The notes under the pieces were generated by a model, which did not search any database, was not told where the DNA came from, and worked only from the letters and a program-made list of their open reading frames with translations. This document shows, in pieces, positions 1 through 56,738 of a stretch of 56,738 nt of DNA. The translations under genes and the position numbers were made by a program. The stretch spans positions 1 to 56,738 of the forward strand of contig DASPLD010000221.1 in assembly GCA_035627755.1 (NCBI GenBank), written 5' to 3'. This stretch comes from Caulobacter sp. (GTDB taxonomy: Bacteria > Pseudomonadota > Alphaproteobacteria > Caulobacterales > Caulobacteraceae). Within the stretch, counting starts at the first letter, position 1. Every line of letters starts with the position of its first letter.

Positions 1-3000
1 CGGTTGGTCTTGTAGTCGACGACCAGCACCCGGTCGGACGTCACCACCAGCCGATCCACCCGGCCCGAGATCGCCAGGCCGGTGGGGAGCGCCTTCGCCG
101 AGCCGGCCAGGGCCACCTCGGCCCGCGAGCCCGGCCCGAACACCTCCGCGAAGTCCGGATGCTCCAGCACCCCGAGGGCCGCGGCCGCCATTTCGTCGCG
201 CTGGGTCTCCGACAGGTCGGGCTCATGGGCCAGCATCCGCCGCGCCGTCTCGCGGCGCGCCTCCGGCTCCACGTCCGGCAGCAGCTGCAGCAGCCGGTGG
301 ATCAGGTCGCCGCGCCGGAAGCGGTCCAGACCGCCCTCCCGGGCCAGGGGCGACGGCGCCGCCAGCCGGCTGCGGCTGGCGGCCTGGGAAGGCGAGGACC
401 AGGCCGTGGCGGGCGGTTCGACCGGCGCCGGTATGACGATCCAGGCGGGCGGCGGCGGCGCGACCGCCTCCGCATCGGGCGCGTCGCCGACGAAGGGCGC
501 CGGCGTCGTCCCGAACCGCCGGAACAGGAATTCGCCGTCCGCCATCTGCTCGACCTGGCCGCCAGCTTCCAGCCGGTCGAAGGCCGAGGCCATCGCCCCG
601 TACCAGCCTTCCGGCTGGGTCCCTTCCTTGAGCCGGGCCGGGGCCCGGCCGCACAGCACCAGCCGGTCCCGCGCCCGGGTCAGCCCGACGTAGAGCAGCC
701 GCCAGCTCTCGCCCTCGTCGCGGTCCTTGCGCCGCTGGCGGGCGGCGGCGCTGGCGGCGCAGTCGTCGCCCTGGCGCGCCGCCCAGAGGAAGCCGCCATC
801 TTCGGTCTCCAGCAACGCCGAGCCGCGGGCCCCGGTCTTCACCGTGGTCTCCGGCAGGAAGACGATCGGCGCCTCCAGTCCCTTGGCGCCATGGGCGGTC
901 ATCACCCGCACCTCGCCGGCCCCGGCCTCCATCTCCCGCTTGACCGAGATCTCCAGGCCCTCGAAGGCCGCCGCCAGCCGCTCGAGGTCGAGGACACCCC
1001 GCTGTTCGGCCTCCAGGGTGCGGCTGAGGAACTCGTCCATCACATCGCCGGCCTCCGAGCCCAGCCGCTCCAGCATCCGCGCCCGCGCCGACCGTCCGCC
1101 GGCGTCGCGAAGGCCGAGCATCCGGCTGTAGAACTCGAAGGGCGGCCTGCCCGGGGCGAGGCTCAGCCCCGCCTCCAGATAGGTCCGCGCCGCCGCGACG
1201 GCCGCCGCGTCCGCCGTCCGCAGCTGATCCCACAGGCTGCCCAGCCGCCGCCGCGCCAAGCTGTAGATGTCCTCGTCGTCCAGGCCGCAGAGCGGGCTCT
1301 TGAGCAGGGCCGCCAGGTTGAGGTCGTCGTTCGGGAACTGGACGAACCGGGCCAGCGCCATCAGGTCGTCGAAGGCGATATGTTCCGACAGGGTCAGCCG
1401 ATCGGCCCCGGCCACCGGGACCTGGGCCCGGCGCAGCTCGCGGATGATATCCTCGAACAGGGCCCGCCGCCGCCGCACCAGCACGATGACGTCGCCGAAG
1501 GTCGCCGCCCGGGGGTGGCCGGCCTTGTCGTAGACGGTGTCCCCGCGCGCCACGAGGGCCTTGATCTCCCGCGCGATCCGCCGCGCCAGCCGGCGGTTGG
1601 CGCTCTCCTCCGCCTCGACGTCGAGCGGGGCGTCCCAGGCCCCCCGCTCCTGGGCCGGCTCCTCGGTCTCCAGGGGCCAGAGATCGACGCAGCCGGGATG
1701 CCCGACCCGGAAGGCCACATGGGTCAGCGACTCCGCCCCCACCGGCGGCTTGACCCCGATCTGGGTGCGCGGGTCGGAGAACAGGCTGTCGACGAAGGCC
1801 AGCACCGTCGCAACCGAACGGTAGGAGGTGTTCAGCGGCGCCCGCACCGCCTTGTGGTCGGCCGCGTTGATCAGCGCCAGGTAGCGGTCGGTCTCGGCGA
1901 CCAGCCGGTCGGGATCGGCTCCCTGGAAGCTGTAGATCGACTGCTTCTCGTCCCCGACGATGAACAGGGTCCGATGCGGGCTTGCGGCCGGCCGCGCGCG
2001 CCCGGCGCCGGCGAAGAACTCGTCGGTCAGCGCCTGGGCGATCGCCCACTGCTCCGGCGCGGTGTCCTGCGCCTCGTCGATCAGGATGTGCTCCAGCCCC
2101 CCGTCCAGCTTGTAGAGAACCCAGGCCGCCCCCTCGGAGGCCGACACCAGGTCGCGGGCCTTGGCCACCAGGTCGGCGAAGTCGAGCACGCCCCGGTCCT
2201 GCTTGGCCTGTTCGTAGGCATCGGCGTACTGCTCCGCCAGGCAGAGCACCGCCAGGGTGTCTTCGGCGATCACGGCCCCGCGCCGCCGCTCGCGCGCCGC
2301 CGCCAGCCGGTCCTGTTCGGCCAGCAGGGCTTCGCGCAGGTCCTCCCGCCCCTTGAGGCCCGAGGTCTTGGCGACCCAGGCCGCGGGGGTTCCCGCCCCG
2401 CCCTGGGTGAACAGCGCCGCCAGCATGCCCGGAAAATCCGAGGCCTCGACCGCCGCCAGCAACTGTTCGGCGCACTTCACGTCGGTCTTGCCGCCCTGGC
2501 CAAGCACCGCCGCGGCGGCCCGCCAGAGGCCGGTGTCGGTCGCCGCGACGGCCTCGCGCTCGACCGTCTCGACATCGGAGGGCGCCTCGAAGCCGCAGCG
2601 GCGCCAGACGTCTGCGACCGCGCCTTCGTAGCCGCCGAGTCCGGCCAGGTAGTCGCCGATCGCCCCGCGCCGCTCCTGGAAGGTCCGGAACAGGCCCTCG
2701 AAGCTCAGGTAGTCCAGGGCGATCGCCAGCCGCGCGTAGGCCTCCGACACCCGCGACGGTCCCGCCCCCGCGACGCCCGCCAGCCGCTCGCGCGCATCCC
2801 GCGCCGCCAGGGCGGCCGCGGCGTCGTCCATCACCGTGAACCGGGGCGAGATCCCGGCCTCCATGGGGAACCGCCGCAGCAGCTGTTCGCAGAAGGCGTG
2901 GATGGTCTGGATCTTCAGGCCGCCCGGCGTCTCCAGCGCCCGGGCGAACAGCTTGCGGGCGTCGGCCAGGTCGCGCCCATGGCCGGGCCCCAGCAGCTGG

Positions 3001-3260
3001 TCGAGCGCCCTGGACAGCGCCTCGTCCGGCGTCACCGCCCAGTCGCCCAGCAGACCGAAGAGCCGCCCCTGCATCTCCGCCGCCGCCGCCTTGGTGTAGG
3101 TGACGCAGAGGATGGCCGAGGGCGGCGCCCCCGCCAGCAGCAGCCGCGCCACCCGGTCGATCAGGGTCTTGGTCTTGCCCGACCCGGCGTTGGCGGTGAC
3201 GAAGGCGTTGATCTCCGGATCGGCCGCCAGCGCCTGGGCTTCGTCGAGCTGGAGGCTCAT
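1..3260 (-). CDS. addA: Double-strand break repair helicase-nuclease AddA (3' end runs off the window)
   Basis: Not in the ORF track because there is no stop in the window. Read manually from ATG 3260: MSLQLDEAQALAADPEINAFVTANAGSGKTKTL (Walker A), HILIDEAQD, VGDEKQSIYSFQGA, MTAHGAKGLE, LLYVGLTRARD, nuclease GRVDRLVV...VVDYKTN. ATGA overlap with addB. Confidence 0.97.
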   Translation of the reverse strand, partial: MSLQLDEAQALAADPEINAFVTANAGSGKTKTLIDRVARLLLAGAPPSAILCVTYTKAAAAEMQGRLFGLLGDWAVTPDEALSRALDQLLGPGHGRDLADARKLFARALETPGGLKIQTIHAFCEQLLRRFPMEAGISPRFTVMDDAAAALAARDARERLAGVAGAGPSRVSEAYARLAIALDYLSFEGLFRTFQERRGAIGDYLAGLGGYEGAVADVWRRCGFEAPSDVETVEREAVAATDTGLWRAAAAVLGQGGKTDVKCAEQLLAAVEASDFPGMLAALFTQGGAGTPAAWVAKTSGLKGREDLREALLAEQDRLAAARERRRGAVIAEDTLAVLCLAEQYADAYEQAKQDRGVLDFADLVAKARDLVSASEGAAWVLYKLDGGLEHILIDEAQDTAPEQWAIAQALTDEFFAGAGRARPAASPHRTLFIVGDEKQSIYSFQGADPDRLVAETDRYLALINAADHKAVRAPLNTSYRSVATVLAFVDSLFSDPRTQIGVKPPVGAESLTHVAFRVGHPGCVDLWPLETEEPAQERGAWDAPLDVEAEESANRRLARRIAREIKALVARGDTVYDKAGHPRAATFGDVIVLVRRRRALFEDIIRELRRAQVPVAGADRLTLSEHIAFDDLMALARFVQFPNDDLNLAALLKSPLCGLDDEDIYSLARRRLGSLWDQLRTADAAAVAAARTYLEAGLSLAPGRPPFEFYSRMLGLRDAGGRSARARMLERLGSEAGDVMDEFLSRTLEAEQRGVLDLERLAAAFEGLEISVKREMEAGAGEVRVMTAHGAKGLEAPIVFLPETTVKTGARGSALLETEDGGFLWAARQGDDCAASAAARQRRKDRDEGESWRLLYVGLTRARDRLVLCGRAPARLKEGTQPEGWYGAMASAFDRLEAGGQVEQMADGEFLFRRFGTTPAPFVGDAPDAEAVAPPPPAWIVIPAPVEPPATAWSSPSQAASRSRLAAPSPLAREGGLDRFRRGDLIHRLLQLLPDVEPEARRETARRMLAHEPDLSETQRDEMAAAALGVLEHPDFAEVFGPGSRAEVALAGSAKALPTGLAISGRVDRLVVTSDRVLVVDYKTN

Positions 3261-6200
3261 TCCCCCTCCTCCCCGTCCGCCCCGGTCGACCATTCCATGA
3301 CCCGCGCCAGGTGGTCGTAGTCGCCGGCGTAGGTCTTCACGAACTGCGGCGCCGTGCGGCTCGGATAGGGCTGGTCCGGGTTGCGGTAGGCGGCCAGCAG
3401 CCGCATCGCCCCCTCGACCGCCGCCCTGGCCGCCGCCTCGCTCTCCTCGCCGGCCGCCTTCCGGGTCTCGATCACGCCGGCGGGGTTGCGTCCGGTGATC
3501 CGCACATAGGTCAGGTCGCCGAAGGAGCCCTTCAGCCCGTCGAACCCGCCGGAGGCCAGGATCGCCGCCGTCAGGGTCAGCTGCGGCGAGAAGCCGGTGT
3601 CGATCATCTTGGCCGTCGGCGCCGCCCCGGTCTTGTAGTCGAGGATGTGGCCGACTCCGTCCGGGGTGATCTCGATCCGGTCGGACTTGGCGGTCAGGGT
3701 GTGGGCGACGCCGCCGGCGTTGAGGCTCATCTTCCCCTCGACCTCGACATGCACCCGCGCGCCGCCGGCCCGCCGCTGGCGCTCGAAGTCGGCCACCCAG
3801 GCGGCCGTCTCCCGGGCCAGCACCCGCTCGCGGGCCAGGGCCGCCTCGGAGAGGCCCAGGGCCTGCAGCTCGGCGATGTACCTCTGCTCGAAGAAGCGCT
3901 CCGGGTCGGCCGGCGGCGCGCTGTTCCACTGCCGCGACAGGGCTTCGAAGGCGGCGTGGATGGCGGTGCCCCGCGCCGTGTTCTCGACCAGCTGGTCGGG
4001 CCGCTCCAGGGCCCGCAGCTTGAGGATGTCCCGCGCCCAGACCGCGTAGGGATCGCGGGTCAGGGTCTCCAGTCGGGTCACCGCCAGCCGCGTCGGCCGG
4101 TCCTCGACGGGGGGCGTCGGCTGGGGCCGGCCGATCCAGCGGTCCCCATGGCCGACGTCCAGGCTTCGCGCCCAGTCGACGAGGTCAGGCCGGCCGGGCA
4201 GGGCCTTGCCCGCGCCCTTGGCCAGGGTGCGCAAGCGCCACAGCCAGCGGCTCTCGGTCGCCGGCGCCCCCTCGCGCCGGGCCGAGCTGACCAGCACCAC
4301 CTCCGGCGCGCAGGCCGCCTGGGCGAAGTCGTGAGCCGACAGCCCGATTCGCCGCTCGGGACTGGGCAGCTCCAGGGTCCGCCGCATGGCCCGCGACAGG
4401 AAGGGGTCGATCGGCGCCCCGCGAGGCCAGACCCCCTCCTCCAGCCCGGCGAGCACCAGCCGGTCGGCCCGCGTCATCCGCGATTCCAGGGTCCCCATGA
4501 TCAGCAGCCGCGGGTGGGTGGCCTCCCCGCCCCGCACGCTCTCCTCGCCCACCATCCGGTGGATCAGGGTGCGGAAGGCCAGGGGCGTCACCGGCGCCAG
4601 CCGCCCGCCCTCGGCGATCAGTCCGCCGAGCAGCCGGGACAGCGCCTCGCCCTCCGGCCCGGACCACAGCAGCCCGGCGCCGTCGCAGAGCGCCTCCAGT
4701 CCCGCCGCCAGCCCCCGGGCGGCCGACGCCGGGTCGGCTGTCCCGCCGGCAAAGGGGGCGCGGGCCAGGGCGATGGCGCCGTCGAGGTCCTCCGACAGGG
4801 CCTTGGCCTCGGCCAGCCGCCCAGCCTCGGCCGGCGCCCGCCTCGCCCGCTCGTCCAGCCGCGTCGCCACCCCTTGCGGGCCCAGCGGCCGCGGGCCTCG
4901 CAGCGCCCGCCGCTCGAGGGTCTCGGCCGCCGCCGCCAGGGCGCCCGGCGCCCGCCCCAGCCGCGCCAGCGGACTCTTCAGCAGCGACAGCCGCGCCACC
5001 GGGTCGGCCGGGTCGAGCACCAGTTCGGCCAGGGTGACCGCCACCGCCCCGGCGGGCTTCAGCGCCAGGCTGACCCCCGCGGTGCTGTCCGCCGCCACCC
5101 CCCAGCGGGCCAGCCGGGCCGACACCCGCCGGGCCAGCGCCTGGTCCGGGGTGATCAGAGCGCTGGTCTTGCCGGGCGTCTCCAGCGCCTCGCGCAGCAG
5201 CAGGGCGCAGAGGTTGGCCGTCTCCTCCTCGTTCGCCCCGGTCACCGCCGACAGCCCCTGCAGGCCGGCCTCGAACGGGTCGATGCCCGCCTGCTCGCCC
5301 TCGGCCCGCAGGTCGGCGATCACCTGCAGCCAGTCGGCCGTCGCCTCGGCGGGCCGCAGGGCCTCGTTGATCACCCGGCGGCGCCAGCGGCCCTTCATCT
5401 CCACCGAAGGCCGGTCGCCCTCGGCCCGCCAGGGCCGCACGTCCCGGCGCTCGACCCCGGCTAGGGACAGCAGCCGCTTCATCGCCCCCTGTGGATGCTG
5501 GTCCTCGATCTCGGCCCAGGCGCTGTCGGCCAGGTTCTGGTCGAGTCCGGGCAGGATCACCGACCCGCGCGGCAGCCCGGCGATGGCCTTCAGCAGCCGG
5601 GCCGTCGCCGGCTGCGCCCCGGTCGAGCCGGCGGCGACCACCGGCCCCAGCGGCGGCCGCTCCCGCCAGCTGTGGGTCAGGTGGTCCAGCAGCCGCACCC
5701 GCCGCTCGGCCACGTCCATCAGCCCCAGCGCCTTCAGCCGCTCCGGCCAGGCCTCGACGGCCACGGTCAGCACCGCCGCCGACACCTCCCAGTGCCGCGC
5801 CTGGTCCATGCCGACCAGGTCCCCGATCCGCGCGGCGACCGGCGCCTCCTCGATGGCGGCCGCGTCCATGAACTCCGCCAGGGCGTCGGCCAGGTCCAGG
5901 GCATGCAGGGTCCCGAGCCGGCCGGCGGAGAGGTCGTCGACCATCGCCGCCAGCTCGAATCGCCGCCGCATCGGATCGATCGCCGGGGGCAGGTCCAGCC
6001 CCGCGTCCCCGGGCTCGAACGGCGGCTCCCCCTCGTCGAGGTCCCCCAGGGCCCGGATCTGCGGCAGCAGCACGGCGCGCCCGCCCGCCGCCTTCAGAAA
6101 GGACTCCCCCAGCGCCCGCGCCGCCCGCCGGGTCGGCACCAGCAGCAGGGCGCCGGGCGTATCCTCCGGCCCCGGCAGGGCCTCGATCAGCCCCGCCGCC

Positions 6201-6262
6201 AGGTCGTCGAGGAACGGCCGGTGGGCCGGGATCGAGAACCAGTTGGCGGGCGGATCGGACAT
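3257..6262 (-). CDS. addB: Double-strand break repair protein AddB
   Basis: N-terminal FSIPAHRPFLDDLA, LLVPTRRA, C-terminal PD-(D/E)xK nuclease (KSDRIE...ILDYKTG), DYDHLARV end; directly upstream of addA. Confidence 0.96.
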   Translation of the reverse strand: MSDPPANWFSIPAHRPFLDDLAAGLIEALPGPEDTPGALLLVPTRRAARALGESFLKAAGGRAVLLPQIRALGDLDEGEPPFEPGDAGLDLPPAIDPMRRRFELAAMVDDLSAGRLGTLHALDLADALAEFMDAAAIEEAPVAARIGDLVGMDQARHWEVSAAVLTVAVEAWPERLKALGLMDVAERRVRLLDHLTHSWRERPPLGPVVAAGSTGAQPATARLLKAIAGLPRGSVILPGLDQNLADSAWAEIEDQHPQGAMKRLLSLAGVERRDVRPWRAEGDRPSVEMKGRWRRRVINEALRPAEATADWLQVIADLRAEGEQAGIDPFEAGLQGLSAVTGANEEETANLCALLLREALETPGKTSALITPDQALARRVSARLARWGVAADSTAGVSLALKPAGAVAVTLAELVLDPADPVARLSLLKSPLARLGRAPGALAAAAETLERRALRGPRPLGPQGVATRLDERARRAPAEAGRLAEAKALSEDLDGAIALARAPFAGGTADPASAARGLAAGLEALCDGAGLLWSGPEGEALSRLLGGLIAEGGRLAPVTPLAFRTLIHRMVGEESVRGGEATHPRLLIMGTLESRMTRADRLVLAGLEEGVWPRGAPIDPFLSRAMRRTLELPSPERRIGLSAHDFAQAACAPEVVLVSSARREGAPATESRWLWRLRTLAKGAGKALPGRPDLVDWARSLDVGHGDRWIGRPQPTPPVEDRPTRLAVTRLETLTRDPYAVWARDILKLRALERPDQLVENTARGTAIHAAFEALSRQWNSAPPADPERFFEQRYIAELQALGLSEAALARERVLARETAAWVADFERQRRAGGARVHVEVEGKMSLNAGGVAHTLTAKSDRIEITPDGVGHILDYKTGAAPTAKMIDTGFSPQLTLTAAILASGGFDGLKGSFGDLTYVRITGRNPAGVIETRKAAGEESEAAARAAVEGAMRLLAAYRNPDQPYPSRTAPQFVKTYAGDYDHLARVMEWSTGADGEEGE

Positions 6263-6293
6263 CGGCGGCAGTATGGCACGGTCCGTTGAGTCG

Positions 6294-7007
6294 CTAGCCC
6301 CGCAGCTTCGCCTCGGCCAGGTCGCGGGCCTCCGGATCGCCGACGTGCATCCACAGCCCGGGCGGGCTCACCCCGTGCACCCGGCCCTTCTCCGCCAAGG
6401 CCTTCCAGAGCGGCAGCAGGGAGAACGGCCCCTCCGGCCCGTCGGCCACCACCGAGGGCTTGCTGACATGCACCCCGACATAGACGTAGGGCGCCGTCTC
6501 CCCGGGCCCCTTGAACCGCACCCGGCCGTCTTCCTCGAGGAACACGTCGCCCGTGTCGTGGAAGCCCATCGACCCGGCCGTGGGGGCCAGCATCAGGCAG
6601 ACGTCCATCCGCTCCGGGTCCCAGGCCTCCGCCACCGCGCCGACCGCCGAGACCCCGTCCTCGATCCAAACCGAGTCGATGTTGGCGACGAAGAAGGGTC
6701 CCTCGGGAAGCAGCGGCAGGGCCTGTTTCACCCCGCCGCCGGTCTCCAGGGCCCGGGGCCGCTCGTCGGAGATGACGATCCGCGGCGGCGCCTGTCGCCC
6801 GGCCAGGTGCGCCTCCACCAGGTCGGCGAAGTAATGGACGTTGACCACCGCCGTCTCGACCCCGGCCTGCGCCAGCCGGTCGAGCATATGATCCATCAGC
6901 GCCCGGCCGCCGACCTCGACCAGGGCCTTTGGCCGATCGTCGGTCAGCGGCCGCATCCGGGTGCCCAGGCCCGCGGCCAGCACCATCGCGGTCCTGATCC
7001 CGCTCAT
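6294..7007 (-). CDS. murU: N-acetylmuramate alpha-1-phosphate uridylyltransferase (nucleotidyltransferase)
   Basis: AMVLAAGLGTRMRPLT...PKAL, LETGGG, WMHVG; follows amgK. Confidence 0.88.
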   Translation of the reverse strand: MSGIRTAMVLAAGLGTRMRPLTDDRPKALVEVGGRALMDHMLDRLAQAGVETAVVNVHYFADLVEAHLAGRQAPPRIVISDERPRALETGGGVKQALPLLPEGPFFVANIDSVWIEDGVSAVGAVAEAWDPERMDVCLMLAPTAGSMGFHDTGDVFLEEDGRVRFKGPGETAPYVYVGVHVSKPSVVADGPEGPFSLLPLWKALAEKGRVHGVSPPGLWMHVGDPEARDLAEAKLRG

Positions 7008-7017
7008 TCCCCCACCC

Positions 7018-7151
7018 CGTCATCCCGGACGGCCCGAAGGGACGATCCGGGACCCAGGGGGGGAAGGAATGCCGGCCCTGCAGCCGCGAGCGATGGGGGT
7101 GTCGCCCCTGGGTCCCGGCTCTCCGCGCTCCGCGCTGCGGCCGGTATGACG
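7018..7151. repeat. CGTC-tagged palindromic intergenic repeat (dimeric), copy 1
   Basis: CGTCATCCCGG...CCGGGACCCAGGG / CCCTGGGTCCCGG...CCGGTATGACG; same architecture at 9544 and 36631. Confidence 0.9.
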
Positions 7152-7161
7152 GAGAAGGGGA

Positions 7162-8253
7162 TCATCGCCGGGCCTCCGCGGGAACATGGGCGTCGAACCA
7201 GCCCTTGAGCTCGGCCAGCGCCGGATCGGCCAGGCAGCTGTCCAGATAGCCCCACAGCCGGGGCAGGTAGCCCTCGTACCGGGGCTTGCCGTCGCGCGTC
7301 ACCAGCCGGGCGAAGATGCCGATGATGCGGGCCACGTTGAGTGCGCCGAGCGCATGGTAGTCGGCCAGGAACCGCTCCCGCTCCAGCCAGGGATGGGCCG
7401 CGAGATACCGCTCGAGAGCCGCCGCCTCGCGCTCCGGCGTCACCTGCCGGCGAGCGTCGTGCAGCAGCATGGACAGGTCCCAGACCCGGTGGGCCTTCAC
7501 CGCGTCCTGGAAGTCGACCATGCCGACGCGCGCGGGGCCCTCGCGGTCCGGCAGCCAGATCAGGTTCTCGGCGTGGTAGTCGCGGTGGCAGAAGACCTCC
7601 GCCCCCTCCTCCGCGGTCCGCAGGATCGGCGCCCAGGCCGCCTGCCACGCCTCCAGCGCCGCCGCGTCCGGCGCGAAGGCCGGCCGCAGCTTCGGCAGCC
7701 AGTCGACGAACAGCTCGGCGGCCGTGGTCAGGGCTAGGCCGTCGTAGGTCAGCAGCGGCCAGCGGACGTCCTCGCCCCCCAGCACGGCCGGCGGCGGGCT
7801 GGCGTGGATGACCGCCAGGGTGTCGACGGCGGCGTCGTAGAGCGCCGCCTCCTCGGCGCCGCCGGCGATGGCCTGGGCGAACAGCCCGTCGCCCAGGTCC
7901 TCCATGACCGCCAGCCCGGCCTCGACATCGAAGGCGACCATCCGCGGCGCCGACAGGCCCAGGTCGGTGAGGTGCCGCGCGCAGGCGACGAAGGCGTCCA
8001 CCCGCCCGGCCGCCAGCCGGTAGGCGGCGTTGAAGCCCAGCGCCCGCCGCTCCTCCACCGTCGCCCCGGGCGGACAGGGGGCGCTCTCGGCGCGCGGCGG
8101 CTGGTCCATGAAGATCAGGCTCGGGCCGCTGATCGGATGCAGACGCTCGTAGGCCCGGGTCGAGGCGTCGCCGGCCAGCGGCTGGCGCCGCGCCTGCCCA
8201 AGGCCATGCTCTGCCAGGAAGGCCGCCTTCAGGGCTTCACGATCAGAACTCAA
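7162..8253 (-). CDS. amgK: N-acetylmuramate/N-acetylglucosamine kinase (APH-like phosphotransferase)
   Basis: LAGDASTRAYERL, HRDYHAENL, DFQDA motifs. Probable TTG start at 8253 overlapping the tsaE stop; the ORF track starts at 8277. Confidence 0.88.
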   Translation of the reverse strand: MSSDREALKAAFLAEHGLGQARRQPLAGDASTRAYERLHPISGPSLIFMDQPPRAESAPCPPGATVEERRALGFNAAYRLAAGRVDAFVACARHLTDLGLSAPRMVAFDVEAGLAVMEDLGDGLFAQAIAGGAEEAALYDAAVDTLAVIHASPPPAVLGGEDVRWPLLTYDGLALTTAAELFVDWLPKLRPAFAPDAAALEAWQAAWAPILRTAEEGAEVFCHRDYHAENLIWLPDREGPARVGMVDFQDAVKAHRVWDLSMLLHDARRQVTPEREAAALERYLAAHPWLERERFLADYHALGALNVARIIGIFARLVTRDGKPRYEGYLPRLWGYLDSCLADPALAELKGWFDAHVPAEARR

Positions 8254-8680
8254 GCGGTCGGTCCTTCCAGGCGCCATGCGGGGTCAGGCGGGCGGTGCGG
8301 CCCTCACCCTCAAATGCGATCTCTATATCCAGTCTGTCGGCCGGAAGGCGACCCTCCAGCCGCTGCGGCCATTCGACCAGCGCCGCGCCCCCGTCCAGCG
8401 CCTCGTCCAGCCCGATCTCATAGGCCTCGTCCGGGTCGGTGAGCCGGTAGAGATCGAAATGGGCCAGGGGGAACCGCCCCGTCTCGTAGAACTGCACCAG
8501 GGTGAAGGTCGGGCTCGGCACCTCCTCGTCGGGGGTGGTCAGCGCCCGCACCAGGGCCCGGGCCAGGGTCGACTTGCCCGCCCCCAGCGGGCCCGACAGG
8601 CAGATCGCCTCCCCAGGGCCCAGCAGCGCGGCCAGCCGCCGGCCGAGCGCCTGCGTCGCCGCCTCGTCGGCCAAGACCAC
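8243..8680 (-). CDS. tsaE: tRNA threonylcarbamoyladenosine biosynthesis ATPase
   Basis: LSGPLGAGKSTLARA, VPSPTFTLVQ, HFDLYRL, LVEWP. Confidence 0.96.
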   Translation of the reverse strand: MVLADEAATQALGRRLAALLGPGEAICLSGPLGAGKSTLARALVRALTTPDEEVPSPTFTLVQFYETGRFPLAHFDLYRLTDPDEAYEIGLDEALDGGAALVEWPQRLEGRLPADRLDIEIAFEGEGRTARLTPHGAWKDRPLEF

Positions 8681-8682
8681 GT

Positions 8683-9513
8683 TCAGAACACCGCCCCCGG
8701 ATCGCGCGGCAAGGTGCGTTCGACGAAGGTCTTCAGCGCCTCGGTGATCGGCTCCGCCGCCTGGCCGGCCAGCCGTTCGGGCGGGATGGCCCGCCCGAAG
8801 GTCAGCGAGAACCGCCTCCCCTTCTTGTTCAGGAGCTCATGGAACAGGGTGATGTCGCGCAGCTCCGGCGAGAAGCCGTTGAAGAAGTGGAACAGGGTCG
8901 ACCAGGGCCCCGACACATGCGCCGGCACGACCGGGGCCTCGTACTTCTGGGCCACCGAGATCGCCGTCGGCATCCAGGGCTTGTCGGTCAGCACCCCCTG
9001 GGTGTCCCGCCGCGCCAGCACCCCGGCCGGGAAGATGGCCAGGCAGCGCTCGGCCTCCATCGCCTCGCGGGTCATCTGCAGGGTGAGCCGGGTGCGCTCG
9101 CGCGTCCGCTTGGTCTTCACCCATTCGACCGGGATCAGCGCCTCGTCGAACCGGGGGCAGACCCGGTGGGCGTCGGAGTTGGCGTAGAACAGCAGGTCTG
9201 GCCGGGGCCCCTTGAGCTTGTCGTACAGGGCGATGCCGTCGGCGATCCCGGTCGGATGGTTGGCCACCACGACCAGCCGCCCGGTCGCGGGCACATGCTC
9301 CAGTCCCCGCGCCGTGACGTCGAGCGCCAGCAGGTCGGAGATATGCTCCATCGCCGCCGCCCCGCCCATCGGCGCGATGGCGTCGGCCATGGCCCGCGCC
9401 TGCGGATAGTGCAGCGCCTGATAGAGCGGCTGGCGCACCAGCGGCCAGGCCCAGGATCCCGCCAGCTTCGGCGCCCGCTCCTCGATCAGGATGTCGACGA
9501 TGGGTTTTTCCAC
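8683..9513 (-). CDS. PlsC-family lysophospholipid/aminolipid acyltransferase
   Basis: NHPTGIADG (HX4D) and IFPAG motifs. GTG start at 9513 chosen because the longer ORF runs into the repeat. Confidence 0.8.
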   Translation of the reverse strand: MEKPIVDILIEERAPKLAGSWAWPLVRQPLYQALHYPQARAMADAIAPMGGAAAMEHISDLLALDVTARGLEHVPATGRLVVVANHPTGIADGIALYDKLKGPRPDLLFYANSDAHRVCPRFDEALIPVEWVKTKRTRERTRLTLQMTREAMEAERCLAIFPAGVLARRDTQGVLTDKPWMPTAISVAQKYEAPVVPAHVSGPWSTLFHFFNGFSPELRDITLFHELLNKKGRRFSLTFGRAIPPERLAGQAAEPITEALKTFVERTLPRDPGAVF

Positions 9514-9543
9514 GAGTCCGAGTCTATCCACCCAACCTTCATC

Positions 9544-9683
9544 CGTCATCCCGGCCGCAGGGCGAAGCCCGGAAAGCCGGACCCAGGGCGAGCGGCAAAC
9601 TACCGGCAGCTTCAAGTTCCGCTCCCGTCCCCCCTGGGTCCCGGGTCTCCCCCCGGCTACGCCGGGGTCCGCCCGGGATGACG
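9544..9683. repeat. CGTC-tagged palindromic intergenic repeat, copy 2
   Basis: CGTCATCCCGG...CCGGACCCAGGG / CCCTGGGTCCCGGG...CCGGGATGACG. Confidence 0.9.
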
Positions 9684-9687
9684 GGAG

Positions 9688-11484
9688 TTATTTCACCAAC
9701 GCGTCGAACTCGTCCACCAGCCGCTCGATGCCGGCGCAGCCCGCCGCCCAGAAGCTCTTCTGCCGGGGATCGAGTCCGAACGGCTCCAGCGCCTCCACGT
9801 AGGTCCGGGTGCCGCCGGCCGCCAGCAGCCGCTCATAGACGGGCGCGAAGCCTTGCGGATCCTCCCGCCGCTTTTCCATCAGCGCCCGCACCAGCAGGTC
9901 TCCGAAGGCGTAGGCATAGACATAGAACGGCGCGTGGACGAAGTGGCTGACGTAGGCCCAGTAGTGCTCGTACCCGGGGTTGAGCCGCACCGCCGGCCCG
10001 AGGCTCGCCCCCATCACCTCCAGCCACAGCCCGCCCAGTTCGTCCGGCGACAGCTCGCCGGCCTGGCGGGCGTCGTGGAACCGGGTCTCGAACTGGTGGA
10101 AGGCGATCTGGCGGACCACGGTGTTCAGCCCGTCCTCGATCCGCCCGGCCAGCAGCCCCAGCTTCTCCTCCGGCCGGGCCTCGGCCAGCAGCCGCTCGAA
10201 CACCAGCCCTTCGCCGAAAATGGAGGCGGTTTCGGCCAGGGTCAGCGGCGTGTCGGCCAGCAGGGTGCCGAGCGGCGCCGCCAGGGTCTGGTGCACCGCG
10301 TGGCCGAGCTCATGGGCCAGGGTCAGCACGTCGCGCCGCTCGCCCATGTAGTTCATGAACACATAGGGGTGCCGCCCGGCGGTGACCGGATGGCTGTAGG
10401 CCCCCGAAGACTTCCCCGGCCGCGGCCGGGCGTCGATCCACGGCCGTTCGAAGAACACCCGCGCCCCGTCGGCGAACTTGGGCGCCAGGGCGCTGAAGCT
10501 TTCCAGCACGATCCCCTTGGCCTCCCGCCAGTCGTACAGCCGCGGCTGGGCGGCGGTCAGGGGGGCGTTGCGGTCCCAGTGGTCGAGGGTCTTCTTGCCC
10601 AGCACCCGGGCCTTCAGGGCGTAGTAGCGGTGCGAGGTCGCCGCGTAGGCCTCGGTCACGGCCTCGACCATGGCCTCGACGCTCTCGGCATGCACCTCGT
10701 TGGCCAGGTGGCGGCCGTGGGCCGGGCTCTCGTACCTGCGCCAGCGATCCTCGACCTGCTTCTCCAGGGCGATGGTGTTGAGGCAGAGCCCCAGGGTGGC
10801 GCTGCGCTCCTCCAGGGCCTCGGCCAGACCGTTCGCCGCCGCCTTGCGGCGCTTGGCGTCCGGATCGGAGAGCCGGTTTAGGGTCTCCGGCAGAGTCAGG
10901 CGGTCGCGCCCGACCCGGGCCACCAGCCTGGCCAGGGTCTCGTCATAGAGCCGGCCCCAGTTGGCCACGGCCGGCGAGCGGTCGAGCAGCAGGCTCTCCA
11001 GCTCCTGGCTGAGTTCATGCGGCCGCGACAGCCGCACCCGCCGCAGCCACGGCGCCCAGCGGGCGGCGGCCGGATGCGCCTCGAGCGCCGACGCGATCTC
11101 CCCGTCCTCCAGCTGGTTGAGCTCGAGGGTGAAGAACAGACTCCTGCTGGCGATCTCGGCGCTCTTCATCCGGAAGTCGGCCTCGAACTTGGCCCAGCGC
11201 GGATCGTCCCTGGCCGTCGAGGCGGCCAGGGAGGCGTAGGCGCCCACCGCCCAGAGCCCGTCGGTCGCCTGCTCATACAGCCGGATGCCCCGGTCGATCA
11301 GCTCGCCCAGCATCGCCGGGTCGCCCCGCGCCGCGAGGAACTGGCCCTCCAGCGCCGCCAGGGTGTCGTTGGCCGCCCGGGCGGCGGCGATGTCGGCCTC
11401 GATCCGCGGATCGGCGCGGTCGGCGTAGAGATCGGCAAGGCTCCACTCGGGGAGGTCGGCGGTGATCTTGGACATTTGGGACAT
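9688..11484 (-). CDS. pepF: M3 family oligoendopeptidase F
   Basis: LPEWSLADLY N-terminus, WID..PRPGK.SGA, TLAHELGHAVH (HExxH), LAETAS, HAPFYVYAYAFG. Confidence 0.92.
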   Translation of the reverse strand: MSQMSKITADLPEWSLADLYADRADPRIEADIAAARAANDTLAALEGQFLAARGDPAMLGELIDRGIRLYEQATDGLWAVGAYASLAASTARDDPRWAKFEADFRMKSAEIASRSLFFTLELNQLEDGEIASALEAHPAAARWAPWLRRVRLSRPHELSQELESLLLDRSPAVANWGRLYDETLARLVARVGRDRLTLPETLNRLSDPDAKRRKAAANGLAEALEERSATLGLCLNTIALEKQVEDRWRRYESPAHGRHLANEVHAESVEAMVEAVTEAYAATSHRYYALKARVLGKKTLDHWDRNAPLTAAQPRLYDWREAKGIVLESFSALAPKFADGARVFFERPWIDARPRPGKSSGAYSHPVTAGRHPYVFMNYMGERRDVLTLAHELGHAVHQTLAAPLGTLLADTPLTLAETASIFGEGLVFERLLAEARPEEKLGLLAGRIEDGLNTVVRQIAFHQFETRFHDARQAGELSPDELGGLWLEVMGASLGPAVRLNPGYEHYWAYVSHFVHAPFYVYAYAFGDLLVRALMEKRREDPQGFAPVYERLLAAGGTRTYVEALEPFGLDPRQKSFWAAGCAGIERLVDEFDALVK

Positions 11485-11493
11485 GGCGCTGAT

Positions 11494-11886
11494 TTAGGCG
11501 CCGCGCGAAGTCCCCGATAGAGGCATTCTGCCCGGCGGACGATTGGTCAGCACCTGCCAGAGGCCCCGCGCGCCGAGCAGGAAGCCGCCGAATGTCGCGC
11601 CATAGGCCGTGAGCACCCCGCCGTCGGCCGCCACCGCGGCGATCAGGGCCGCCCCTACTGCGAACACCGCCCCGCCGATCCCGAACCATTGCCAGCCCTG
11701 CTTGCGGAACGCGTCGGTCTTGAGCACCAGCGCCTGGTAGGCCGTAGCCGAGGCGGCATCGGGCGGCGTTCCGCGGGCGACCAGATCGGCCCGGACGGTC
11801 TCGAATTTGGCCCCGTTCGACAGTCGCCTGACGGAATGCGCAAGCGCCTGTTCGGGGTCCAGGGGCTCGGTGTCGGGCTCAAACAT
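11494..11886 (-). CDS. Hypothetical membrane protein (small helical N-domain plus 2 TM)
   Basis: ORF with two hydrophobic C-terminal segments; overlaps the stop of the upstream similar gene. Confidence 0.7.
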   Translation of the reverse strand: MFEPDTEPLDPEQALAHSVRRLSNGAKFETVRADLVARGTPPDAASATAYQALVLKTDAFRKQGWQWFGIGGAVFAVGAALIAAVAADGGVLTAYGATFGGFLLGARGLWQVLTNRPPGRMPLSGTSRGA

Positions 11887-12268
11887 CCTTGGTTGGAGCC
11901 GGCGCCTGAGGCCGGGCGTCCAGGAACTGGACGGCGCCGTAACCGAACTGGATGATGCCGAACAGCACGATGCCCCAGGTGAACACGCTGGTGTTGCTGC
12001 TGCCCAGCGTCATCCAGAGGCTCAGGCCCACCCCGGCGATGAAGCAGATCGCGCCGACCAGCATGAACATTCCACCCTGCTTGCGGCGCTCGGCCACCTG
12101 GCCCTCGAACACCTTGCGCACCGCCGCTTCGGCCTGGGCGGGCGGATGGCCCTCGGCGACCAGGGCGGCCACAGTTTCGGCCGGCGGCCGGTCCCGCCGG
12201 ACGCGCACCATGGCTTCGAACTCGGTTTCACGCCGCGTGAAGGTCGGCGCCGGCGCTTGATCGGTCAT
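11879..12268 (-). CDS. Hypothetical membrane protein, similar to the downstream gene
   Basis: ATG 12268 preceded by GGGGGA; two TM segments after RRKQG. Confidence 0.72.
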   Translation of the reverse strand: MTDQAPAPTFTRRETEFEAMVRVRRDRPPAETVAALVAEGHPPAQAEAAVRKVFEGQVAERRKQGGMFMLVGAICFIAGVGLSLWMTLGSSNTSVFTWGIVLFGIIQFGYGAVQFLDARPQAPAPTKDV

Positions 12269-12432
12269 CTTGATTCCCCCCAGGATCTCAACCAACCACG
12301 GCCGCCCGAAACCGTCTACGGCACACAACGCCGCCAGCCCCACCAGGTCCGCCCTGGTCTTGGCCAGCGCGATGGAAATGGACCGGGCGGCCTGCTGGAC
12401 AGGGCCCCGCCGCAGGGGCCATATCCCTTCGC

Positions 12433-13683
12433 ATGATCCACGACGCCGACGTCATCATTGCCGGGGCCGGCATGGCCGGGGCGACGCTGGGCCTGGCGCT
12501 GGCGAGCGCCGGGCTGAGCGCCATCCTGGTCGACCCCGCCCCGTTCGACGCCCAGCTGGCCCCCACCTTCGACGGCCGATCCAGCGCCATCGCCTACGCC
12601 AGCTTCCGCCAGTGGCGGGCGCTGGGGCTCGCGGACGACCTCGAACCCCACGCCCAGCGCATCGAGCAGATCCTGGTCACCGACGGGACCAGCCCCGGCG
12701 CCGCCGCCGGCCGGCCGGGATCGGCCTTCCTGCGCTTCGATTCCGCCGAGATCGGCGAGGTCTCCGATGGCGAACCGCTGGGCTACATGCTGGAGAACCG
12801 CCGGATCCGGGCCGCCCTGGGCGCCGCCGTCGGCCGCTCGCCGCACCTGACCGTGCTGGCCCCGATGAGGGTGGTCTCGCTGGAGGTCTCGCCCGGCAGC
12901 GCCCGGGTCACCCTGTCCGACGGCCGGGTCCTTTCCGCCCCCCTGGTGGTCGGCGCCGAGGGCAAGGCCTCGGTCGTCCGCCAGCAGACCGGCATCGATG
13001 TGGTCGGCTGGGGCTACGGCCAGTCGGGGGTGGTCGCCACGGTCGGCCTGGGGCGCGACCACGAGGGCGTCGCCCACGAATATTTCCTGCCGGGCGGCCC
13101 GTTCGCCATCCTGCCGCTGACCGAACAGCGAGCGAGCCTCGTCTGGACCGAGAAGACCGCCCAGGCCGAGGCCCTGCGCCACGCCCGCCTGGAGATCGTC
13201 CACGCCCATATGCAGCGCCGGTTCGGCGAGTTCCTCGGCGCCCCGACGGTTCAGGGCCCGATCTTCGCCTATCCGCTTGCCCTGTCGCTTGCCGAACGGA
13301 TGAACGCCCCCCGGGTCGCCCTGCTCGGCGACGCCGCCCACGGCGTGCATCCGATCGCCGGCCAGGGCCTGAACCTGGGCCTCAAGGACGCCGCCGCCCT
13401 GGCCCAGGTTCTGGTCGAGGCCCTGCGCCTTGGCGAGGACATCGGCTCCGAGGTCGTGCTCGAGCGCTACGGCGCCTGGCGCCGCTTCGACAACACCATG
13501 CTGGCCGCCGCCACCGACCTGTTCACCCGCCTGTTCAGCAACGACATCGCCCCGCTGCGGGCCGTGCGCGGCCTGGGGCTGGCGGTGGTCAACCGCATCG
13601 CCCCGGCCCGCCGGTTCTTCATGCGTGAGGCCGGCGGGGCGGTGGGGGATTTGCCGCGGCTGCTCCGAGGCGAAGCGCTGTAG
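12433..13683 (+). CDS. UbiH/UbiL/COQ6-family FAD-dependent ubiquinone biosynthesis hydroxylase
   Basis: GAGMAG FAD motif, LVVGAEG, GPFAILP, LLGDAAHGVHPIAGQGLNLGLKD. Confidence 0.92.
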   Translation: MIHDADVIIAGAGMAGATLGLALASAGLSAILVDPAPFDAQLAPTFDGRSSAIAYASFRQWRALGLADDLEPHAQRIEQILVTDGTSPGAAAGRPGSAFLRFDSAEIGEVSDGEPLGYMLENRRIRAALGAAVGRSPHLTVLAPMRVVSLEVSPGSARVTLSDGRVLSAPLVVGAEGKASVVRQQTGIDVVGWGYGQSGVVATVGLGRDHEGVAHEYFLPGGPFAILPLTEQRASLVWTEKTAQAEALRHARLEIVHAHMQRRFGEFLGAPTVQGPIFAYPLALSLAERMNAPRVALLGDAAHGVHPIAGQGLNLGLKDAAALAQVLVEALRLGEDIGSEVVLERYGAWRRFDNTMLAAATDLFTRLFSNDIAPLRAVRGLGLAVVNRIAPARRFFMREAGGAVGDLPRLLRGEAL

Positions 13684-13692
13684 GGCGGCCGA

Positions 13693-13719
13693 GGCGCGCA
13701 GGCGCCGGGCCTGCGCGCC
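13693..13719. terminator. GC hairpin between convergent genes
   Basis: GGCGCGCAGGC-N5-GCCTGCGCGCC perfect 11-bp stem; no U-tract. Confidence 0.55.
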
Positions 13720-13728
13720 GGACGAGCC

Positions 13729-14241
13729 CTAGTGCCGGGTGCCCCCGTTGATCGGGATGCGCCGGACACGCTCCTCGGCCTGGGCCGAGCGGGGCATGTC
13801 GATGGTCAGCACGCCCTTGTCGAAGCTCGCCCGGGCCTGGGCGTCATCCACGTCGCCGAGCGTGATCCGCCGCTCGAAGCGGCCGTAATAGCGCTCGCTG
13901 ACGCGGCGGCCCTTGTCCTGGCTCTCCGACCGCTTTTCGCCGCGCAGGGTCAGCACGCCGTCACGGAACGAGATGTCGATATCCTTCTCGTCCATGCCCG
14001 GCAGCTCGGCCGTGATGCGATAGCCGCTGTCGGTCTCCTCGACCTCCATGGTCGGCCACTGGCTGTTCCACATCGCCGGGGCGTCGAAGCCGCGGAAGAC
14101 ATCGTCGAACAGCCGGTTCATTTCCTGGTGCAGCCGCAGGAACGGGCTGACTTCGCTCGTCCCAGACCAGCCGCGGTCGCGATCCTGGAGAGCAAGGTTG
14201 CGGTCCTTGCGGCCCCAGGGAACCAGTTCGCCAAGAGACAT
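13729..14241 (-). CDS. Hsp20/alpha-crystallin small heat shock protein
   Basis: LHQEMNRLFDD, AELPG, GVLTLRGEK, ERYYGRFER, F.KGVLTI.MP; SD GAGGAGG. Confidence 0.95.
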   Translation of the reverse strand: MSLGELVPWGRKDRNLALQDRDRGWSGTSEVSPFLRLHQEMNRLFDDVFRGFDAPAMWNSQWPTMEVEETDSGYRITAELPGMDEKDIDISFRDGVLTLRGEKRSESQDKGRRVSERYYGRFERRITLGDVDDAQARASFDKGVLTIDMPRSAQAEERVRRIPINGGTRH

Positions 14242-14246
14242 TCACA

Positions 14247-14271
14247 GTCCTCCTCTTCAAGAATGGAGGAC
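14247..14271 (-). promoter_or_regulatory. SD-sequestering hairpin, candidate RNA thermometer
   Basis: mRNA GUCCUCC-AUUCUUGAAGA-GGAGGAC ends 5 nt before the AUG of hsp20. Confidence 0.6.
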
Positions 14272-14499
14272 CCGCAGGGACGATCCGGCCCGCAAGACGG
14301 AACATCTCCCGCGCCTTTCGGCGACGGCCTGCAGGTTGCGAGCGAAGAGGCTGCTGCGGCGAACCGCCCGCGAGTCCTGCTCGCAAGGCCCGCGCGCCGG
14401 GAGGGCGTAGACGGTCATCGCCATCGTGGCGCGAGGTCACGTCTGTCGAACCGGACCCTCCACGGGTCCGAAACGCCGCCATCGTGGGCGGCGCTATTG

Positions 14500-14527
14500 A
14501 GTTAGGAGAGGGTCTTTGGGTGTCAAG
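14500..14527 (-). promoter_or_regulatory. RpoH (sigma32)-like promoter of hsp20
   Basis: CTTG-N17-CCTAACT, close to the alphaproteobacterial RpoH consensus CTTG-N17/18-CYTATNT. Confidence 0.6.
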
Positions 14528-14554
14528 AGGGGCGGCGCGGCTTGGTCGAGCGCG

Positions 14555-14749
14555 CTATTCAGGCAGTTCCCGCGCCTCCTCCGGCAGCATCACCGGCACC
14601 CCGTCCCGGATCGGGTAGGCCAGCTTGGCGCCGCGGCTGATCAGTTCCCCGGCCGTGCGGTCGTACTCCAGCGGGCCATGGGTGATGGGGCAGACCAGGA
14701 CTTCCAGCAGCCGCGGGTCGACGTCGATGGGTGAAGGCGTTTCCTGCAT
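14555..14749 (-). CDS. Trm112/YcaR family protein
   Basis: [13 protein letters not shown]...[17 protein letters not shown]. Confidence 0.93.
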
Positions 14750-14758
14750 GTAGGGATC

Positions 14759-15412
14759 CTACTGCATCGAGGGTTCGTCGTCGTCCCCGATCGCGGCGCC
14801 GATGCGCAGCAAGGCGGTGAGGATTTCGGCCCGTTCGGCGTGGGTCACCGCCTCCAGCAGGGCCTGCTTCTCGGCCGGCTCGAAGGGCAGGCCCATGGCC
14901 AGGCTGTCGATCAGGGACTCGCAGGGCGCGCCCTGGGCCGCCTCCCAGTCGACGGCCAGGCCGCGGGGTTCGAGATAGCCCTTGAGCGCCTCCAGCAGGC
15001 CGTCGTTCCTCAGGCCCGTCTCCGGCGGCGGCTTCAGGTCGCCGACGAAGGGCCGGTAGTCGGCCCGAACCTGGCGGTAGGGCGCCATGATCCCCAGCTC
15101 CTCCTGGACGCGGAAGCGGCAGACCCCGGTCAGGGTCACCAGGTAGCGGCCGTCGCCGGTCTCGGCGAAGGCGGTCACCCGCCCGGCGCAGCCGACGGGG
15201 CTGAGAGGCGGCCGCTCACGGTCGCCGCCGGGGCGGGTCTGGATCATGCCGATCATCCGGTCGCCGCCCATGGCGTCGTCGAACATGTTGAGGTAGCGCG
15301 GCTCGAAGATGTTGAGCGGCAGCTGGCCGCCCGGCAGCATCACCGCCCCGTCAAGCGGGAAGACCGGGATCGCCTGGGGCAGGTCCTCGATCTTTCGGTA
15401 GCCGGTGACCAT
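14759..15412 (-). CDS. LON peptidase substrate-binding domain protein
   Basis: IPVFPL...LPLNIFEPRY, DGRYLVTL.G..RF, EKQALLEA; no AAA+ or protease domain. Confidence 0.92.
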   Translation of the reverse strand: MVTGYRKIEDLPQAIPVFPLDGAVMLPGGQLPLNIFEPRYLNMFDDAMGGDRMIGMIQTRPGGDRERPPLSPVGCAGRVTAFAETGDGRYLVTLTGVCRFRVQEELGIMAPYRQVRADYRPFVGDLKPPPETGLRNDGLLEALKGYLEPRGLAVDWEAAQGAPCESLIDSLAMGLPFEPAEKQALLEAVTHAERAEILTALLRIGAAIGDDDEPSMQ

Positions 15413-15422
15413 GGGGTCGCTC

Positions 15423-16334
15423 CTAGCTGAACAGGATGGACGACAGCCGCCGGCGCCCGGCCTTGGTGACCTCGGAGGTCGGCCCGGCCGCCTCGAACAC
15501 GGTGAGCAGCTGCTTGCGCGCGGCCTGGTCGTTCCACTCGCGGTCGGCGGCGATGATATCGAGGAGATGGGTCGCCGCCTCCTGGTAGCGGCCCTGGCCC
15601 GCCAGGGCGCCGGCCAGGTCGAAGCGGGCCTGGTGGTCGTTCGGATCGGCGGCCAGCGCCTGTTCGAACGGTGCGGTCTCGGCCGCCGCCCCTTCGGCGA
15701 GGGCGAGCGTGGCGCGGGCCGCGTCGAGGTCGGGATCCCTGGCGCCGGCGGGAGCCAGGGCCACCACCTCGGCCGCCCGCTCGGTGTCGCCGCCGGCCAG
15801 GTAGACCCGCGCCAGGCCGCCGATCGCCTTGACGTTGGCCGGCTCCATCTGCAGCGCCTGGGCGTAGGCCTGGGCCGCGCCGCCGAGGTCGTTCAGCTCC
15901 ATGGACTCCCTGGCCAGCGCCAGCACGTCCTCGATCTCGCTGGCGCCGGCCGGTCCGGCCAGCCGCTCGATGAACTGCTTCACCTGGCTCTCGGGCAGGG
16001 CCCCCTGGAAGCCGTCGACGGGCTGACCGTTGACGAAGGCGTAGACGGTGGGGATCGACTGCACCCGCAGCTGGCCGGCGTAGGCCGGGTTCTTGTCGAC
16101 GTCGATCTTCACCAGCTTCACGGCGCCCTTCATCGCCGTGACCACCTTCTCCAGGGTCGGAGTCAGCTGGCGGCAGGGCCCGCACCAGGTCGCCCAGAAG
16201 TCGACGATCACCGGCTGGGTCTTGGAGGCCTCGATGACGTCGGCCATGAAGCCGGCGTCGGTGCTGTCCTTGATCAGGTCGCCCTTGGGAGCGCCCGAGG
16301 GGTTGGCGGGGGCCTGTTCGCCGATGAGAGTCAT
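15423..16334 (-). CDS. cnoX: Thioredoxin-TPR chaperedoxin (CnoX/YbbN)
   Basis: VDFWATWCGPC Trx domain plus TPR region ending RRRLSSILFS. Confidence 0.9.
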   Translation of the reverse strand: MTLIGEQAPANPSGAPKGDLIKDSTDAGFMADVIEASKTQPVIVDFWATWCGPCRQLTPTLEKVVTAMKGAVKLVKIDVDKNPAYAGQLRVQSIPTVYAFVNGQPVDGFQGALPESQVKQFIERLAGPAGASEIEDVLALARESMELNDLGGAAQAYAQALQMEPANVKAIGGLARVYLAGGDTERAAEVVALAPAGARDPDLDAARATLALAEGAAAETAPFEQALAADPNDHQARFDLAGALAGQGRYQEAATHLLDIIAADREWNDQAARKQLLTVFEAAGPTSEVTKAGRRRLSSILFS

Positions 16335-16371
16335 GCGCGGTCCGTGCTGGGGGTGAAACGACAGGCCCGGA

Positions 16372-16400
16372 ACATGGGCGCATCGCCGCGCGGGTTCAAC
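16372..16400 (-). promoter_or_regulatory. RpoH-like promoter of the cnoX operon
   Basis: GTTGAA-N16-CCCATGT upstream of a chaperone gene. Confidence 0.55.
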
Positions 16401-16425
16401 GCACGTCGTGGGGATTTGGTCGCGG

Positions 16426-16935
16426 CTAGCCGGACAGACGTTCGAGCCGCGCGAAGTCGACGATGATCGGTTCGCGCCCGAGCGCGGCCAGGAAACGGCG
16501 GAAGCCGGCCTGGCTGACCGCGGTGGTGGCGGTGTTGACCAGCGGGTGGAAATTGACCGGGTCGCTGGCCGCCAGAGCCGCGTCGAGCACGAAGGTCACC
16601 TGGCCTTCCCTGTCGTTGGCCAGGGCGAAGGCGGTCACCGAGCCGGGGGTCACGCCCAGCACCTGCTCCATCAGCGCGCCGCTGCCGAACGACAGCCGGG
16701 CCGAGCCGATGACCGGGTGCAGCCGCTTGAGGTCGATCTGCGTCTCCCCGAGCGCCGAGATCAGCCACAGCCGGCCCTTGGCGTCCTTGAGGAACAGATT
16801 CTTGCTGTGGCCGCCGGGCAGCTGGGCCTTGAACTCGTCGCCCTCCCCGACCCGGAACACGGCGGGGTGGTCGAGGGTGTGGTGGGCGATCCCGAGGCTG
16901 TCCAGGTACGCCAGCAGTTCAGCCTTGGTCCGCAT
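16426..16935 (-). CDS. YbaK/ProX-like aminoacyl-tRNA deacylase
   Basis: HPAVF...[27 protein letters not shown]. Confidence 0.92.
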
Positions 16936-16938
16936 GCG

Positions 16939-18027
16939 TCAGCCGTCGTCGCGCGTGCTCAGCGGCGCGTCCGGATCGGCCGGCGGGCGCTTGGCGGCGG
17001 GCGGCGGGGGGGCGGCGGGCTTCGGCGGCGGGGGCTCGGGCACGGCCAGCGGCGGGGCCTCGACGACCGGCGCCGCCACCGCCGGCGGCGGGGCCGCCGC
17101 GGCCGGAGCCGGCGCGGCGTCCCTGGGCGCCGGAGAGGGGGCCTTCGGAGCCGGCTCGGTCCGGGGGGCCGCGGGGGCCGGGACGGCGGCCGCGGGCTCG
17201 GGCGGGGCAAGGACCGAAGGTTCGAGGGCCGGCGGCGCGGTCGGGGCCGGCTCCCCGGTCACGGGCGGCTCAATCGCCGGGGCGGTCTGCAACGTCGGCG
17301 CGGGCACGGTGGCGGCCGCGTCGGGATCGCCGCGGATCAGCAGGCCGACCGCCAGCGCCAGGGCCGCCAGCACGACGGCCCCGATGGCGATCAGGGGCAG
17401 CAGGCCGATGCGCGGCGCGGCCCTGTGCGGCCGGGGGGCGACCGGGATGAAGGGAGGCTCCGGCTCGGCCGCCGGCGGAACGGGTTCCGGCGCGGGCCGG
17501 CGCACCGGCTCGGGGACCGCCGCTTGCGGCGACACCGGCGGGGGCCTCAAGGCCGGGGCGGCCGGGCGCGGCGCCTCCGACAGCGGCGAGGCGGCCGGCA
17601 TGGCCCGGAAGGCCGGCTGTGTCGGACGCCGCCGGGCGGCAGGGTTGAGCCCGGCGTTGGGATCGAGATTCAGGGGTGAGGCCGTGGGCATGGGGCCGGC
17701 CACGCCGCCGGTGGCGCTCCAGGGGCGGTTCGGTATGGCCGAGCCGGTGAGGATGCTGCTCTGGCGAGGCGTCGGCGGCGGTTCGGGCGGCGGGCCCGGA
17801 GGGGTGCGAAGCACCAGGGGCGCGGCGGAGGGAATCTCGGCCATCTGACGCCGCGGCGACGTCTTGCGGGCCCCGGCCGGGCCCTTGGGCAGCGGCCCCA
17901 AGGTTAGGGGCACGCCCTGCGCCCGAGCCCAGGAGCCGGTCCCGCGGCCAGGCGAGCGCTCGGGCGTCCCCGCCGCCGGGGTCTCGTCGGGCTGGTCGGG
18001 CGTGTCATTGGTGTCGGCGGGCGTCAT
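16939..18027 (-). CDS. Pro/Ala-rich single-pass membrane protein (hypothetical)
   Basis: 362-aa ORF filling the gap; one TM (IGLLPLIAIGAVVLAALALAVGLLI) between low-complexity PA-rich arms. Confidence 0.65.
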   Translation of the reverse strand: MTPADTNDTPDQPDETPAAGTPERSPGRGTGSWARAQGVPLTLGPLPKGPAGARKTSPRRQMAEIPSAAPLVLRTPPGPPPEPPPTPRQSSILTGSAIPNRPWSATGGVAGPMPTASPLNLDPNAGLNPAARRRPTQPAFRAMPAASPLSEAPRPAAPALRPPPVSPQAAVPEPVRRPAPEPVPPAAEPEPPFIPVAPRPHRAAPRIGLLPLIAIGAVVLAALALAVGLLIRGDPDAAATVPAPTLQTAPAIEPPVTGEPAPTAPPALEPSVLAPPEPAAAVPAPAAPRTEPAPKAPSPAPRDAAPAPAAAAPPPAVAAPVVEAPPLAVPEPPPPKPAAPPPPAAKRPPADPDAPLSTRDDG

Positions 18028-18203
18028 CGATGTCCTTGGGCGGGGTCCGGGGGGGCCGCCATGTCCTTGGGTATCGCCATGGGCGGCGGCAGTATTGGCC
18101 GATTTCCAGCCTCGCGGTCCAGCCTGCCGCCCGATTTCGCCCTCACGATGGCGCCGGCCCTGCCTCTTGCGAAACCGGCCCTCCCGCGCGAGAGGATATC
18201 GCC

Positions 18204-18980
18204 ATGAGCGATCCGACCGATCTCATCAAGCCGCCCCTGGTGCTGGAGTGCTATCCGACCGGCGAACGCCCGCCGGACATCGTGCCGGGGCGGCCGCAGC
18301 GCGCCTGGATGGACGCCTTCGCCGAGCGCCATCCCTACCGCTGCCTGCCGCTGACCATGGCCAACACCACCGGCTGGGAGATCCTCAATCCTGTCGGCTT
18401 CACCGCCGAATGGAACGGCGGGGCGCACCAGGACTGCATCACCTTCACCCCCGACCACCCGCACCCCTCGTTCCACGAGCTGGTCAAGAGCCACTTTTCG
18501 CGCGGCATCATCACCTTCCACACCGGCTACCTGTTCCGCACCCCGCCCGGCTGGGCCATGTGGTGCGCCGGGCCGCCCAACCACATCAAGGACGGGGTCC
18601 AGGCCCTGGTCGGACTGGTCGAGACCGACTGGCTGCCCTTCCCCTTCACCATGAACTGGATGTTCACCCGCCCCGGCCGCGTCCGCTTCGAGAAGGGCGA
18701 GCCCTTCTGCTTCATCACCCTGGCCCCCGACCAGGCGCTGCACCACACCCAGCCGCTGACCAAGAGCCTCAACAAGAACCCCGACCTGCGCGACCAGTAC
18801 GAGGCCTGGTACAAGTCCCGTTCGGAGTTCAACAACCGCCTGCAGAAGCAGGATCCGGAGGCCATGCGCGAGGCCTGGCAGCGGTTCTACTTCCGCGGCG
18901 AGCTGCCCGAGGAGAAGGGCCCGGCCCCCAAGACCCACGTCAACAAGCGCCGGCTGAAGGCGCCGAAAATGGGCTTCTGA
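18204..18980 (+). CDS. DUF6065-like conserved protein
   Basis: R.WMD....HPYRCLPL.MAN..GW, GPPN, ETDWLPFPFTMNW, FEKGEPFCF; SD GAGAGGA before ATG 18204. Confidence 0.8.
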   Translation: MSDPTDLIKPPLVLECYPTGERPPDIVPGRPQRAWMDAFAERHPYRCLPLTMANTTGWEILNPVGFTAEWNGGAHQDCITFTPDHPHPSFHELVKSHFSRGIITFHTGYLFRTPPGWAMWCAGPPNHIKDGVQALVGLVETDWLPFPFTMNWMFTRPGRVRFEKGEPFCFITLAPDQALHHTQPLTKSLNKNPDLRDQYEAWYKSRSEFNNRLQKQDPEAMREAWQRFYFRGELPEEKGPAPKTHVNKRRLKAPKMGF

Positions 18981-19055
18981 ACCGGCTTGCAAAGCCGCAA
19001 AGCCTCTGCCATAAGCCGCGCTCTCGAATTCGGGCGGCCATGGTCGCCCTGGAGT

Positions 19056-19130
19056 GCGGGCGTAGCTCAGGGGTAGAGCACAACCTTGCCAAGGTTGGGG
19101 TCGGGCGTTCGAATCGCCTCGCCCGCTCCA
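19056..19130 (+). tRNA. tRNA-Gly (GCC)
   Basis: GCGGGCG/CGCCCGC acceptor stem, loop TTGCCAA, GTTCGAATC, encoded CCA; TTGCAA-N17-CATAAG upstream. Confidence 0.97.
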
Positions 19131-19145
19131 TTCGAGACCCTCGCG

Positions 19146-19171
19146 AAGGGCGGCCCTCGGGCCGCCCTTTG
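19146..19171 (+). terminator. Intrinsic terminator after tRNA-Gly
   Basis: AAGGGCGGCCC-TC-GGGCCGCCCTTT. Confidence 0.75.
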
Positions 19172-19192
19172 TCGTTAACGCAGGCCTCCGTC

Positions 19193-19217
19193 GGAACCGC
19201 CATCTTCCCCTGCCGTT
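19193..19217 (+). promoter_or_regulatory. SigT/EcfG (general stress) promoter
   Basis: Exact GGAAC-N16-CGTT, 38 nt upstream of ATG 19256. Confidence 0.75.
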
Positions 19218-19255
19218 TCCTCCGCTTCAGGGACACGAGCTGAGGATTTCAAGCA

Positions 19256-19579
19256 ATGGCCACCCGCACCGTGGAAAAAACCGATGGCGTCACCACCGAG
19301 CGCGAAGTGACGCGCGACGGCGGGACCCCTGTCTATGTCGAACGCAGCCGCGGCGGCAGCGCCGGGATCATCATCGGCATCGCCCTGTTGGCCCTGGTCG
19401 CCGTCGTGGCCTTCTTCTTCCTGGCCCAGGCCAACCGCAACGACGCCCTGCGGACCGACGCGGTGACCGACGCGGCGTCCAGCGTCGCCAGCTCCGCCTC
19501 CAACGCGGCCGAGAACGTCTCCGGCGCCGCCAACCGCGCGGCCGACAGCGTCACCCCGCCGGCCGCTCCGGGCGAATAG
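19256..19579 (+). CDS. Small single-TM protein with Ala/Ser-rich tail, probable stress protein
   Basis: SD GAGGA; TM GIIIGIALLALVAVVAFFFL; SigT-type promoter. Confidence 0.8.
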   Translation: MATRTVEKTDGVTTEREVTRDGGTPVYVERSRGGSAGIIIGIALLALVAVVAFFFLAQANRNDALRTDAVTDAASSVASSASNAAENVSGAANRAADSVTPPAAPGE

Positions 19580-19583
19580 CCGG

Positions 19584-19931
19584 TCAGGCGGTCACCACCG
19601 ATCCGGCCTCGAGCCGGACCGGCCAGGGCTCCAGCGCCTGACCGGCGCAGGGGCCGCTGGTCGAGACGCCGTCCGCGAGCCGGAACAGGGCCCCGTGTCC
19701 CCCACAGAGAATGCGGTCGCCCTCGCGCGTGAGGTAGCGGTCCATGATCGCCAGCGGCCAGCCGGCGTGCGGGCAGCGGTCGACGTAGCCGGCCACGACC
19801 TCGCCCTGGCGGACGACGAACCCGGCGAACAGCGCCTCGCCGGCCTGGAACCGGAAGCCCCGGGCGCCCGGATCGGCAAGGTCCGCCAGGGCGCAGAGCC
19901 GCGTCCCGGCCGGCGGCCTGGCCGGGTTCAG
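19584..19931 (-). CDS. Rieske [2Fe-2S] ferredoxin-like protein (probable CTG start)
   Basis: CPH...CGGHGALF...GPC motifs; the frame reads NPARPPAGTRLCALADL from CTG 19931, overlapping the yciI TGA. Confidence 0.82.
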   Translation of the reverse strand: MNPARPPAGTRLCALADLADPGARGFRFQAGEALFAGFVVRQGEVVAGYVDRCPHAGWPLAIMDRYLTREGDRILCGGHGALFRLADGVSTSGPCAGQALEPWPVRLEAGSVVTA

Positions 19932-20212
19932 GCCAGCCCCCCGACCGTCACCCGCCAGGGCCGCACGGTCGAGGCCTCGAACAGCCCCGCCAGCTTGTAG
20001 GGATCGCCATCGTGGAAGGCCTGGGCGGCCGCCAGGTTCTCGGCCTCGACGATCAGCATGGAGCCGGCCATCTCTTCCCCGTTCAGGAACGGACCGCCCA
20101 GCTTCACCACGCCGGGATGGGCCGCGACATAGTCCAAGTGGGCCTGGCGGGTCGCCAGCCGGATCGGCAGGCCGCCCTCGCGGTCGAGCCAGGAGATGAC
20201 GAACAGGGCCAT
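19928..20212 (-). CDS. YciI family protein
   Basis: MALFVI...R.ATRQAHLDY, GGP, GSMLIVEA, DPY...GLF; SD AAGGA. Confidence 0.92.
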   Translation of the reverse strand: MALFVISWLDREGGLPIRLATRQAHLDYVAAHPGVVKLGGPFLNGEEMAGSMLIVEAENLAAAQAFHDGDPYKLAGLFEASTVRPWRVTVGGLA

Positions 20213-20220
20213 GGTCTTCC

Positions 20221-21216
20221 TTATCGTTCGGATTTGAGGGGTCTTGCCAACAGGCCGAGGATGGCCTCGTCCACGCCGACCTCGCCGGCCAGGATCGCCG
20301 CCACCGCCTGGCAGATCGGCATCTCCGCCCCGAGCGCCGCGGCCAGGTCGCGGACCGCCGGCGCCGAGGCGACGCCCTCGGCCACCGACAGCTTGCCGGC
20401 CAGCGCCTCCTCCAGCGACTGGCCGCCGCCGAGCGCCAGCCCGACGCTCATGTTGCGCGACTGCGGGCTCGAACAGGTCAGCACCAGGTCGCCGAGGCCG
20501 CAGAGGCCGGCCACCGTCTCGGCCTCGCCGCCGAGCGCCACGGCCATTCGGGTCATCTCGGCGAACCCGCGGGTGATCAGGGCGGCGTGGGCGCTGCGGC
20601 CCAGGCCCTTGCCCTCGACGATGCCGCAGGCGATGGCCAGCACGTTCTTGATCGCCCCGCCCGCTTCCGCCCCGATCATGTCGGCGGCCAGGTAGGGCCG
20701 GAAGGTCGGGGTGGCGATGGCCTGGGCGAGCTCCCGGCCCAGGGCCTCGTCCGGACAGGCCAGGGTGACCGCCGTCGGCAGGCCGCGGGACACCTCGCCG
20801 GCGAAGCTGGGCCCCGACAGCACCGCCGGCGCGGCCTGCGGCAGCGTCTCGGCCAGCACCTGCGTCATCAGCTTCAAGGAGCGCTGTTCGACCCCCTTGC
20901 TGCACAGCAGGACCGGCAGGCCGGGCCGGGCATGCGGCGCGAACTCCGCCAGGGCCGAGCGCAGGAACTGGGCCGGGGCCACGGCCAGCACCAGGTCTGC
21001 GCCGGCGAGGTCGGCCATGTCGGTGGTCGCCGAGATGGCGTCGTCGAGGGTGACGCCGGGCAGGAACAGGCCGTTCTGGCGGGTCTCGCGGATTTGGGAG
21101 ACCACCTCCGCCTCCCGGGCCTGCAGGCAGACCGACAGCCCGGCCCGCGCCGCCACCTGGGCCAGGGCGGTGCCCCAGGCCCCGCCGCCGATCACTGCCG
21201 CCCGTTTCATGGCCAT
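20221..21216 (-). CDS. gpsA: NAD(P)H-dependent glycerol-3-phosphate dehydrogenase
   Basis: [41 protein letters not shown]. Confidence 0.97.
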
Positions 21217-21226
21217 GCCGCACCCT

Positions 21227-22309
21227 TCATGATTTTGGACCTTTGCGCCCCGGGGCGTGGGTGGGGCTGCGGAGCGCCGCCGCCTGGTCGAGCGGCCAGC
21301 GCGGCCGCGCGACGGCGTCGAGCCCGTCGCTGATCCCCAGGGTCAGCCGCTCGGCCCCGGCCAGGGCGATCATCGCCGCGTTGTCGGTGCAATAGGCCAG
21401 CGGCGGGGCGGTGAAGCTGAACCCCCGCGTCTCGGCCACGGCCCGCAGCCGGGCGCGCACATGCCGGTTGGCCGCCACGCCGCCGGCCACCACGAAACGG
21501 CGCGCGCCGGGATGACGTTCGGCATAGGCGGCCATGGCCCGGTCAGACCGCTCGGCCAGCTGCCGGGCGATAGCTTCCTGCACGCTGGCCGCCAGATCGC
21601 CATGGTCGGCCTTGTCGACCTTCTCGGCCATCCGCGCCGCTGCGGTCTTCAGTCCGGAGAAGGAGAAGTCGCAGTCCTCGCGGCCGAGCAGCGAACGAGG
21701 CAGGGGGAACCGGCTGGCGTCGCCGCCTTCCGCCCGTTTTTCCAGCGCCGGGCCGCCGGGATAGGGCAGGCCCATCGCCTTGGCGATCTTGTCGAAGGCC
21801 TCGCCGGCGGCGTCGTCGATGGTCGAGCCGAGCCGCCGGCAGGCGCCGACCCCCTCGACCTCCAGCAGCTGGCAATGCCCTCCGCTGACCAGCAGCAGCA
21901 GGAAGGGGTAGGCCACCGCCGCGCCCAGCCGGGCCGAAACCGCGTGGCCCTCCAGGTGGTTGACCGCCACCAAGGGCAGGCCGCGCGCCAGGGCCACGGC
22001 CTTGCCGAAGCTCAGCCCCACCATCACCCCGCCGACCAGCCCTGGTCCTGCCGTCGCGGCGACACCCGTCAGCCCCTCATAGCCGATCCCGGCCTGGCCC
22101 ATGGCCTCGGCGGCGATCGCATCGATGCTCTCGACATGGGCCCGCGCCGCGATCTCCGGCACCACCCCCCCGAACGGGGCGTGCTGGGCGATCTGGCTGG
22201 CGATCACCGAGGACAGCACCTCCGACCGGCCCTCGCCGTCCAGGCGCACCACCGCCGCGGCCGTCTCGTCGCAGCTGGTCTCCAGGCCTAGGACGGTGTG
22301 GGTGGTCAT
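21227..22309 (-). CDS. tsaD: tRNA N6-threonylcarbamoyltransferase
   Basis: [55 protein letters not shown]. Confidence 0.97.
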
Positions 22310-22440
22310 CCAGATTGCCGCTGGGGGCCTGCTCCTGTAGCACCGGCCCGATTGTCCTGTTTGTCGTGGGGCGGCCGGCAAAACCGGTATCCGCCTTTGC
22401 CCGCCACACCACCATGAACGCCCGAGGTAGCCCTCCCGCC

Positions 22441-23394
22441 ATGTCGCCGCAACCACTCGTCCGGATCGGCACCCGCGCCTCCAAGCTGGCGCTGGCCCAG
22501 TCGGGCATGATGCAGCGGCGGATCGCCGCCGCCCTCGGCGCCTTCGACCGGGCCGACGAGGTCGCCCCGCTGGTCCGGATCACCACCACGGGGGACCGCA
22601 TCCAGGACCGGCGGCTGCTGGAGATCGGCGGCAAGGCGCTGTTCACCAAGGAGATCGAGGAGGCCCTGCTGGACGGCCGCATCGACGCGGCCGTCCATTC
22701 GATGAAGGACGTTCCCGCCGTGATGCCGCCCGGCCTGGTCATCGCCGCCATCCCCGAGCGGGAGGACCCCCGCGACGCCTTCATCAGCGAACGGTGGGAA
22801 ACGATCAGCGACCTGCCCCAGGGCGCCCGCCTCGGCACCGCCTCCCTCCGCCGCGCGGCCCAGTGCCTGGCCATGCGGCCGGACCTCGACATCGTCATGC
22901 TGCGTGGCAACGTCGACACCCGGCTGGCCAAGCTGGCGGCGGGCGAAGCCGACGCCATCCTGCTGGCGGCTTCGGGGCTCAACCGGCTGGGCCTGGGCGA
23001 GGTGGTCAGGAGCTTCCTCGACCCCATGGCCGCCCCGCCGGCCCCAGGGCAGGGCGCCCTGGCGATCCAGACCCGCGAAGAGGACGCCGACGCCGCCTGG
23101 CTGTCCGCCGTCCGCCACCCGGCCACCGCCATCGCCGTGGCCGCCGAGCGGGGGGCCCTGGCGGCCTTGGAAGGCAGCTGCCGCACCGCCGTCGGGGCGC
23201 ACGCCGTGATCGACGGCGGAATCCTGCGCCTCACGGTCGAGGCCTTGACCCCCGATGGCTCGGCCCGGTTCCGGCGCGAGGCCGCGATCACCCTGCCCGC
23301 CGAGGGCGCCGAGGACGCCGCCCGGGCCCTGGGGGCCGAAGTCGGCGAGGCGGTTCGCCGCGATGGCGGCGACCGCATCGTTCTGCATGACTGA
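22441..23394 (+). CDS. hemC: Hydroxymethylbilane synthase
   Basis: RIGTRASKLALAQ, TTGD, GKALFTKEIE, AVHSMKD, GTASLRR, RGNVDTRL, GSC. Confidence 0.97.
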   Translation: MSPQPLVRIGTRASKLALAQSGMMQRRIAAALGAFDRADEVAPLVRITTTGDRIQDRRLLEIGGKALFTKEIEEALLDGRIDAAVHSMKDVPAVMPPGLVIAAIPEREDPRDAFISERWETISDLPQGARLGTASLRRAAQCLAMRPDLDIVMLRGNVDTRLAKLAAGEADAILLAASGLNRLGLGEVVRSFLDPMAAPPAPGQGALAIQTREEDADAAWLSAVRHPATAIAVAAERGALAALEGSCRTAVGAHAVIDGGILRLTVEALTPDGSARFRREAAITLPAEGAEDAARALGAEVGEAVRRDGGDRIVLHD

Positions 23395-24073
23395 CGCGGG
23401 GCCCAGCGTCTGGATCACCCGCGCCCGTCCCGGCGCCGAGGAGACCGCCGCCCGCGTCGCCGCCCGGGGGTTCGCACCGGTCGTCGCGCCCCTGCTCGAG
23501 GCCCGGCCGGTGGGCGAGGGGCCGGTCGACCTGGCCGGCATTGGCGCCCTGGCCTTCACCAGCGCCCGGGGCGTTGAGGCCCTGGCCGGCCGCAGCCCGG
23601 TCCGCGATCTGCCGGTCTTCACGGTCGGCCCCGCCACGGCCCGGGCCGCCCGGGAGGCCGGCTTCGCCAGGGTGGTCTCCGGCAATGGCGACGTCGAGGC
23701 GCTGGCCGACCTGATCGCCGACCGCGCCCCGCGGACGGGCGCCATCCTGCATGCCGCCGCCGTCCAGCCGGCGGGAGACCTGGTCGGCGACCTGGTGCGG
23801 CGCGGCGTCCCGGCGCGGGCGCTGGCGGTCTACGAGACCGTCCTGGCCGACCCATCGGTCATCCTTCCCGACCTTCCGCAGCTTGCGGCCGCCCTGGTCC
23901 ACTCCCCCCGCGCGGCCCGCGCCCTGGCCGCCTTCCTGGCCGACCGGCCGACGCCCCGCCTGCGCCTGCTAGCCCTGTCGCCGGCGGTGGCCCAGCCGCT
24001 GGCGGGGCTGAAATGCGACGGGATCGCCGTCGCCCCGTTCCCCAACGACGCATCCCTGCTTAATCTCCTCTGA
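23387..24073 (+). CDS. hemD: Uroporphyrinogen-III synthase
   Basis: VWITRARPGA, AFTSARGV, VGPATA, VYET, HSPRAA; overlaps the hemC end. Confidence 0.92.
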   Translation: MTDAGPSVWITRARPGAEETAARVAARGFAPVVAPLLEARPVGEGPVDLAGIGALAFTSARGVEALAGRSPVRDLPVFTVGPATARAAREAGFARVVSGNGDVEALADLIADRAPRTGAILHAAAVQPAGDLVGDLVRRGVPARALAVYETVLADPSVILPDLPQLAAALVHSPRAARALAAFLADRPTPRLRLLALSPAVAQPLAGLKCDGIAVAPFPNDASLLNLL

Positions 24074-24112
24074 AAGCCGGCAAGGCCGACGCAAACGAAT
24101 CGCCCCGCACCC

Positions 24113-24982
24113 ATGACCGCGCCCGACACCGACGACATCATCCCGCCGCGCGACCCCGCGGATTTCGGACGTCGGCGAGGCCGCGGCGCTACCATCGTGG
24201 CGGTCTCGGCCCTGGTGCTGGTCAGCGTCGCGCTGGGCTTCGGGGCCGCCCAATTCGCCGACCGGGTGAACGCCCCCAGGTCCCCGCCCGCCGCGGCGCC
24301 GACGGTCGGCGTCCCGCCGGCGCTCGACACCGCCCCGCCCGCCGCAACCCCGCCTCTGGCCGGCGCGCCTTCGGACGCCCCCGTCACTTCCAGCGGCCTG
24401 GAGGCCCTGGATGCCCGGGTCGCCAGGCTGGAGGACGGCCAGCGCCGCACCCTCTCGGCGGCCGGCGCGGCCCTGGCCGCCGGCGCCCTGGCCGAGGCGG
24501 CCCAAACCTCCCGGCCGTTCGAGGCCGAACTCGCCGCCCTCGAGCAGGTCATGCCCCTGTCGGCCGACGTGCGCGCCCTGCGTCCCCTGGCCGAGACCGG
24601 AGCCCCCAGCCGCGCGGCCCTGGCCGCCGAGTTCAGCGCCGCCGCCGCCCGCGCCTCCGTCGAGGCCCGCGCGCCCGGCGAGGGGGCCAGCATCGGCGAC
24701 CGGTTGCTGCACGCCCTCTCCCGGGTGGTGACCATCCGCCGGGTCGGCTCGACGACGGGGAACAGCCCGGACGCCGTCCTGGCGCGCGCCGAACGGCAGG
24801 CGGCCGAGGGCGACCTGGCCGGCGCCCTCAACACCCTGCGGGCGCTCCCGCCCCGCGCCGCCGACGCCATGGGGGCCTGGCGGGCCCGGGCGCTGCAGCG
24901 GGTGACCCTCGACCGCCATCTGGCCAACATCCGCGCCCAGGCCCTGGCCGATCTGGCGGCGGCCCGCGGGGCGCGGCCATGA
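24113..24982 (+). CDS. COG4223 / mitofilin-domain inner membrane protein (alphaMic60-like)
   Basis: TM, coiled coil, then PFEAEL...ARAE....GDL..AL...W; canonical position after hemD. Confidence 0.8.
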   Translation: MTAPDTDDIIPPRDPADFGRRRGRGATIVAVSALVLVSVALGFGAAQFADRVNAPRSPPAAAPTVGVPPALDTAPPAATPPLAGAPSDAPVTSSGLEALDARVARLEDGQRRTLSAAGAALAAGALAEAAQTSRPFEAELAALEQVMPLSADVRALRPLAETGAPSRAALAAEFSAAAARASVEARAPGEGASIGDRLLHALSRVVTIRRVGSTTGNSPDAVLARAERQAAEGDLAGALNTLRALPPRAADAMGAWRARALQRVTLDRHLANIRAQALADLAAARGARP

Positions 24983-26508
24983 TCCGCACCGCCATCGTCC
25001 TGTTCCTGGTCGCCGCGGCGGCCGTGGCCATCCTGGCCCTGACCCGCGACGCCGGCGCCGCCCAGCTGACCTGGCTCGACTGGCGGATCGAGATGACGGC
25101 CGCCGCCGCCGCCCTGCTGGTACTGTTCGCCGCCCTGGCCGCCACCCTGTTCTGGCGCCTGGCCATCTGGCTGCTGGAGATGCCCAGGCGCGCCGAGCAG
25201 GCAAGGACCGAGCGCCGGCGGCGGGGGGCCGGCGAGGCCCTGGCCCGCGGCTTCCTGGCCTCGGCGGCCGGGGACGGCGGCGAGGCCCGGCGACAGGCCC
25301 TCAAGGCCGCGGAGCTCAGCGACGAGCACCCGGCCCTGGTCCGCATCCTGACCGCCCAGGCCGCCGAGACGGCGGGGGACCTGACCGCCGCCAAGGCCGC
25401 CTACGGCGCGATGGTGGCCTTCCCCGAGATGCGGCTCGCGGGCCTGAAGGGGCTGATGCAGACGGCTCTTGCCGAGGGGGACAGGGCCGCGGCCCTGCGT
25501 CATGCCGAAACCGCCTACGGCCTGGCCCGCACCGCCCGTTGGGCCTGGCGCGCCGTGCTGGAGGCGCGGCTGGAGGCCGGCGACTGGGCGGGCGCCCTGG
25601 AGCTGGTCAAGAGCGCGCTCGACCGCAAGATCGTCTCCCCGATCGTCGCCGACCGCACCCGCGCCGCCCTGCTGACCGCCCTGGCCGCCAGCCTCGAGGC
25701 CGGCCCCAGGACGGGGGACGACAAGGCCCGCAGGCAGGCCCTCGACCATGCCGTCCAGTCGGCCAGGCTGGCGCCGTCCTTCGCGCCGGGCGCGGTGATG
25801 GCCGCCCGGCTGGCCGGCGATGCGCGCCGCGCCGCCGGCTACATCGAGGCGGCCTGGAAGCTCGAGCCCCATCCGGCCCTGTGGCTGGCCTACCGCGACC
25901 TCAACACCGCCGAGACCCCGCGCGAGCGCGCCCGGCGCCTGGCGGCCCTGGCCGCCCTCAAGCCGGACCACCGCGAGTCCCGCATCCTGATGGTCGAGCA
26001 GGCCCTGATCGCCGGCGAGATCGGCGCCGCCCGCGCCGCCGCAGCCGAGCTGTCGGAGGAACCGCTGACCGCCCGGCTGGCCGGCCTGTTCGCCCGGGCC
26101 GCCAACGCCGCCGGCGCCCTCGACGAGGCCCGCGCCTGGATCGCCCGCGGCGCGGCCGCCCCGCAGGAGGCCGACTGGTCCGACCTCGACCCCGAGGGCC
26201 AGGCCTTCAACTATCAGCCTGGCGACTGGGCCCGGCTGGTCGCCACCTACGGCGAGACCGGCGAGCTGATCCATCCACGTCTGGAGCGCCGAGAGCGGGC
26301 GATGAGCGACCTGCCCGAACTGCCGGTCTCCTATGTCGAGAGCACCCCCTTCGTGGCCGCCGCCGAGACCGGCGCCGTCGCCCTGGCCATCGACGACCCC
26401 GGCATCGACGGCCTCTACGAGCCCGAGCCCGAGGAACCGCCCCCCGAGGCGACGGCGCCCAAAGGCCGACGCCGCCGCTTGGCAACCGCCCCGCGCCCCG
26501 CTAAATAG
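24979..26508 (+). CDS. HemY-N/TPR membrane protein (Orf52-like)
   Basis: Two N-terminal TMs, TPR-like helices, AW...PHPAL; ATGA overlap with the upstream gene. Confidence 0.82.
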   Translation: MIRTAIVLFLVAAAAVAILALTRDAGAAQLTWLDWRIEMTAAAAALLVLFAALAATLFWRLAIWLLEMPRRAEQARTERRRRGAGEALARGFLASAAGDGGEARRQALKAAELSDEHPALVRILTAQAAETAGDLTAAKAAYGAMVAFPEMRLAGLKGLMQTALAEGDRAAALRHAETAYGLARTARWAWRAVLEARLEAGDWAGALELVKSALDRKIVSPIVADRTRAALLTALAASLEAGPRTGDDKARRQALDHAVQSARLAPSFAPGAVMAARLAGDARRAAGYIEAAWKLEPHPALWLAYRDLNTAETPRERARRLAALAALKPDHRESRILMVEQALIAGEIGAARAAAAELSEEPLTARLAGLFARAANAAGALDEARAWIARGAAAPQEADWSDLDPEGQAFNYQPGDWARLVATYGETGELIHPRLERRERAMSDLPELPVSYVESTPFVAAAETGAVALAIDDPGIDGLYEPEPEEPPPEATAPKGRRRRLATAPRPAK

Positions 26509-26536
26509 CGGCTCCCCCAGGACAGCCTGTCTTCGG

Positions 26537-26612
26537 GCCGCCTTAGCTCAGCCGGTAGAGCGGCGCATTCGTAATGCGTAGGTCAGGTGTTCGAGTCACC
26601 TAGGCGGCACCA
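26537..26612 (+). tRNA. tRNA-Thr (CGT)
   Basis: GCCGCCT/AGGCGGC stem, anticodon loop TTCGTAA, GTTCGAGTC, CCA. Confidence 0.96.
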
Positions 26613-26770
26613 CTCCTGCTTCGCCCCACCGGCTTCGCAGGGCTGGTCCTGACATTCGACGGCGAAGCAGGTCCGCAGCCTTGGCGAAGGAGGGCCGCCG
26701 GACGCTTTCACGCCCCTGGTTCTGAAACCATCGTTCTGCGATGATCTCCCATCTGTCGGGGAGTCCGTCC

Positions 26771-27346
26771 ATGAAACGACTGCTGACCATGATCGCCCTG
26801 GCCTGCGCCATCGCCGCACCAGCCGCCGCCGCGCCCAAGGATCCCGGCAAGCCGGACATGTACGGCAACGATCCGCACTGGGTGAAGGACGTGCTCTACA
26901 AGTGCGTGGTCTACACCAGCCGGCCCGACCCCAAGGCCTTCGTCCGCTGGTACGGCAAGTGCGTCAACGGCGTCGCCGAGGGCCAGGGCTCGATGGTCTG
27001 GTACGTGAACAACCGCTACGCCGCCAAGTACGAGGGGCCGGTGGTCAAGGGGGCGCGGCACGGGCGTGGGACCTACTGGGCCGCCAGCGGCGACCGGTTC
27101 ACCGTCGAGTGGGTGTTCGGCGTCCCGCACGGGGCCGGAACCTGGGTCTATGCCGACGGCTCGCGGCTGGAGGCCCGCTTCTACGACGGCGAGGCGCGGG
27201 GCTTCGTGACCTACGCCATGGCCGACGGCGGATACTACAGCGGCGACGCCAACGGCGCCGGCGAGATCCGCTACCAGGACGGCCGCAAGGTCCAGGCGAA
27301 AATGGCCTTCGCCAACTACCGCAAGCCGGTGGTCACCCCGGACTGA
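26771..27346 (+). CDS. Secreted MORN-repeat-like protein
   Basis: Signal peptide MKRLLTMIALACAIAAPAAA; repeats YEG....RHGRGTY..ASGDR / HGAGTWVYADGS. Confidence 0.78.
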   Translation: MKRLLTMIALACAIAAPAAAAPKDPGKPDMYGNDPHWVKDVLYKCVVYTSRPDPKAFVRWYGKCVNGVAEGQGSMVWYVNNRYAAKYEGPVVKGARHGRGTYWAASGDRFTVEWVFGVPHGAGTWVYADGSRLEARFYDGEARGFVTYAMADGGYYSGDANGAGEIRYQDGRKVQAKMAFANYRKPVVTPD

Positions 27347-27745
27347 TCACTCGAGGGGGTAGCCCTCCTTGAGGTCGACCAGGTCGCGGCACAGGCTGCC
27401 GGAATCCATGATCACCTGGTCGGCGCCGACGAACAGGCACCAGTAGGTGGTGTCGCCGCCGCGGTTGCGGACGCCGTTGCCGCGCATCAGGGTCATCGGC
27501 TGGGAGAACTTGATCCCGGCGTTCGGGAACTCCACGGTCAGGGTGTAGCTGCCCGACCAGGTCCCGATCATGCTCTCGTCCTGCAGGGCGTAGGTGCGGT
27601 CGCCCCAGCCGCCGCCGCTGAAGGTGATCCGGTAGGGCTGGCCCTCTGGCCCGCGCAGCAGGATCAGCTCGTTGGCGCAGGCCGCGCCGGCGAAGAGGCT
27701 GAAGGCGGCGGCGGCGAGCGCCAGGCTAAGGGGTCTGGTGGCCAT
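27347..27745 (-). CDS. Secreted hypothetical protein
   Basis: Signal peptide MATRPLSLALAAAAFSLFAGAACA; SD AGGAAGGA; strong G/C third-position bias. Confidence 0.75.
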   Translation of the reverse strand: MATRPLSLALAAAAFSLFAGAACANELILLRGPEGQPYRITFSGGGWGDRTYALQDESMIGTWSGSYTLTVEFPNAGIKFSQPMTLMRGNGVRNRGGDTTYWCLFVGADQVIMDSGSLCRDLVDLKEGYPLE

Positions 27746-27898
27746 GGGGTCCTTCCTGTCGCCGCCGAACCTGGGCCGGTCCGGACGACGGCGCTTCCCC
27801 GGAAAAGGGGGTCGCCAGCTACGGCGCGCCGAAATCCAAGCCCCGCCGGACTGAGATCCCGGACCTGGCTTCAGGTTCTGAAGGGCCTCCCGGCCTAA

Positions 27899-28204
27899 CT
27901 AGCCGAGCAGCCTGACCAGCGCCGGCGCGGCGATGTTCCCCCACAGCAGGCTGACGAAGATGATGATCAGGATGGCGACCAGGCCGCTGATGTCCAGCTG
28001 GCCCCAGCGCGGCAGAACCCTGCGCAGCGGCCGCAGGATCGGCTCGGTGATGGCGTCCAGGAACTGGCTGATCTGGTAGACGAAGCGGTTGCGCAGGTTG
28101 ATGACGTCGAACGCCACCAGCCAGCTGATGACCGCCTGCAGGATCAACAGCCAGATCGCCAGGTTGAGGATGATCGCAACGATCTCGGCAATCGCTCTGC
28201 CCAT
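27899..28204 (-). CDS. YggT family membrane protein
   Basis: SWLVAFDVIN.RN...ITEPILRPLRR.LP....DIS. Confidence 0.92.
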   Translation of the reverse strand: MGRAIAEIVAIILNLAIWLLILQAVISWLVAFDVINLRNRFVYQISQFLDAITEPILRPLRRVLPRWGQLDISGLVAILIIIFVSLLWGNIAAPALVRLLG

Positions 28205-28357
28205 GGGCCGGTCCCTTCCGCGCCCCCGGGGCGCCTGCTCAGAATGCGGAGTCTAGCGGGGCCCCGCGCCTGCGGCAACGTCGGGACCGCGCCGCGTCCC
28301 CGCCTTGACAGGCAAAGCCCCCCCGCCGTATGTGCCGCCCTTCCCTCGTCCTGGGAG

Positions 28358-28433
28358 GGGGCCGTAGCTCAGTTGGTAGAGCGCCTCGTTCGCAATGAGG
28401 AGGTCAGGGGTTCGACTCCCCTCGGCTCCACCA
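28358..28433 (+). tRNA. tRNA-Ala (CGC)
   Basis: GGGGCCG/CGGCTCC stem with G3:U70, loop TTCGCAA, GGTTCGACTCC, CCA; TTGACA at 28305. Confidence 0.97.
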
Positions 28434-28449
28434 GGAACCCCCGATCGGC

Positions 28450-29355
28450 TCAGGCCGCCATCGCCTTGCGGGTTTCCTCCACCTCGGCCATCAGCCAGTC
28501 GCGGAACTGGCGGATCTTGCGCGCCCGCCGCCGGTGCTCGGGCCAGACGATCCAGGAATAGAGGCCGAGGTCGCAGACCTGGGGAAATAGCCGCACCAGC
28601 CGGCCGTCGGCCATGTCCTGGCGCCAGAGGAAGGGCGTCAGCATGGCCACTCCCTGGCCGGCCATGGCGGCGTGGCCCTCGTTGGCCTGGGTATCCAGGC
28701 GAACGCCGGGCAGGGGCCCGCGGTCGGAGTCCGGGAGGCCGGCGTCGCGGAACCAGCAGTCCCAGCTCGGCTGGTCGGGGCTGATTAGCGGGACCTTCAG
28801 GAGGTCGGCGGGCGTGGCGATGCCGTCGTGGGCGGCGCGGAAGGCCGGGCTGCACATCGGGGTGAAGTCGTGCAGCAGCAGCCGCTGCGCCTCCAGGCCG
28901 GGCCAGTCCCCGGAGGTCCCCGACCGGATCGCCACGTCGACGCCGTCCTTGCCGAAATCGACCAGGCTGTTGTCGGCCAGCAGGCGCACGGCGATCTCGG
29001 GATGGGACAGCTGGAACCGCCCCAGCCGCCAGGCCAGCCAGGTGTTGGCGAAGGTGAGGGTGCTGGAAATGGTCAGGCTGGTCTCGTCCTCGGCCCGGAA
29101 CTCGGCGAAGGCCGCCTCGATCTCGCCAAGGCCCCGGGCGACGCCGGCGGCGGCGCGGCGGCCCGCCTCGGTCAGCTCGACCCGTTGGCGCGCGCGGCGG
29201 AACAGCTGCTGGCCCAGCCGGTCCTCGAGCACCTTGACCTGGTGACTGACCGCCGCCTGGGTCATGCCCAGCTCCGCCGCGGCGGCGGTGAAGGTCTCGT
29301 GCCGGGCGGCGGCCTCGAACACGCGGACGGCATTGAGGGGCGGCAGGACGCGCAT
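28450..29355 (-). CDS. LysR-type transcriptional regulator (GcvA-like)
   Basis: LPPLNAVRVFEAAARH..FT.AA.EL..TQAAVS.QVK.LE..LG..LF.R. Confidence 0.95.
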   Translation of the reverse strand: MRVLPPLNAVRVFEAAARHETFTAAAAELGMTQAAVSHQVKVLEDRLGQQLFRRARQRVELTEAGRRAAAGVARGLGEIEAAFAEFRAEDETSLTISSTLTFANTWLAWRLGRFQLSHPEIAVRLLADNSLVDFGKDGVDVAIRSGTSGDWPGLEAQRLLLHDFTPMCSPAFRAAHDGIATPADLLKVPLISPDQPSWDCWFRDAGLPDSDRGPLPGVRLDTQANEGHAAMAGQGVAMLTPFLWRQDMADGRLVRLFPQVCDLGLYSWIVWPEHRRRARKIRQFRDWLMAEVEETRKAMAA

Positions 29356-29364
29356 CGGCGAATG

Positions 29365-29379
29365 ATTAGCCCTGCTTAT
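29365..29379. promoter_or_regulatory. LysR T-N11-A box
   Basis: ATTAG-N5-CTTAT between lysR and the divergent small ORF. Confidence 0.5.
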
Positions 29380-29451
29380 GACTCCCGTCGATCCTTTAGT
29401 TGGCGGGCGGACGTGAAAGAGCCCATCTATGGAGCCGAAGAGGAGTCAGCC

Positions 29452-29592
29452 ATGACCACATCTCATGAAGTTCATCGGCCGTCGGGCCTGGTTCGCTGGA
29501 TTGCCGCAGCCTGGGCCAGCCTGCGCCAGTCGTCCGACGCCTTCGTCCGCATGGCGTATGACAAGCCCTGGCTGAAGGACAGCGTTCGCTAG
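29452..29592 (+). CDS. 46-aa small protein divergent from the LysR gene
   Basis: SD GAGGAG 6 nt before ATG; MTTSHEVHRPSGLVRWIAAAWASLRQSSDAFVRMAYDKPWLKDSVR. Confidence 0.68.
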   Translation: MTTSHEVHRPSGLVRWIAAAWASLRQSSDAFVRMAYDKPWLKDSVR

Positions 29593-29694
29593 AGCAGGGC
29601 GCGATTTGATGGAATTTAAGCCACGCTGCTCCAGGTTTTTCGTGGTCGCGCGTTTGATCCGATAGCCGGTTCCCGCCTATCGGAACGCGCCCTG
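29590..29694. repeat. Degenerate CIR-like two-hairpin intergenic element
   Basis: TAGAGCAG...TGATGGAAT...CTGCTCCAG, T-rich linker, GCGCGTT.CCGATAG-CCGGT-CTATCGG.AACGCGC; resembles Caulobacter CIR elements as recalled. Confidence 0.55.
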
Positions 29695-29717
29695 GGAGCC
29701 GGAATGGGTCGGCGGCG

Positions 29718-29807
29718 TTAGATCGGCCAGCCCATCAGCTTCATGGTCGCCAGGGCCAGGATGGCCAGCGTCGGGACGCCAAGCGTCCAGTACATCACGT
29801 CTTTCAT
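29718..29807 (-). CDS. 29-aa single-TM peptide
   Basis: MKDVMYWTLGVPTLAILALATMKLMGWPI; GAGGGA upstream; GCAAC-N16-CGTT at 29836-29860. Confidence 0.55.
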   Translation of the reverse strand: MKDVMYWTLGVPTLAILALATMKLMGWPI

Positions 29808-29906
29808 CGTCACCGCTTCCCTCAGCCCGTCTTTCAACGCGCCGCCTCCCGTGGGGTTGCGGGGTGAGCGGAGCATGATTCGAGGCGTCGCCGAAGTCGC
29901 GGCGCG

Positions 29907-32900
29907 TCAGTGGAAGTCGCGGCTCCTGGGCAGCACCCGGACATCGCGCGGATGGCGGTGCTGGGGCGGCTCGCCCCGGCCCGGCGCGCTGGAGGCGGCC
30001 TCGTCGCCATGGGCCGGAACTGCCCGCAGCGGCGCTTCGGACAGCAGGCCCAGCGACCAGGTCCAGTCCTCGATGCTCTCGGCGACCAGATGGGTCACCC
30101 CCTCGGCCCGCTGCAGCCGGCCGCGCACCAGGATCATCCGGGCGGTCATGATCACCGGCCGGAACTGCTCGAACACCTTGGGCCAGACCACGATGTTGGC
30201 CACCCCGGTCTCGTCCTCGAGGGTGATGAAGCAGACCCCCTTGGCCGTTCCCGGCCGCTGGCGCACCAGCACCACCCCCCCGACGGCGGTCTTCCGATTG
30301 GCGGGATCCCCGTTGACCCGCTCGCAGGGGATCGCCCCGGCCCGCTCCAGCCGCTCGCGCAGGAAACCCACCGGATGGGCTTTCAGCGACAGGCGGATGG
30401 ACTCGTAGTCCCCGACCACCTCTTCCGACAGGGCCTGGGCCGGCAGGGACGGCGGCGGCGGCCCGTCCTCCTCCGCCACCCCCGCCTCGGCGAACAGGGG
30501 CAGCGGCTGGGCCCGTGGCAGTCCCCGAGCGGCCCACAGGCCGCCGCGGCGCGAGAGGTTCAGGGAGCCGAAGGCGTCGGCGGCGGCCAGCAGCTCGAGG
30601 CCCCGCGCGGGAAGGCCGGCGCGGCGGCGCAGGTCGTCGAGGTCGGCAAAGGGCCCGGCCAGACGCGCCGTCATGACTGCCTCGCCCCAGTCCTTCCGGA
30701 AGCTGTCGATCTGCCGCAGGCCCAGCCGCAGGGCGCAGCGGCCCCCGGCCACGGGCTCGAGCGTGCAGTCCCAGTCGCTGGCGTTGATGTCGGGGTGGCG
30801 CACCTCGACCCCGTGCTCGCGGGCGTCGCGGACCAGCTGGGCCGGGGCGTAGAAGCCCATCGGCTGGCTGTTGAGCAGGGCGGCGCAGAACACCTCCGGG
30901 TGGTAGCACTTCATCCAGGCCGAGACGTAGACCAGCAGGGCGAAGCTGGCCGCATGGCTTTCCGGGAAGCCGTACTCCCCGAACCCCTTGATCTGGTTGA
31001 AGCAGTTGTCGGCGAACTCCGGATCGTAGCCGCGCCGCTTCATCCGCCCGGCCAGCATCTCCTCGTAGTTCTGGATGGTGCCGTTGTGGCGGAAGGTGGC
31101 CATCGCCCGGCGCAGGCCGTTGGCCTCGTCGCCGGTGAACTCCGCCGCCTCCATGGCGATGCGCATGGCCTGTTCCTGGAACAGGGGGACGCCCATGGTC
31201 TTGTTGAGAATGTTCTTCAGCTCGTCCGGATGGTGCGGCGGCGCCGGCTTGGGGAAGACGATCTCATAGGTCTCGCCCCGCGCCTCGGCCTCCCGCTTGG
31301 CGGTTCGGGCGGCCAGGTAGGGGTGGACCATGTTGCCCTGGATCGGCCCCGGCCGCACGATCGCCACCTCGACCACCAGGTCGTAGAACTCCCGCGGCTG
31401 CAGCCTGGGCAGCATGGCCATCTGGGCCCGGCTCTCGACCTGGAAGACCCCCAGGGAGTCGGCCTTGCAGAGCATGTCATAGACCGGGGGCTCCATGTCC
31501 CGGCGCAGGAAGACCTTGGCCAGGTCCCAGGCCTCGCCGTAGTGGCGCTGGATCAGGTCGAAGCCCTTCTGGATGGCGGTCAGCATGCCGAGCGCCAGGA
31601 CGTCGACCTTCATGATCCGCAGTTCGTCGATGTCGTCCTTGTCCCATTCGATGAAGGTGCGGTCGTCCATCGCCGCGTTGCCGACGGGAACAAGCTCCAC
31701 CAGGGGCCCCTGGGTGAGCACGAAGCCGCCCACGTGCTGCGACAGGTGGCGGGGAAAACCGATCAGCTCGCGGGTCAGGTCCAGGGCCAGCCGCATCCGC
31801 TGCTCTTCCCGGGAAAGCCCGGCCCGCTCGGCATGGCCGTCCTCGACCTCGCTGCCCCAGCTGCCCCAGACGGTGCCGGCCAGGGAGCCGGTGACGTCCT
31901 CGGTCAGGCCCAGGGCCTTGCCCACCTCGCGGATCGCCGAGCGCGGCCGGTAGTGGATGACGGTGGCGCAGATGGCCGCCCGGTGGCGGCCATAGCGCTC
32001 GTACATGTGCTGGATGACCTCCTCGCGCCGGGCATGCTCGAAGTCGACGTCGATGTCGGGGGGCTCGTCCCGCTCTGTGGAGATGAACCGCTCGAACAGC
32101 AGCGACTGGCCGACCGGATCGACCGAGGTGATCCCCAGGCAGAAGCAGACCACCGAGTTGGCCGCCGAGCCGCGCCCCTGGCAGAGGATGGGCGGGGTCT
32201 GGTCTCGGGCCCATTTGACCATGTCGTGGACGGTCAGGAAGTAGTGGGCGTATTGCCGGGCCGCGATCAGGGCCAGTTCCTTGGCGATGGTGGCCTGGAC
32301 ATCCTCCGGGACCCCGTCCGGATAATGCCGGCGGGCGCCGGCCCAGGTCAGGTCGAAGAGGTGGCCGTCCGCCGTCTTGCCCGGCGGCACCGGCTCGTCG
32401 GGGTAGTGGTAGGACAGTTCGTCGAGGGAAAAGGCGCAGGCCTGGACGATCTCCAGGGTGCGGGACAGCGCCCGCTCGTGACCCCGGAACAGCCGGGCCA
32501 TCTCGGCGGGGGCCTTGAGGTAGCGTTCGGCGTTGGCCTGCAGCCTGAATCCGGCCGCGTCGACCGTGGTCCCTTCGCGGATGCAGGTCAGCACGTCCTG
32601 CAGCGGGCGGCGGTCGTAGTGGTGGTAGAGCGCCGCGTTGGTGGCGACCATCGGGACGCCCAGGCCGTCGGCCAGCCGCGCCAGATGGTTGAGCCGGGCC
32701 CGGTCGCGGCCGTCACCCAGAAGGTTGGCGCCCAGGTAGAGCCGGTCGGGCCAGGCCCTGGCCCAGTCGCGCAGCCGGGCGGCGAAGGCGGCGTCGATCA
32801 CCCGCGGGGCCGGGGCGATGGCGATGAGGCCTTCGCCGTGCGCCACGGCCTGGTCGAAGGTCAGGCGGCACTCGCCCTTGGTCGTGCGCCCGTCCTGGTC

Positions 32901-33221
32901 GTTGCCCAGCACCTCGCTCTTGCCCAGGGACAGCAGCCGGCAGAGCCGGCCGTAGGCCGCCCGGTCCCGCGGATAGACGATCAGGGGGCTGTCGTCGGTG
33001 AACACCAGCCGCGACCCGACCAGCAGCCGCATGCCGACCCGCTTGGCCTCCTTATGGGCCCGCACCACCCCGGCCAGGGTGTTGCGGTCGGCGATGCCGA
33101 TGGCGGCCAGGCCCAGGTGCTGCGCCTGGGACACCATTTCCCAGGGATGCGATCCCCCCTCCAGGAAGGAGAAGTTGCTGATCGCGTCGAGCTCGGCGTA
33201 GCTGTGCCGGGGGGCGGTCAT
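29907..33221 (-). CDS. dnaE2: Error-prone DNA polymerase III alpha (DnaE2/ImuC)
   Basis: SNFSFLEGGSHP, GRGSAANS, EPPDIDVDF, GFPRHLSQHVGG, YGFPESHAASF, C-terminal SRDFH. Confidence 0.97.
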   Translation of the reverse strand: MTAPRHSYAELDAISNFSFLEGGSHPWEMVSQAQHLGLAAIGIADRNTLAGVVRAHKEAKRVGMRLLVGSRLVFTDDSPLIVYPRDRAAYGRLCRLLSLGKSEVLGNDQDGRTTKGECRLTFDQAVAHGEGLIAIAPAPRVIDAAFAARLRDWARAWPDRLYLGANLLGDGRDRARLNHLARLADGLGVPMVATNAALYHHYDRRPLQDVLTCIREGTTVDAAGFRLQANAERYLKAPAEMARLFRGHERALSRTLEIVQACAFSLDELSYHYPDEPVPPGKTADGHLFDLTWAGARRHYPDGVPEDVQATIAKELALIAARQYAHYFLTVHDMVKWARDQTPPILCQGRGSAANSVVCFCLGITSVDPVGQSLLFERFISTERDEPPDIDVDFEHARREEVIQHMYERYGRHRAAICATVIHYRPRSAIREVGKALGLTEDVTGSLAGTVWGSWGSEVEDGHAERAGLSREEQRMRLALDLTRELIGFPRHLSQHVGGFVLTQGPLVELVPVGNAAMDDRTFIEWDKDDIDELRIMKVDVLALGMLTAIQKGFDLIQRHYGEAWDLAKVFLRRDMEPPVYDMLCKADSLGVFQVESRAQMAMLPRLQPREFYDLVVEVAIVRPGPIQGNMVHPYLAARTAKREAEARGETYEIVFPKPAPPHHPDELKNILNKTMGVPLFQEQAMRIAMEAAEFTGDEANGLRRAMATFRHNGTIQNYEEMLAGRMKRRGYDPEFADNCFNQIKGFGEYGFPESHAASFALLVYVSAWMKCYHPEVFCAALLNSQPMGFYAPAQLVRDAREHGVEVRHPDINASDWDCTLEPVAGGRCALRLGLRQIDSFRKDWGEAVMTARLAGPFADLDDLRRRAGLPARGLELLAAADAFGSLNLSRRGGLWAARGLPRAQPLPLFAEAGVAEEDGPPPPSLPAQALSEEVVGDYESIRLSLKAHPVGFLRERLERAGAIPCERVNGDPANRKTAVGGVVLVRQRPGTAKGVCFITLEDETGVANIVVWPKVFEQFRPVIMTARMILVRGRLQRAEGVTHLVAESIEDWTWSLGLLSEAPLRAVPAHGDEAASSAPGRGEPPQHRHPRDVRVLPRSRDFH

Positions 33222-34810
33222 GCGAACACCCCGTGCATCCACCAGCCGGGCGGGTGCGCCTCGATCACGCCGGGCTCGACCTCACGCTGGTCTTCGCGCT
33301 CGTAGAGACCTTCGCGGAACAGCCAGTAGCGGCGGCCCTCGCCGTCCTCGACCCGGTAGTAGTCGCGGGTGCGGGCCGGCCGGGCCCTGTCCGCGGGCCG
33401 CCACCATTCGGGGGAAATCCGCTCGGGTCCCTGGGCGCGGACCACCCGGTGGGCGACGCGCCGCCAGGTGAAGCGGGCCGGGGGGCCGTCGGGGATGCCC
33501 GCGATCGGCACCTCCACCGGCTCGGGCGGGTCGAGCAGCAGCAGGGGGCGGTCGGGCCGTGGCGGAGCCTCGGCCGGGGACGGCGCGCCCCTGCCGGCCG
33601 GGCGGCGGCCCTGGCTGCGCTCGGGCAGCCAGCTGCCCCGGCCCTCCAGCCGGAAGACCGACTCCTCGCCGAGCCGCGCGCCCAGCCGGTCGAACAGGGC
33701 CGACAGGGCCAGGTCGGCGTCCTCGTCGCGCCCTCTGTCGAGGTCGGCCTGCACCGGCTTGAGCGGCTCGGCCAGCTCGGCGGTCAGCATCAGGGCGTCG
33801 ATGCCGAAGCCGAGGTCGAGCTGCTCCAGCCCCCGCTCCTTGAGCACCTTGGCCAGGTGGGCCGGCCGGGCCGAGGGGGCGCTCAGGGATACGGTCAGGC
33901 TGGTGGCCCGGCCGTCGACCCGGAAGCCGGTCAGGGCCAGCCGACGGGCCCCCTGGCCGTCGCGCTCGAGCATCTCGGCCAGGGAGGGGGCGAGGTCGTT
34001 CAGCACCGTCTCCACCCCGGCGGCGTCGATCACCGGCTCCAGGAAGGTGCGCCAGACGCGCCAGCCGGGCGGCCGGCGGACCGGCTCGAGGATCTCCGGC
34101 TCGGCGCCCAGGGCCTGGTCGAGCCGCCGCACAAGGGTCAGCCCCGCCTCGCCCCGGAAACGGCGGGCCAAGCCCGAGCGGGGAAGCGCCATGAGGTCGC
34201 CGATGGTCCGCAGGCCGAACCGCGACAGCAGCTTGACGTCCTCAGGGCTGAGCCGCAGGGCCGCCGAGGGCAGGGGGGCGAGGGCCTCCCGCGTCGCGCC
34301 CGCCGGGGCCAGGCGCCGCTCGCGGCCGAACCGCGCCAGGGCCCAGGCGGCGCCGGCGGTGTCGGCCATGGCCAACCGGGCGGGAATGTTCGCCGCTTTC
34401 AACCGCGTGGCCATGTCGGTCAGGAGGGCGATCTCGCCCCCGAACAGATGGGCCCCGCCGGTCATGTCGATCAGCAGCCCCTCGCGGCCCGGATCCGCCG
34501 CGTCCATCGCCACGCAGGGGGAATAGCGCTCCGCCCACAGGGCGATTAGGCGCAGGGCCTCGGCGTCGCGCTCCGGTTCCGCCGGATGGGTGACCAGGGC
34601 CGGGTTCGCCGCCCGGGCGTCGGCGTGGGCCTGGCCCATGGCGTGGCCGAGCCGCCGGGCGGCCGGGTTGGTCGCCGACAGCACCAGGCCCCTGGGGCCC
34701 CGCTCGACCAGGGCGAAGGCGGTCCCTTCAGGCGGCGGAGACCGCCCGGCCGTGCGGGACCAGACCGTGATCGGCCAGTCCGGCAGCCAGACGGAAACGA
34801 TGCGCTTCAT
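33218..34810 (-). CDS. imuB: Y-family polymerase-like ImuB
   Basis: RYSP...GL..D.TG..HLFGGE, RPLLLL.PPEP, GPERI.PEWW...RDYYRVED..GRR.WL.R. Confidence 0.95.
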   Translation of the reverse strand: MKRIVSVWLPDWPITVWSRTAGRSPPPEGTAFALVERGPRGLVLSATNPAARRLGHAMGQAHADARAANPALVTHPAEPERDAEALRLIALWAERYSPCVAMDAADPGREGLLIDMTGGAHLFGGEIALLTDMATRLKAANIPARLAMADTAGAAWALARFGRERRLAPAGATREALAPLPSAALRLSPEDVKLLSRFGLRTIGDLMALPRSGLARRFRGEAGLTLVRRLDQALGAEPEILEPVRRPPGWRVWRTFLEPVIDAAGVETVLNDLAPSLAEMLERDGQGARRLALTGFRVDGRATSLTVSLSAPSARPAHLAKVLKERGLEQLDLGFGIDALMLTAELAEPLKPVQADLDRGRDEDADLALSALFDRLGARLGEESVFRLEGRGSWLPERSQGRRPAGRGAPSPAEAPPRPDRPLLLLDPPEPVEVPIAGIPDGPPARFTWRRVAHRVVRAQGPERISPEWWRPADRARPARTRDYYRVEDGEGRRYWLFREGLYEREDQREVEPGVIEAHPPGWWMHGVFA

Positions 34811-35402
34811 CGTCCCACTCCAGGAGCCATTCGCCGGGCGGTTCGCCGCGGCTGCGGGTTAGGGCGACGGTGAGGCGCGGGGCGCCCGGGGCCTCCTCGT
34901 CATAGGGGTGCGGGCCCGAGGGGGCCGGGCGGATGCGCCAGCGGCGCCGGGCGGCGCTGATGTCCTTCGGATCGCGGGTGCGCAGCAGCAGGCAGGGGGC
35001 CCCGGCCTCCCGCGCCGCCAGGTCGAGCCGGCGGCTGGCCAGCAGGGTCAGGCCGTCGACCGCCGCCACCGCCCCCGCCACCGCCCGCGACTTCAGCGCC
35101 TCCTCCAGGGCCCAGAGCAGCTGGCCCTCCTTCTGGGTCTCGACGATCAGCAGCCGGGCGGGGTCGAGGCCGAGGCCGAGCAGCCCGTCCCGGAACCAAA
35201 ACCCATGCTCGCGCGCCCACGGCCGGGGCGCCGCCAGCACCATCGGCCGCGGGTCGCCCTCACCGGTCCGGACCAGGGCAAAGGCCAGGGCGGCGATCCG
35301 CCCCTCAACGCCCTCGCCCCAGGCCTCCTCCAGCCCGAGCCGCTCCGCGCGCGGGGCCAGCGCGGGGTTGGAGCGGTTGGACAGGGCCGGGTCAAGGAAC
35401 AT
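34728..35402 (-). CDS. imuA: ImuA (RecA/SulA-like mutasome component)
   Basis: GLDPARL, LLWALEEALKS, SRRL.LAA, SAARRRWRI; first gene of imuABC. Confidence 0.9.
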   Translation of the reverse strand: MFLDPALSNRSNPALAPRAERLGLEEAWGEGVEGRIAALAFALVRTGEGDPRPMVLAAPRPWAREHGFWFRDGLLGLGLDPARLLIVETQKEGQLLWALEEALKSRAVAGAVAAVDGLTLLASRRLDLAAREAGAPCLLLRTRDPKDISAARRRWRIRPAPSGPHPYDEEAPGAPRLTVALTRSRGEPPGEWLLEWDDEAHRFRLAAGLADHGLVPHGRAVSAA

Positions 35403-35405
35403 CGT

Positions 35406-35420
35406 GTTTCTGTTTTGTTC
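35406..35420 (-). promoter_or_regulatory. Alphaproteobacterial LexA (SOS) box
   Basis: GAAC-AAAACAG-AAAC, one mismatch to GAAC-N7-GAAC, just upstream of imuA; TTGACT further upstream. Confidence 0.72.
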
Positions 35421-35549
35421 TCTTTTTCCGAAGAGTCAATGCGCGCTGTGGAGGTCGGTTGCGACTCCCGTTAGCGGAATCCGTTCCCCCCTTCCGCCAC
35501 CGGCTCTGCCGGCGGTCTCCCCCGTGAACGGGAAAGGACGGGGCGGGGA

Positions 35550-36599
35550 TTACAGCCCCAGTCTCCGCGCCCGTCCCGCAATCGTCAGCGCCAGGCGTTC
35601 GGCGATCAGGCGGTCGGGGCTGCCGGTCTGTTTGCAGGCCTTGTCGGCGGCGAGGATCTCGGGCTGCAGGGCGTCGATGTGGTCGAGGGTCCAGGCGCGG
35701 GCCTGGCGGAGGAACTCGCGCTCATTCTTCCAGAACACCCCGCTGGCCTTGGCCGCCTCGGGCAGGCCGGCGCCGCTGGCGACCAGGGTCAGAGTGCGGC
35801 GCAGCTTCGCCAGGTGCATGCCCATGGCGCGCACCGCCGGCGGTCCGGCCTCGCCCTCCGCGGCGGCGCGGGCCAGCCCGGCCTGGGCGGCGCCGAGCCG
35901 GCCGCCGAAGGCGTCGTTGGCGGCGTCGGCCAGGGAGGCTTCCGGCTCGACGCCCAGGAACGCCTCCAGCTCGGCGGCGCCGACCTGGCGGCCGCTGCCG
36001 GGGCCGATCCACAGGATCAGCCGCTCGATCTCCTGGCGGGCGACGCCGCGCTCCTTGGGCATGCGCGAGGCGAACAGGTCCAGGGCCGCCGAGTCGAGGC
36101 TGACCTTGTCGGCGGCCAGGGCTTCGCGCGCCATGCGGGCCACGTCCCCCTGTTCATCCTCGTAGCAGGGGATGGCGGCGGCGGCGGGCGCCTTCTCGGC
36201 CGCCTTGCGCAGGGCCGAGTCGCGGCCCAGCGCCCCGGCCTCGACGATCAGGAAGGCGTCGGGATTGAGTTTGCCCTCGGCATGGGCGGTGAGCGCCTCG
36301 GCGGCCGTCCTGTCGGGTGCGGCGCGTTCGCCGGTCAGGCGGACGCGGATCAACCGCCGGCCGCCCATCATCGAAAGCGCGGTGAGTTCCTCCTCCAGCC
36401 GTCCGGCCTGGTCGAGGTCGGTCTCGGTCAGCATGGCGACGTTGAAGGGGTCGTTGAGGTCGGGGGTGATGCGCCTGGCGAGACTATCGGCCCGCTCCCG
36501 CACGCCGCCCCGGTCGCGGCCATAGAGCAGGACGGCGCGGATGTTGTCCGGCGGGCCCTTGAGGAGGCGTTCGACGTCGGGGCGCTTGGAGACGATCAT
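35550..36599 (-). CDS. holA: DNA polymerase III delta subunit
   Basis: VLLYGRD.G.V.ER, SMMGGRRL, CYED, GVFWK; follows lptE. Confidence 0.93.
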   Translation of the reverse strand: MIVSKRPDVERLLKGPPDNIRAVLLYGRDRGGVRERADSLARRITPDLNDPFNVAMLTETDLDQAGRLEEELTALSMMGGRRLIRVRLTGERAAPDRTAAEALTAHAEGKLNPDAFLIVEAGALGRDSALRKAAEKAPAAAAIPCYEDEQGDVARMAREALAADKVSLDSAALDLFASRMPKERGVARQEIERLILWIGPGSGRQVGAAELEAFLGVEPEASLADAANDAFGGRLGAAQAGLARAAAEGEAGPPAVRAMGMHLAKLRRTLTLVASGAGLPEAAKASGVFWKNEREFLRQARAWTLDHIDALQPEILAADKACKQTGSPDRLIAERLALTIAGRARRLGL

Positions 36600-36630
36600 T
36601 GGAACTACTCTAAAGCGCCTCCCCCACCGC

Positions 36631-36764
36631 CGTCATCCCGGCCGTAGCGCGCAGCGCGGAGAGCCGGGACCCAGGGGCTAGCGGCAAACGGTCGGCAGCT
36701 CCGAGTGGCGGCGCCCTGTCCCTCCTGGGTCCCGGGTCTTTGCTGCGCTACCCCCGGGATGACG
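36631..36764. repeat. CGTC-tagged palindromic intergenic repeat, copy 3
   Basis: CGTCATCCCGG...CCGGGACCCAGGG / CCTGGGTCCCGGG...CCGGGATGACG. Confidence 0.9.
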
Positions 36765-36773
36765 GAGGGAGAG

Positions 36774-37268
36774 CTACCCGTTCCGCTTCAGCATCCAGAC
36801 GGCCAGGTCCATCTGGATCTTCCGGGCCAGTTCGTCAGCGACTTTCTGCTCGGCGTCCTGCTGGGCGCTGATCGCGGCGTAGGGCTGGTCGGCGCGGTCG
36901 AAGGTGACCTCGGCCTGGCTGACCCCTTGGGTGGCGGTAGAGCCGTCGGCGCGGGAGACCAGCTTCCAGCTGGCGGTGACCACATACTCATAGCGGCTGG
37001 CCACCCCGTCGGGCCGGCGGCCGCGCGGGATGCGGGCCTCCTTGAGGACCAGTTCGAGGCGGTACTCGGCCGGGCGGCCGTCGCGGGCCAGGGCGTCGTC
37101 GAGGGATTCGCGCAGCAGGGCGCCGGTGCGGCCCTCCGGGGCGATGGTCTCGATGGCCGAAAGGCCGGGCGACACGCCCGGGGCGGCGTACAGCGGCGTG
37201 AACCCGCAGCCCCCCAGCGGCAGGGCCAGGGCGCCAAGGAGCGCGAGAAGGGCTGCGGGTCGGATCAT
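36774..37268 (-). CDS. lptE: LPS assembly lipoprotein LptE
   Basis: Lipobox LGGC-GFTPLY; leuS-lptE-holA synteny. Confidence 0.88.
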   Translation of the reverse strand: MIRPAALLALLGALALPLGGCGFTPLYAAPGVSPGLSAIETIAPEGRTGALLRESLDDALARDGRPAEYRLELVLKEARIPRGRRPDGVASRYEYVVTASWKLVSRADGSTATQGVSQAEVTFDRADQPYAAISAQQDAEQKVADELARKIQMDLAVWMLKRNG

Positions 37269-37270
37269 GA

Positions 37271-39847
<2,577 letters not shown>

Positions 39848-39915
39848 TGCCGGTCTTTAGGGCGGCGGGGAACGGGGGGCAATCCTTCCCCCGCGCCCAT
39901 GGAGAAGGGGGAGCC

Positions 39916-40395
39916 TTACTCTTCGCTGATGTTGGCAAGTCGAAGCTTGCGGGCGCGGTCGAGGATGGCGTTTTCCATGTCGACCTCGGTCTGGGCCGCG
40001 GTCGGGGCGTCGACCCAGGTCCCGCCCTGGTTGACCTGCTTGAAGACGGTCACGTTGAGGGCGTCGGCCCGCAGGCGGGTGTCGAGGATGTAGGCGGTGA
40101 CCTTGAAGCGCTCGCCCGGCGTCGCCGGATCGCTGTACCAGTCGGTGATGATCACCCCGCCGTAGGGGTCGGCCGAGGCCAGCGGCATGAACTTCAGGAC
40201 GTCGAGCGTGGCGCGCCACAGGTAGCTGTTGACGCCGATCTCCGTGCCCTTCGGCGTCTTCTTGCCGCCGCCGATGCCCAGGAAGCCGCCGTTGCCGTCC
40301 TTGACCTGCTTGGGGCCGCTGGACCCACAGGCCGCCAGGGCCCCCGCCAGCATCACCACCGCGCCCAACCTGAACGCCCCGCGCGCAAACCGCAT
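39916..40395 (-). CDS. DUF3576 family lipoprotein
   Basis: Lipobox LAAC; IGVNSYLWRATLD...MPL.SADP.GGVIITDWY...ERFK. Confidence 0.88.
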   Translation of the reverse strand: MRFARGAFRLGAVVMLAGALAACGSSGPKQVKDGNGGFLGIGGGKKTPKGTEIGVNSYLWRATLDVLKFMPLASADPYGGVIITDWYSDPATPGERFKVTAYILDTRLRADALNVTVFKQVNQGGTWVDAPTAAQTEVDMENAILDRARKLRLANISEE

Positions 40396-40729
40396 GCTGT
40401 ATCGCTCCAAATCGCTGCGCCCCACGCCGGTGGATGTCGCAAGCCCTTCCCGAGAGGGGAAGGTGTGGCCAAGACTTGCAGCGCAATTGCGGCGAACCGG
40501 CGTCGGCCCGCGCAACGCGCCAGAAGCGTTGCGTCTACAACATGGCTGTCGCAGGTCCAACGATGAATCTCGTGGCCTTCCCGCCACAGGCGAGGCCTGA
40601 ATCGACCTGTGTTCGCCAAGCCGCGTTGACCCAATGTCGCCGTGATCGCTTATATAATGGGACTAGGAGCTGACGGCCCGACCCCGGGCAGACAGGTTCA
40701 GCGTGGGGACGGGCTTTTTAGAGCAGGCG

Positions 40730-41131
40730 ATGAGCAAGGCGCTTTACATGGCGGCGACTGCTGCGCTGATCCTGATCGGATCGGCCGGGGCGGCTCATGC
40801 CCAGCAGGCCAAGGCCAGGCCCAGCGAGGAATTCCGCGTCCGCGGCGACTTCGACCTGCGCGACAGCCGCCTCGGCCCCGCCCGTTCCGACCGCAGCCTG
40901 CAGTTCGACGCCAAGACCGGCAAGTGGGGGGTCAAGGTCGGCCTCGGCGCCCCGGTCGGCCGCGAAGCCGACGCCAAGGACCTCGAAGCCGGCGCCTACT
41001 TCAAGGTCACCCCTTCGCTCCGCGTCGGCGGCGCCGTTGGCCTGGCCTCCGAGCGCGACAACCCGGTCCGCCGCCCCAACGAGCGCGACGAAGCGCCCCG
41101 CGTGCGCCTGGAAACCACCTTCAAGTTCTGA
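40730..41131 (+). CDS. ntrZ: NtrZ-like periplasmic regulator
   Basis: Signal peptide; WG.K...AGAYFKVTPSLRVGGAV...PRVRLET.FKF; next to DUF3576/leuS as recalled for Caulobacter. Confidence 0.72.
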   Translation: MSKALYMAATAALILIGSAGAAHAQQAKARPSEEFRVRGDFDLRDSRLGPARSDRSLQFDAKTGKWGVKVGLGAPVGREADAKDLEAGAYFKVTPSLRVGGAVGLASERDNPVRRPNERDEAPRVRLETTFKF

Positions 41132-41158
41132 TCCTCCGCCAGGAGACCACCCAGCTTC

Positions 41159-41199
41159 CGTCATCCCGGAAGGCCGCGAAGCACTTATCCGGGATGACG
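41159..41199. repeat. Monomeric CGTC palindrome, copy 4
   Basis: CGTCATCCCGGA-N17-TCCGGGATGACG between convergent genes. Confidence 0.88.
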
Positions 41200-41204
41200 A
41201 GCGA

Positions 41205-42155
41205 TTAGGACGGCCAGCTCGCCAGCAGCGCCCGCAGCGCCGCCGCCGTGGCCAGCGGCTGGTCGATCATCACATGGTGGTCGGCGTCGGGGATCGAGAA
41301 CCGGACGATGTCATCGGGCAGCTCGCGCAGCATGAATTCCAAGGTCTCGGGGAACATCAGCTTCGACCGCTCCCCCCAGACCAGGGCCACCGGGCATCTG
41401 ACCTGGTGGAGCAGCTCGCCGAGGACCGGCATGGTGAAGTTGTGCCAGAGCTCCGGATCGAACTTCCAGGTCCAGCCCATGCCGGGGCCGTCCTCCAGCG
41501 GCGCCGGGCGCAGCGACTTCCGGGCAATCCAGTCGGCGATGTAGGGGTTCTCGCAGCCCTGCGGCGGGGCGAGACGGAAGCGGGCCAGGGCGGTGGGCAG
41601 GTCCGCATAGACCCGGTTGCCGCCCTCGCGCCGGGGCGGGCCGTTCCACTGCCGCTCGGGCGGGTGGATGGTGGAATCCAGCATGACGATGCCGCCCAGC
41701 CGCTCGGCGTGATGCACCGCGCAGTAGAGGGTGGGAAAGCCGCCGAAACTATGCCCGACCACGCGGGCCCTGTTTCCGTCCGCCTCCAGCCGGGCGGCTT
41801 CGATGGCCCCGAGGATCTCGGCCGCGAACAGGTCGGCGTCGTAGGCGGGGCGCCAGTCGCTGTCGCCCATCCCCGACCAGCTGATGGCGGCAACCCGATA
41901 ATCCTCGGCCAGCAAGGGAGCGATGAAGCTCCACCAGTCGGCATGGGCGCCGTTGCCGTGCAGCAGCAGAACCCCCGGCTTTCCGATCTCGCCCCAGGTG
42001 AGGAGTTCGATCTTCGCGCCTTCCACCGTGAAAAAGGACCGCTCCGGCTCGATCGCCAGGGCGGCGTCGAACCAGGCCGGGGCCGGCGGCTTGTCGCCGT
42101 TGAACGGGGCCAGCGGCGGAGGATGGTCCGGCCAGACCGGATGACCGTCAGCCAC
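41205..42155 (-). CDS. Alpha/beta hydrolase
   Basis: [16 protein letters not shown] nucleophile elbow, WKFDP, HHVM.DQP. Confidence 0.93.
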
Positions 42156-42630
42156 GGGCCGCCTCCACGTCCGCGAAGGCCTTCTCGCCGGGCCGTGGCG
42201 GGCGCGGGCCGACGGTCTTGAAGATCCCCGTCCCGGTCATGATCAGCCTCTCGCCGGCCCAGATGCGGCCGCGGACGGTGAACAGGTCGTCCTCCTCGGC
42301 CACCAGCTCGGCCCGGCCCTCGATCCAGTCGCCGAGCTTCCCGCCGGAGAGGAAGTCGCAGGTCAGCCGCACGGTCACCCAGTAATGGCTGCGCGCCACG
42401 CTGATCACCCGGCCCCAGGCCATGTCGGCGAAGCTCATCAGCATGCCGCCGTGGGCGTTGGCCATGCCGTTGGTGTGGTGCTCCTCGACCCGGAAGGCCA
42501 GGGTCGCGCCGCCCTCGTCGTACTTCTCGTAGAGCGGCCCGATCTGGCGGCCGAAGCCCCGGGTCCAGTTGAGGATGGAATATCCCGGCGGGATATCGGC
42601 CGTCTGGGCCTCGGTCAGGTCGTCGGACAT
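42148..42630 (-). CDS. PaaI family thioesterase
   Basis: [18 protein letters not shown] hotdog-fold motif. Confidence 0.9.
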
Positions 42631-42788
42631 GGGGGAAGTCTAACGATCGTTTGAATGCGGTGGAAGCGGGAACCTCTGTTTCCTCCCGCCTCCGCCCAGG
42701 CGCCTGGCCAGGTTGCCGCCACGACACCCTTGCCACGCCAATTTGCGGGCCCCACCCTCCCCGCAACGGCAGGTCGGGGGAGCGGTTG

Positions 42789-44234
42789 GTGAGCGCAGTC
42801 GAGACAGGGGCTCCGGCCGTCGTCACCCTCAGGCCGTCGATCCCCGTGAAGTTCGCCTATGGCCTGGGCCAGGCCGTGCAGAGCGGCGGGTTCGACGCCG
42901 CCCTGCCGCTGACTTTCTTCTACTACACCCAGGTGCTCGGCCTCTCCGGGGTGCTGACCGGCATCGCGGTCGGCCTCAGCCTCTGCGTCGACGCCATCCT
43001 GGACCCGCTGGTCGGCTCCCTGTCGGACAACATCCGCTCGCGGTTCGGGCGGCGGCTGCCGCTGATGGTGCTCAGCATCCCTCTGGTGGCGCTCGGCTTC
43101 GGCCTGATCTTCAGCCCGCCCCGCGGGCTGGAAGGTCCGATACTGTTCGCCTGGCTGCTGGGAACATCCCTGCTGGCCCGGGCCGCCACCTCGCTGTTCA
43201 ACGTGCCCTTCATCGCCCTGGGGGCGGAGCTGTCGGACGGCTACCTGGAGCGCTCGCGGGTGGTGGTCTGGCGGACGATGATCGGCCTGATCTCGGTGGT
43301 GGCCATCATCCTGCTCGCCTACCGGGTCTTCCTCACCCCGCCCGAGGGGCTGTTCAAGCTGGCCGCCTATCCGCCGCTCGGCTGGTCGGTGGCGGGCGTG
43401 CTGGTCGTCTGCATGGTCGCCTGCTGCGCCGGGATGGCCCGCTACGCCATGGCCCTGCCCCAGGCCGAAACGACAGAGCGCTCCATGCTCAGCCGCCTGC
43501 CGGGCGAGGTGAAGGAGATCTTCTCCAGCCGCTCGTTCCGGATCCTGTTCTTCTCCTGCCTGCTGATCATGGTGGCGATCGGGGTCAACGGCACGACCGG
43601 GGCGCATCACAACACCTACATCTGGAAGATCGGCACAAAGGAGATCGAGCTGCTGACCTTCGTGCTGCTGATCGGCACCCTGATCGGGGCGCCCGCGGCG
43701 CCGGCCCTCGCCCGCTGGTTCGAGAAGCGGTCGGTGGTGATGATCGGGGTCACCATGCTGAACCTGGTCTGGCTGGTGATGCCGATCCTCTGGGTCAGCG
43801 GCCTGTACCGGCCGTCGGGGCCTGCGGCGATCCCGGCCCTGCTGGTGATGATGGTGGTGGCGGGGATCGGCATCGGGCTGGTGCTGGTGGCCTTCCCGGC
43901 GATGATGGCCGACGCCGCCGACGAGCATGAGTTGCGCTTCCACCATCGGCGCGAGGGGCTGTACTTCTCCGGCATCACCTTCGCGGCCAAGGCGGCCAGC
44001 GGGGTGGGGGTGCTGCTGGCCGGGATCGGCCTGGACCTGATGGGCATGCCCGAGAAGGCCAACCCCGCCCTGGCTATCCCGCCGGACGCCCTGGTGCGGC
44101 TGGTGGTCGTGCATGGGCCGCTGGCTGCGGCGATCTCGATGATCGGGGTGGCGATGCTATGGCCCTACGCCATCAGCCGGGTGGTTCATGACGATATCTC
44201 GCTGAAGCTGCGCGGCGGCCCGTCGACGGCCTAG
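42789..44234 (+). CDS. MFS transporter, GPH (MelB-like) family
   Basis: DAILDPLVG.LSD..RSRFGRRLP, P..ALGAELS..Y.ERS, AMMAD..D.....R.EG; start uncertain. Confidence 0.9.
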   Translation: MSAVETGAPAVVTLRPSIPVKFAYGLGQAVQSGGFDAALPLTFFYYTQVLGLSGVLTGIAVGLSLCVDAILDPLVGSLSDNIRSRFGRRLPLMVLSIPLVALGFGLIFSPPRGLEGPILFAWLLGTSLLARAATSLFNVPFIALGAELSDGYLERSRVVVWRTMIGLISVVAIILLAYRVFLTPPEGLFKLAAYPPLGWSVAGVLVVCMVACCAGMARYAMALPQAETTERSMLSRLPGEVKEIFSSRSFRILFFSCLLIMVAIGVNGTTGAHHNTYIWKIGTKEIELLTFVLLIGTLIGAPAAPALARWFEKRSVVMIGVTMLNLVWLVMPILWVSGLYRPSGPAAIPALLVMMVVAGIGIGLVLVAFPAMMADAADEHELRFHHRREGLYFSGITFAAKAASGVGVLLAGIGLDLMGMPEKANPALAIPPDALVRLVVVHGPLAAAISMIGVAMLWPYAISRVVHDDISLKLRGGPSTA

Positions 44235-44827
44235 CCGGGCCGGCGCAAGGCCTCCATCAGGCCGACAAAACCCGCCTTGACCCGGTCGATGGCGGTCGGG
44301 TCGTCAGCCTGTCCCGCCCACAGCACCGCCTGGTTGACGGCGCCGTTGATCAGCTGGGCCAGCACCTCCGGATCGCCCTCGAGCGCGCCCGCGGCCACCG
44401 CCTCCCGAATCCCGGCCAGCAGCAGGCCGAAGCCGTGCTCCCGGTCCAGGGCGTTCCAGCGGTCCCAGCCGAGCACCGACGGGGCCTCGACCAACAGGAT
44501 GCGCCGGGCCGCCGGCCGGGAAACCTGGTCGATGAAGGCCAGGCAGCCGGCGATCAGGCCGTCGACCGGATCGGGCCTGGCCTCCACCGCCTCCAGCACC
44601 GCCGCGGTCGCCTCCTCGTGCAGCCGTCGGCAGACCGCCTCGAACAGCGCCTGCTTGTCCCTGAAGTGATGGTAGAGCGCGCCGCGGGTCAGGCCGCTGG
44701 CCGCCAGCACGGCCTGGGTGCTGGTCGCCGCATAGCCCTGGGCCGCGAACAGCTCGGCGGCGGCGGCGATCAGCGCCTCGCGGCTGCGGATCCGACGTTC
44801 GGCGTGGGGGCCTCTGGTTCTCGGCAT
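44231..44827 (-). CDS. TetR family transcriptional regulator
   Basis: AA.ELFA.QGY..TS......GLTRGALYHHF.DK..LF. Confidence 0.95.
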   Translation of the reverse strand: MPRTRGPHAERRIRSREALIAAAAELFAAQGYAATSTQAVLAASGLTRGALYHHFRDKQALFEAVCRRLHEEATAAVLEAVEARPDPVDGLIAGCLAFIDQVSRPAARRILLVEAPSVLGWDRWNALDREHGFGLLLAGIREAVAAGALEGDPEVLAQLINGAVNQAVLWAGQADDPTAIDRVKAGFVGLMEALRRPG

Positions 44828-44841
44828 GCTGTCCTATTTAC

Positions 44842-44858
44842 ATACAGACAGTCTGTAT
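44842..44858. promoter_or_regulatory. TetR operator palindrome
   Basis: ATACAGAC-A-GTCTGTAT perfect inverted repeat in the tetR/VOC divergent spacer. Confidence 0.8.
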
Positions 44859-44896
44859 ATTACTTTGATCGCCGTTCCGGTGCAAGGAGGCCCGCC

Positions 44897-45331
44897 ATGC
44901 GTTTCGTCGACCGCTATCCGATCATCGTCACGCCGAGGCTCGCCGACTGCCGGGACTTCTGGCGGCGGCTGGGGTTCGCCGTCAGCTTCGAGGCCAGCTG
45001 GTTCCTGCTGCTGCATGCCGAGGACGGCTCGGCCAGCCTGGCGTTCATGAGCCCCGACCACCCCTCGGCGCCGCCGGGGCCGGAGCCCTTCTCCGGCCAG
45101 GGCATGTGCCTTGAACTTCAGGTCGAGGACGCGGCGGCGGCCTATGAGGAGGCAGTGGCGGCCGGGCTTCCGATCGGCCTGGCGCTCGCCGAGGAGCCGT
45201 TCGGCCAGCTTCGCTTCGGCTTCACCGACCCTTCCGGCCTGTGGGTGGACGTGGTGGAGCAGATCGAGCCCGCGGCAGGGTTCTGGGACCGCTACCTGCC
45301 CGATCAGCGCGAGGGCCGGGTGACCACATAG
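44897..45331 (+). CDS. VOC/glyoxalase family protein
   Basis: SD AAGGAGG; FW..LGF, L.VED, EPFGQ.RF...DPSG..VDV. Confidence 0.9.
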   Translation: MRFVDRYPIIVTPRLADCRDFWRRLGFAVSFEASWFLLLHAEDGSASLAFMSPDHPSAPPGPEPFSGQGMCLELQVEDAAAAYEEAVAAGLPIGLALAEEPFGQLRFGFTDPSGLWVDVVEQIEPAAGFWDRYLPDQREGRVTT

Positions 45332-45702
45332 GCGAACACCGCCCCAAGCACCGCCCCCACCGCGCCGACGACCCAGAGGTTGTCGTACGTCAGGGCGAGG
45401 ACGGCCCAGCTGGCCGCCATCGCCGTTCCCGCCGCGATCTTGCCCGAGGTGGGTATGGCCCGCCGTTCCTCCCAGGCGACCAGCAGCGGCCCGAACCTCC
45501 GATGCCGCCGCAACCGCTCGGCCCATTCGGGCGCGCTGGCGGTGAAGGCCCACAGGGCGACCAGCAGGAAGGGGGTGGTCGGCAGCAGGGGCAGGAAGAC
45601 TCCGGCCGCCGCCAACAGCACCATGGCCACGCCGAGGGCCCGCAGGAGCAGGCGCCGGATCGCCCCGGCGGCTGGCTTGTCAGGGGGTTGGGGCGGGATC
45701 AT
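45304..45702 (-). CDS. YbaN (DUF454) family membrane protein
   Basis: G.FLPLLPTTPFLL.A.W.F..S...L..H..FGP....W....AIP...K. Confidence 0.92.
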   Translation of the reverse strand: MIPPQPPDKPAAGAIRRLLLRALGVAMVLLAAAGVFLPLLPTTPFLLVALWAFTASAPEWAERLRRHRRFGPLLVAWEERRAIPTSGKIAAGTAMAASWAVLALTYDNLWVVGAVGAVLGAVFAYVVTRPSR

Positions 45703-45809
45703 TCAGCTCTGACAATCCCTGGGCCACCGGCCGCCAGCCACGACACCGCAGACGATCTCATGGATCGCGAGGCCGTCAAGCCAAAGGCCTGCCTCCCGAC
45801 GACCGACGG

Positions 45810-45983
45810 CTAGCCTGCGTCGGTCTCGCCCTGGCCCGCCGCTTCGAGCAGCCGCTTCGCGGACGCGATAGCGGCCTCGACGGTCAACGAGGCGCTGAGG
45901 CCGTCCGGCCCGGTGATGACGATCTCGCCCTCGACGGCCTGAACCTCCAGGGGTGTGTCGAAGGCATTGAGGTGATTGTCCAT
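45810..45983 (-). CDS. 57-aa small acidic protein (below the ORF-track cutoff)
   Basis: MDNHLNAFDTPLEVQAVEGEIVITGPDGLSASLTVEAAIASAKRLLEAAGQGETDAG; TGAAC-N16-CATT at 45993-46017. Confidence 0.68.
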   Translation of the reverse strand: MDNHLNAFDTPLEVQAVEGEIVITGPDGLSASLTVEAAIASAKRLLEAAGQGETDAG

Positions 45984-46040
45984 GGCCGATCAAATGCGGC
46001 TCCGGCCATAAGGTTCAGCCCTTTCGCGCCGCCGGAGGCC

Positions 46041-46736
46041 TCAACGGCGAGTCTCGGGGTTCCGGCACCCACACCCGGCCGCGGCCAGCCGGCCGGGGTC
46101 GGTCACCGCGAACCAGCCCCGGCCTGCCCGGATGGCGTCGGCGGCGGTCAGGTCCGTCATCAGGGCGGTGACCGTGGTGCGACAGACCCCGACGCTGGCC
46201 GACAGGGTCTCCTGTGTCAGATAGAGCCGCTCGCCGCCCTGACGCCGGTCGTAGCTCCGAAGAATGTCCGCCAGCCTTTCCCGCGCCCCATGGGTGAGGC
46301 CGCAGGAGGCGATCGCGTGGGTCTCCGCCTCGGCCTCGGCGAGATAGACCCACAGCCGCTTCATTACCGCGTCGTCGGCCCGGGCCAGGGCGGGGAAGGC
46401 GGTCGCCGAAACGGACCAGGCTATGGTCGGGGTCAGCACGCGGGCCTCGAAGCGGGGGATCCCGCCCCCGAAGGCCTGCAGCAGGCCGACGGCGCCCTCG
46501 GAGGAGACCATGCCCACCTCGATCTCGCCGCCGTCGACGCTCAGCGTCCGCAGGGAGATCAGCCCGGACTCCGGGAAGAGGATGGTCTCTCCGGCCCGCC
46601 AGGGCGTCGCCCCGGGCTCATAGGTCGTCCGGGCCCCGATACCGGCCAGGGCGGAGAAGAACTCCGAGCTGCAACCCGTCAGAAGGCTGTTGCGGACGAC
46701 GGCCAGGGCGGTTGCCGGCGCGGTGATGCAGGACAT
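46041..46736 (-). CDS. Crp/Fnr family transcriptional regulator
   Basis: RN.LL, FPESGLISL, EVGMV..EG..G, H...ERLA..L, HTH LTQETL...VGV.R.TVT; start uncertain. Confidence 0.85.
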   Translation of the reverse strand: MSCITAPATALAVVRNSLLTGCSSEFFSALAGIGARTTYEPGATPWRAGETILFPESGLISLRTLSVDGGEIEVGMVSSEGAVGLLQAFGGGIPRFEARVLTPTIAWSVSATAFPALARADDAVMKRLWVYLAEAEAETHAIASCGLTHGARERLADILRSYDRRQGGERLYLTQETLSASVGVCRTTVTALMTDLTAADAIRAGRGWFAVTDPGRLAAAGCGCRNPETRR

Positions 46737-46832
46737 GGAGATGGGAGATCCCGGGATAAGCTGAACGGCGGCAGAATGCTGATCCGGTCGGGCGCCTGCA
46801 TTAACCTGTGCTAGCGGACGCCAGGTCATCCG

Positions 46833-46857
46833 GGAACCGTCCGCGGGGTGGTGTGTT
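46833..46857 (+). promoter_or_regulatory. SigT/EcfG-like promoter of the methyltransferase
   Basis: GGAAC-N16-TGTT. Confidence 0.6.
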
Positions 46858-46887
46858 TGGCATCCAGGGCGAACCTCGGGGTCAGAC

Positions 46888-47820
46888 TTGCCGGACAACA
46901 GACACGACGCACGCGTTCGGCTGCTGTCGCTGGTCGGCGCGCGGGGCTACCGGTTCGTAACGCCCACCAACGGGACCATCCGCCGGATGCATCGCCGCGG
47001 GCTGCCGGGCGCGCCGACGCTGCGGGATATCTTCGGGTGGTCGCTGCCGTTCGGCGAGGGCGTCCTGGACGACGACCTCGCCGCCGCGCTGGAGGCGGCC
47101 GGCGGGCTGGAGCTGACGGCAGACGGCTTCCGCAGCCGGCTCCGGATTTCGACCGTGGGGGAGCTGCTGTTCCTGCACTCGGCCTATCCGACCGATGCGG
47201 CGGATGCGGTGTTCCTCGGCCCGGACTCCTATCGCTTCGTCGTCCTCATCGAGGCCGCGCTCAAGGACCGCCGGCCGGAAGGACCGATCCTCGACCTCGG
47301 GGCCGGGGCCGGGGTCGGGGGACTGTTCGCCGGCGCGCGATGCCCGGGCTCCGCCGTCACGCTCAGCGACCCCAACCCCGCCGCCCTGGCGCTGGCCGCC
47401 GCCAACGCGGCCCATGCGGGACAGGCCGTCCGGCTTTGCGAGGCCAGCGGGTATGACGGGGTCGGCGGCGACTTCGGCCTGATCCTGGCCAACCCGCCGT
47501 TCATCGCCGGCGAGTCCGGCCGCATCTACCGCGACGGCGGCGATCTCCATGGGGCCCGGCTGTCCCTGGACTGGGCGAGCGAGGGGATGGCGCGGCTGCG
47601 GCCGGGCGGGCGGCTGGTGCTCTATACCGGCAGCCCGATCCTGCTCGGCGGCGAGGACCAGTTCCGCCGGCTTCTGGCCGACGCGGTGGAGTCGGAAGGC
47701 TGTACGCTCGCCTACCGGGAGCTCGATCCGGACATCTTCCCGTCGGAACTCGGTCGGGCGGCCTATCAGGACGTCGAGCGGATCGCCGCGGTCGGGGCGG
47801 TGATCACCCGGCCGGCCTAG
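46888..47820 (+). CDS. Class I SAM-dependent methyltransferase, NPPF (HemK/PrmC-like) type
   Basis: GYRF.TPT N-domain, VFLGPDSYRF, ILDLGAGAG, ILANPPF, ELDPDIF..EL...Y..VERIAAV. Confidence 0.9.
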   Translation: MPDNRHDARVRLLSLVGARGYRFVTPTNGTIRRMHRRGLPGAPTLRDIFGWSLPFGEGVLDDDLAAALEAAGGLELTADGFRSRLRISTVGELLFLHSAYPTDAADAVFLGPDSYRFVVLIEAALKDRRPEGPILDLGAGAGVGGLFAGARCPGSAVTLSDPNPAALALAAANAAHAGQAVRLCEASGYDGVGGDFGLILANPPFIAGESGRIYRDGGDLHGARLSLDWASEGMARLRPGGRLVLYTGSPILLGGEDQFRRLLADAVESEGCTLAYRELDPDIFPSELGRAAYQDVERIAAVGAVITRPA

Positions 47821-48637
47821 AGGCCTCGGCGATGGCCTCCACCGTCCTGGGCTGGTCGGCCGGGCGGCGGGTCTTCAGGTCGAGCCGGTCGCCGTCCGCC
47901 AGGACGTGGAGCCGGACATCGAACATCGACAGGGCGCACTCCGCCCGCCCTTCGGCGACGTTGGAGGCGGTGACCCCTTCGGCGTCCACCACATAGACCG
48001 CCCCGCGGCCCAGCACCTCGAAGGCGCCTTCGCGCAGCAGGATGGCGGTGTCCTCGTCGATGCCGATCCCCAGCACCCGCGGGCTCTGCGCGACCGCCCC
48101 GAGCAGTCGCCCGATACGGCCGCGCTCGGCGAAATGCTGGTCGATGATCACGTCCCGCACCAGGCCCAGGCCCGGCGCCATGTGCAGGTCGCCCAGCCGG
48201 TGGCTTTCCGAACTGGAGCCACGCACCAGCATGGTGTCGCTCATCACCGAGGCGCCGGCCGAGGTGCCGGCCAGGAAACCGCCGCCGCGCCAGATCTCGC
48301 GCAGGCGGGCCTCGAGGGGCGTGTCGCCGATCTGGCTGCTGATCCTCAGCTGGTCGCCGCCGGAGAAGAAGACCCCGGCGGCGTCATCGAGCAGCGCCAC
48401 CTTGGCCGGATCATGGGCCTGGGCGCGATCCTCGACATAGAGTTCGACCAGCTCGCCCACCCCGAGACCCTCGAACCCCTTCTGGTAGGATTCGAAATAG
48501 CCCTCCGGTTCGTGCGAGGCCACGGTGGCGATGACCAGCTTGCGGCCTCGCGCCTCGCGCGCGATGGCCTTGAGGATCCGGCGCTTGCCTTCCTTGTCCT
48601 CGTGCCCGCCGATGATGAACAGGGGACCTTCAGGCAT
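47804..48637 (-). CDS. cphB: Cyanophycinase (S51 serine peptidase)
   Basis: IIGGHEDK, FFSGGDQ, GTSAGA (Ser), IDQHF.ERGR.GRL (His), GIDEDT (Glu); no signal peptide; overlaps the cphA end. Confidence 0.94.
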   Translation of the reverse strand: MPEGPLFIIGGHEDKEGKRRILKAIAREARGRKLVIATVASHEPEGYFESYQKGFEGLGVGELVELYVEDRAQAHDPAKVALLDDAAGVFFSGGDQLRISSQIGDTPLEARLREIWRGGGFLAGTSAGASVMSDTMLVRGSSSESHRLGDLHMAPGLGLVRDVIIDQHFAERGRIGRLLGAVAQSPRVLGIGIDEDTAILLREGAFEVLGRGAVYVVDAEGVTASNVAEGRAECALSMFDVRLHVLADGDRLDLKTRRPADQPRTVEAIAEASRPAG

Positions 48638-51347
48638 GCATCACCGCCGGTTCAGAGACTTGGTCCCGTGATCCGGGCTTGAAGTCGAGGATCTGGCGCC
48701 ACACCCCCTCGACCGCGGTGGGCATGACGACCACCAGGTCGCCGGGCCTCGCGGCGCGCAGCGCGGCGTCCACCGCGTCGCGTTCGCAGAGGATCTGCTC
48801 GATGCGCCCCGGATCGGCGCCGGCCTGGAGGGCGCCGTCCGCCAGCAGGCTGACGACTTCGCCGGCCGGGCGGCCCCGTCCGTCCGGCCGCTCCCGGAAG
48901 ATGACGTGATCGAAGATCTGGCCGGCGATCCCGCCCAGTTCGCGGATGTCCTGGTCCCGCCGGTCGCCCGGCATGCTGGCCACCCCGATCACCCGCCCGT
49001 AGCTGGGCCGCATCCGGTCGATCAGCCCGCCCAGGGCGCGGACAGCCTCCGGATTGTGCGCATAGTCCATGATCACCCGGAAGCCGCCGACGTCGTGGAT
49101 GTTCAGTCGGCCGGGGTTCTGCTCGAACGACGAGCCGAAGGCGGCGAGCGCCTCGCGGATGGTCGTCACCGGGACCTTCAGGCCATGGCCGGCCAGGATT
49201 GCGGCCAGGGCGTTCTGCACGTTGAACTGGGCGGCGCCGTTCAGGGTCGCGGGGATGTCCTCCACAGCCATGACCTCGGTGCGCGCCTCGCCCTCCAGGA
49301 TGACGAGCGCGCCGCCCTCGACGGCCGCGACAATGCCGCCGGCCGCCAGGTGCTTCTGCAGCAGGGGCGACAAGGCCACGCCGCCGCTCATGGTGAAATA
49401 GGCGACCCGGCCGCCGGCGTGGCGGGCCATCCGCAGGGTGTGGGGATCGTCGCCGTTGAGGATGCTGAGGCCCCGCCGCGACACCGCCTCGACGACCACC
49501 GACTTGACCCGGGCCAGGTCCTCCAGGGTGTCGATCCCCTTGAGGCCCAGGTGGTCGGGCGCGATGTTGAGCACGATGCCGACGTCGCAACGGTCGAAGG
49601 CCAGGCCCTCGCGCAGGATGCCGCCGCGGGCGGTCTCCAGCACGGCCGCCTCGACGGTCGGGTCGGCCAACACCATCCGGGCGCTCTTGGGGCCGCTGGC
49701 GTCGGCGGCGACCAGCCGCTCGTCGTTGACATAGACCCCGCTGGTGTTGGTCAGGCCGACGGTCAGTCCCTGCCGGCGCAGGATGGCGGCGACCATCCGC
49801 CCCACGGTCGACTTGCCGTTGGTGCCGGTGACCGCGACGATCGGGATGCGGGACCGCGAACCCCGCGGGTAGAGCTGGTCGATCACCGCCCGGGCCACGT
49901 CGCGAGGCTGCCCCTCCGACGGCGCCAGGTGCATGCGGAAGCCTGGCGCCGCGTTGACCTCGACCACGCCCCCGCCGGTCTCGCGTACCGAGCGGGTAAT
50001 GTCCGGGGCAATGAAGTCGATGCCGGCCACGTCGAGCCCGATGGTCAGGGCCGCCCGGCGGGCCATGGCGGCATTGTCTGGGTGAATGACGTCGGTGCGG
50101 TCGATCGCCGTGCCGCCGGTGGAGAGGTTGGCGGTGGCGCGCAGCTGAATGGCGCGGCCTCTGGGGGGAACCGACTCCGGCGTCATCCCGACCCGGGCCA
50201 GCATCTCCTCGACATGGGCGTCGACGGCGATCCGGGTCATCACCGCCTCATGGCCGACGCCCCGCCGCGGATCGGCGTTCACCTGTTCGATCAGTTCGGC
50301 GACGGTATGCCGGCCATCGCCGACCACCTGCGCCGGCTGGCGCTCGGCGACCGCTACGACGCGGCCGCCGATGACCAGGATCCGGTAGTCCCGGCCGGTG
50401 TACTGCTGCTCGACGATCACCCGCCGCGAATGCCGGGCCGCCTGCCCGAAGCCCCAGCGGACCTGGTCTTCCGTGCGCAGGTCGAGGTTGACCCCGCGGC
50501 CGTGGTTGCCGTCCAGCGGCTTGACCACCACCGGCCCCTTGATCCGCCGGGCGGCGGCGACCGCCTCGTCGGCGGTGCGGACCACCTGGCCCTTGGGAAC
50601 CGCCACCCCGACCCGGTCGAGCAAGGCCTTGGTCAGGCTCTTGTCCCCGGCCGTCTCGACGGCGATCAGCGAGGTCTCGCCGGTGATGCTGGCCCGCAGG
50701 ATCTTGCGCCGGGCGCCCCAGCCGAGCTGCACCAGGCTCTGGTCGTTCAGCCGGGTCACCGGAATCCCCCGGCGGCGCGCCTCGTCGACCAGCGACTGGG
50801 TGGTCGGCCCGAAGGCGTCCTTGCGGACCAGGGCCGCGATCTCGGCGACGGCCCCGCTGAGGTCGAAGGGCTGGGTCAGGGACCGGGGGGGCGGCGCCAT
50901 CAGGTCGAGACCCTCCAGGCCCTGGAGCTCGGTCGGCAACAGGGAATGGGCCAGCTCCAGGGCGCAGCGCCCCGCCAGCCGGCCGGCCGCCTCCGAGCGG
51001 TAGGCGAAGAGGATGTTGTAGACGCCCGGCCGGCCCTTCACCGAGCGGGTCTTGCCGCGGGTGACCGGCGCGCCGGCCAGGGTCTGCAGCTCCAGGGCGA
51101 TATGCTCGACGACGTGGCCGAGCCAGGTGCCCTCCCGCAGCCTCCGGACGAAGCCGCCCGGTTCCTGGTAGCTGCAGCCGTGGCGTTCGAGCCCAGGCAG
51201 GCGGGCCAGGAGTTCGTCCACGAAATGCGGCAGGCGGTCGGACGGGAAGTCCTCGAGCGGACCGAGGTCCGCCATCATCCGGATCATCGGCCGGTGGCTG
51301 TGATCGTTCGGTCCCCGATAGGTTGATGCTTCCAGCACCCGCATCAT
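48630..51347 (-). CDS. cphA: Cyanophycin synthetase (CphA1 type)
   Basis: N-domain Cx19HxxEH, GPTT, ATP-grasp (VVKPLDGNHGRGV, ANLSTGG, EVNAAPG), Mur-ligase domain (VTGTNGKST, ETARGG, DHLG, DYAHN); SD GGGAGG. Confidence 0.96.
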   Translation of the reverse strand: MMRVLEASTYRGPNDHSHRPMIRMMADLGPLEDFPSDRLPHFVDELLARLPGLERHGCSYQEPGGFVRRLREGTWLGHVVEHIALELQTLAGAPVTRGKTRSVKGRPGVYNILFAYRSEAAGRLAGRCALELAHSLLPTELQGLEGLDLMAPPPRSLTQPFDLSGAVAEIAALVRKDAFGPTTQSLVDEARRRGIPVTRLNDQSLVQLGWGARRKILRASITGETSLIAVETAGDKSLTKALLDRVGVAVPKGQVVRTADEAVAAARRIKGPVVVKPLDGNHGRGVNLDLRTEDQVRWGFGQAARHSRRVIVEQQYTGRDYRILVIGGRVVAVAERQPAQVVGDGRHTVAELIEQVNADPRRGVGHEAVMTRIAVDAHVEEMLARVGMTPESVPPRGRAIQLRATANLSTGGTAIDRTDVIHPDNAAMARRAALTIGLDVAGIDFIAPDITRSVRETGGGVVEVNAAPGFRMHLAPSEGQPRDVARAVIDQLYPRGSRSRIPIVAVTGTNGKSTVGRMVAAILRRQGLTVGLTNTSGVYVNDERLVAADASGPKSARMVLADPTVEAAVLETARGGILREGLAFDRCDVGIVLNIAPDHLGLKGIDTLEDLARVKSVVVEAVSRRGLSILNGDDPHTLRMARHAGGRVAYFTMSGGVALSPLLQKHLAAGGIVAAVEGGALVILEGEARTEVMAVEDIPATLNGAAQFNVQNALAAILAGHGLKVPVTTIREALAAFGSSFEQNPGRLNIHDVGGFRVIMDYAHNPEAVRALGGLIDRMRPSYGRVIGVASMPGDRRDQDIRELGGIAGQIFDHVIFRERPDGRGRPAGEVVSLLADGALQAGADPGRIEQILCERDAVDAALRAARPGDLVVVMPTAVEGVWRQILDFKPGSRDQVSEPAVMHA

Positions 51348-51556
51348 GCGGCCTCCCGTTGCGCGGGAAGGGCCATCGGATCGGCGATATCGGGGAGGAT
51401 GGCGCGGACGATGCGCTGAATGACGAAAGCGGCCGCTTCCCGCTTTGTCGCGGCCTGGCCGCTGTCGAGCGACCCGCCGGCAAGGTCGTAGGTGGTCCAC
51501 CGCCAGCCGTCGTCGGCCGGCTCGATCGAGAACCTTGTCCCCTGCGCTGACATCAT
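51344..51556 (-). CDS. 70-aa hypothetical protein leading the cphAB operon
   Basis: MMSAQGTRFSIEPADDGWRWTTYDLAGGSLDSGQAATKREAAAFVI...; purine-rich SD; TGA overlaps the cphA ATG. Confidence 0.72.
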   Translation of the reverse strand: MMSAQGTRFSIEPADDGWRWTTYDLAGGSLDSGQAATKREAAAFVIQRIVRAILPDIADPMALPAQREAA

Positions 51557-51595
51557 GGCGTTTGGTCTCTCTCCCGCATCTTCGAGGCGAGTCTC

Positions 51596-51620
51596 AACGA
51601 TGGGCGAGCGACAAGGTTCC
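51596..51620 (-). promoter_or_regulatory. SigT/EcfG promoter of the orf-cphA-cphB operon
   Basis: Exact GGAAC-N16-CGTT. Confidence 0.78.
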
Positions 51621-51691
51621 TCTCCGGCCGGGGCCGAAAAACTGAGCATTTTTAGAAACTTAACATAGGTTTATGTCGACCCGCCGACTCT

Positions 51692-51716
51692 GGAACCGGC
51701 AATCGTCTGACGCGTA
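51692..51716 (+). promoter_or_regulatory. SigT/EcfG-like promoter of the diiron enzyme gene
   Basis: GGAAC-N16-CGTA. Confidence 0.65.
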
Positions 51717-51743
51717 TTCGCAGCTCAAAGGACGGAGTCACCC

Positions 51744-52655
51744 ATGTATCCGCGCGACTACACGATCGCTGACCTGCAAACGCCGGATGTCTTCTCGGCC
51801 GAGTTCCAGCAACGGCTCTCCCGCTGGAACCATGAGCGGCTGGCGGTCGGCAAGCCCAGCCCCTACTGGGAGGCGGACCTCGCCGAGGAGCAGGAGATGC
51901 GCCGGCTGGAGGGCCTGTTCATCGAGGCGTTCCGCGAGCGGCTCCATGACCGGCTTCGGGACCTGCCGACCGACCCGGACGGCTTCAATGTCTGGTTCGA
52001 GGCGTTGAAGGAGACCGGGCCGGGCCAGAACGACCCCCTGTTCCCCTGGCTCGCCGAGCAGGCCAGCCTGGAGGAGATGCGCTGGTTCCTGGAGCAGGAG
52101 GTGGCCGGCGAGGCGGGGTTCGAGGACCTGGTCGCCTATACCCAGGTCAAGATGCCGGTCCGCCCCAAGCTCGAACTCGCCCGCAACTACTGGGACGAGA
52201 TGGGCCACGGCGGCGAGCCCGGCATGCACGGGCCGATGCTGGACAAGCTGGCCCGGGCGCTCGACCTGAAGCCCAGGATCGAGACCACCCTCGCGCCCTC
52301 CCTGGCGCTCGGCAACGCCATGGTCGCCTTCGCGACCACCCGGCGCTACGCCTACCATGCGGTCGGCGCCCTGGGGGCCGTCGAGCTGACCGCGCCCTGG
52401 CGCGCGGCCCATGTGGCCGCTGGGCTGAAGCGCCTGGGCGTCGGCAAGGAGCGCCGCTACTTCGCCCTGCACTCGACCCTCGACATCAAGCATTCCGAGG
52501 CCTGGAACGCCGAGGTGCTGCGCCCGCTGGTCGAGGCCGACCCCGACTGCGCCCGCTACATCGCCGAGGGCGCCCTGATGCGGCTCGACTGCGGCCGCCG
52601 CTGCTTCGAGGCCTATCGGGCCCACCTGCGGCCGGGGCTGGAGATGGCCGCCTGA
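51744..52655 (+). CDS. Heme-oxygenase-like diiron enzyme (iron-containing redox enzyme family)
   Basis: QE...EAGFEDL, NYWDEMGHG...MH, GAVEL, YF.LHSTLD.KH metal-ligand pattern; SD GGAG. Confidence 0.88.
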   Translation: MYPRDYTIADLQTPDVFSAEFQQRLSRWNHERLAVGKPSPYWEADLAEEQEMRRLEGLFIEAFRERLHDRLRDLPTDPDGFNVWFEALKETGPGQNDPLFPWLAEQASLEEMRWFLEQEVAGEAGFEDLVAYTQVKMPVRPKLELARNYWDEMGHGGEPGMHGPMLDKLARALDLKPRIETTLAPSLALGNAMVAFATTRRYAYHAVGALGAVELTAPWRAAHVAAGLKRLGVGKERRYFALHSTLDIKHSEAWNAEVLRPLVEADPDCARYIAEGALMRLDCGRRCFEAYRAHLRPGLEMAA

Positions 52656-52704
52656 GCCGGGCCCTGGCGGCCCGCGCCGCCGGCGGCGCGCGGCCGCCGT
52701 AGGC

Positions 52705-53424
52705 TCAGACCGGATCCCGGCGAAGGCGCAGGTAGGCGGGGTCGAACTCGGCCACGTCCGCCAGGCCGTCCCAGTCGAGGATGGTGACCTGGCCGCTCTT
52801 CCATTCCAGAATCCCCATGCTGCGCAGGGCCATCAGGGTGCGGTTGACGTGGACCGGCGACAGGCCGAGCACGTCGGCCAGCACGGCCTGGGTGAGCGGC
52901 AGCTCGAAGGCCAGGCGGTCGGCCACCCCCGCCGCCTCCAGCCGCACGGCCATCTCGCAGACCAGGTGCGCCATCCGACCCAGCGCGTCCTGGCGGCCCA
53001 TCATCACCAGCCATTGGCGATGGATGGCGCCGTCGATGACGGTCTCCAGCCACAGCAGCCGCGCCAGATGCGGGTGCGCCTCGGTCAGGCGGCGAAGGTC
53101 GGCATGGGGGACCGCCACCACCTCGCAGTCGGTGAGGGCGACGACGCCGTGGTCCATGGTCTTGAGCAGCAGGCTGTGCAGGTCGACGAAGTCGCCCGGC
53201 ACATTGATCTCGGTGAACTGCCGGCCGCCGTCGCGCAGCAGCCCGAGCCGACCGCAGAAGCCGGACAGCAGCAGGGTGCTCTCGTTTGGCCGGTCCCCGG
53301 CGAGGATGAGGTCCGCCCCGGCGGCGTGCCGGCGATGCGTCCCGCGGATGCCGTGCAGCACCGCCGCCTCTTCGGCGGAAACGGCGTCGCGCCGGCGCAT
53401 CTTGGTGACGAGAAAATCAGTCAT
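52705..53424 (-). CDS. Crp/Fnr family transcriptional regulator
   Basis: G.RQ.....VPGDFVDL, W.V.MGR..A..RMAHL.CE, PLTQ..LAD.LGLS.VHVNRTL..L. Confidence 0.92.
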   Translation of the reverse strand: MTDFLVTKMRRRDAVSAEEAAVLHGIRGTHRRHAAGADLILAGDRPNESTLLLSGFCGRLGLLRDGGRQFTEINVPGDFVDLHSLLLKTMDHGVVALTDCEVVAVPHADLRRLTEAHPHLARLLWLETVIDGAIHRQWLVMMGRQDALGRMAHLVCEMAVRLEAAGVADRLAFELPLTQAVLADVLGLSPVHVNRTLMALRSMGILEWKSGQVTILDWDGLADVAEFDPAYLRLRRDPV

Positions 53425-53491
53425 CGGAACCTCCGGCGCCGGGGCCGGTTGGTCACGGCGACCCTCGCGGCCGCCGCCCTGCCCTTTCCAG

Positions 53492-53516
53492 AACCGCTCA
53501 GCGGCGGCGAAGTTTC
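53492..53516 (-). promoter_or_regulatory. Degenerate SigT-like promoter of the second Crp gene
   Basis: GAAAC-N16-GGTT. Confidence 0.45.
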
Positions 53517-53528
53517 GCCTGCGGGGAC

Positions 53529-55379
53529 TCAGAGCGGCGCCAGGATGTCTCGCAGCCTCGGCCGGGCGCCGGCGATCGGCGACAGGTGCGGGAAGCGATG
53601 GCCGCCCTGGTAGACGATGGAGACCGACCGCACCCGGGCCTGGGGCCGCGGCCTGACCGCGAGGTCAAGCATCCCGCCGTCGGCTATGGCGTCGCCGATC
53701 GCCTGTTCGCCGTAGTCCTGGCCGTTGACCTGTTCGATCAGGGCCCCGGCCGTCAGTCCCGCCTCGAAGGCCGGGCTGTCCCAGACCACTTCCTGGATGG
53801 TCCCGTCCGCCCCGATGTTCAGCCCGACGGAGAACCGGAGGTCGAACTGGCCTGCGTCGGCGTCGAACCGCCTGCAGAAGTCGCTTCGCTCGGGCCGGTA
53901 GACCAGGTTGTAGCCGCCCCGCTGCAACCCTTCGAGCGGCGCCCCCTGGCGCCGGCTTTCCAGCTTGTCGTCCAGAAAGGCCCGCCAGTCGTGGTCGGCC
54001 ACCTCCGTCAGGGTGGCGACGACCTCGTCCAGGTCATAGGTCCGGGTGGTCATCCGGCCGTCGTCGACGCCGAAGAAGGCGCGGGCGAAGTCGTCGAGGG
54101 ACCGCTCCTCGCCGGTGAGCTCGCGGATCAGGGTGTCGGCGGCCAGCCACAGCAGCTGGCCTTCCGAATAATAGTCCTCGCTGCGCTGCCAGCTCGGCCA
54201 GGGGATCGGCTCGCGCCCGTTGATGACCGGGTCGCGGGTGGTGTCCGCCAGGGTGCGCCAGCGGCCGCCCGGCCGGGTGTCATAGGTCGCGGCCACCTTG
54301 GCGAGGGCCTCGAGGGCGTGCTCGATGCTCCACATCCGGGCGCGGGCGGTCAGGACATGGCCCCAGTACTGGGTCTGGCCCTCGTAGACCCACATCAGGC
54401 TGTTGCGGATCGGCTTCTCGAAGTTCGGCGTCCAGGAGTCCGCCCCGCGGCGGAATTTGCCGTTCCAGGAATGGGTGAACTCGTGCGCGGCCACGTCCCG
54501 TTTGGTCAGGTGGCGGTCCCAGTCGGCGAAGTAGTCGGGCGGGGCGATGATTTCGGCGCAGCGGTGATGCTCCACGCCCCCGCCGCCAAGTTCCTCGCTG
54601 AGCGCGGTGAGGAAGCGGTAGCGGTCGAAGTGACGGGAAGCGAACAATCGATCCGCCTGCCGCACCAGCGCCCGATGCCGCTCGACGCCCTCGCCGCCGG
54701 CGGCGAGGTGGTTGGCGTCGTGGGCGAAGAGGTCCAGCCAGACGGCCTTGCCGTCGTCGAGCGGCACGGCCTCGTGGAAGCGGCCGGCCATCACCGGCGA
54801 GTCGACCAGGACGTCCAGCCCGACGGGCCGGAAGCGAACGGCGGCGCCGTCCTGGCCGGCGGGTTCCAGGACCGTGGCGAAGGTCCAGCCCTGGGGAAGG
54901 GTGACCGCCGCCTCGACCTGGATCCGGCGGGCGAAATGGCCGGCCGGATAAAGAAGCATCCGCCCCCAGTGGAGCAGGGCCATCTCGTCGCTGACTACCA
55001 CGTCGCCCTGGCCCTCGCTGGTCGGGGACAGGAACTGGAAGCGGGCCTCGATCGTCTGGGCGTCCTCGGGCGGCTCGACGTGGAAGGCGTGGACTTCCAC
55101 CGGGTCCCGGCGCCAGTCGAGCTTCCTGTCGCCGGCGCGGATTTCAAGGCCGGCGAACAGGCCGATCGGGTTCTGCGGCGCGTGATAGCCGGGCATCCAT
55201 TTGGGATAGAGCAGGATCAGCGGCCGGCCGCCGTCCACCGGCAGGGTCTGGACGACGTTGATGATCCCCCGGGCGGTGTCCGTCGCGTCCACAGAGAGGC
55301 GGACCACGCCGGGATAGTCGACATCGCGCGGCTCTGGAATCGGCGGGGGTTGCGGGGCGGGCTGCGGCAGGTCGGCCAT
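53529..55379 (-). CDS. M61 family metallo-aminopeptidase with C-terminal PDZ-like domain
   Basis: P.W.PG, LVDSP, GG.EH, HEFTHSWN, WVYEG.T.Y, YY..G, SPA..AGL..G...VNG. Confidence 0.92.
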   Translation of the reverse strand: MADLPQPAPQPPPIPEPRDVDYPGVVRLSVDATDTARGIINVVQTLPVDGGRPLILLYPKWMPGYHAPQNPIGLFAGLEIRAGDRKLDWRRDPVEVHAFHVEPPEDAQTIEARFQFLSPTSEGQGDVVVSDEMALLHWGRMLLYPAGHFARRIQVEAAVTLPQGWTFATVLEPAGQDGAAVRFRPVGLDVLVDSPVMAGRFHEAVPLDDGKAVWLDLFAHDANHLAAGGEGVERHRALVRQADRLFASRHFDRYRFLTALSEELGGGGVEHHRCAEIIAPPDYFADWDRHLTKRDVAAHEFTHSWNGKFRRGADSWTPNFEKPIRNSLMWVYEGQTQYWGHVLTARARMWSIEHALEALAKVAATYDTRPGGRWRTLADTTRDPVINGREPIPWPSWQRSEDYYSEGQLLWLAADTLIRELTGEERSLDDFARAFFGVDDGRMTTRTYDLDEVVATLTEVADHDWRAFLDDKLESRRQGAPLEGLQRGGYNLVYRPERSDFCRRFDADAGQFDLRFSVGLNIGADGTIQEVVWDSPAFEAGLTAGALIEQVNGQDYGEQAIGDAIADGGMLDLAVRPRPQARVRSVSIVYQGGHRFPHLSPIAGARPRLRDILAPL

Positions 55380-55486
55380 GGTGTCAGGTCACATCGTTGG
55401 GCTGGAAGGGCGCCGGATCGAGCGCTGGTCGGCGATCCGGTCGCCCGCCGTATCCGGCCCAGCGCCGCCCGGGTTCGGAGCCAGGA

Positions 55487-55511
55487 AACCGCAGGAACGC
55501 CGGGCTGTTCC
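55487..55511 (-). promoter_or_regulatory. SigT-like promoter of the M61 peptidase
   Basis: GGAAC-N16-GGTT. Confidence 0.6.
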
Positions 55512-55542
55512 TGCTCCTGGCGAATTTCGCGTGGATCCCGCC

Positions 55543-56223
55543 CTAGTCGGTTCCGGTCTTGCTGTGCGGCTCGGCGACCGCCTTGCTCTCGGGCGAGCCC
55601 TTCTCCCGCAGGAAGACGGCCAGCACCACGAGCAGGGCGGTGGAGAGGAACTCGCTCTGCCAGTTCTGGAAGCTTTCGAACCAGAACAGCGGGTCACCGA
55701 GATGCTGCAGGGCGGTCGGCGGCGGCTGGCCATGGACGATGGCGTCCTCCGCCGCGTCCCGCGCGCTGTTCAGCCAGTGCAGCACGAAGCTGGCCAGGAA
55801 CAGCAGCAGCATCGCCAGTCCCAGGGAGTGGGAATACAGCATTCGCCAGCCCGGCCCGGCCCGCACCGGCCAGGGCGTGTCCGGCCGCTGGCGGTCGCGC
55901 GCCGGATCGGCGTCCTGGGGCGCCGGCCGGTCCGGGTCCTTGGATTCCGGCGAGCCGCGCTGGAACAGGTAGGCCGTCAGCATGACATAGGCCCACATCT
56001 GCAGGAATTCGCTCTCCCAGTTCTCGAACAGGGTCGAGAGGAAGGTCCCGCCGACGAGGTACTGCGCCAAGCCGATGGAGGCTTCGCCATGCTCGGAGCG
56101 CTCAGCCAGGTCGGCGAGCCACCCCGTGAAGGCGTGACCGGTCACGGAGGCGGCGAACAAGGCGAGCAGGGCCAGGGTCAGCCCGTTGTCCCGCCAGAAG
56201 CGTGATGGGTGCGAGCGCGTCAT
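55543..56223 (-). CDS. DUF6766-like membrane protein (internal duplication)
   Basis: Two repeats FENWESEFLQ...QRGSPESK / FQNWQSEFLS...EKGSPESK; SD GAGGAG. Confidence 0.85.
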   Translation of the reverse strand: MTRSHPSRFWRDNGLTLALLALFAASVTGHAFTGWLADLAERSEHGEASIGLAQYLVGGTFLSTLFENWESEFLQMWAYVMLTAYLFQRGSPESKDPDRPAPQDADPARDRQRPDTPWPVRAGPGWRMLYSHSLGLAMLLLFLASFVLHWLNSARDAAEDAIVHGQPPPTALQHLGDPLFWFESFQNWQSEFLSTALLVVLAVFLREKGSPESKAVAEPHSKTGTD

Positions 56224-56243
56224 CGATGTCTCCTCGGCACCAT

Positions 56244-56269
56244 AGCGCCGGGCCGGGCGCGCCCGTTCC
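56244..56269 (-). promoter_or_regulatory. SigT-like promoter of the DUF6766 gene
   Basis: GGAAC-N17-CGCT. Confidence 0.5.
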
Positions 56270-56470
56270 TAGGTCGGCGAACCGACATATCCCCGGCCCT
56301 CATTTCGGCCCCGGCCAGGCTGGAACATCAGGCGCTCCCCCCGGTTTGGGCCCGCGAAGGAGGAACGCCCGCGCCGCAGCCGAGGACCCTACCGCCGGCG
56401 CCTCGCGCTGCAACGCGCGGCCATTGCCGACCGTCGCTCCGAGGCGCCCCGCCGCCTGGCGGGAGCAGCC

Positions 56471-56738
56471 TCAGGACGGGCCCAGGGCGGCGTGCGGCTG
56501 GTATTCGCCGAAGCTGCGAGCCAGGTCCGCGAGACTGACCTTGCCCAGCCTGGCGACCAGCAGGGCCTCGGCGTCGCGCAGGGCGTCGTCCAGGGCCGCA
56601 TTGACCGCTCGCTCGACGGCGCAGGCGGGGTCGGAGTTGTCCGCCCCGATCGCGAAGATCCGCGGGCCGCCCACGGCGCGATGAATGTCGAGCAAGGACA
56701 CGTTTGCAAGGTCTGCCGCCAGCAGCCAGCCGCCGCCG
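56471..56738 (-). CDS. Rrf2 family transcriptional regulator (5' end outside the window)
   Basis: GGGWLLAADLANVSLLDIHRAVG...C.VE.AVN..L...AE......L..VSLADL. Confidence 0.85.
   Translation of the reverse strand, partial: GGGWLLAADLANVSLLDIHRAVGGPRIFAIGADNSDPACAVERAVNAALDDALRDAEALLVARLGKVSLADLARSFGEYQPHAALGPS

Follow-up and report, generated by a model that had tools for sequence, protein, structure and literature searches.

The 56,738-nucleotide stretch of Caulobacter sp. DNA analysed here (the window) carries a cyanophycin operon, cphA1-cphB, which is located between a gene for a SAM-dependent N-methyltransferase (MT) and one for a heme-oxygenase-like diiron enzyme (HDO; Table 1). All genes named in an earlier, sequence-only reading of this DNA were recovered intact and in place. 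The MT gene is convergent on cphB, whose stop overlaps the MT stop region, and at the other end of the operon a small ORF is found between promoter and cphA, its stop overlapping the cphA start codon. This ORF gave no match in Pfam or NCBIfam; a role as RiPP precursor was rejected, given its variability, its conserved W-x-W pattern of beta-hairpin/helix-like type and the fact that sphingomonad loci lack it.

Table 1 Features of the cyanophycin locus (positions in the window)
Feature	Position	Strand	Characteristics
57-aa ORF	45810-45983	-	accessory; homologs in stress islands L012 and L048
Crp-family regulator	46041-46736	-	accessory; missing at closest relative's locus
Predicted EcfG/SigT promoter of MT	46833..46857	+	GGAAC-N16-TGTT
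MT	46888-47820	+	AerE/GenN-fold class I SAM N-methyltransferase, 310 aa; TTG start; PF05175 match; F109-x-G-P-D113; NPPF = residues 202-205
cphB, cyanophycinase	47804-48637	-	TIGR02069 284 bits (cut-off 127)
cphA1, cyanophycin synthetase	48630-51347	-	TIGR02068 1124 bits (cut-off 850); ATG at 51347 or 51344
~70-aa ORF	51344-51556	-	heads cph operon; conserved; W-x-W motif
Intergenic region, cph operon/HDO	51557-51743		back-to-back predicted EcfG-type sites
Predicted EcfG/SigT promoter of cph operon	51596..51620	-	exact consensus GGAAC-N16-CGTT
Predicted EcfG/SigT promoter of HDO	51692..51716	+	GGAAC-N16-CGTA
HDO, HrmI-like	51744-52655	+	heme-oxygenase-like diiron enzyme; PF14518, E 8e-42
Crp/FixK-family regulator	52705-53424	-	accessory stress-island gene; 3/19 cph-clade loci
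M61 glycyl aminopeptidase	53529-55379	-	accessory; nearby only here among the 19 cph-clade loci
Predicted EcfG site of M61 gene	55511	-	motif
DUF6766 membrane protein	55543-56223	-	accessory; 2/19 cph-clade loci
Predicted EcfG site of DUF6766 gene	56269	-	motif

CphA and CphB of this locus look canonical. CphB scores above the TIGR02069 cut-off and contains GTSAG, DQHF and GIDE, which we take to be its Ser-His-Glu motifs. CphA1 exceeds the TIGR02068 cut-off, combines an N-terminal PF18921 domain, in which the Cys/His/Glu/His motif is retained, with RimK (ATP-grasp) and Mur domains, and aligns over its full length with the solved cyanophycin synthase 7lg5 (E 7e-234). The M61 peptidase, both Crp genes and the DUF6766 gene had been counted as parts of the same island, but proved not to be conserved parts of it: none of them is present at the locus of the closest relative (L004), and together with their scarcity across cph-clade loci this rules them out as pathway members. 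A paralog of the M61 gene is located on contig C335. GC content gave no sign of a horizontally acquired island (0.70-0.73, flanks alike), and no iaaA, guanidino hydrolase or symporter gene is found near the cph locus of this genome.

The proposed stress control is supported by predicted EcfG-type promoters that are kept in relatives, and the divergent promoter region noted between HDO and the cph operon was borne out as well. Sites were assigned by the sequence motif GGAAC-N16/17-CGTT (PMC5869019, PMC6599016) shortly upstream of a gene together with its conservation in homologs; sites similar to that of the cph operon occur at 17/20 clade loci, and those similar to the HDO site upstream of 31/49 homologs. 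Under relaxed matching, the 11-kb island contains 10 sites, whereas bins of this size average 2.0 across the genome; a count of 10 is attained by 0/172 bins, with island limits that were picked post hoc. For this genome, separate transcription is predicted for the MT, cph and HDO units. A search by gene name in the supplements to two published EcfG/SigT regulon studies returned no matching gene. Judged from these motifs, cyanophycin synthesis in these non-photosynthetic bacteria seems to be governed by the general stress response.

The HDO, a 303-residue, all-helical single-domain protein, displays the helical-bundle fold and all ligand motifs of the PF14518 superfamily (E-x9-H, E, HxxxDxxH; PMC13133933), with E152, H162, E214, H243, D247 and H250 invariant in 24 sequences. 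Its closest solved relative is the lysine N-oxygenase HrmI (profile E 3e-44, TM 0.84, 26% structural identity), followed by the N-oxygenases RohS and SznF, and it is much nearer to HrmI than to CADD. The SznF/RohS 3H/4C subgroup is marked by a seventh Glu ligand on the auxiliary helix; E119 and E123 of the HDO are likewise invariant, but Glu and Asp also occupy the corresponding positions in the 3H/3C enzyme HrmI. Besides sequence, fold and the six iron ligands, many pocket-helix residues are shared with HrmI and BelK of the hormaomycin and belactosin pathways, whose orthologs are marked by conversion of L-lysine into 6-nitronorleucine. In contrast to those pathways, neither a BelL/HrmJ Fe/2OG cyclopropanase nor a diaminopimelate epimerase nor an NRPS is among the recurrent neighbours of HDO and MT, which argues against an HrmI/BelK ortholog, and the HDO described here goes together with a methyltransferase gene and has a predicted stress promoter.

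For MT, the best fold match is AerE, the Asn side-chain N-methyltransferase of aeronamide biosynthesis, along its entire length (Z 25.3, 302 residues), followed by the gentamicin amine N-methyltransferase GenN (Z 24.1); NPP(F/Y) and HemK2/PrmC-fold proteins come next. GPDSY and NPPF motifs are shared with AerE, and D113, N202 and F205 correspond to Asp141, Asn231 and Phe234. The catalytic Tyr137 of AerE, however, is replaced by Phe109, invariant in 45 sequences; identity is only about 20%, and no proteusin precursor, epimerase or aminoglycoside genes accompany MT. With 51 bits on TIGR03534 (cut-off 199), MT falls outside the PrmC/HemK release-factor methyltransferases. The N-oxygenase and N-methyltransferase character anticipated for the two enzymes is supported by their closest solved relatives, HrmI and AerE/GenN.

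Across genomes, the core of the module is the HDO-MT pair and not its link to cph. In Caulobacteraceae, the family to which the organism belongs, HDO is present in 22/22 MT genomes versus 19/129 others, and in sphingomonads in 35/38 MT-positive versus 2/20 MT-negative genomes, mostly unlinked. Stress-gene controls in sphingomonads gave weaker association (Mn-catalase 17/38 vs 1/20; DUF6766 8/38 vs 0/20); MT-bearing genomes thus also hold more of other stress genes, so that lifestyle or kinship accounts for part of the association between HDO and MT. HDO often occurs without MT, and MT almost never without HDO. At 13 loci of the same phylum, the same MT family directly follows a barely related, long PF14518 HDO, and the pair extends over Alpha-, Beta- and Gammaproteobacteria and Myxococcota, with more than 3,400 relatives returned by the MT query alone. 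Its partners elsewhere are PurD-like or GCS2 ligases, guanidino hydrolases and amino-acid symporters: DDAH/ArgZ-like guanidino hydrolases adjoin HDO or MT at eight loci from two distant subfamilies, with an HDO-hydrolase-MT operon in L128 and L130, and in genome G016 a PurD-like ligase takes the position of cphA, divergent from HDO. One PurD match (L019) proved to be an ordinary PurD (25% identity) and was removed from the PurD-like count. No ligase of the three kinds lies within 2.5 kb at 67/103 MT loci, and 33/103 lack any recurrent partner.

A neighbourhood check, as the sequence-only reading had called for, revealed that the pair co-occurs with one cphAB clade beyond what is seen for other stress genes. 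This CphA clade comprises Caulobacteraceae as well as sphingomonads; at 20/21 of its loci, cph has MT and/or HDO next to it (9/10 when only loci chosen without bias are counted), and at least six gene orders are represented. Within 1.6 kb of cph, MT is found at 9 of 19 cph-clade loci, iaaA at 8, HDO at 7 and the next family at 3; in Sphingobium yanoikuyae, cphA-iaaA-cphB-MT-HDO-symporter form one single-strand operon. HDO and MT are both missing from five other alphaproteobacterial CphA1 genomes. Trees of HDO, MT and CphA were built quickly, with SH-aLRT support only, from tblastn hit segments excluding partial hits and, for CphA, from the first 520 residues only. In the CphA tree, 20/21 linked loci fall into one clade; the HDO tree forces at least two changes, and the MT tree, in which cph and non-cph MTs are intermixed and form no specialised branch, is compatible with a single origin. 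Taken together, the three trees do not establish that the pair joined cph several times independently. The link may represent a single ancestral event, in which case linked loci are not independent.

Among the explanations considered, the one that we prefer, and hold tentatively, is that a stress-induced HDO-MT module N-oxygenates and methylates an arginine or lysine side chain, for which cyanophycin serves as an optional feedstock. The sequence-only reading had offered a metabolite made from stored nitrogen as its second choice; this idea fits the evidence best. Gene anatomy, promoter motifs, fold and catalytic motifs and the genomic coupling are read from the sequences, the feedstock and the chemistry being what we infer. 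Stress would switch on the MT, cph and HDO units together; CphA would store Asp and Arg, and CphB, in many relatives with IaaA, would free beta-Asp-Arg and Arg. HDO would then bind the amino acid in HrmI-like fashion and oxygenate a side-chain nitrogen, and MT would add a methyl group to a nitrogen of either the substrate or the product, while other lineages may fill the partner slot with a PurD-like or GCS2 ligase, a guanidino hydrolase or an amino-acid symporter. HDO acting first is slightly favoured, both because HDO often occurs without MT but hardly ever the reverse and because the Tyr that AerE requires to methylate a poor amide nucleophile is Phe in MT. The likely target is a basic amino acid, probably arginine and possibly lysine, and the likely product a small stress compound. 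Hints at arginine may be seen in cyanophycin itself, in the guanidino hydrolases near HDO or MT and in SznF, whose substrate is N-omega-methyl-Arg (PMC13133933, PMC10849742). Against this reading, lysine and not arginine is oxidised by the closest HDO relative, and ornithine is not accepted by the HrmI homolog BelK (PMC11611017). The many MT loci without a ligase or any recurrent partner, the share of lifestyle or kinship in the coupling, the possible single origin of the cph link, genome G1150, which has MT in its cph operon but in which no HDO was found, and the lack of iaaA, guanidino hydrolase and symporter genes near cph in the present genome count against it too.

Alternatively, HDO and MT could work together on something unrelated to cyanophycin and be merely co-regulated with its genes, with cph as neighbour through an ancestral EcfG island and an inherited divergent promoter block. 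Such an origin would suit the three separate predicted promoters in the window, the absence of CphA1 from most pair-bearing genomes, the general stress genes found as neighbours everywhere (Zn-ADH, hemerythrin, catalases, CsbD), the mapping of the link mainly to one CphA clade and the separation of cph and pair within one genome in five cases (G020, G041, G069, G1056, G1144). We nevertheless regard it as rather unlikely, as MT keeps to cph through all those gene orders, whether upstream, downstream or stop/start-overlapping in one operon, and its frequency of linkage is similar to that of iaaA, the true partner, and three times that of any other family.

A dedicated cyanophycin-tailoring system, as first proposed, in which MT iteratively methylates and HDO oxygenates side chains of the polymer or dipeptide, giving altered solubility or cyanophycinase resistance, is quite improbable and was given up as the main reading. 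AerE, the nearest MT fold, iteratively N-methylates peptide side-chain amides with no leader needed, peptides made by ATP-grasp enzymes can be HDO substrates (MboA, PMC13185094), MT occurs in 8/9 and 6/8 CphA-clade genomes, and in G1117 and G1150 it lies in the cph operon without HDO, which in G1150 was not found in the genome at all. Against this, genes for tailoring should be essentially confined to cyanophycin genomes, but CphA1 is present in only 8/22 and 6/38 MT-bearing genomes (absent from 46/60 in total) and the five CphA1 genomes mentioned above lack both enzymes. Also, the intermixed MT tree, the canonical appearance of CphA and CphB, the invariant Phe109 (an AerE Y137F variant is nearly inactive) and the buried HrmI site, which anchors the alpha-amine and carboxylate of a free amino acid (PMC13108848), speak against it. 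That this CphA lineage makes naturally tailored cyanophycin under general stress, with N-methyl and N-hydroxy (or nitro) groups put on polymer side chains or released dipeptide by the AerE-like MT and the HrmI-like HDO, is likewise distinctly unlikely; if true, what is otherwise a store of nitrogen would become a protected granule or hold a reactive nitrogen compound, e.g., an NO donor, in reserve, and the finding would give a first function to a widespread, uncharacterised stress module paired with three different amide ligases. Highly improbable, finally, is a HemK-like protein methyltransferase, possibly acting on an iron/oxygen-handling or self-sacrificing, CADD-like HDO: the next-best MT matches, the near-constant company of some HDO and the near-invariant HDO GPGQ loop would suit it, but partner HDOs are almost unrelated in sequence, GPGE replaces GPGQ in MT-linked Brevundimonas copies, which weakens the loop as a methylation site, HDO is much nearer to HrmI than to CADD, and recurrent ligase, hydrolase and transporter neighbours indicate small molecules.

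Among known systems, streptozotocin biosynthesis likewise pairs a methyltransferase, SznE, with a PF14518 N-oxygenase, SznF; presumably, SznE N-methylates arginine before N-hydroxylation by SznF. Unlike SznF, the HDO found here has no cupin domain, which sets it apart from SznF-type N-nitrosating enzymes, and is only 16-18% like SznF; MT is of the AerE/GenN type, and no sugar or N-nitrosourea genes are nearby. The mangotoxin mbo cluster (HDO, ATP-grasp ligases and an arginine deiminase-like enzyme) contains the same enzyme classes that surround the module in other genomes, but its HDO belongs to a different subfamily; here, a methyltransferase is added, a polymer synthetase is the ligase and no redox partner was seen. 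Canonical cphA1-cphB(-iaaA/iadA/cphZ) loci encode the same canonical CphA1 and CphB, but here predicted EcfG control, a leading small ORF and conserved MT and HDO come in addition. The presence of iaaA in the cph operon, also seen in many relatives here, is described in the accessible part of PMC10206079; neither there nor in the corresponding part of PMC9974463 is there mention of MT, HDO, EcfG control or the leading ORF. At least 25 HDO/ATP-grasp cluster types have been counted (PMC13185094), a list that may include the PurD-like form; otherwise, our literature search found no description of an HDO-MT module.

No product is known for the HDO-MT pair, which is common and has predicted stress promoters. 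Because the pair has stayed attached to one cyanophycin lineage, the candidate substrates can be narrowed to Asp, Arg, Lys and their dipeptides, which puts a direct assay within reach. Cultured carriers include Caulobacter hibisci, Brevundimonas alba and Sphingobium yanoikuyae. If the activity were confirmed, it would constitute a new branch of cyanophycin metabolism as well as new HDO chemistry.

All genes named in the sequence-only reading are present in the region and intact. The encoded CphA scores 1124 bits on TIGR02068 (cut-off 850), aligns with the solved cyanophycin synthase 7lg5 over its length (E 7e-234) and, in the alignment to solved structures, keeps the N-domain glutamate that is altered in the 7txv variant; CphB lies above the TIGR02069 cut-off. 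On the minus strand, a ~70-aa ORF, cphA and cphB are joined by stop-to-start overlaps, with the gene of a putative SAM N-methyltransferase (MT) convergent on cphB and that of a heme-oxygenase-like diiron enzyme (HDO, PF14518) divergent from the operon. The small ORF carries a W-x-W motif and has no family match in Pfam or NCBIfam; within the CphA lineage that spans Caulobacteraceae and sphingomonads and includes this CphA (the CphA clade), it occurs in most Caulobacteraceae loci and in no sphingomonad locus. The closest named relative, Caulobacter sp. SLTY (HDO identity 89%), has the order MT-cphB-cphA-small ORF-HDO. The wider island membership proposed earlier held only in part, as the Crp genes, M61 peptidase and DUF6766 gene present in the window are absent within 10 kb of the SLTY locus.

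Features of the cyanophycin region and its edges (window coordinates)
Feature	Position	Strand	Remark
57-aa ORF	45810-45983	-	no family
EcfG-type site, MT	46833		before MT; motif scan
W-x-W-motif ORF, ~65-75 aa	51344-51556	-	between EcfG site and cphA
EcfG-type site, cph operon	51620		before operon; exact consensus
EcfG-type site, HDO	51692		before HDO; motif scan
EcfG-like site	53426	+	no obvious downstream gene
EcfG-like site	56322	+	no obvious downstream gene
Rrf2-family regulator	56471-56738	-	truncated by contig end

Stress control of the island, likewise proposed from the sequence, is supported as a promoter motif. Elements of EcfG (sigma-T), the sigma factor for general stress, are GGAAC and CGTT (PMC5869019), with variants given in PMC6599016, and such sites precede MT, HDO and the cph operon as well as the M61 and DUF6766 genes; hence, a separate transcript is predicted for each of the first three units in the window. 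With one mismatch allowed, the genome background is 0.093 sites per kb and strand, or ~0.035 per 380-base upstream region. Compared with this rate, sites are frequent upstream of homologs of HDO (31/49 regions), cphA (18/30 overall; 17/20 in the CphA clade, mostly ~235 bases upstream) and MT (12/61), so that the predicted EcfG control is well supported as a motif. The two sites at 53426 and 56322 may be chance matches or small RNAs. The 57-aa ORF has homologs of 51-72% identity in two other stress islands, one being L012 and the other, with two copies, L048. The Rrf2-family gene is cut off, and the island may continue past the contig end.

The suggested neighbourhood search did find the pair with cphAB. 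The comparison covered 19 CphA-clade loci, chosen by cphA except for L110, which was reached via an HDO locus; four of them stop on one side no more than 1.3 kb from cph. At a distance of up to 1.6 kb from cph, MT is present in nine, the known cyanophycin partner iaaA in eight and HDO in seven (always divergent), and every other family reaches at most three. At least six gene orders were seen among cph-linked loci, including the single-strand operon cphA-iaaA-cphB-MT-HDO-symporter in Sphingobium yanoikuyae, MT-cphA-iaaA-cphB and MT-symporter-cphA-iaaA-cphB. In a quick CphA tree, 20 of 21 linked loci fall in one clade of 21 rows from both families (SH-aLRT 95); 11 of these rows were reached by way of HDO or MT, and nine of the remaining ten are linked, as against 1/16 outside. 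One clade across two families with several gene orders means that the link is old and maintained despite rearrangement, yet it may represent a single event.

The coupling of HDO and MT reaches further. At 33 HDO loci of species-representative genomes, MT is found within 10 kb in 26, cph genes in 11 (L004-L014) and a PurD-like ATP-grasp ligase in eight. In the window's own family (151 genomes, some incomplete, surveyed by single-protein queries), HDO occurs in 41, MT in 22 and CphA1 above cut-off in nine; all 22 MT genomes carry HDO and 14 lack CphA1, while MT accompanies CphA1 in 8/9 and HDO in 9/9 genomes. In the family of a Sphingomonas locus (251 genomes; CphA1 in 11, MT in 38), MT occurs in 6/8 genomes of the CphA clade versus 0/3 of another, and HDO in 35/38 MT genomes versus 2/20 MT-negative controls (20 of 213 tested). 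Mn-catalase (17/38 versus 1/20) and DUF6766 (8/38 versus 0/20) follow the same trend more weakly; hence, kinship and lifestyle account for part of the coupling. Among 401 genomes of the class, neither HDO nor MT was found in five further CphA1 genomes. Of 15 MT loci sampled from the phylum beyond this family, 13 have MT immediately after another, long PF14518 protein (~470 aa; L080-L093, mostly family f211) that barely aligns with the window's HDO, a non-orthologous partner swap; five carry a GCS2/YbdK ligase.

HrmI is the nearest solved relative of HDO by both structure model (pLDDT 90.5; TM 0.84, followed by RohS and SznF, all N-oxygenases) and profile search (E 3e-44; next match 5e-4), and the six iron ligands are invariant across 24 homologs. 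HrmI and BelK convert the lysine side-chain amine into a nitro group via N6-hydroxylysine (PMC11611017, PMC13108848). Caulobacter sp. DWR1-3-2b1 has two HDO copies of different subclades on either side of one cph cluster (L013:1815-2672 and 10001-10891), and a cph-independent subclade adjoins thiC in three loci (L051, L054 at about 7340-10400, L026). For the MT model (pLDDT 94.5), the best match is AerE, with Z 25.3 over 302 residues, then GenN at Z 24.1; HemK2 and PrmC rank lower. Equivalents of AerE Asp141, Asn231 and Phe234 are kept, but an invariant Phe replaces Tyr137, an exchange that nearly abolishes AerE activity (PMC9060474); MT is thus likely to methylate nitrogen, and its acceptor could plausibly be a stronger nucleophile than a carboxamide. 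A secreted-looking M20/M28 peptidase lies upstream of MT in three sphingomonad loci (L141:6992-8377, L112, L113).

Among 103 MT loci, the 2.5 kb around MT contain cph in 19, a PurD-like ligase in 12, a dicarboxylate/amino-acid symporter in 11, a guanidino hydrolase in 6 and GCS2 in 5; 67 loci have no ligase and 33 no recurrent partner. In genome G016, where no CphA1 was found, a PurD-like ligase stands divergent from HDO exactly at cphA's usual place (L037:7843-11202). SET-domain genes lie downstream of this ligase type in L076, L118, L126 and L143. MT directly abuts a dicarboxylate/amino-acid:cation symporter, often overlapping, in ten loci (L077, L078, L106, L117, L119, L122, L127, L131, L133, L134), which suggests an imported substrate or an exported product. 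Eight loci from two distant subfamilies have a guanidino hydrolase next to HDO or MT. These hydrolases are related to dimethylargininase and arginine dihydrolase, all scoring under curated thresholds, and minus-strand HDO-hydrolase-MT runs behind an EcfG-type site occur in L128:6954-8701 and L130:6973-8735. Together with cyanophycin's arginine and the N-methylarginine substrate of SznF (PMC13133933, PMC10849742), these hydrolases favour arginine, with HrmI's lysine as alternative.

Our tentatively preferred explanation is that general stress induces an HDO/MT module which would N-oxygenate and methylate an Arg or Lys side chain into a small compound, cyanophycin serving as an optional substrate store in the CphA lineage. 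Co-regulation of HDO/MT and cph with no chemical link is a credible but less probable alternative. Of the earlier proposals, a metabolite derived from stored nitrogen agrees best with these data; direct polymer tailoring, although consistent with the AerE fold and with MT inside some cph operons, is improbable given that 46/60 MT genomes lack CphA1 and MT tree branches are intermixed. A protein-methylation or protective role is more doubtful still.

Literature searches, with subscription journals mostly outside their coverage, found neither a paper combining cyanophycin, a heme oxygenase-like enzyme and a methyltransferase nor a description of the HDO/MT module; the available parts of two cyanophycin gene-cluster surveys mention methyltransferases for isoaspartyl repair only (PMC10206079, PMC9974463). 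At least 25 types of HDO/ATP-grasp cluster have been described (PMC13185094). The cph-HDO-MT neighbourhood is real and conserved, a previously uncharacterised form of HDO/methyltransferase/amide-ligase amino-acid tailoring cluster, and the system is amenable to direct testing.
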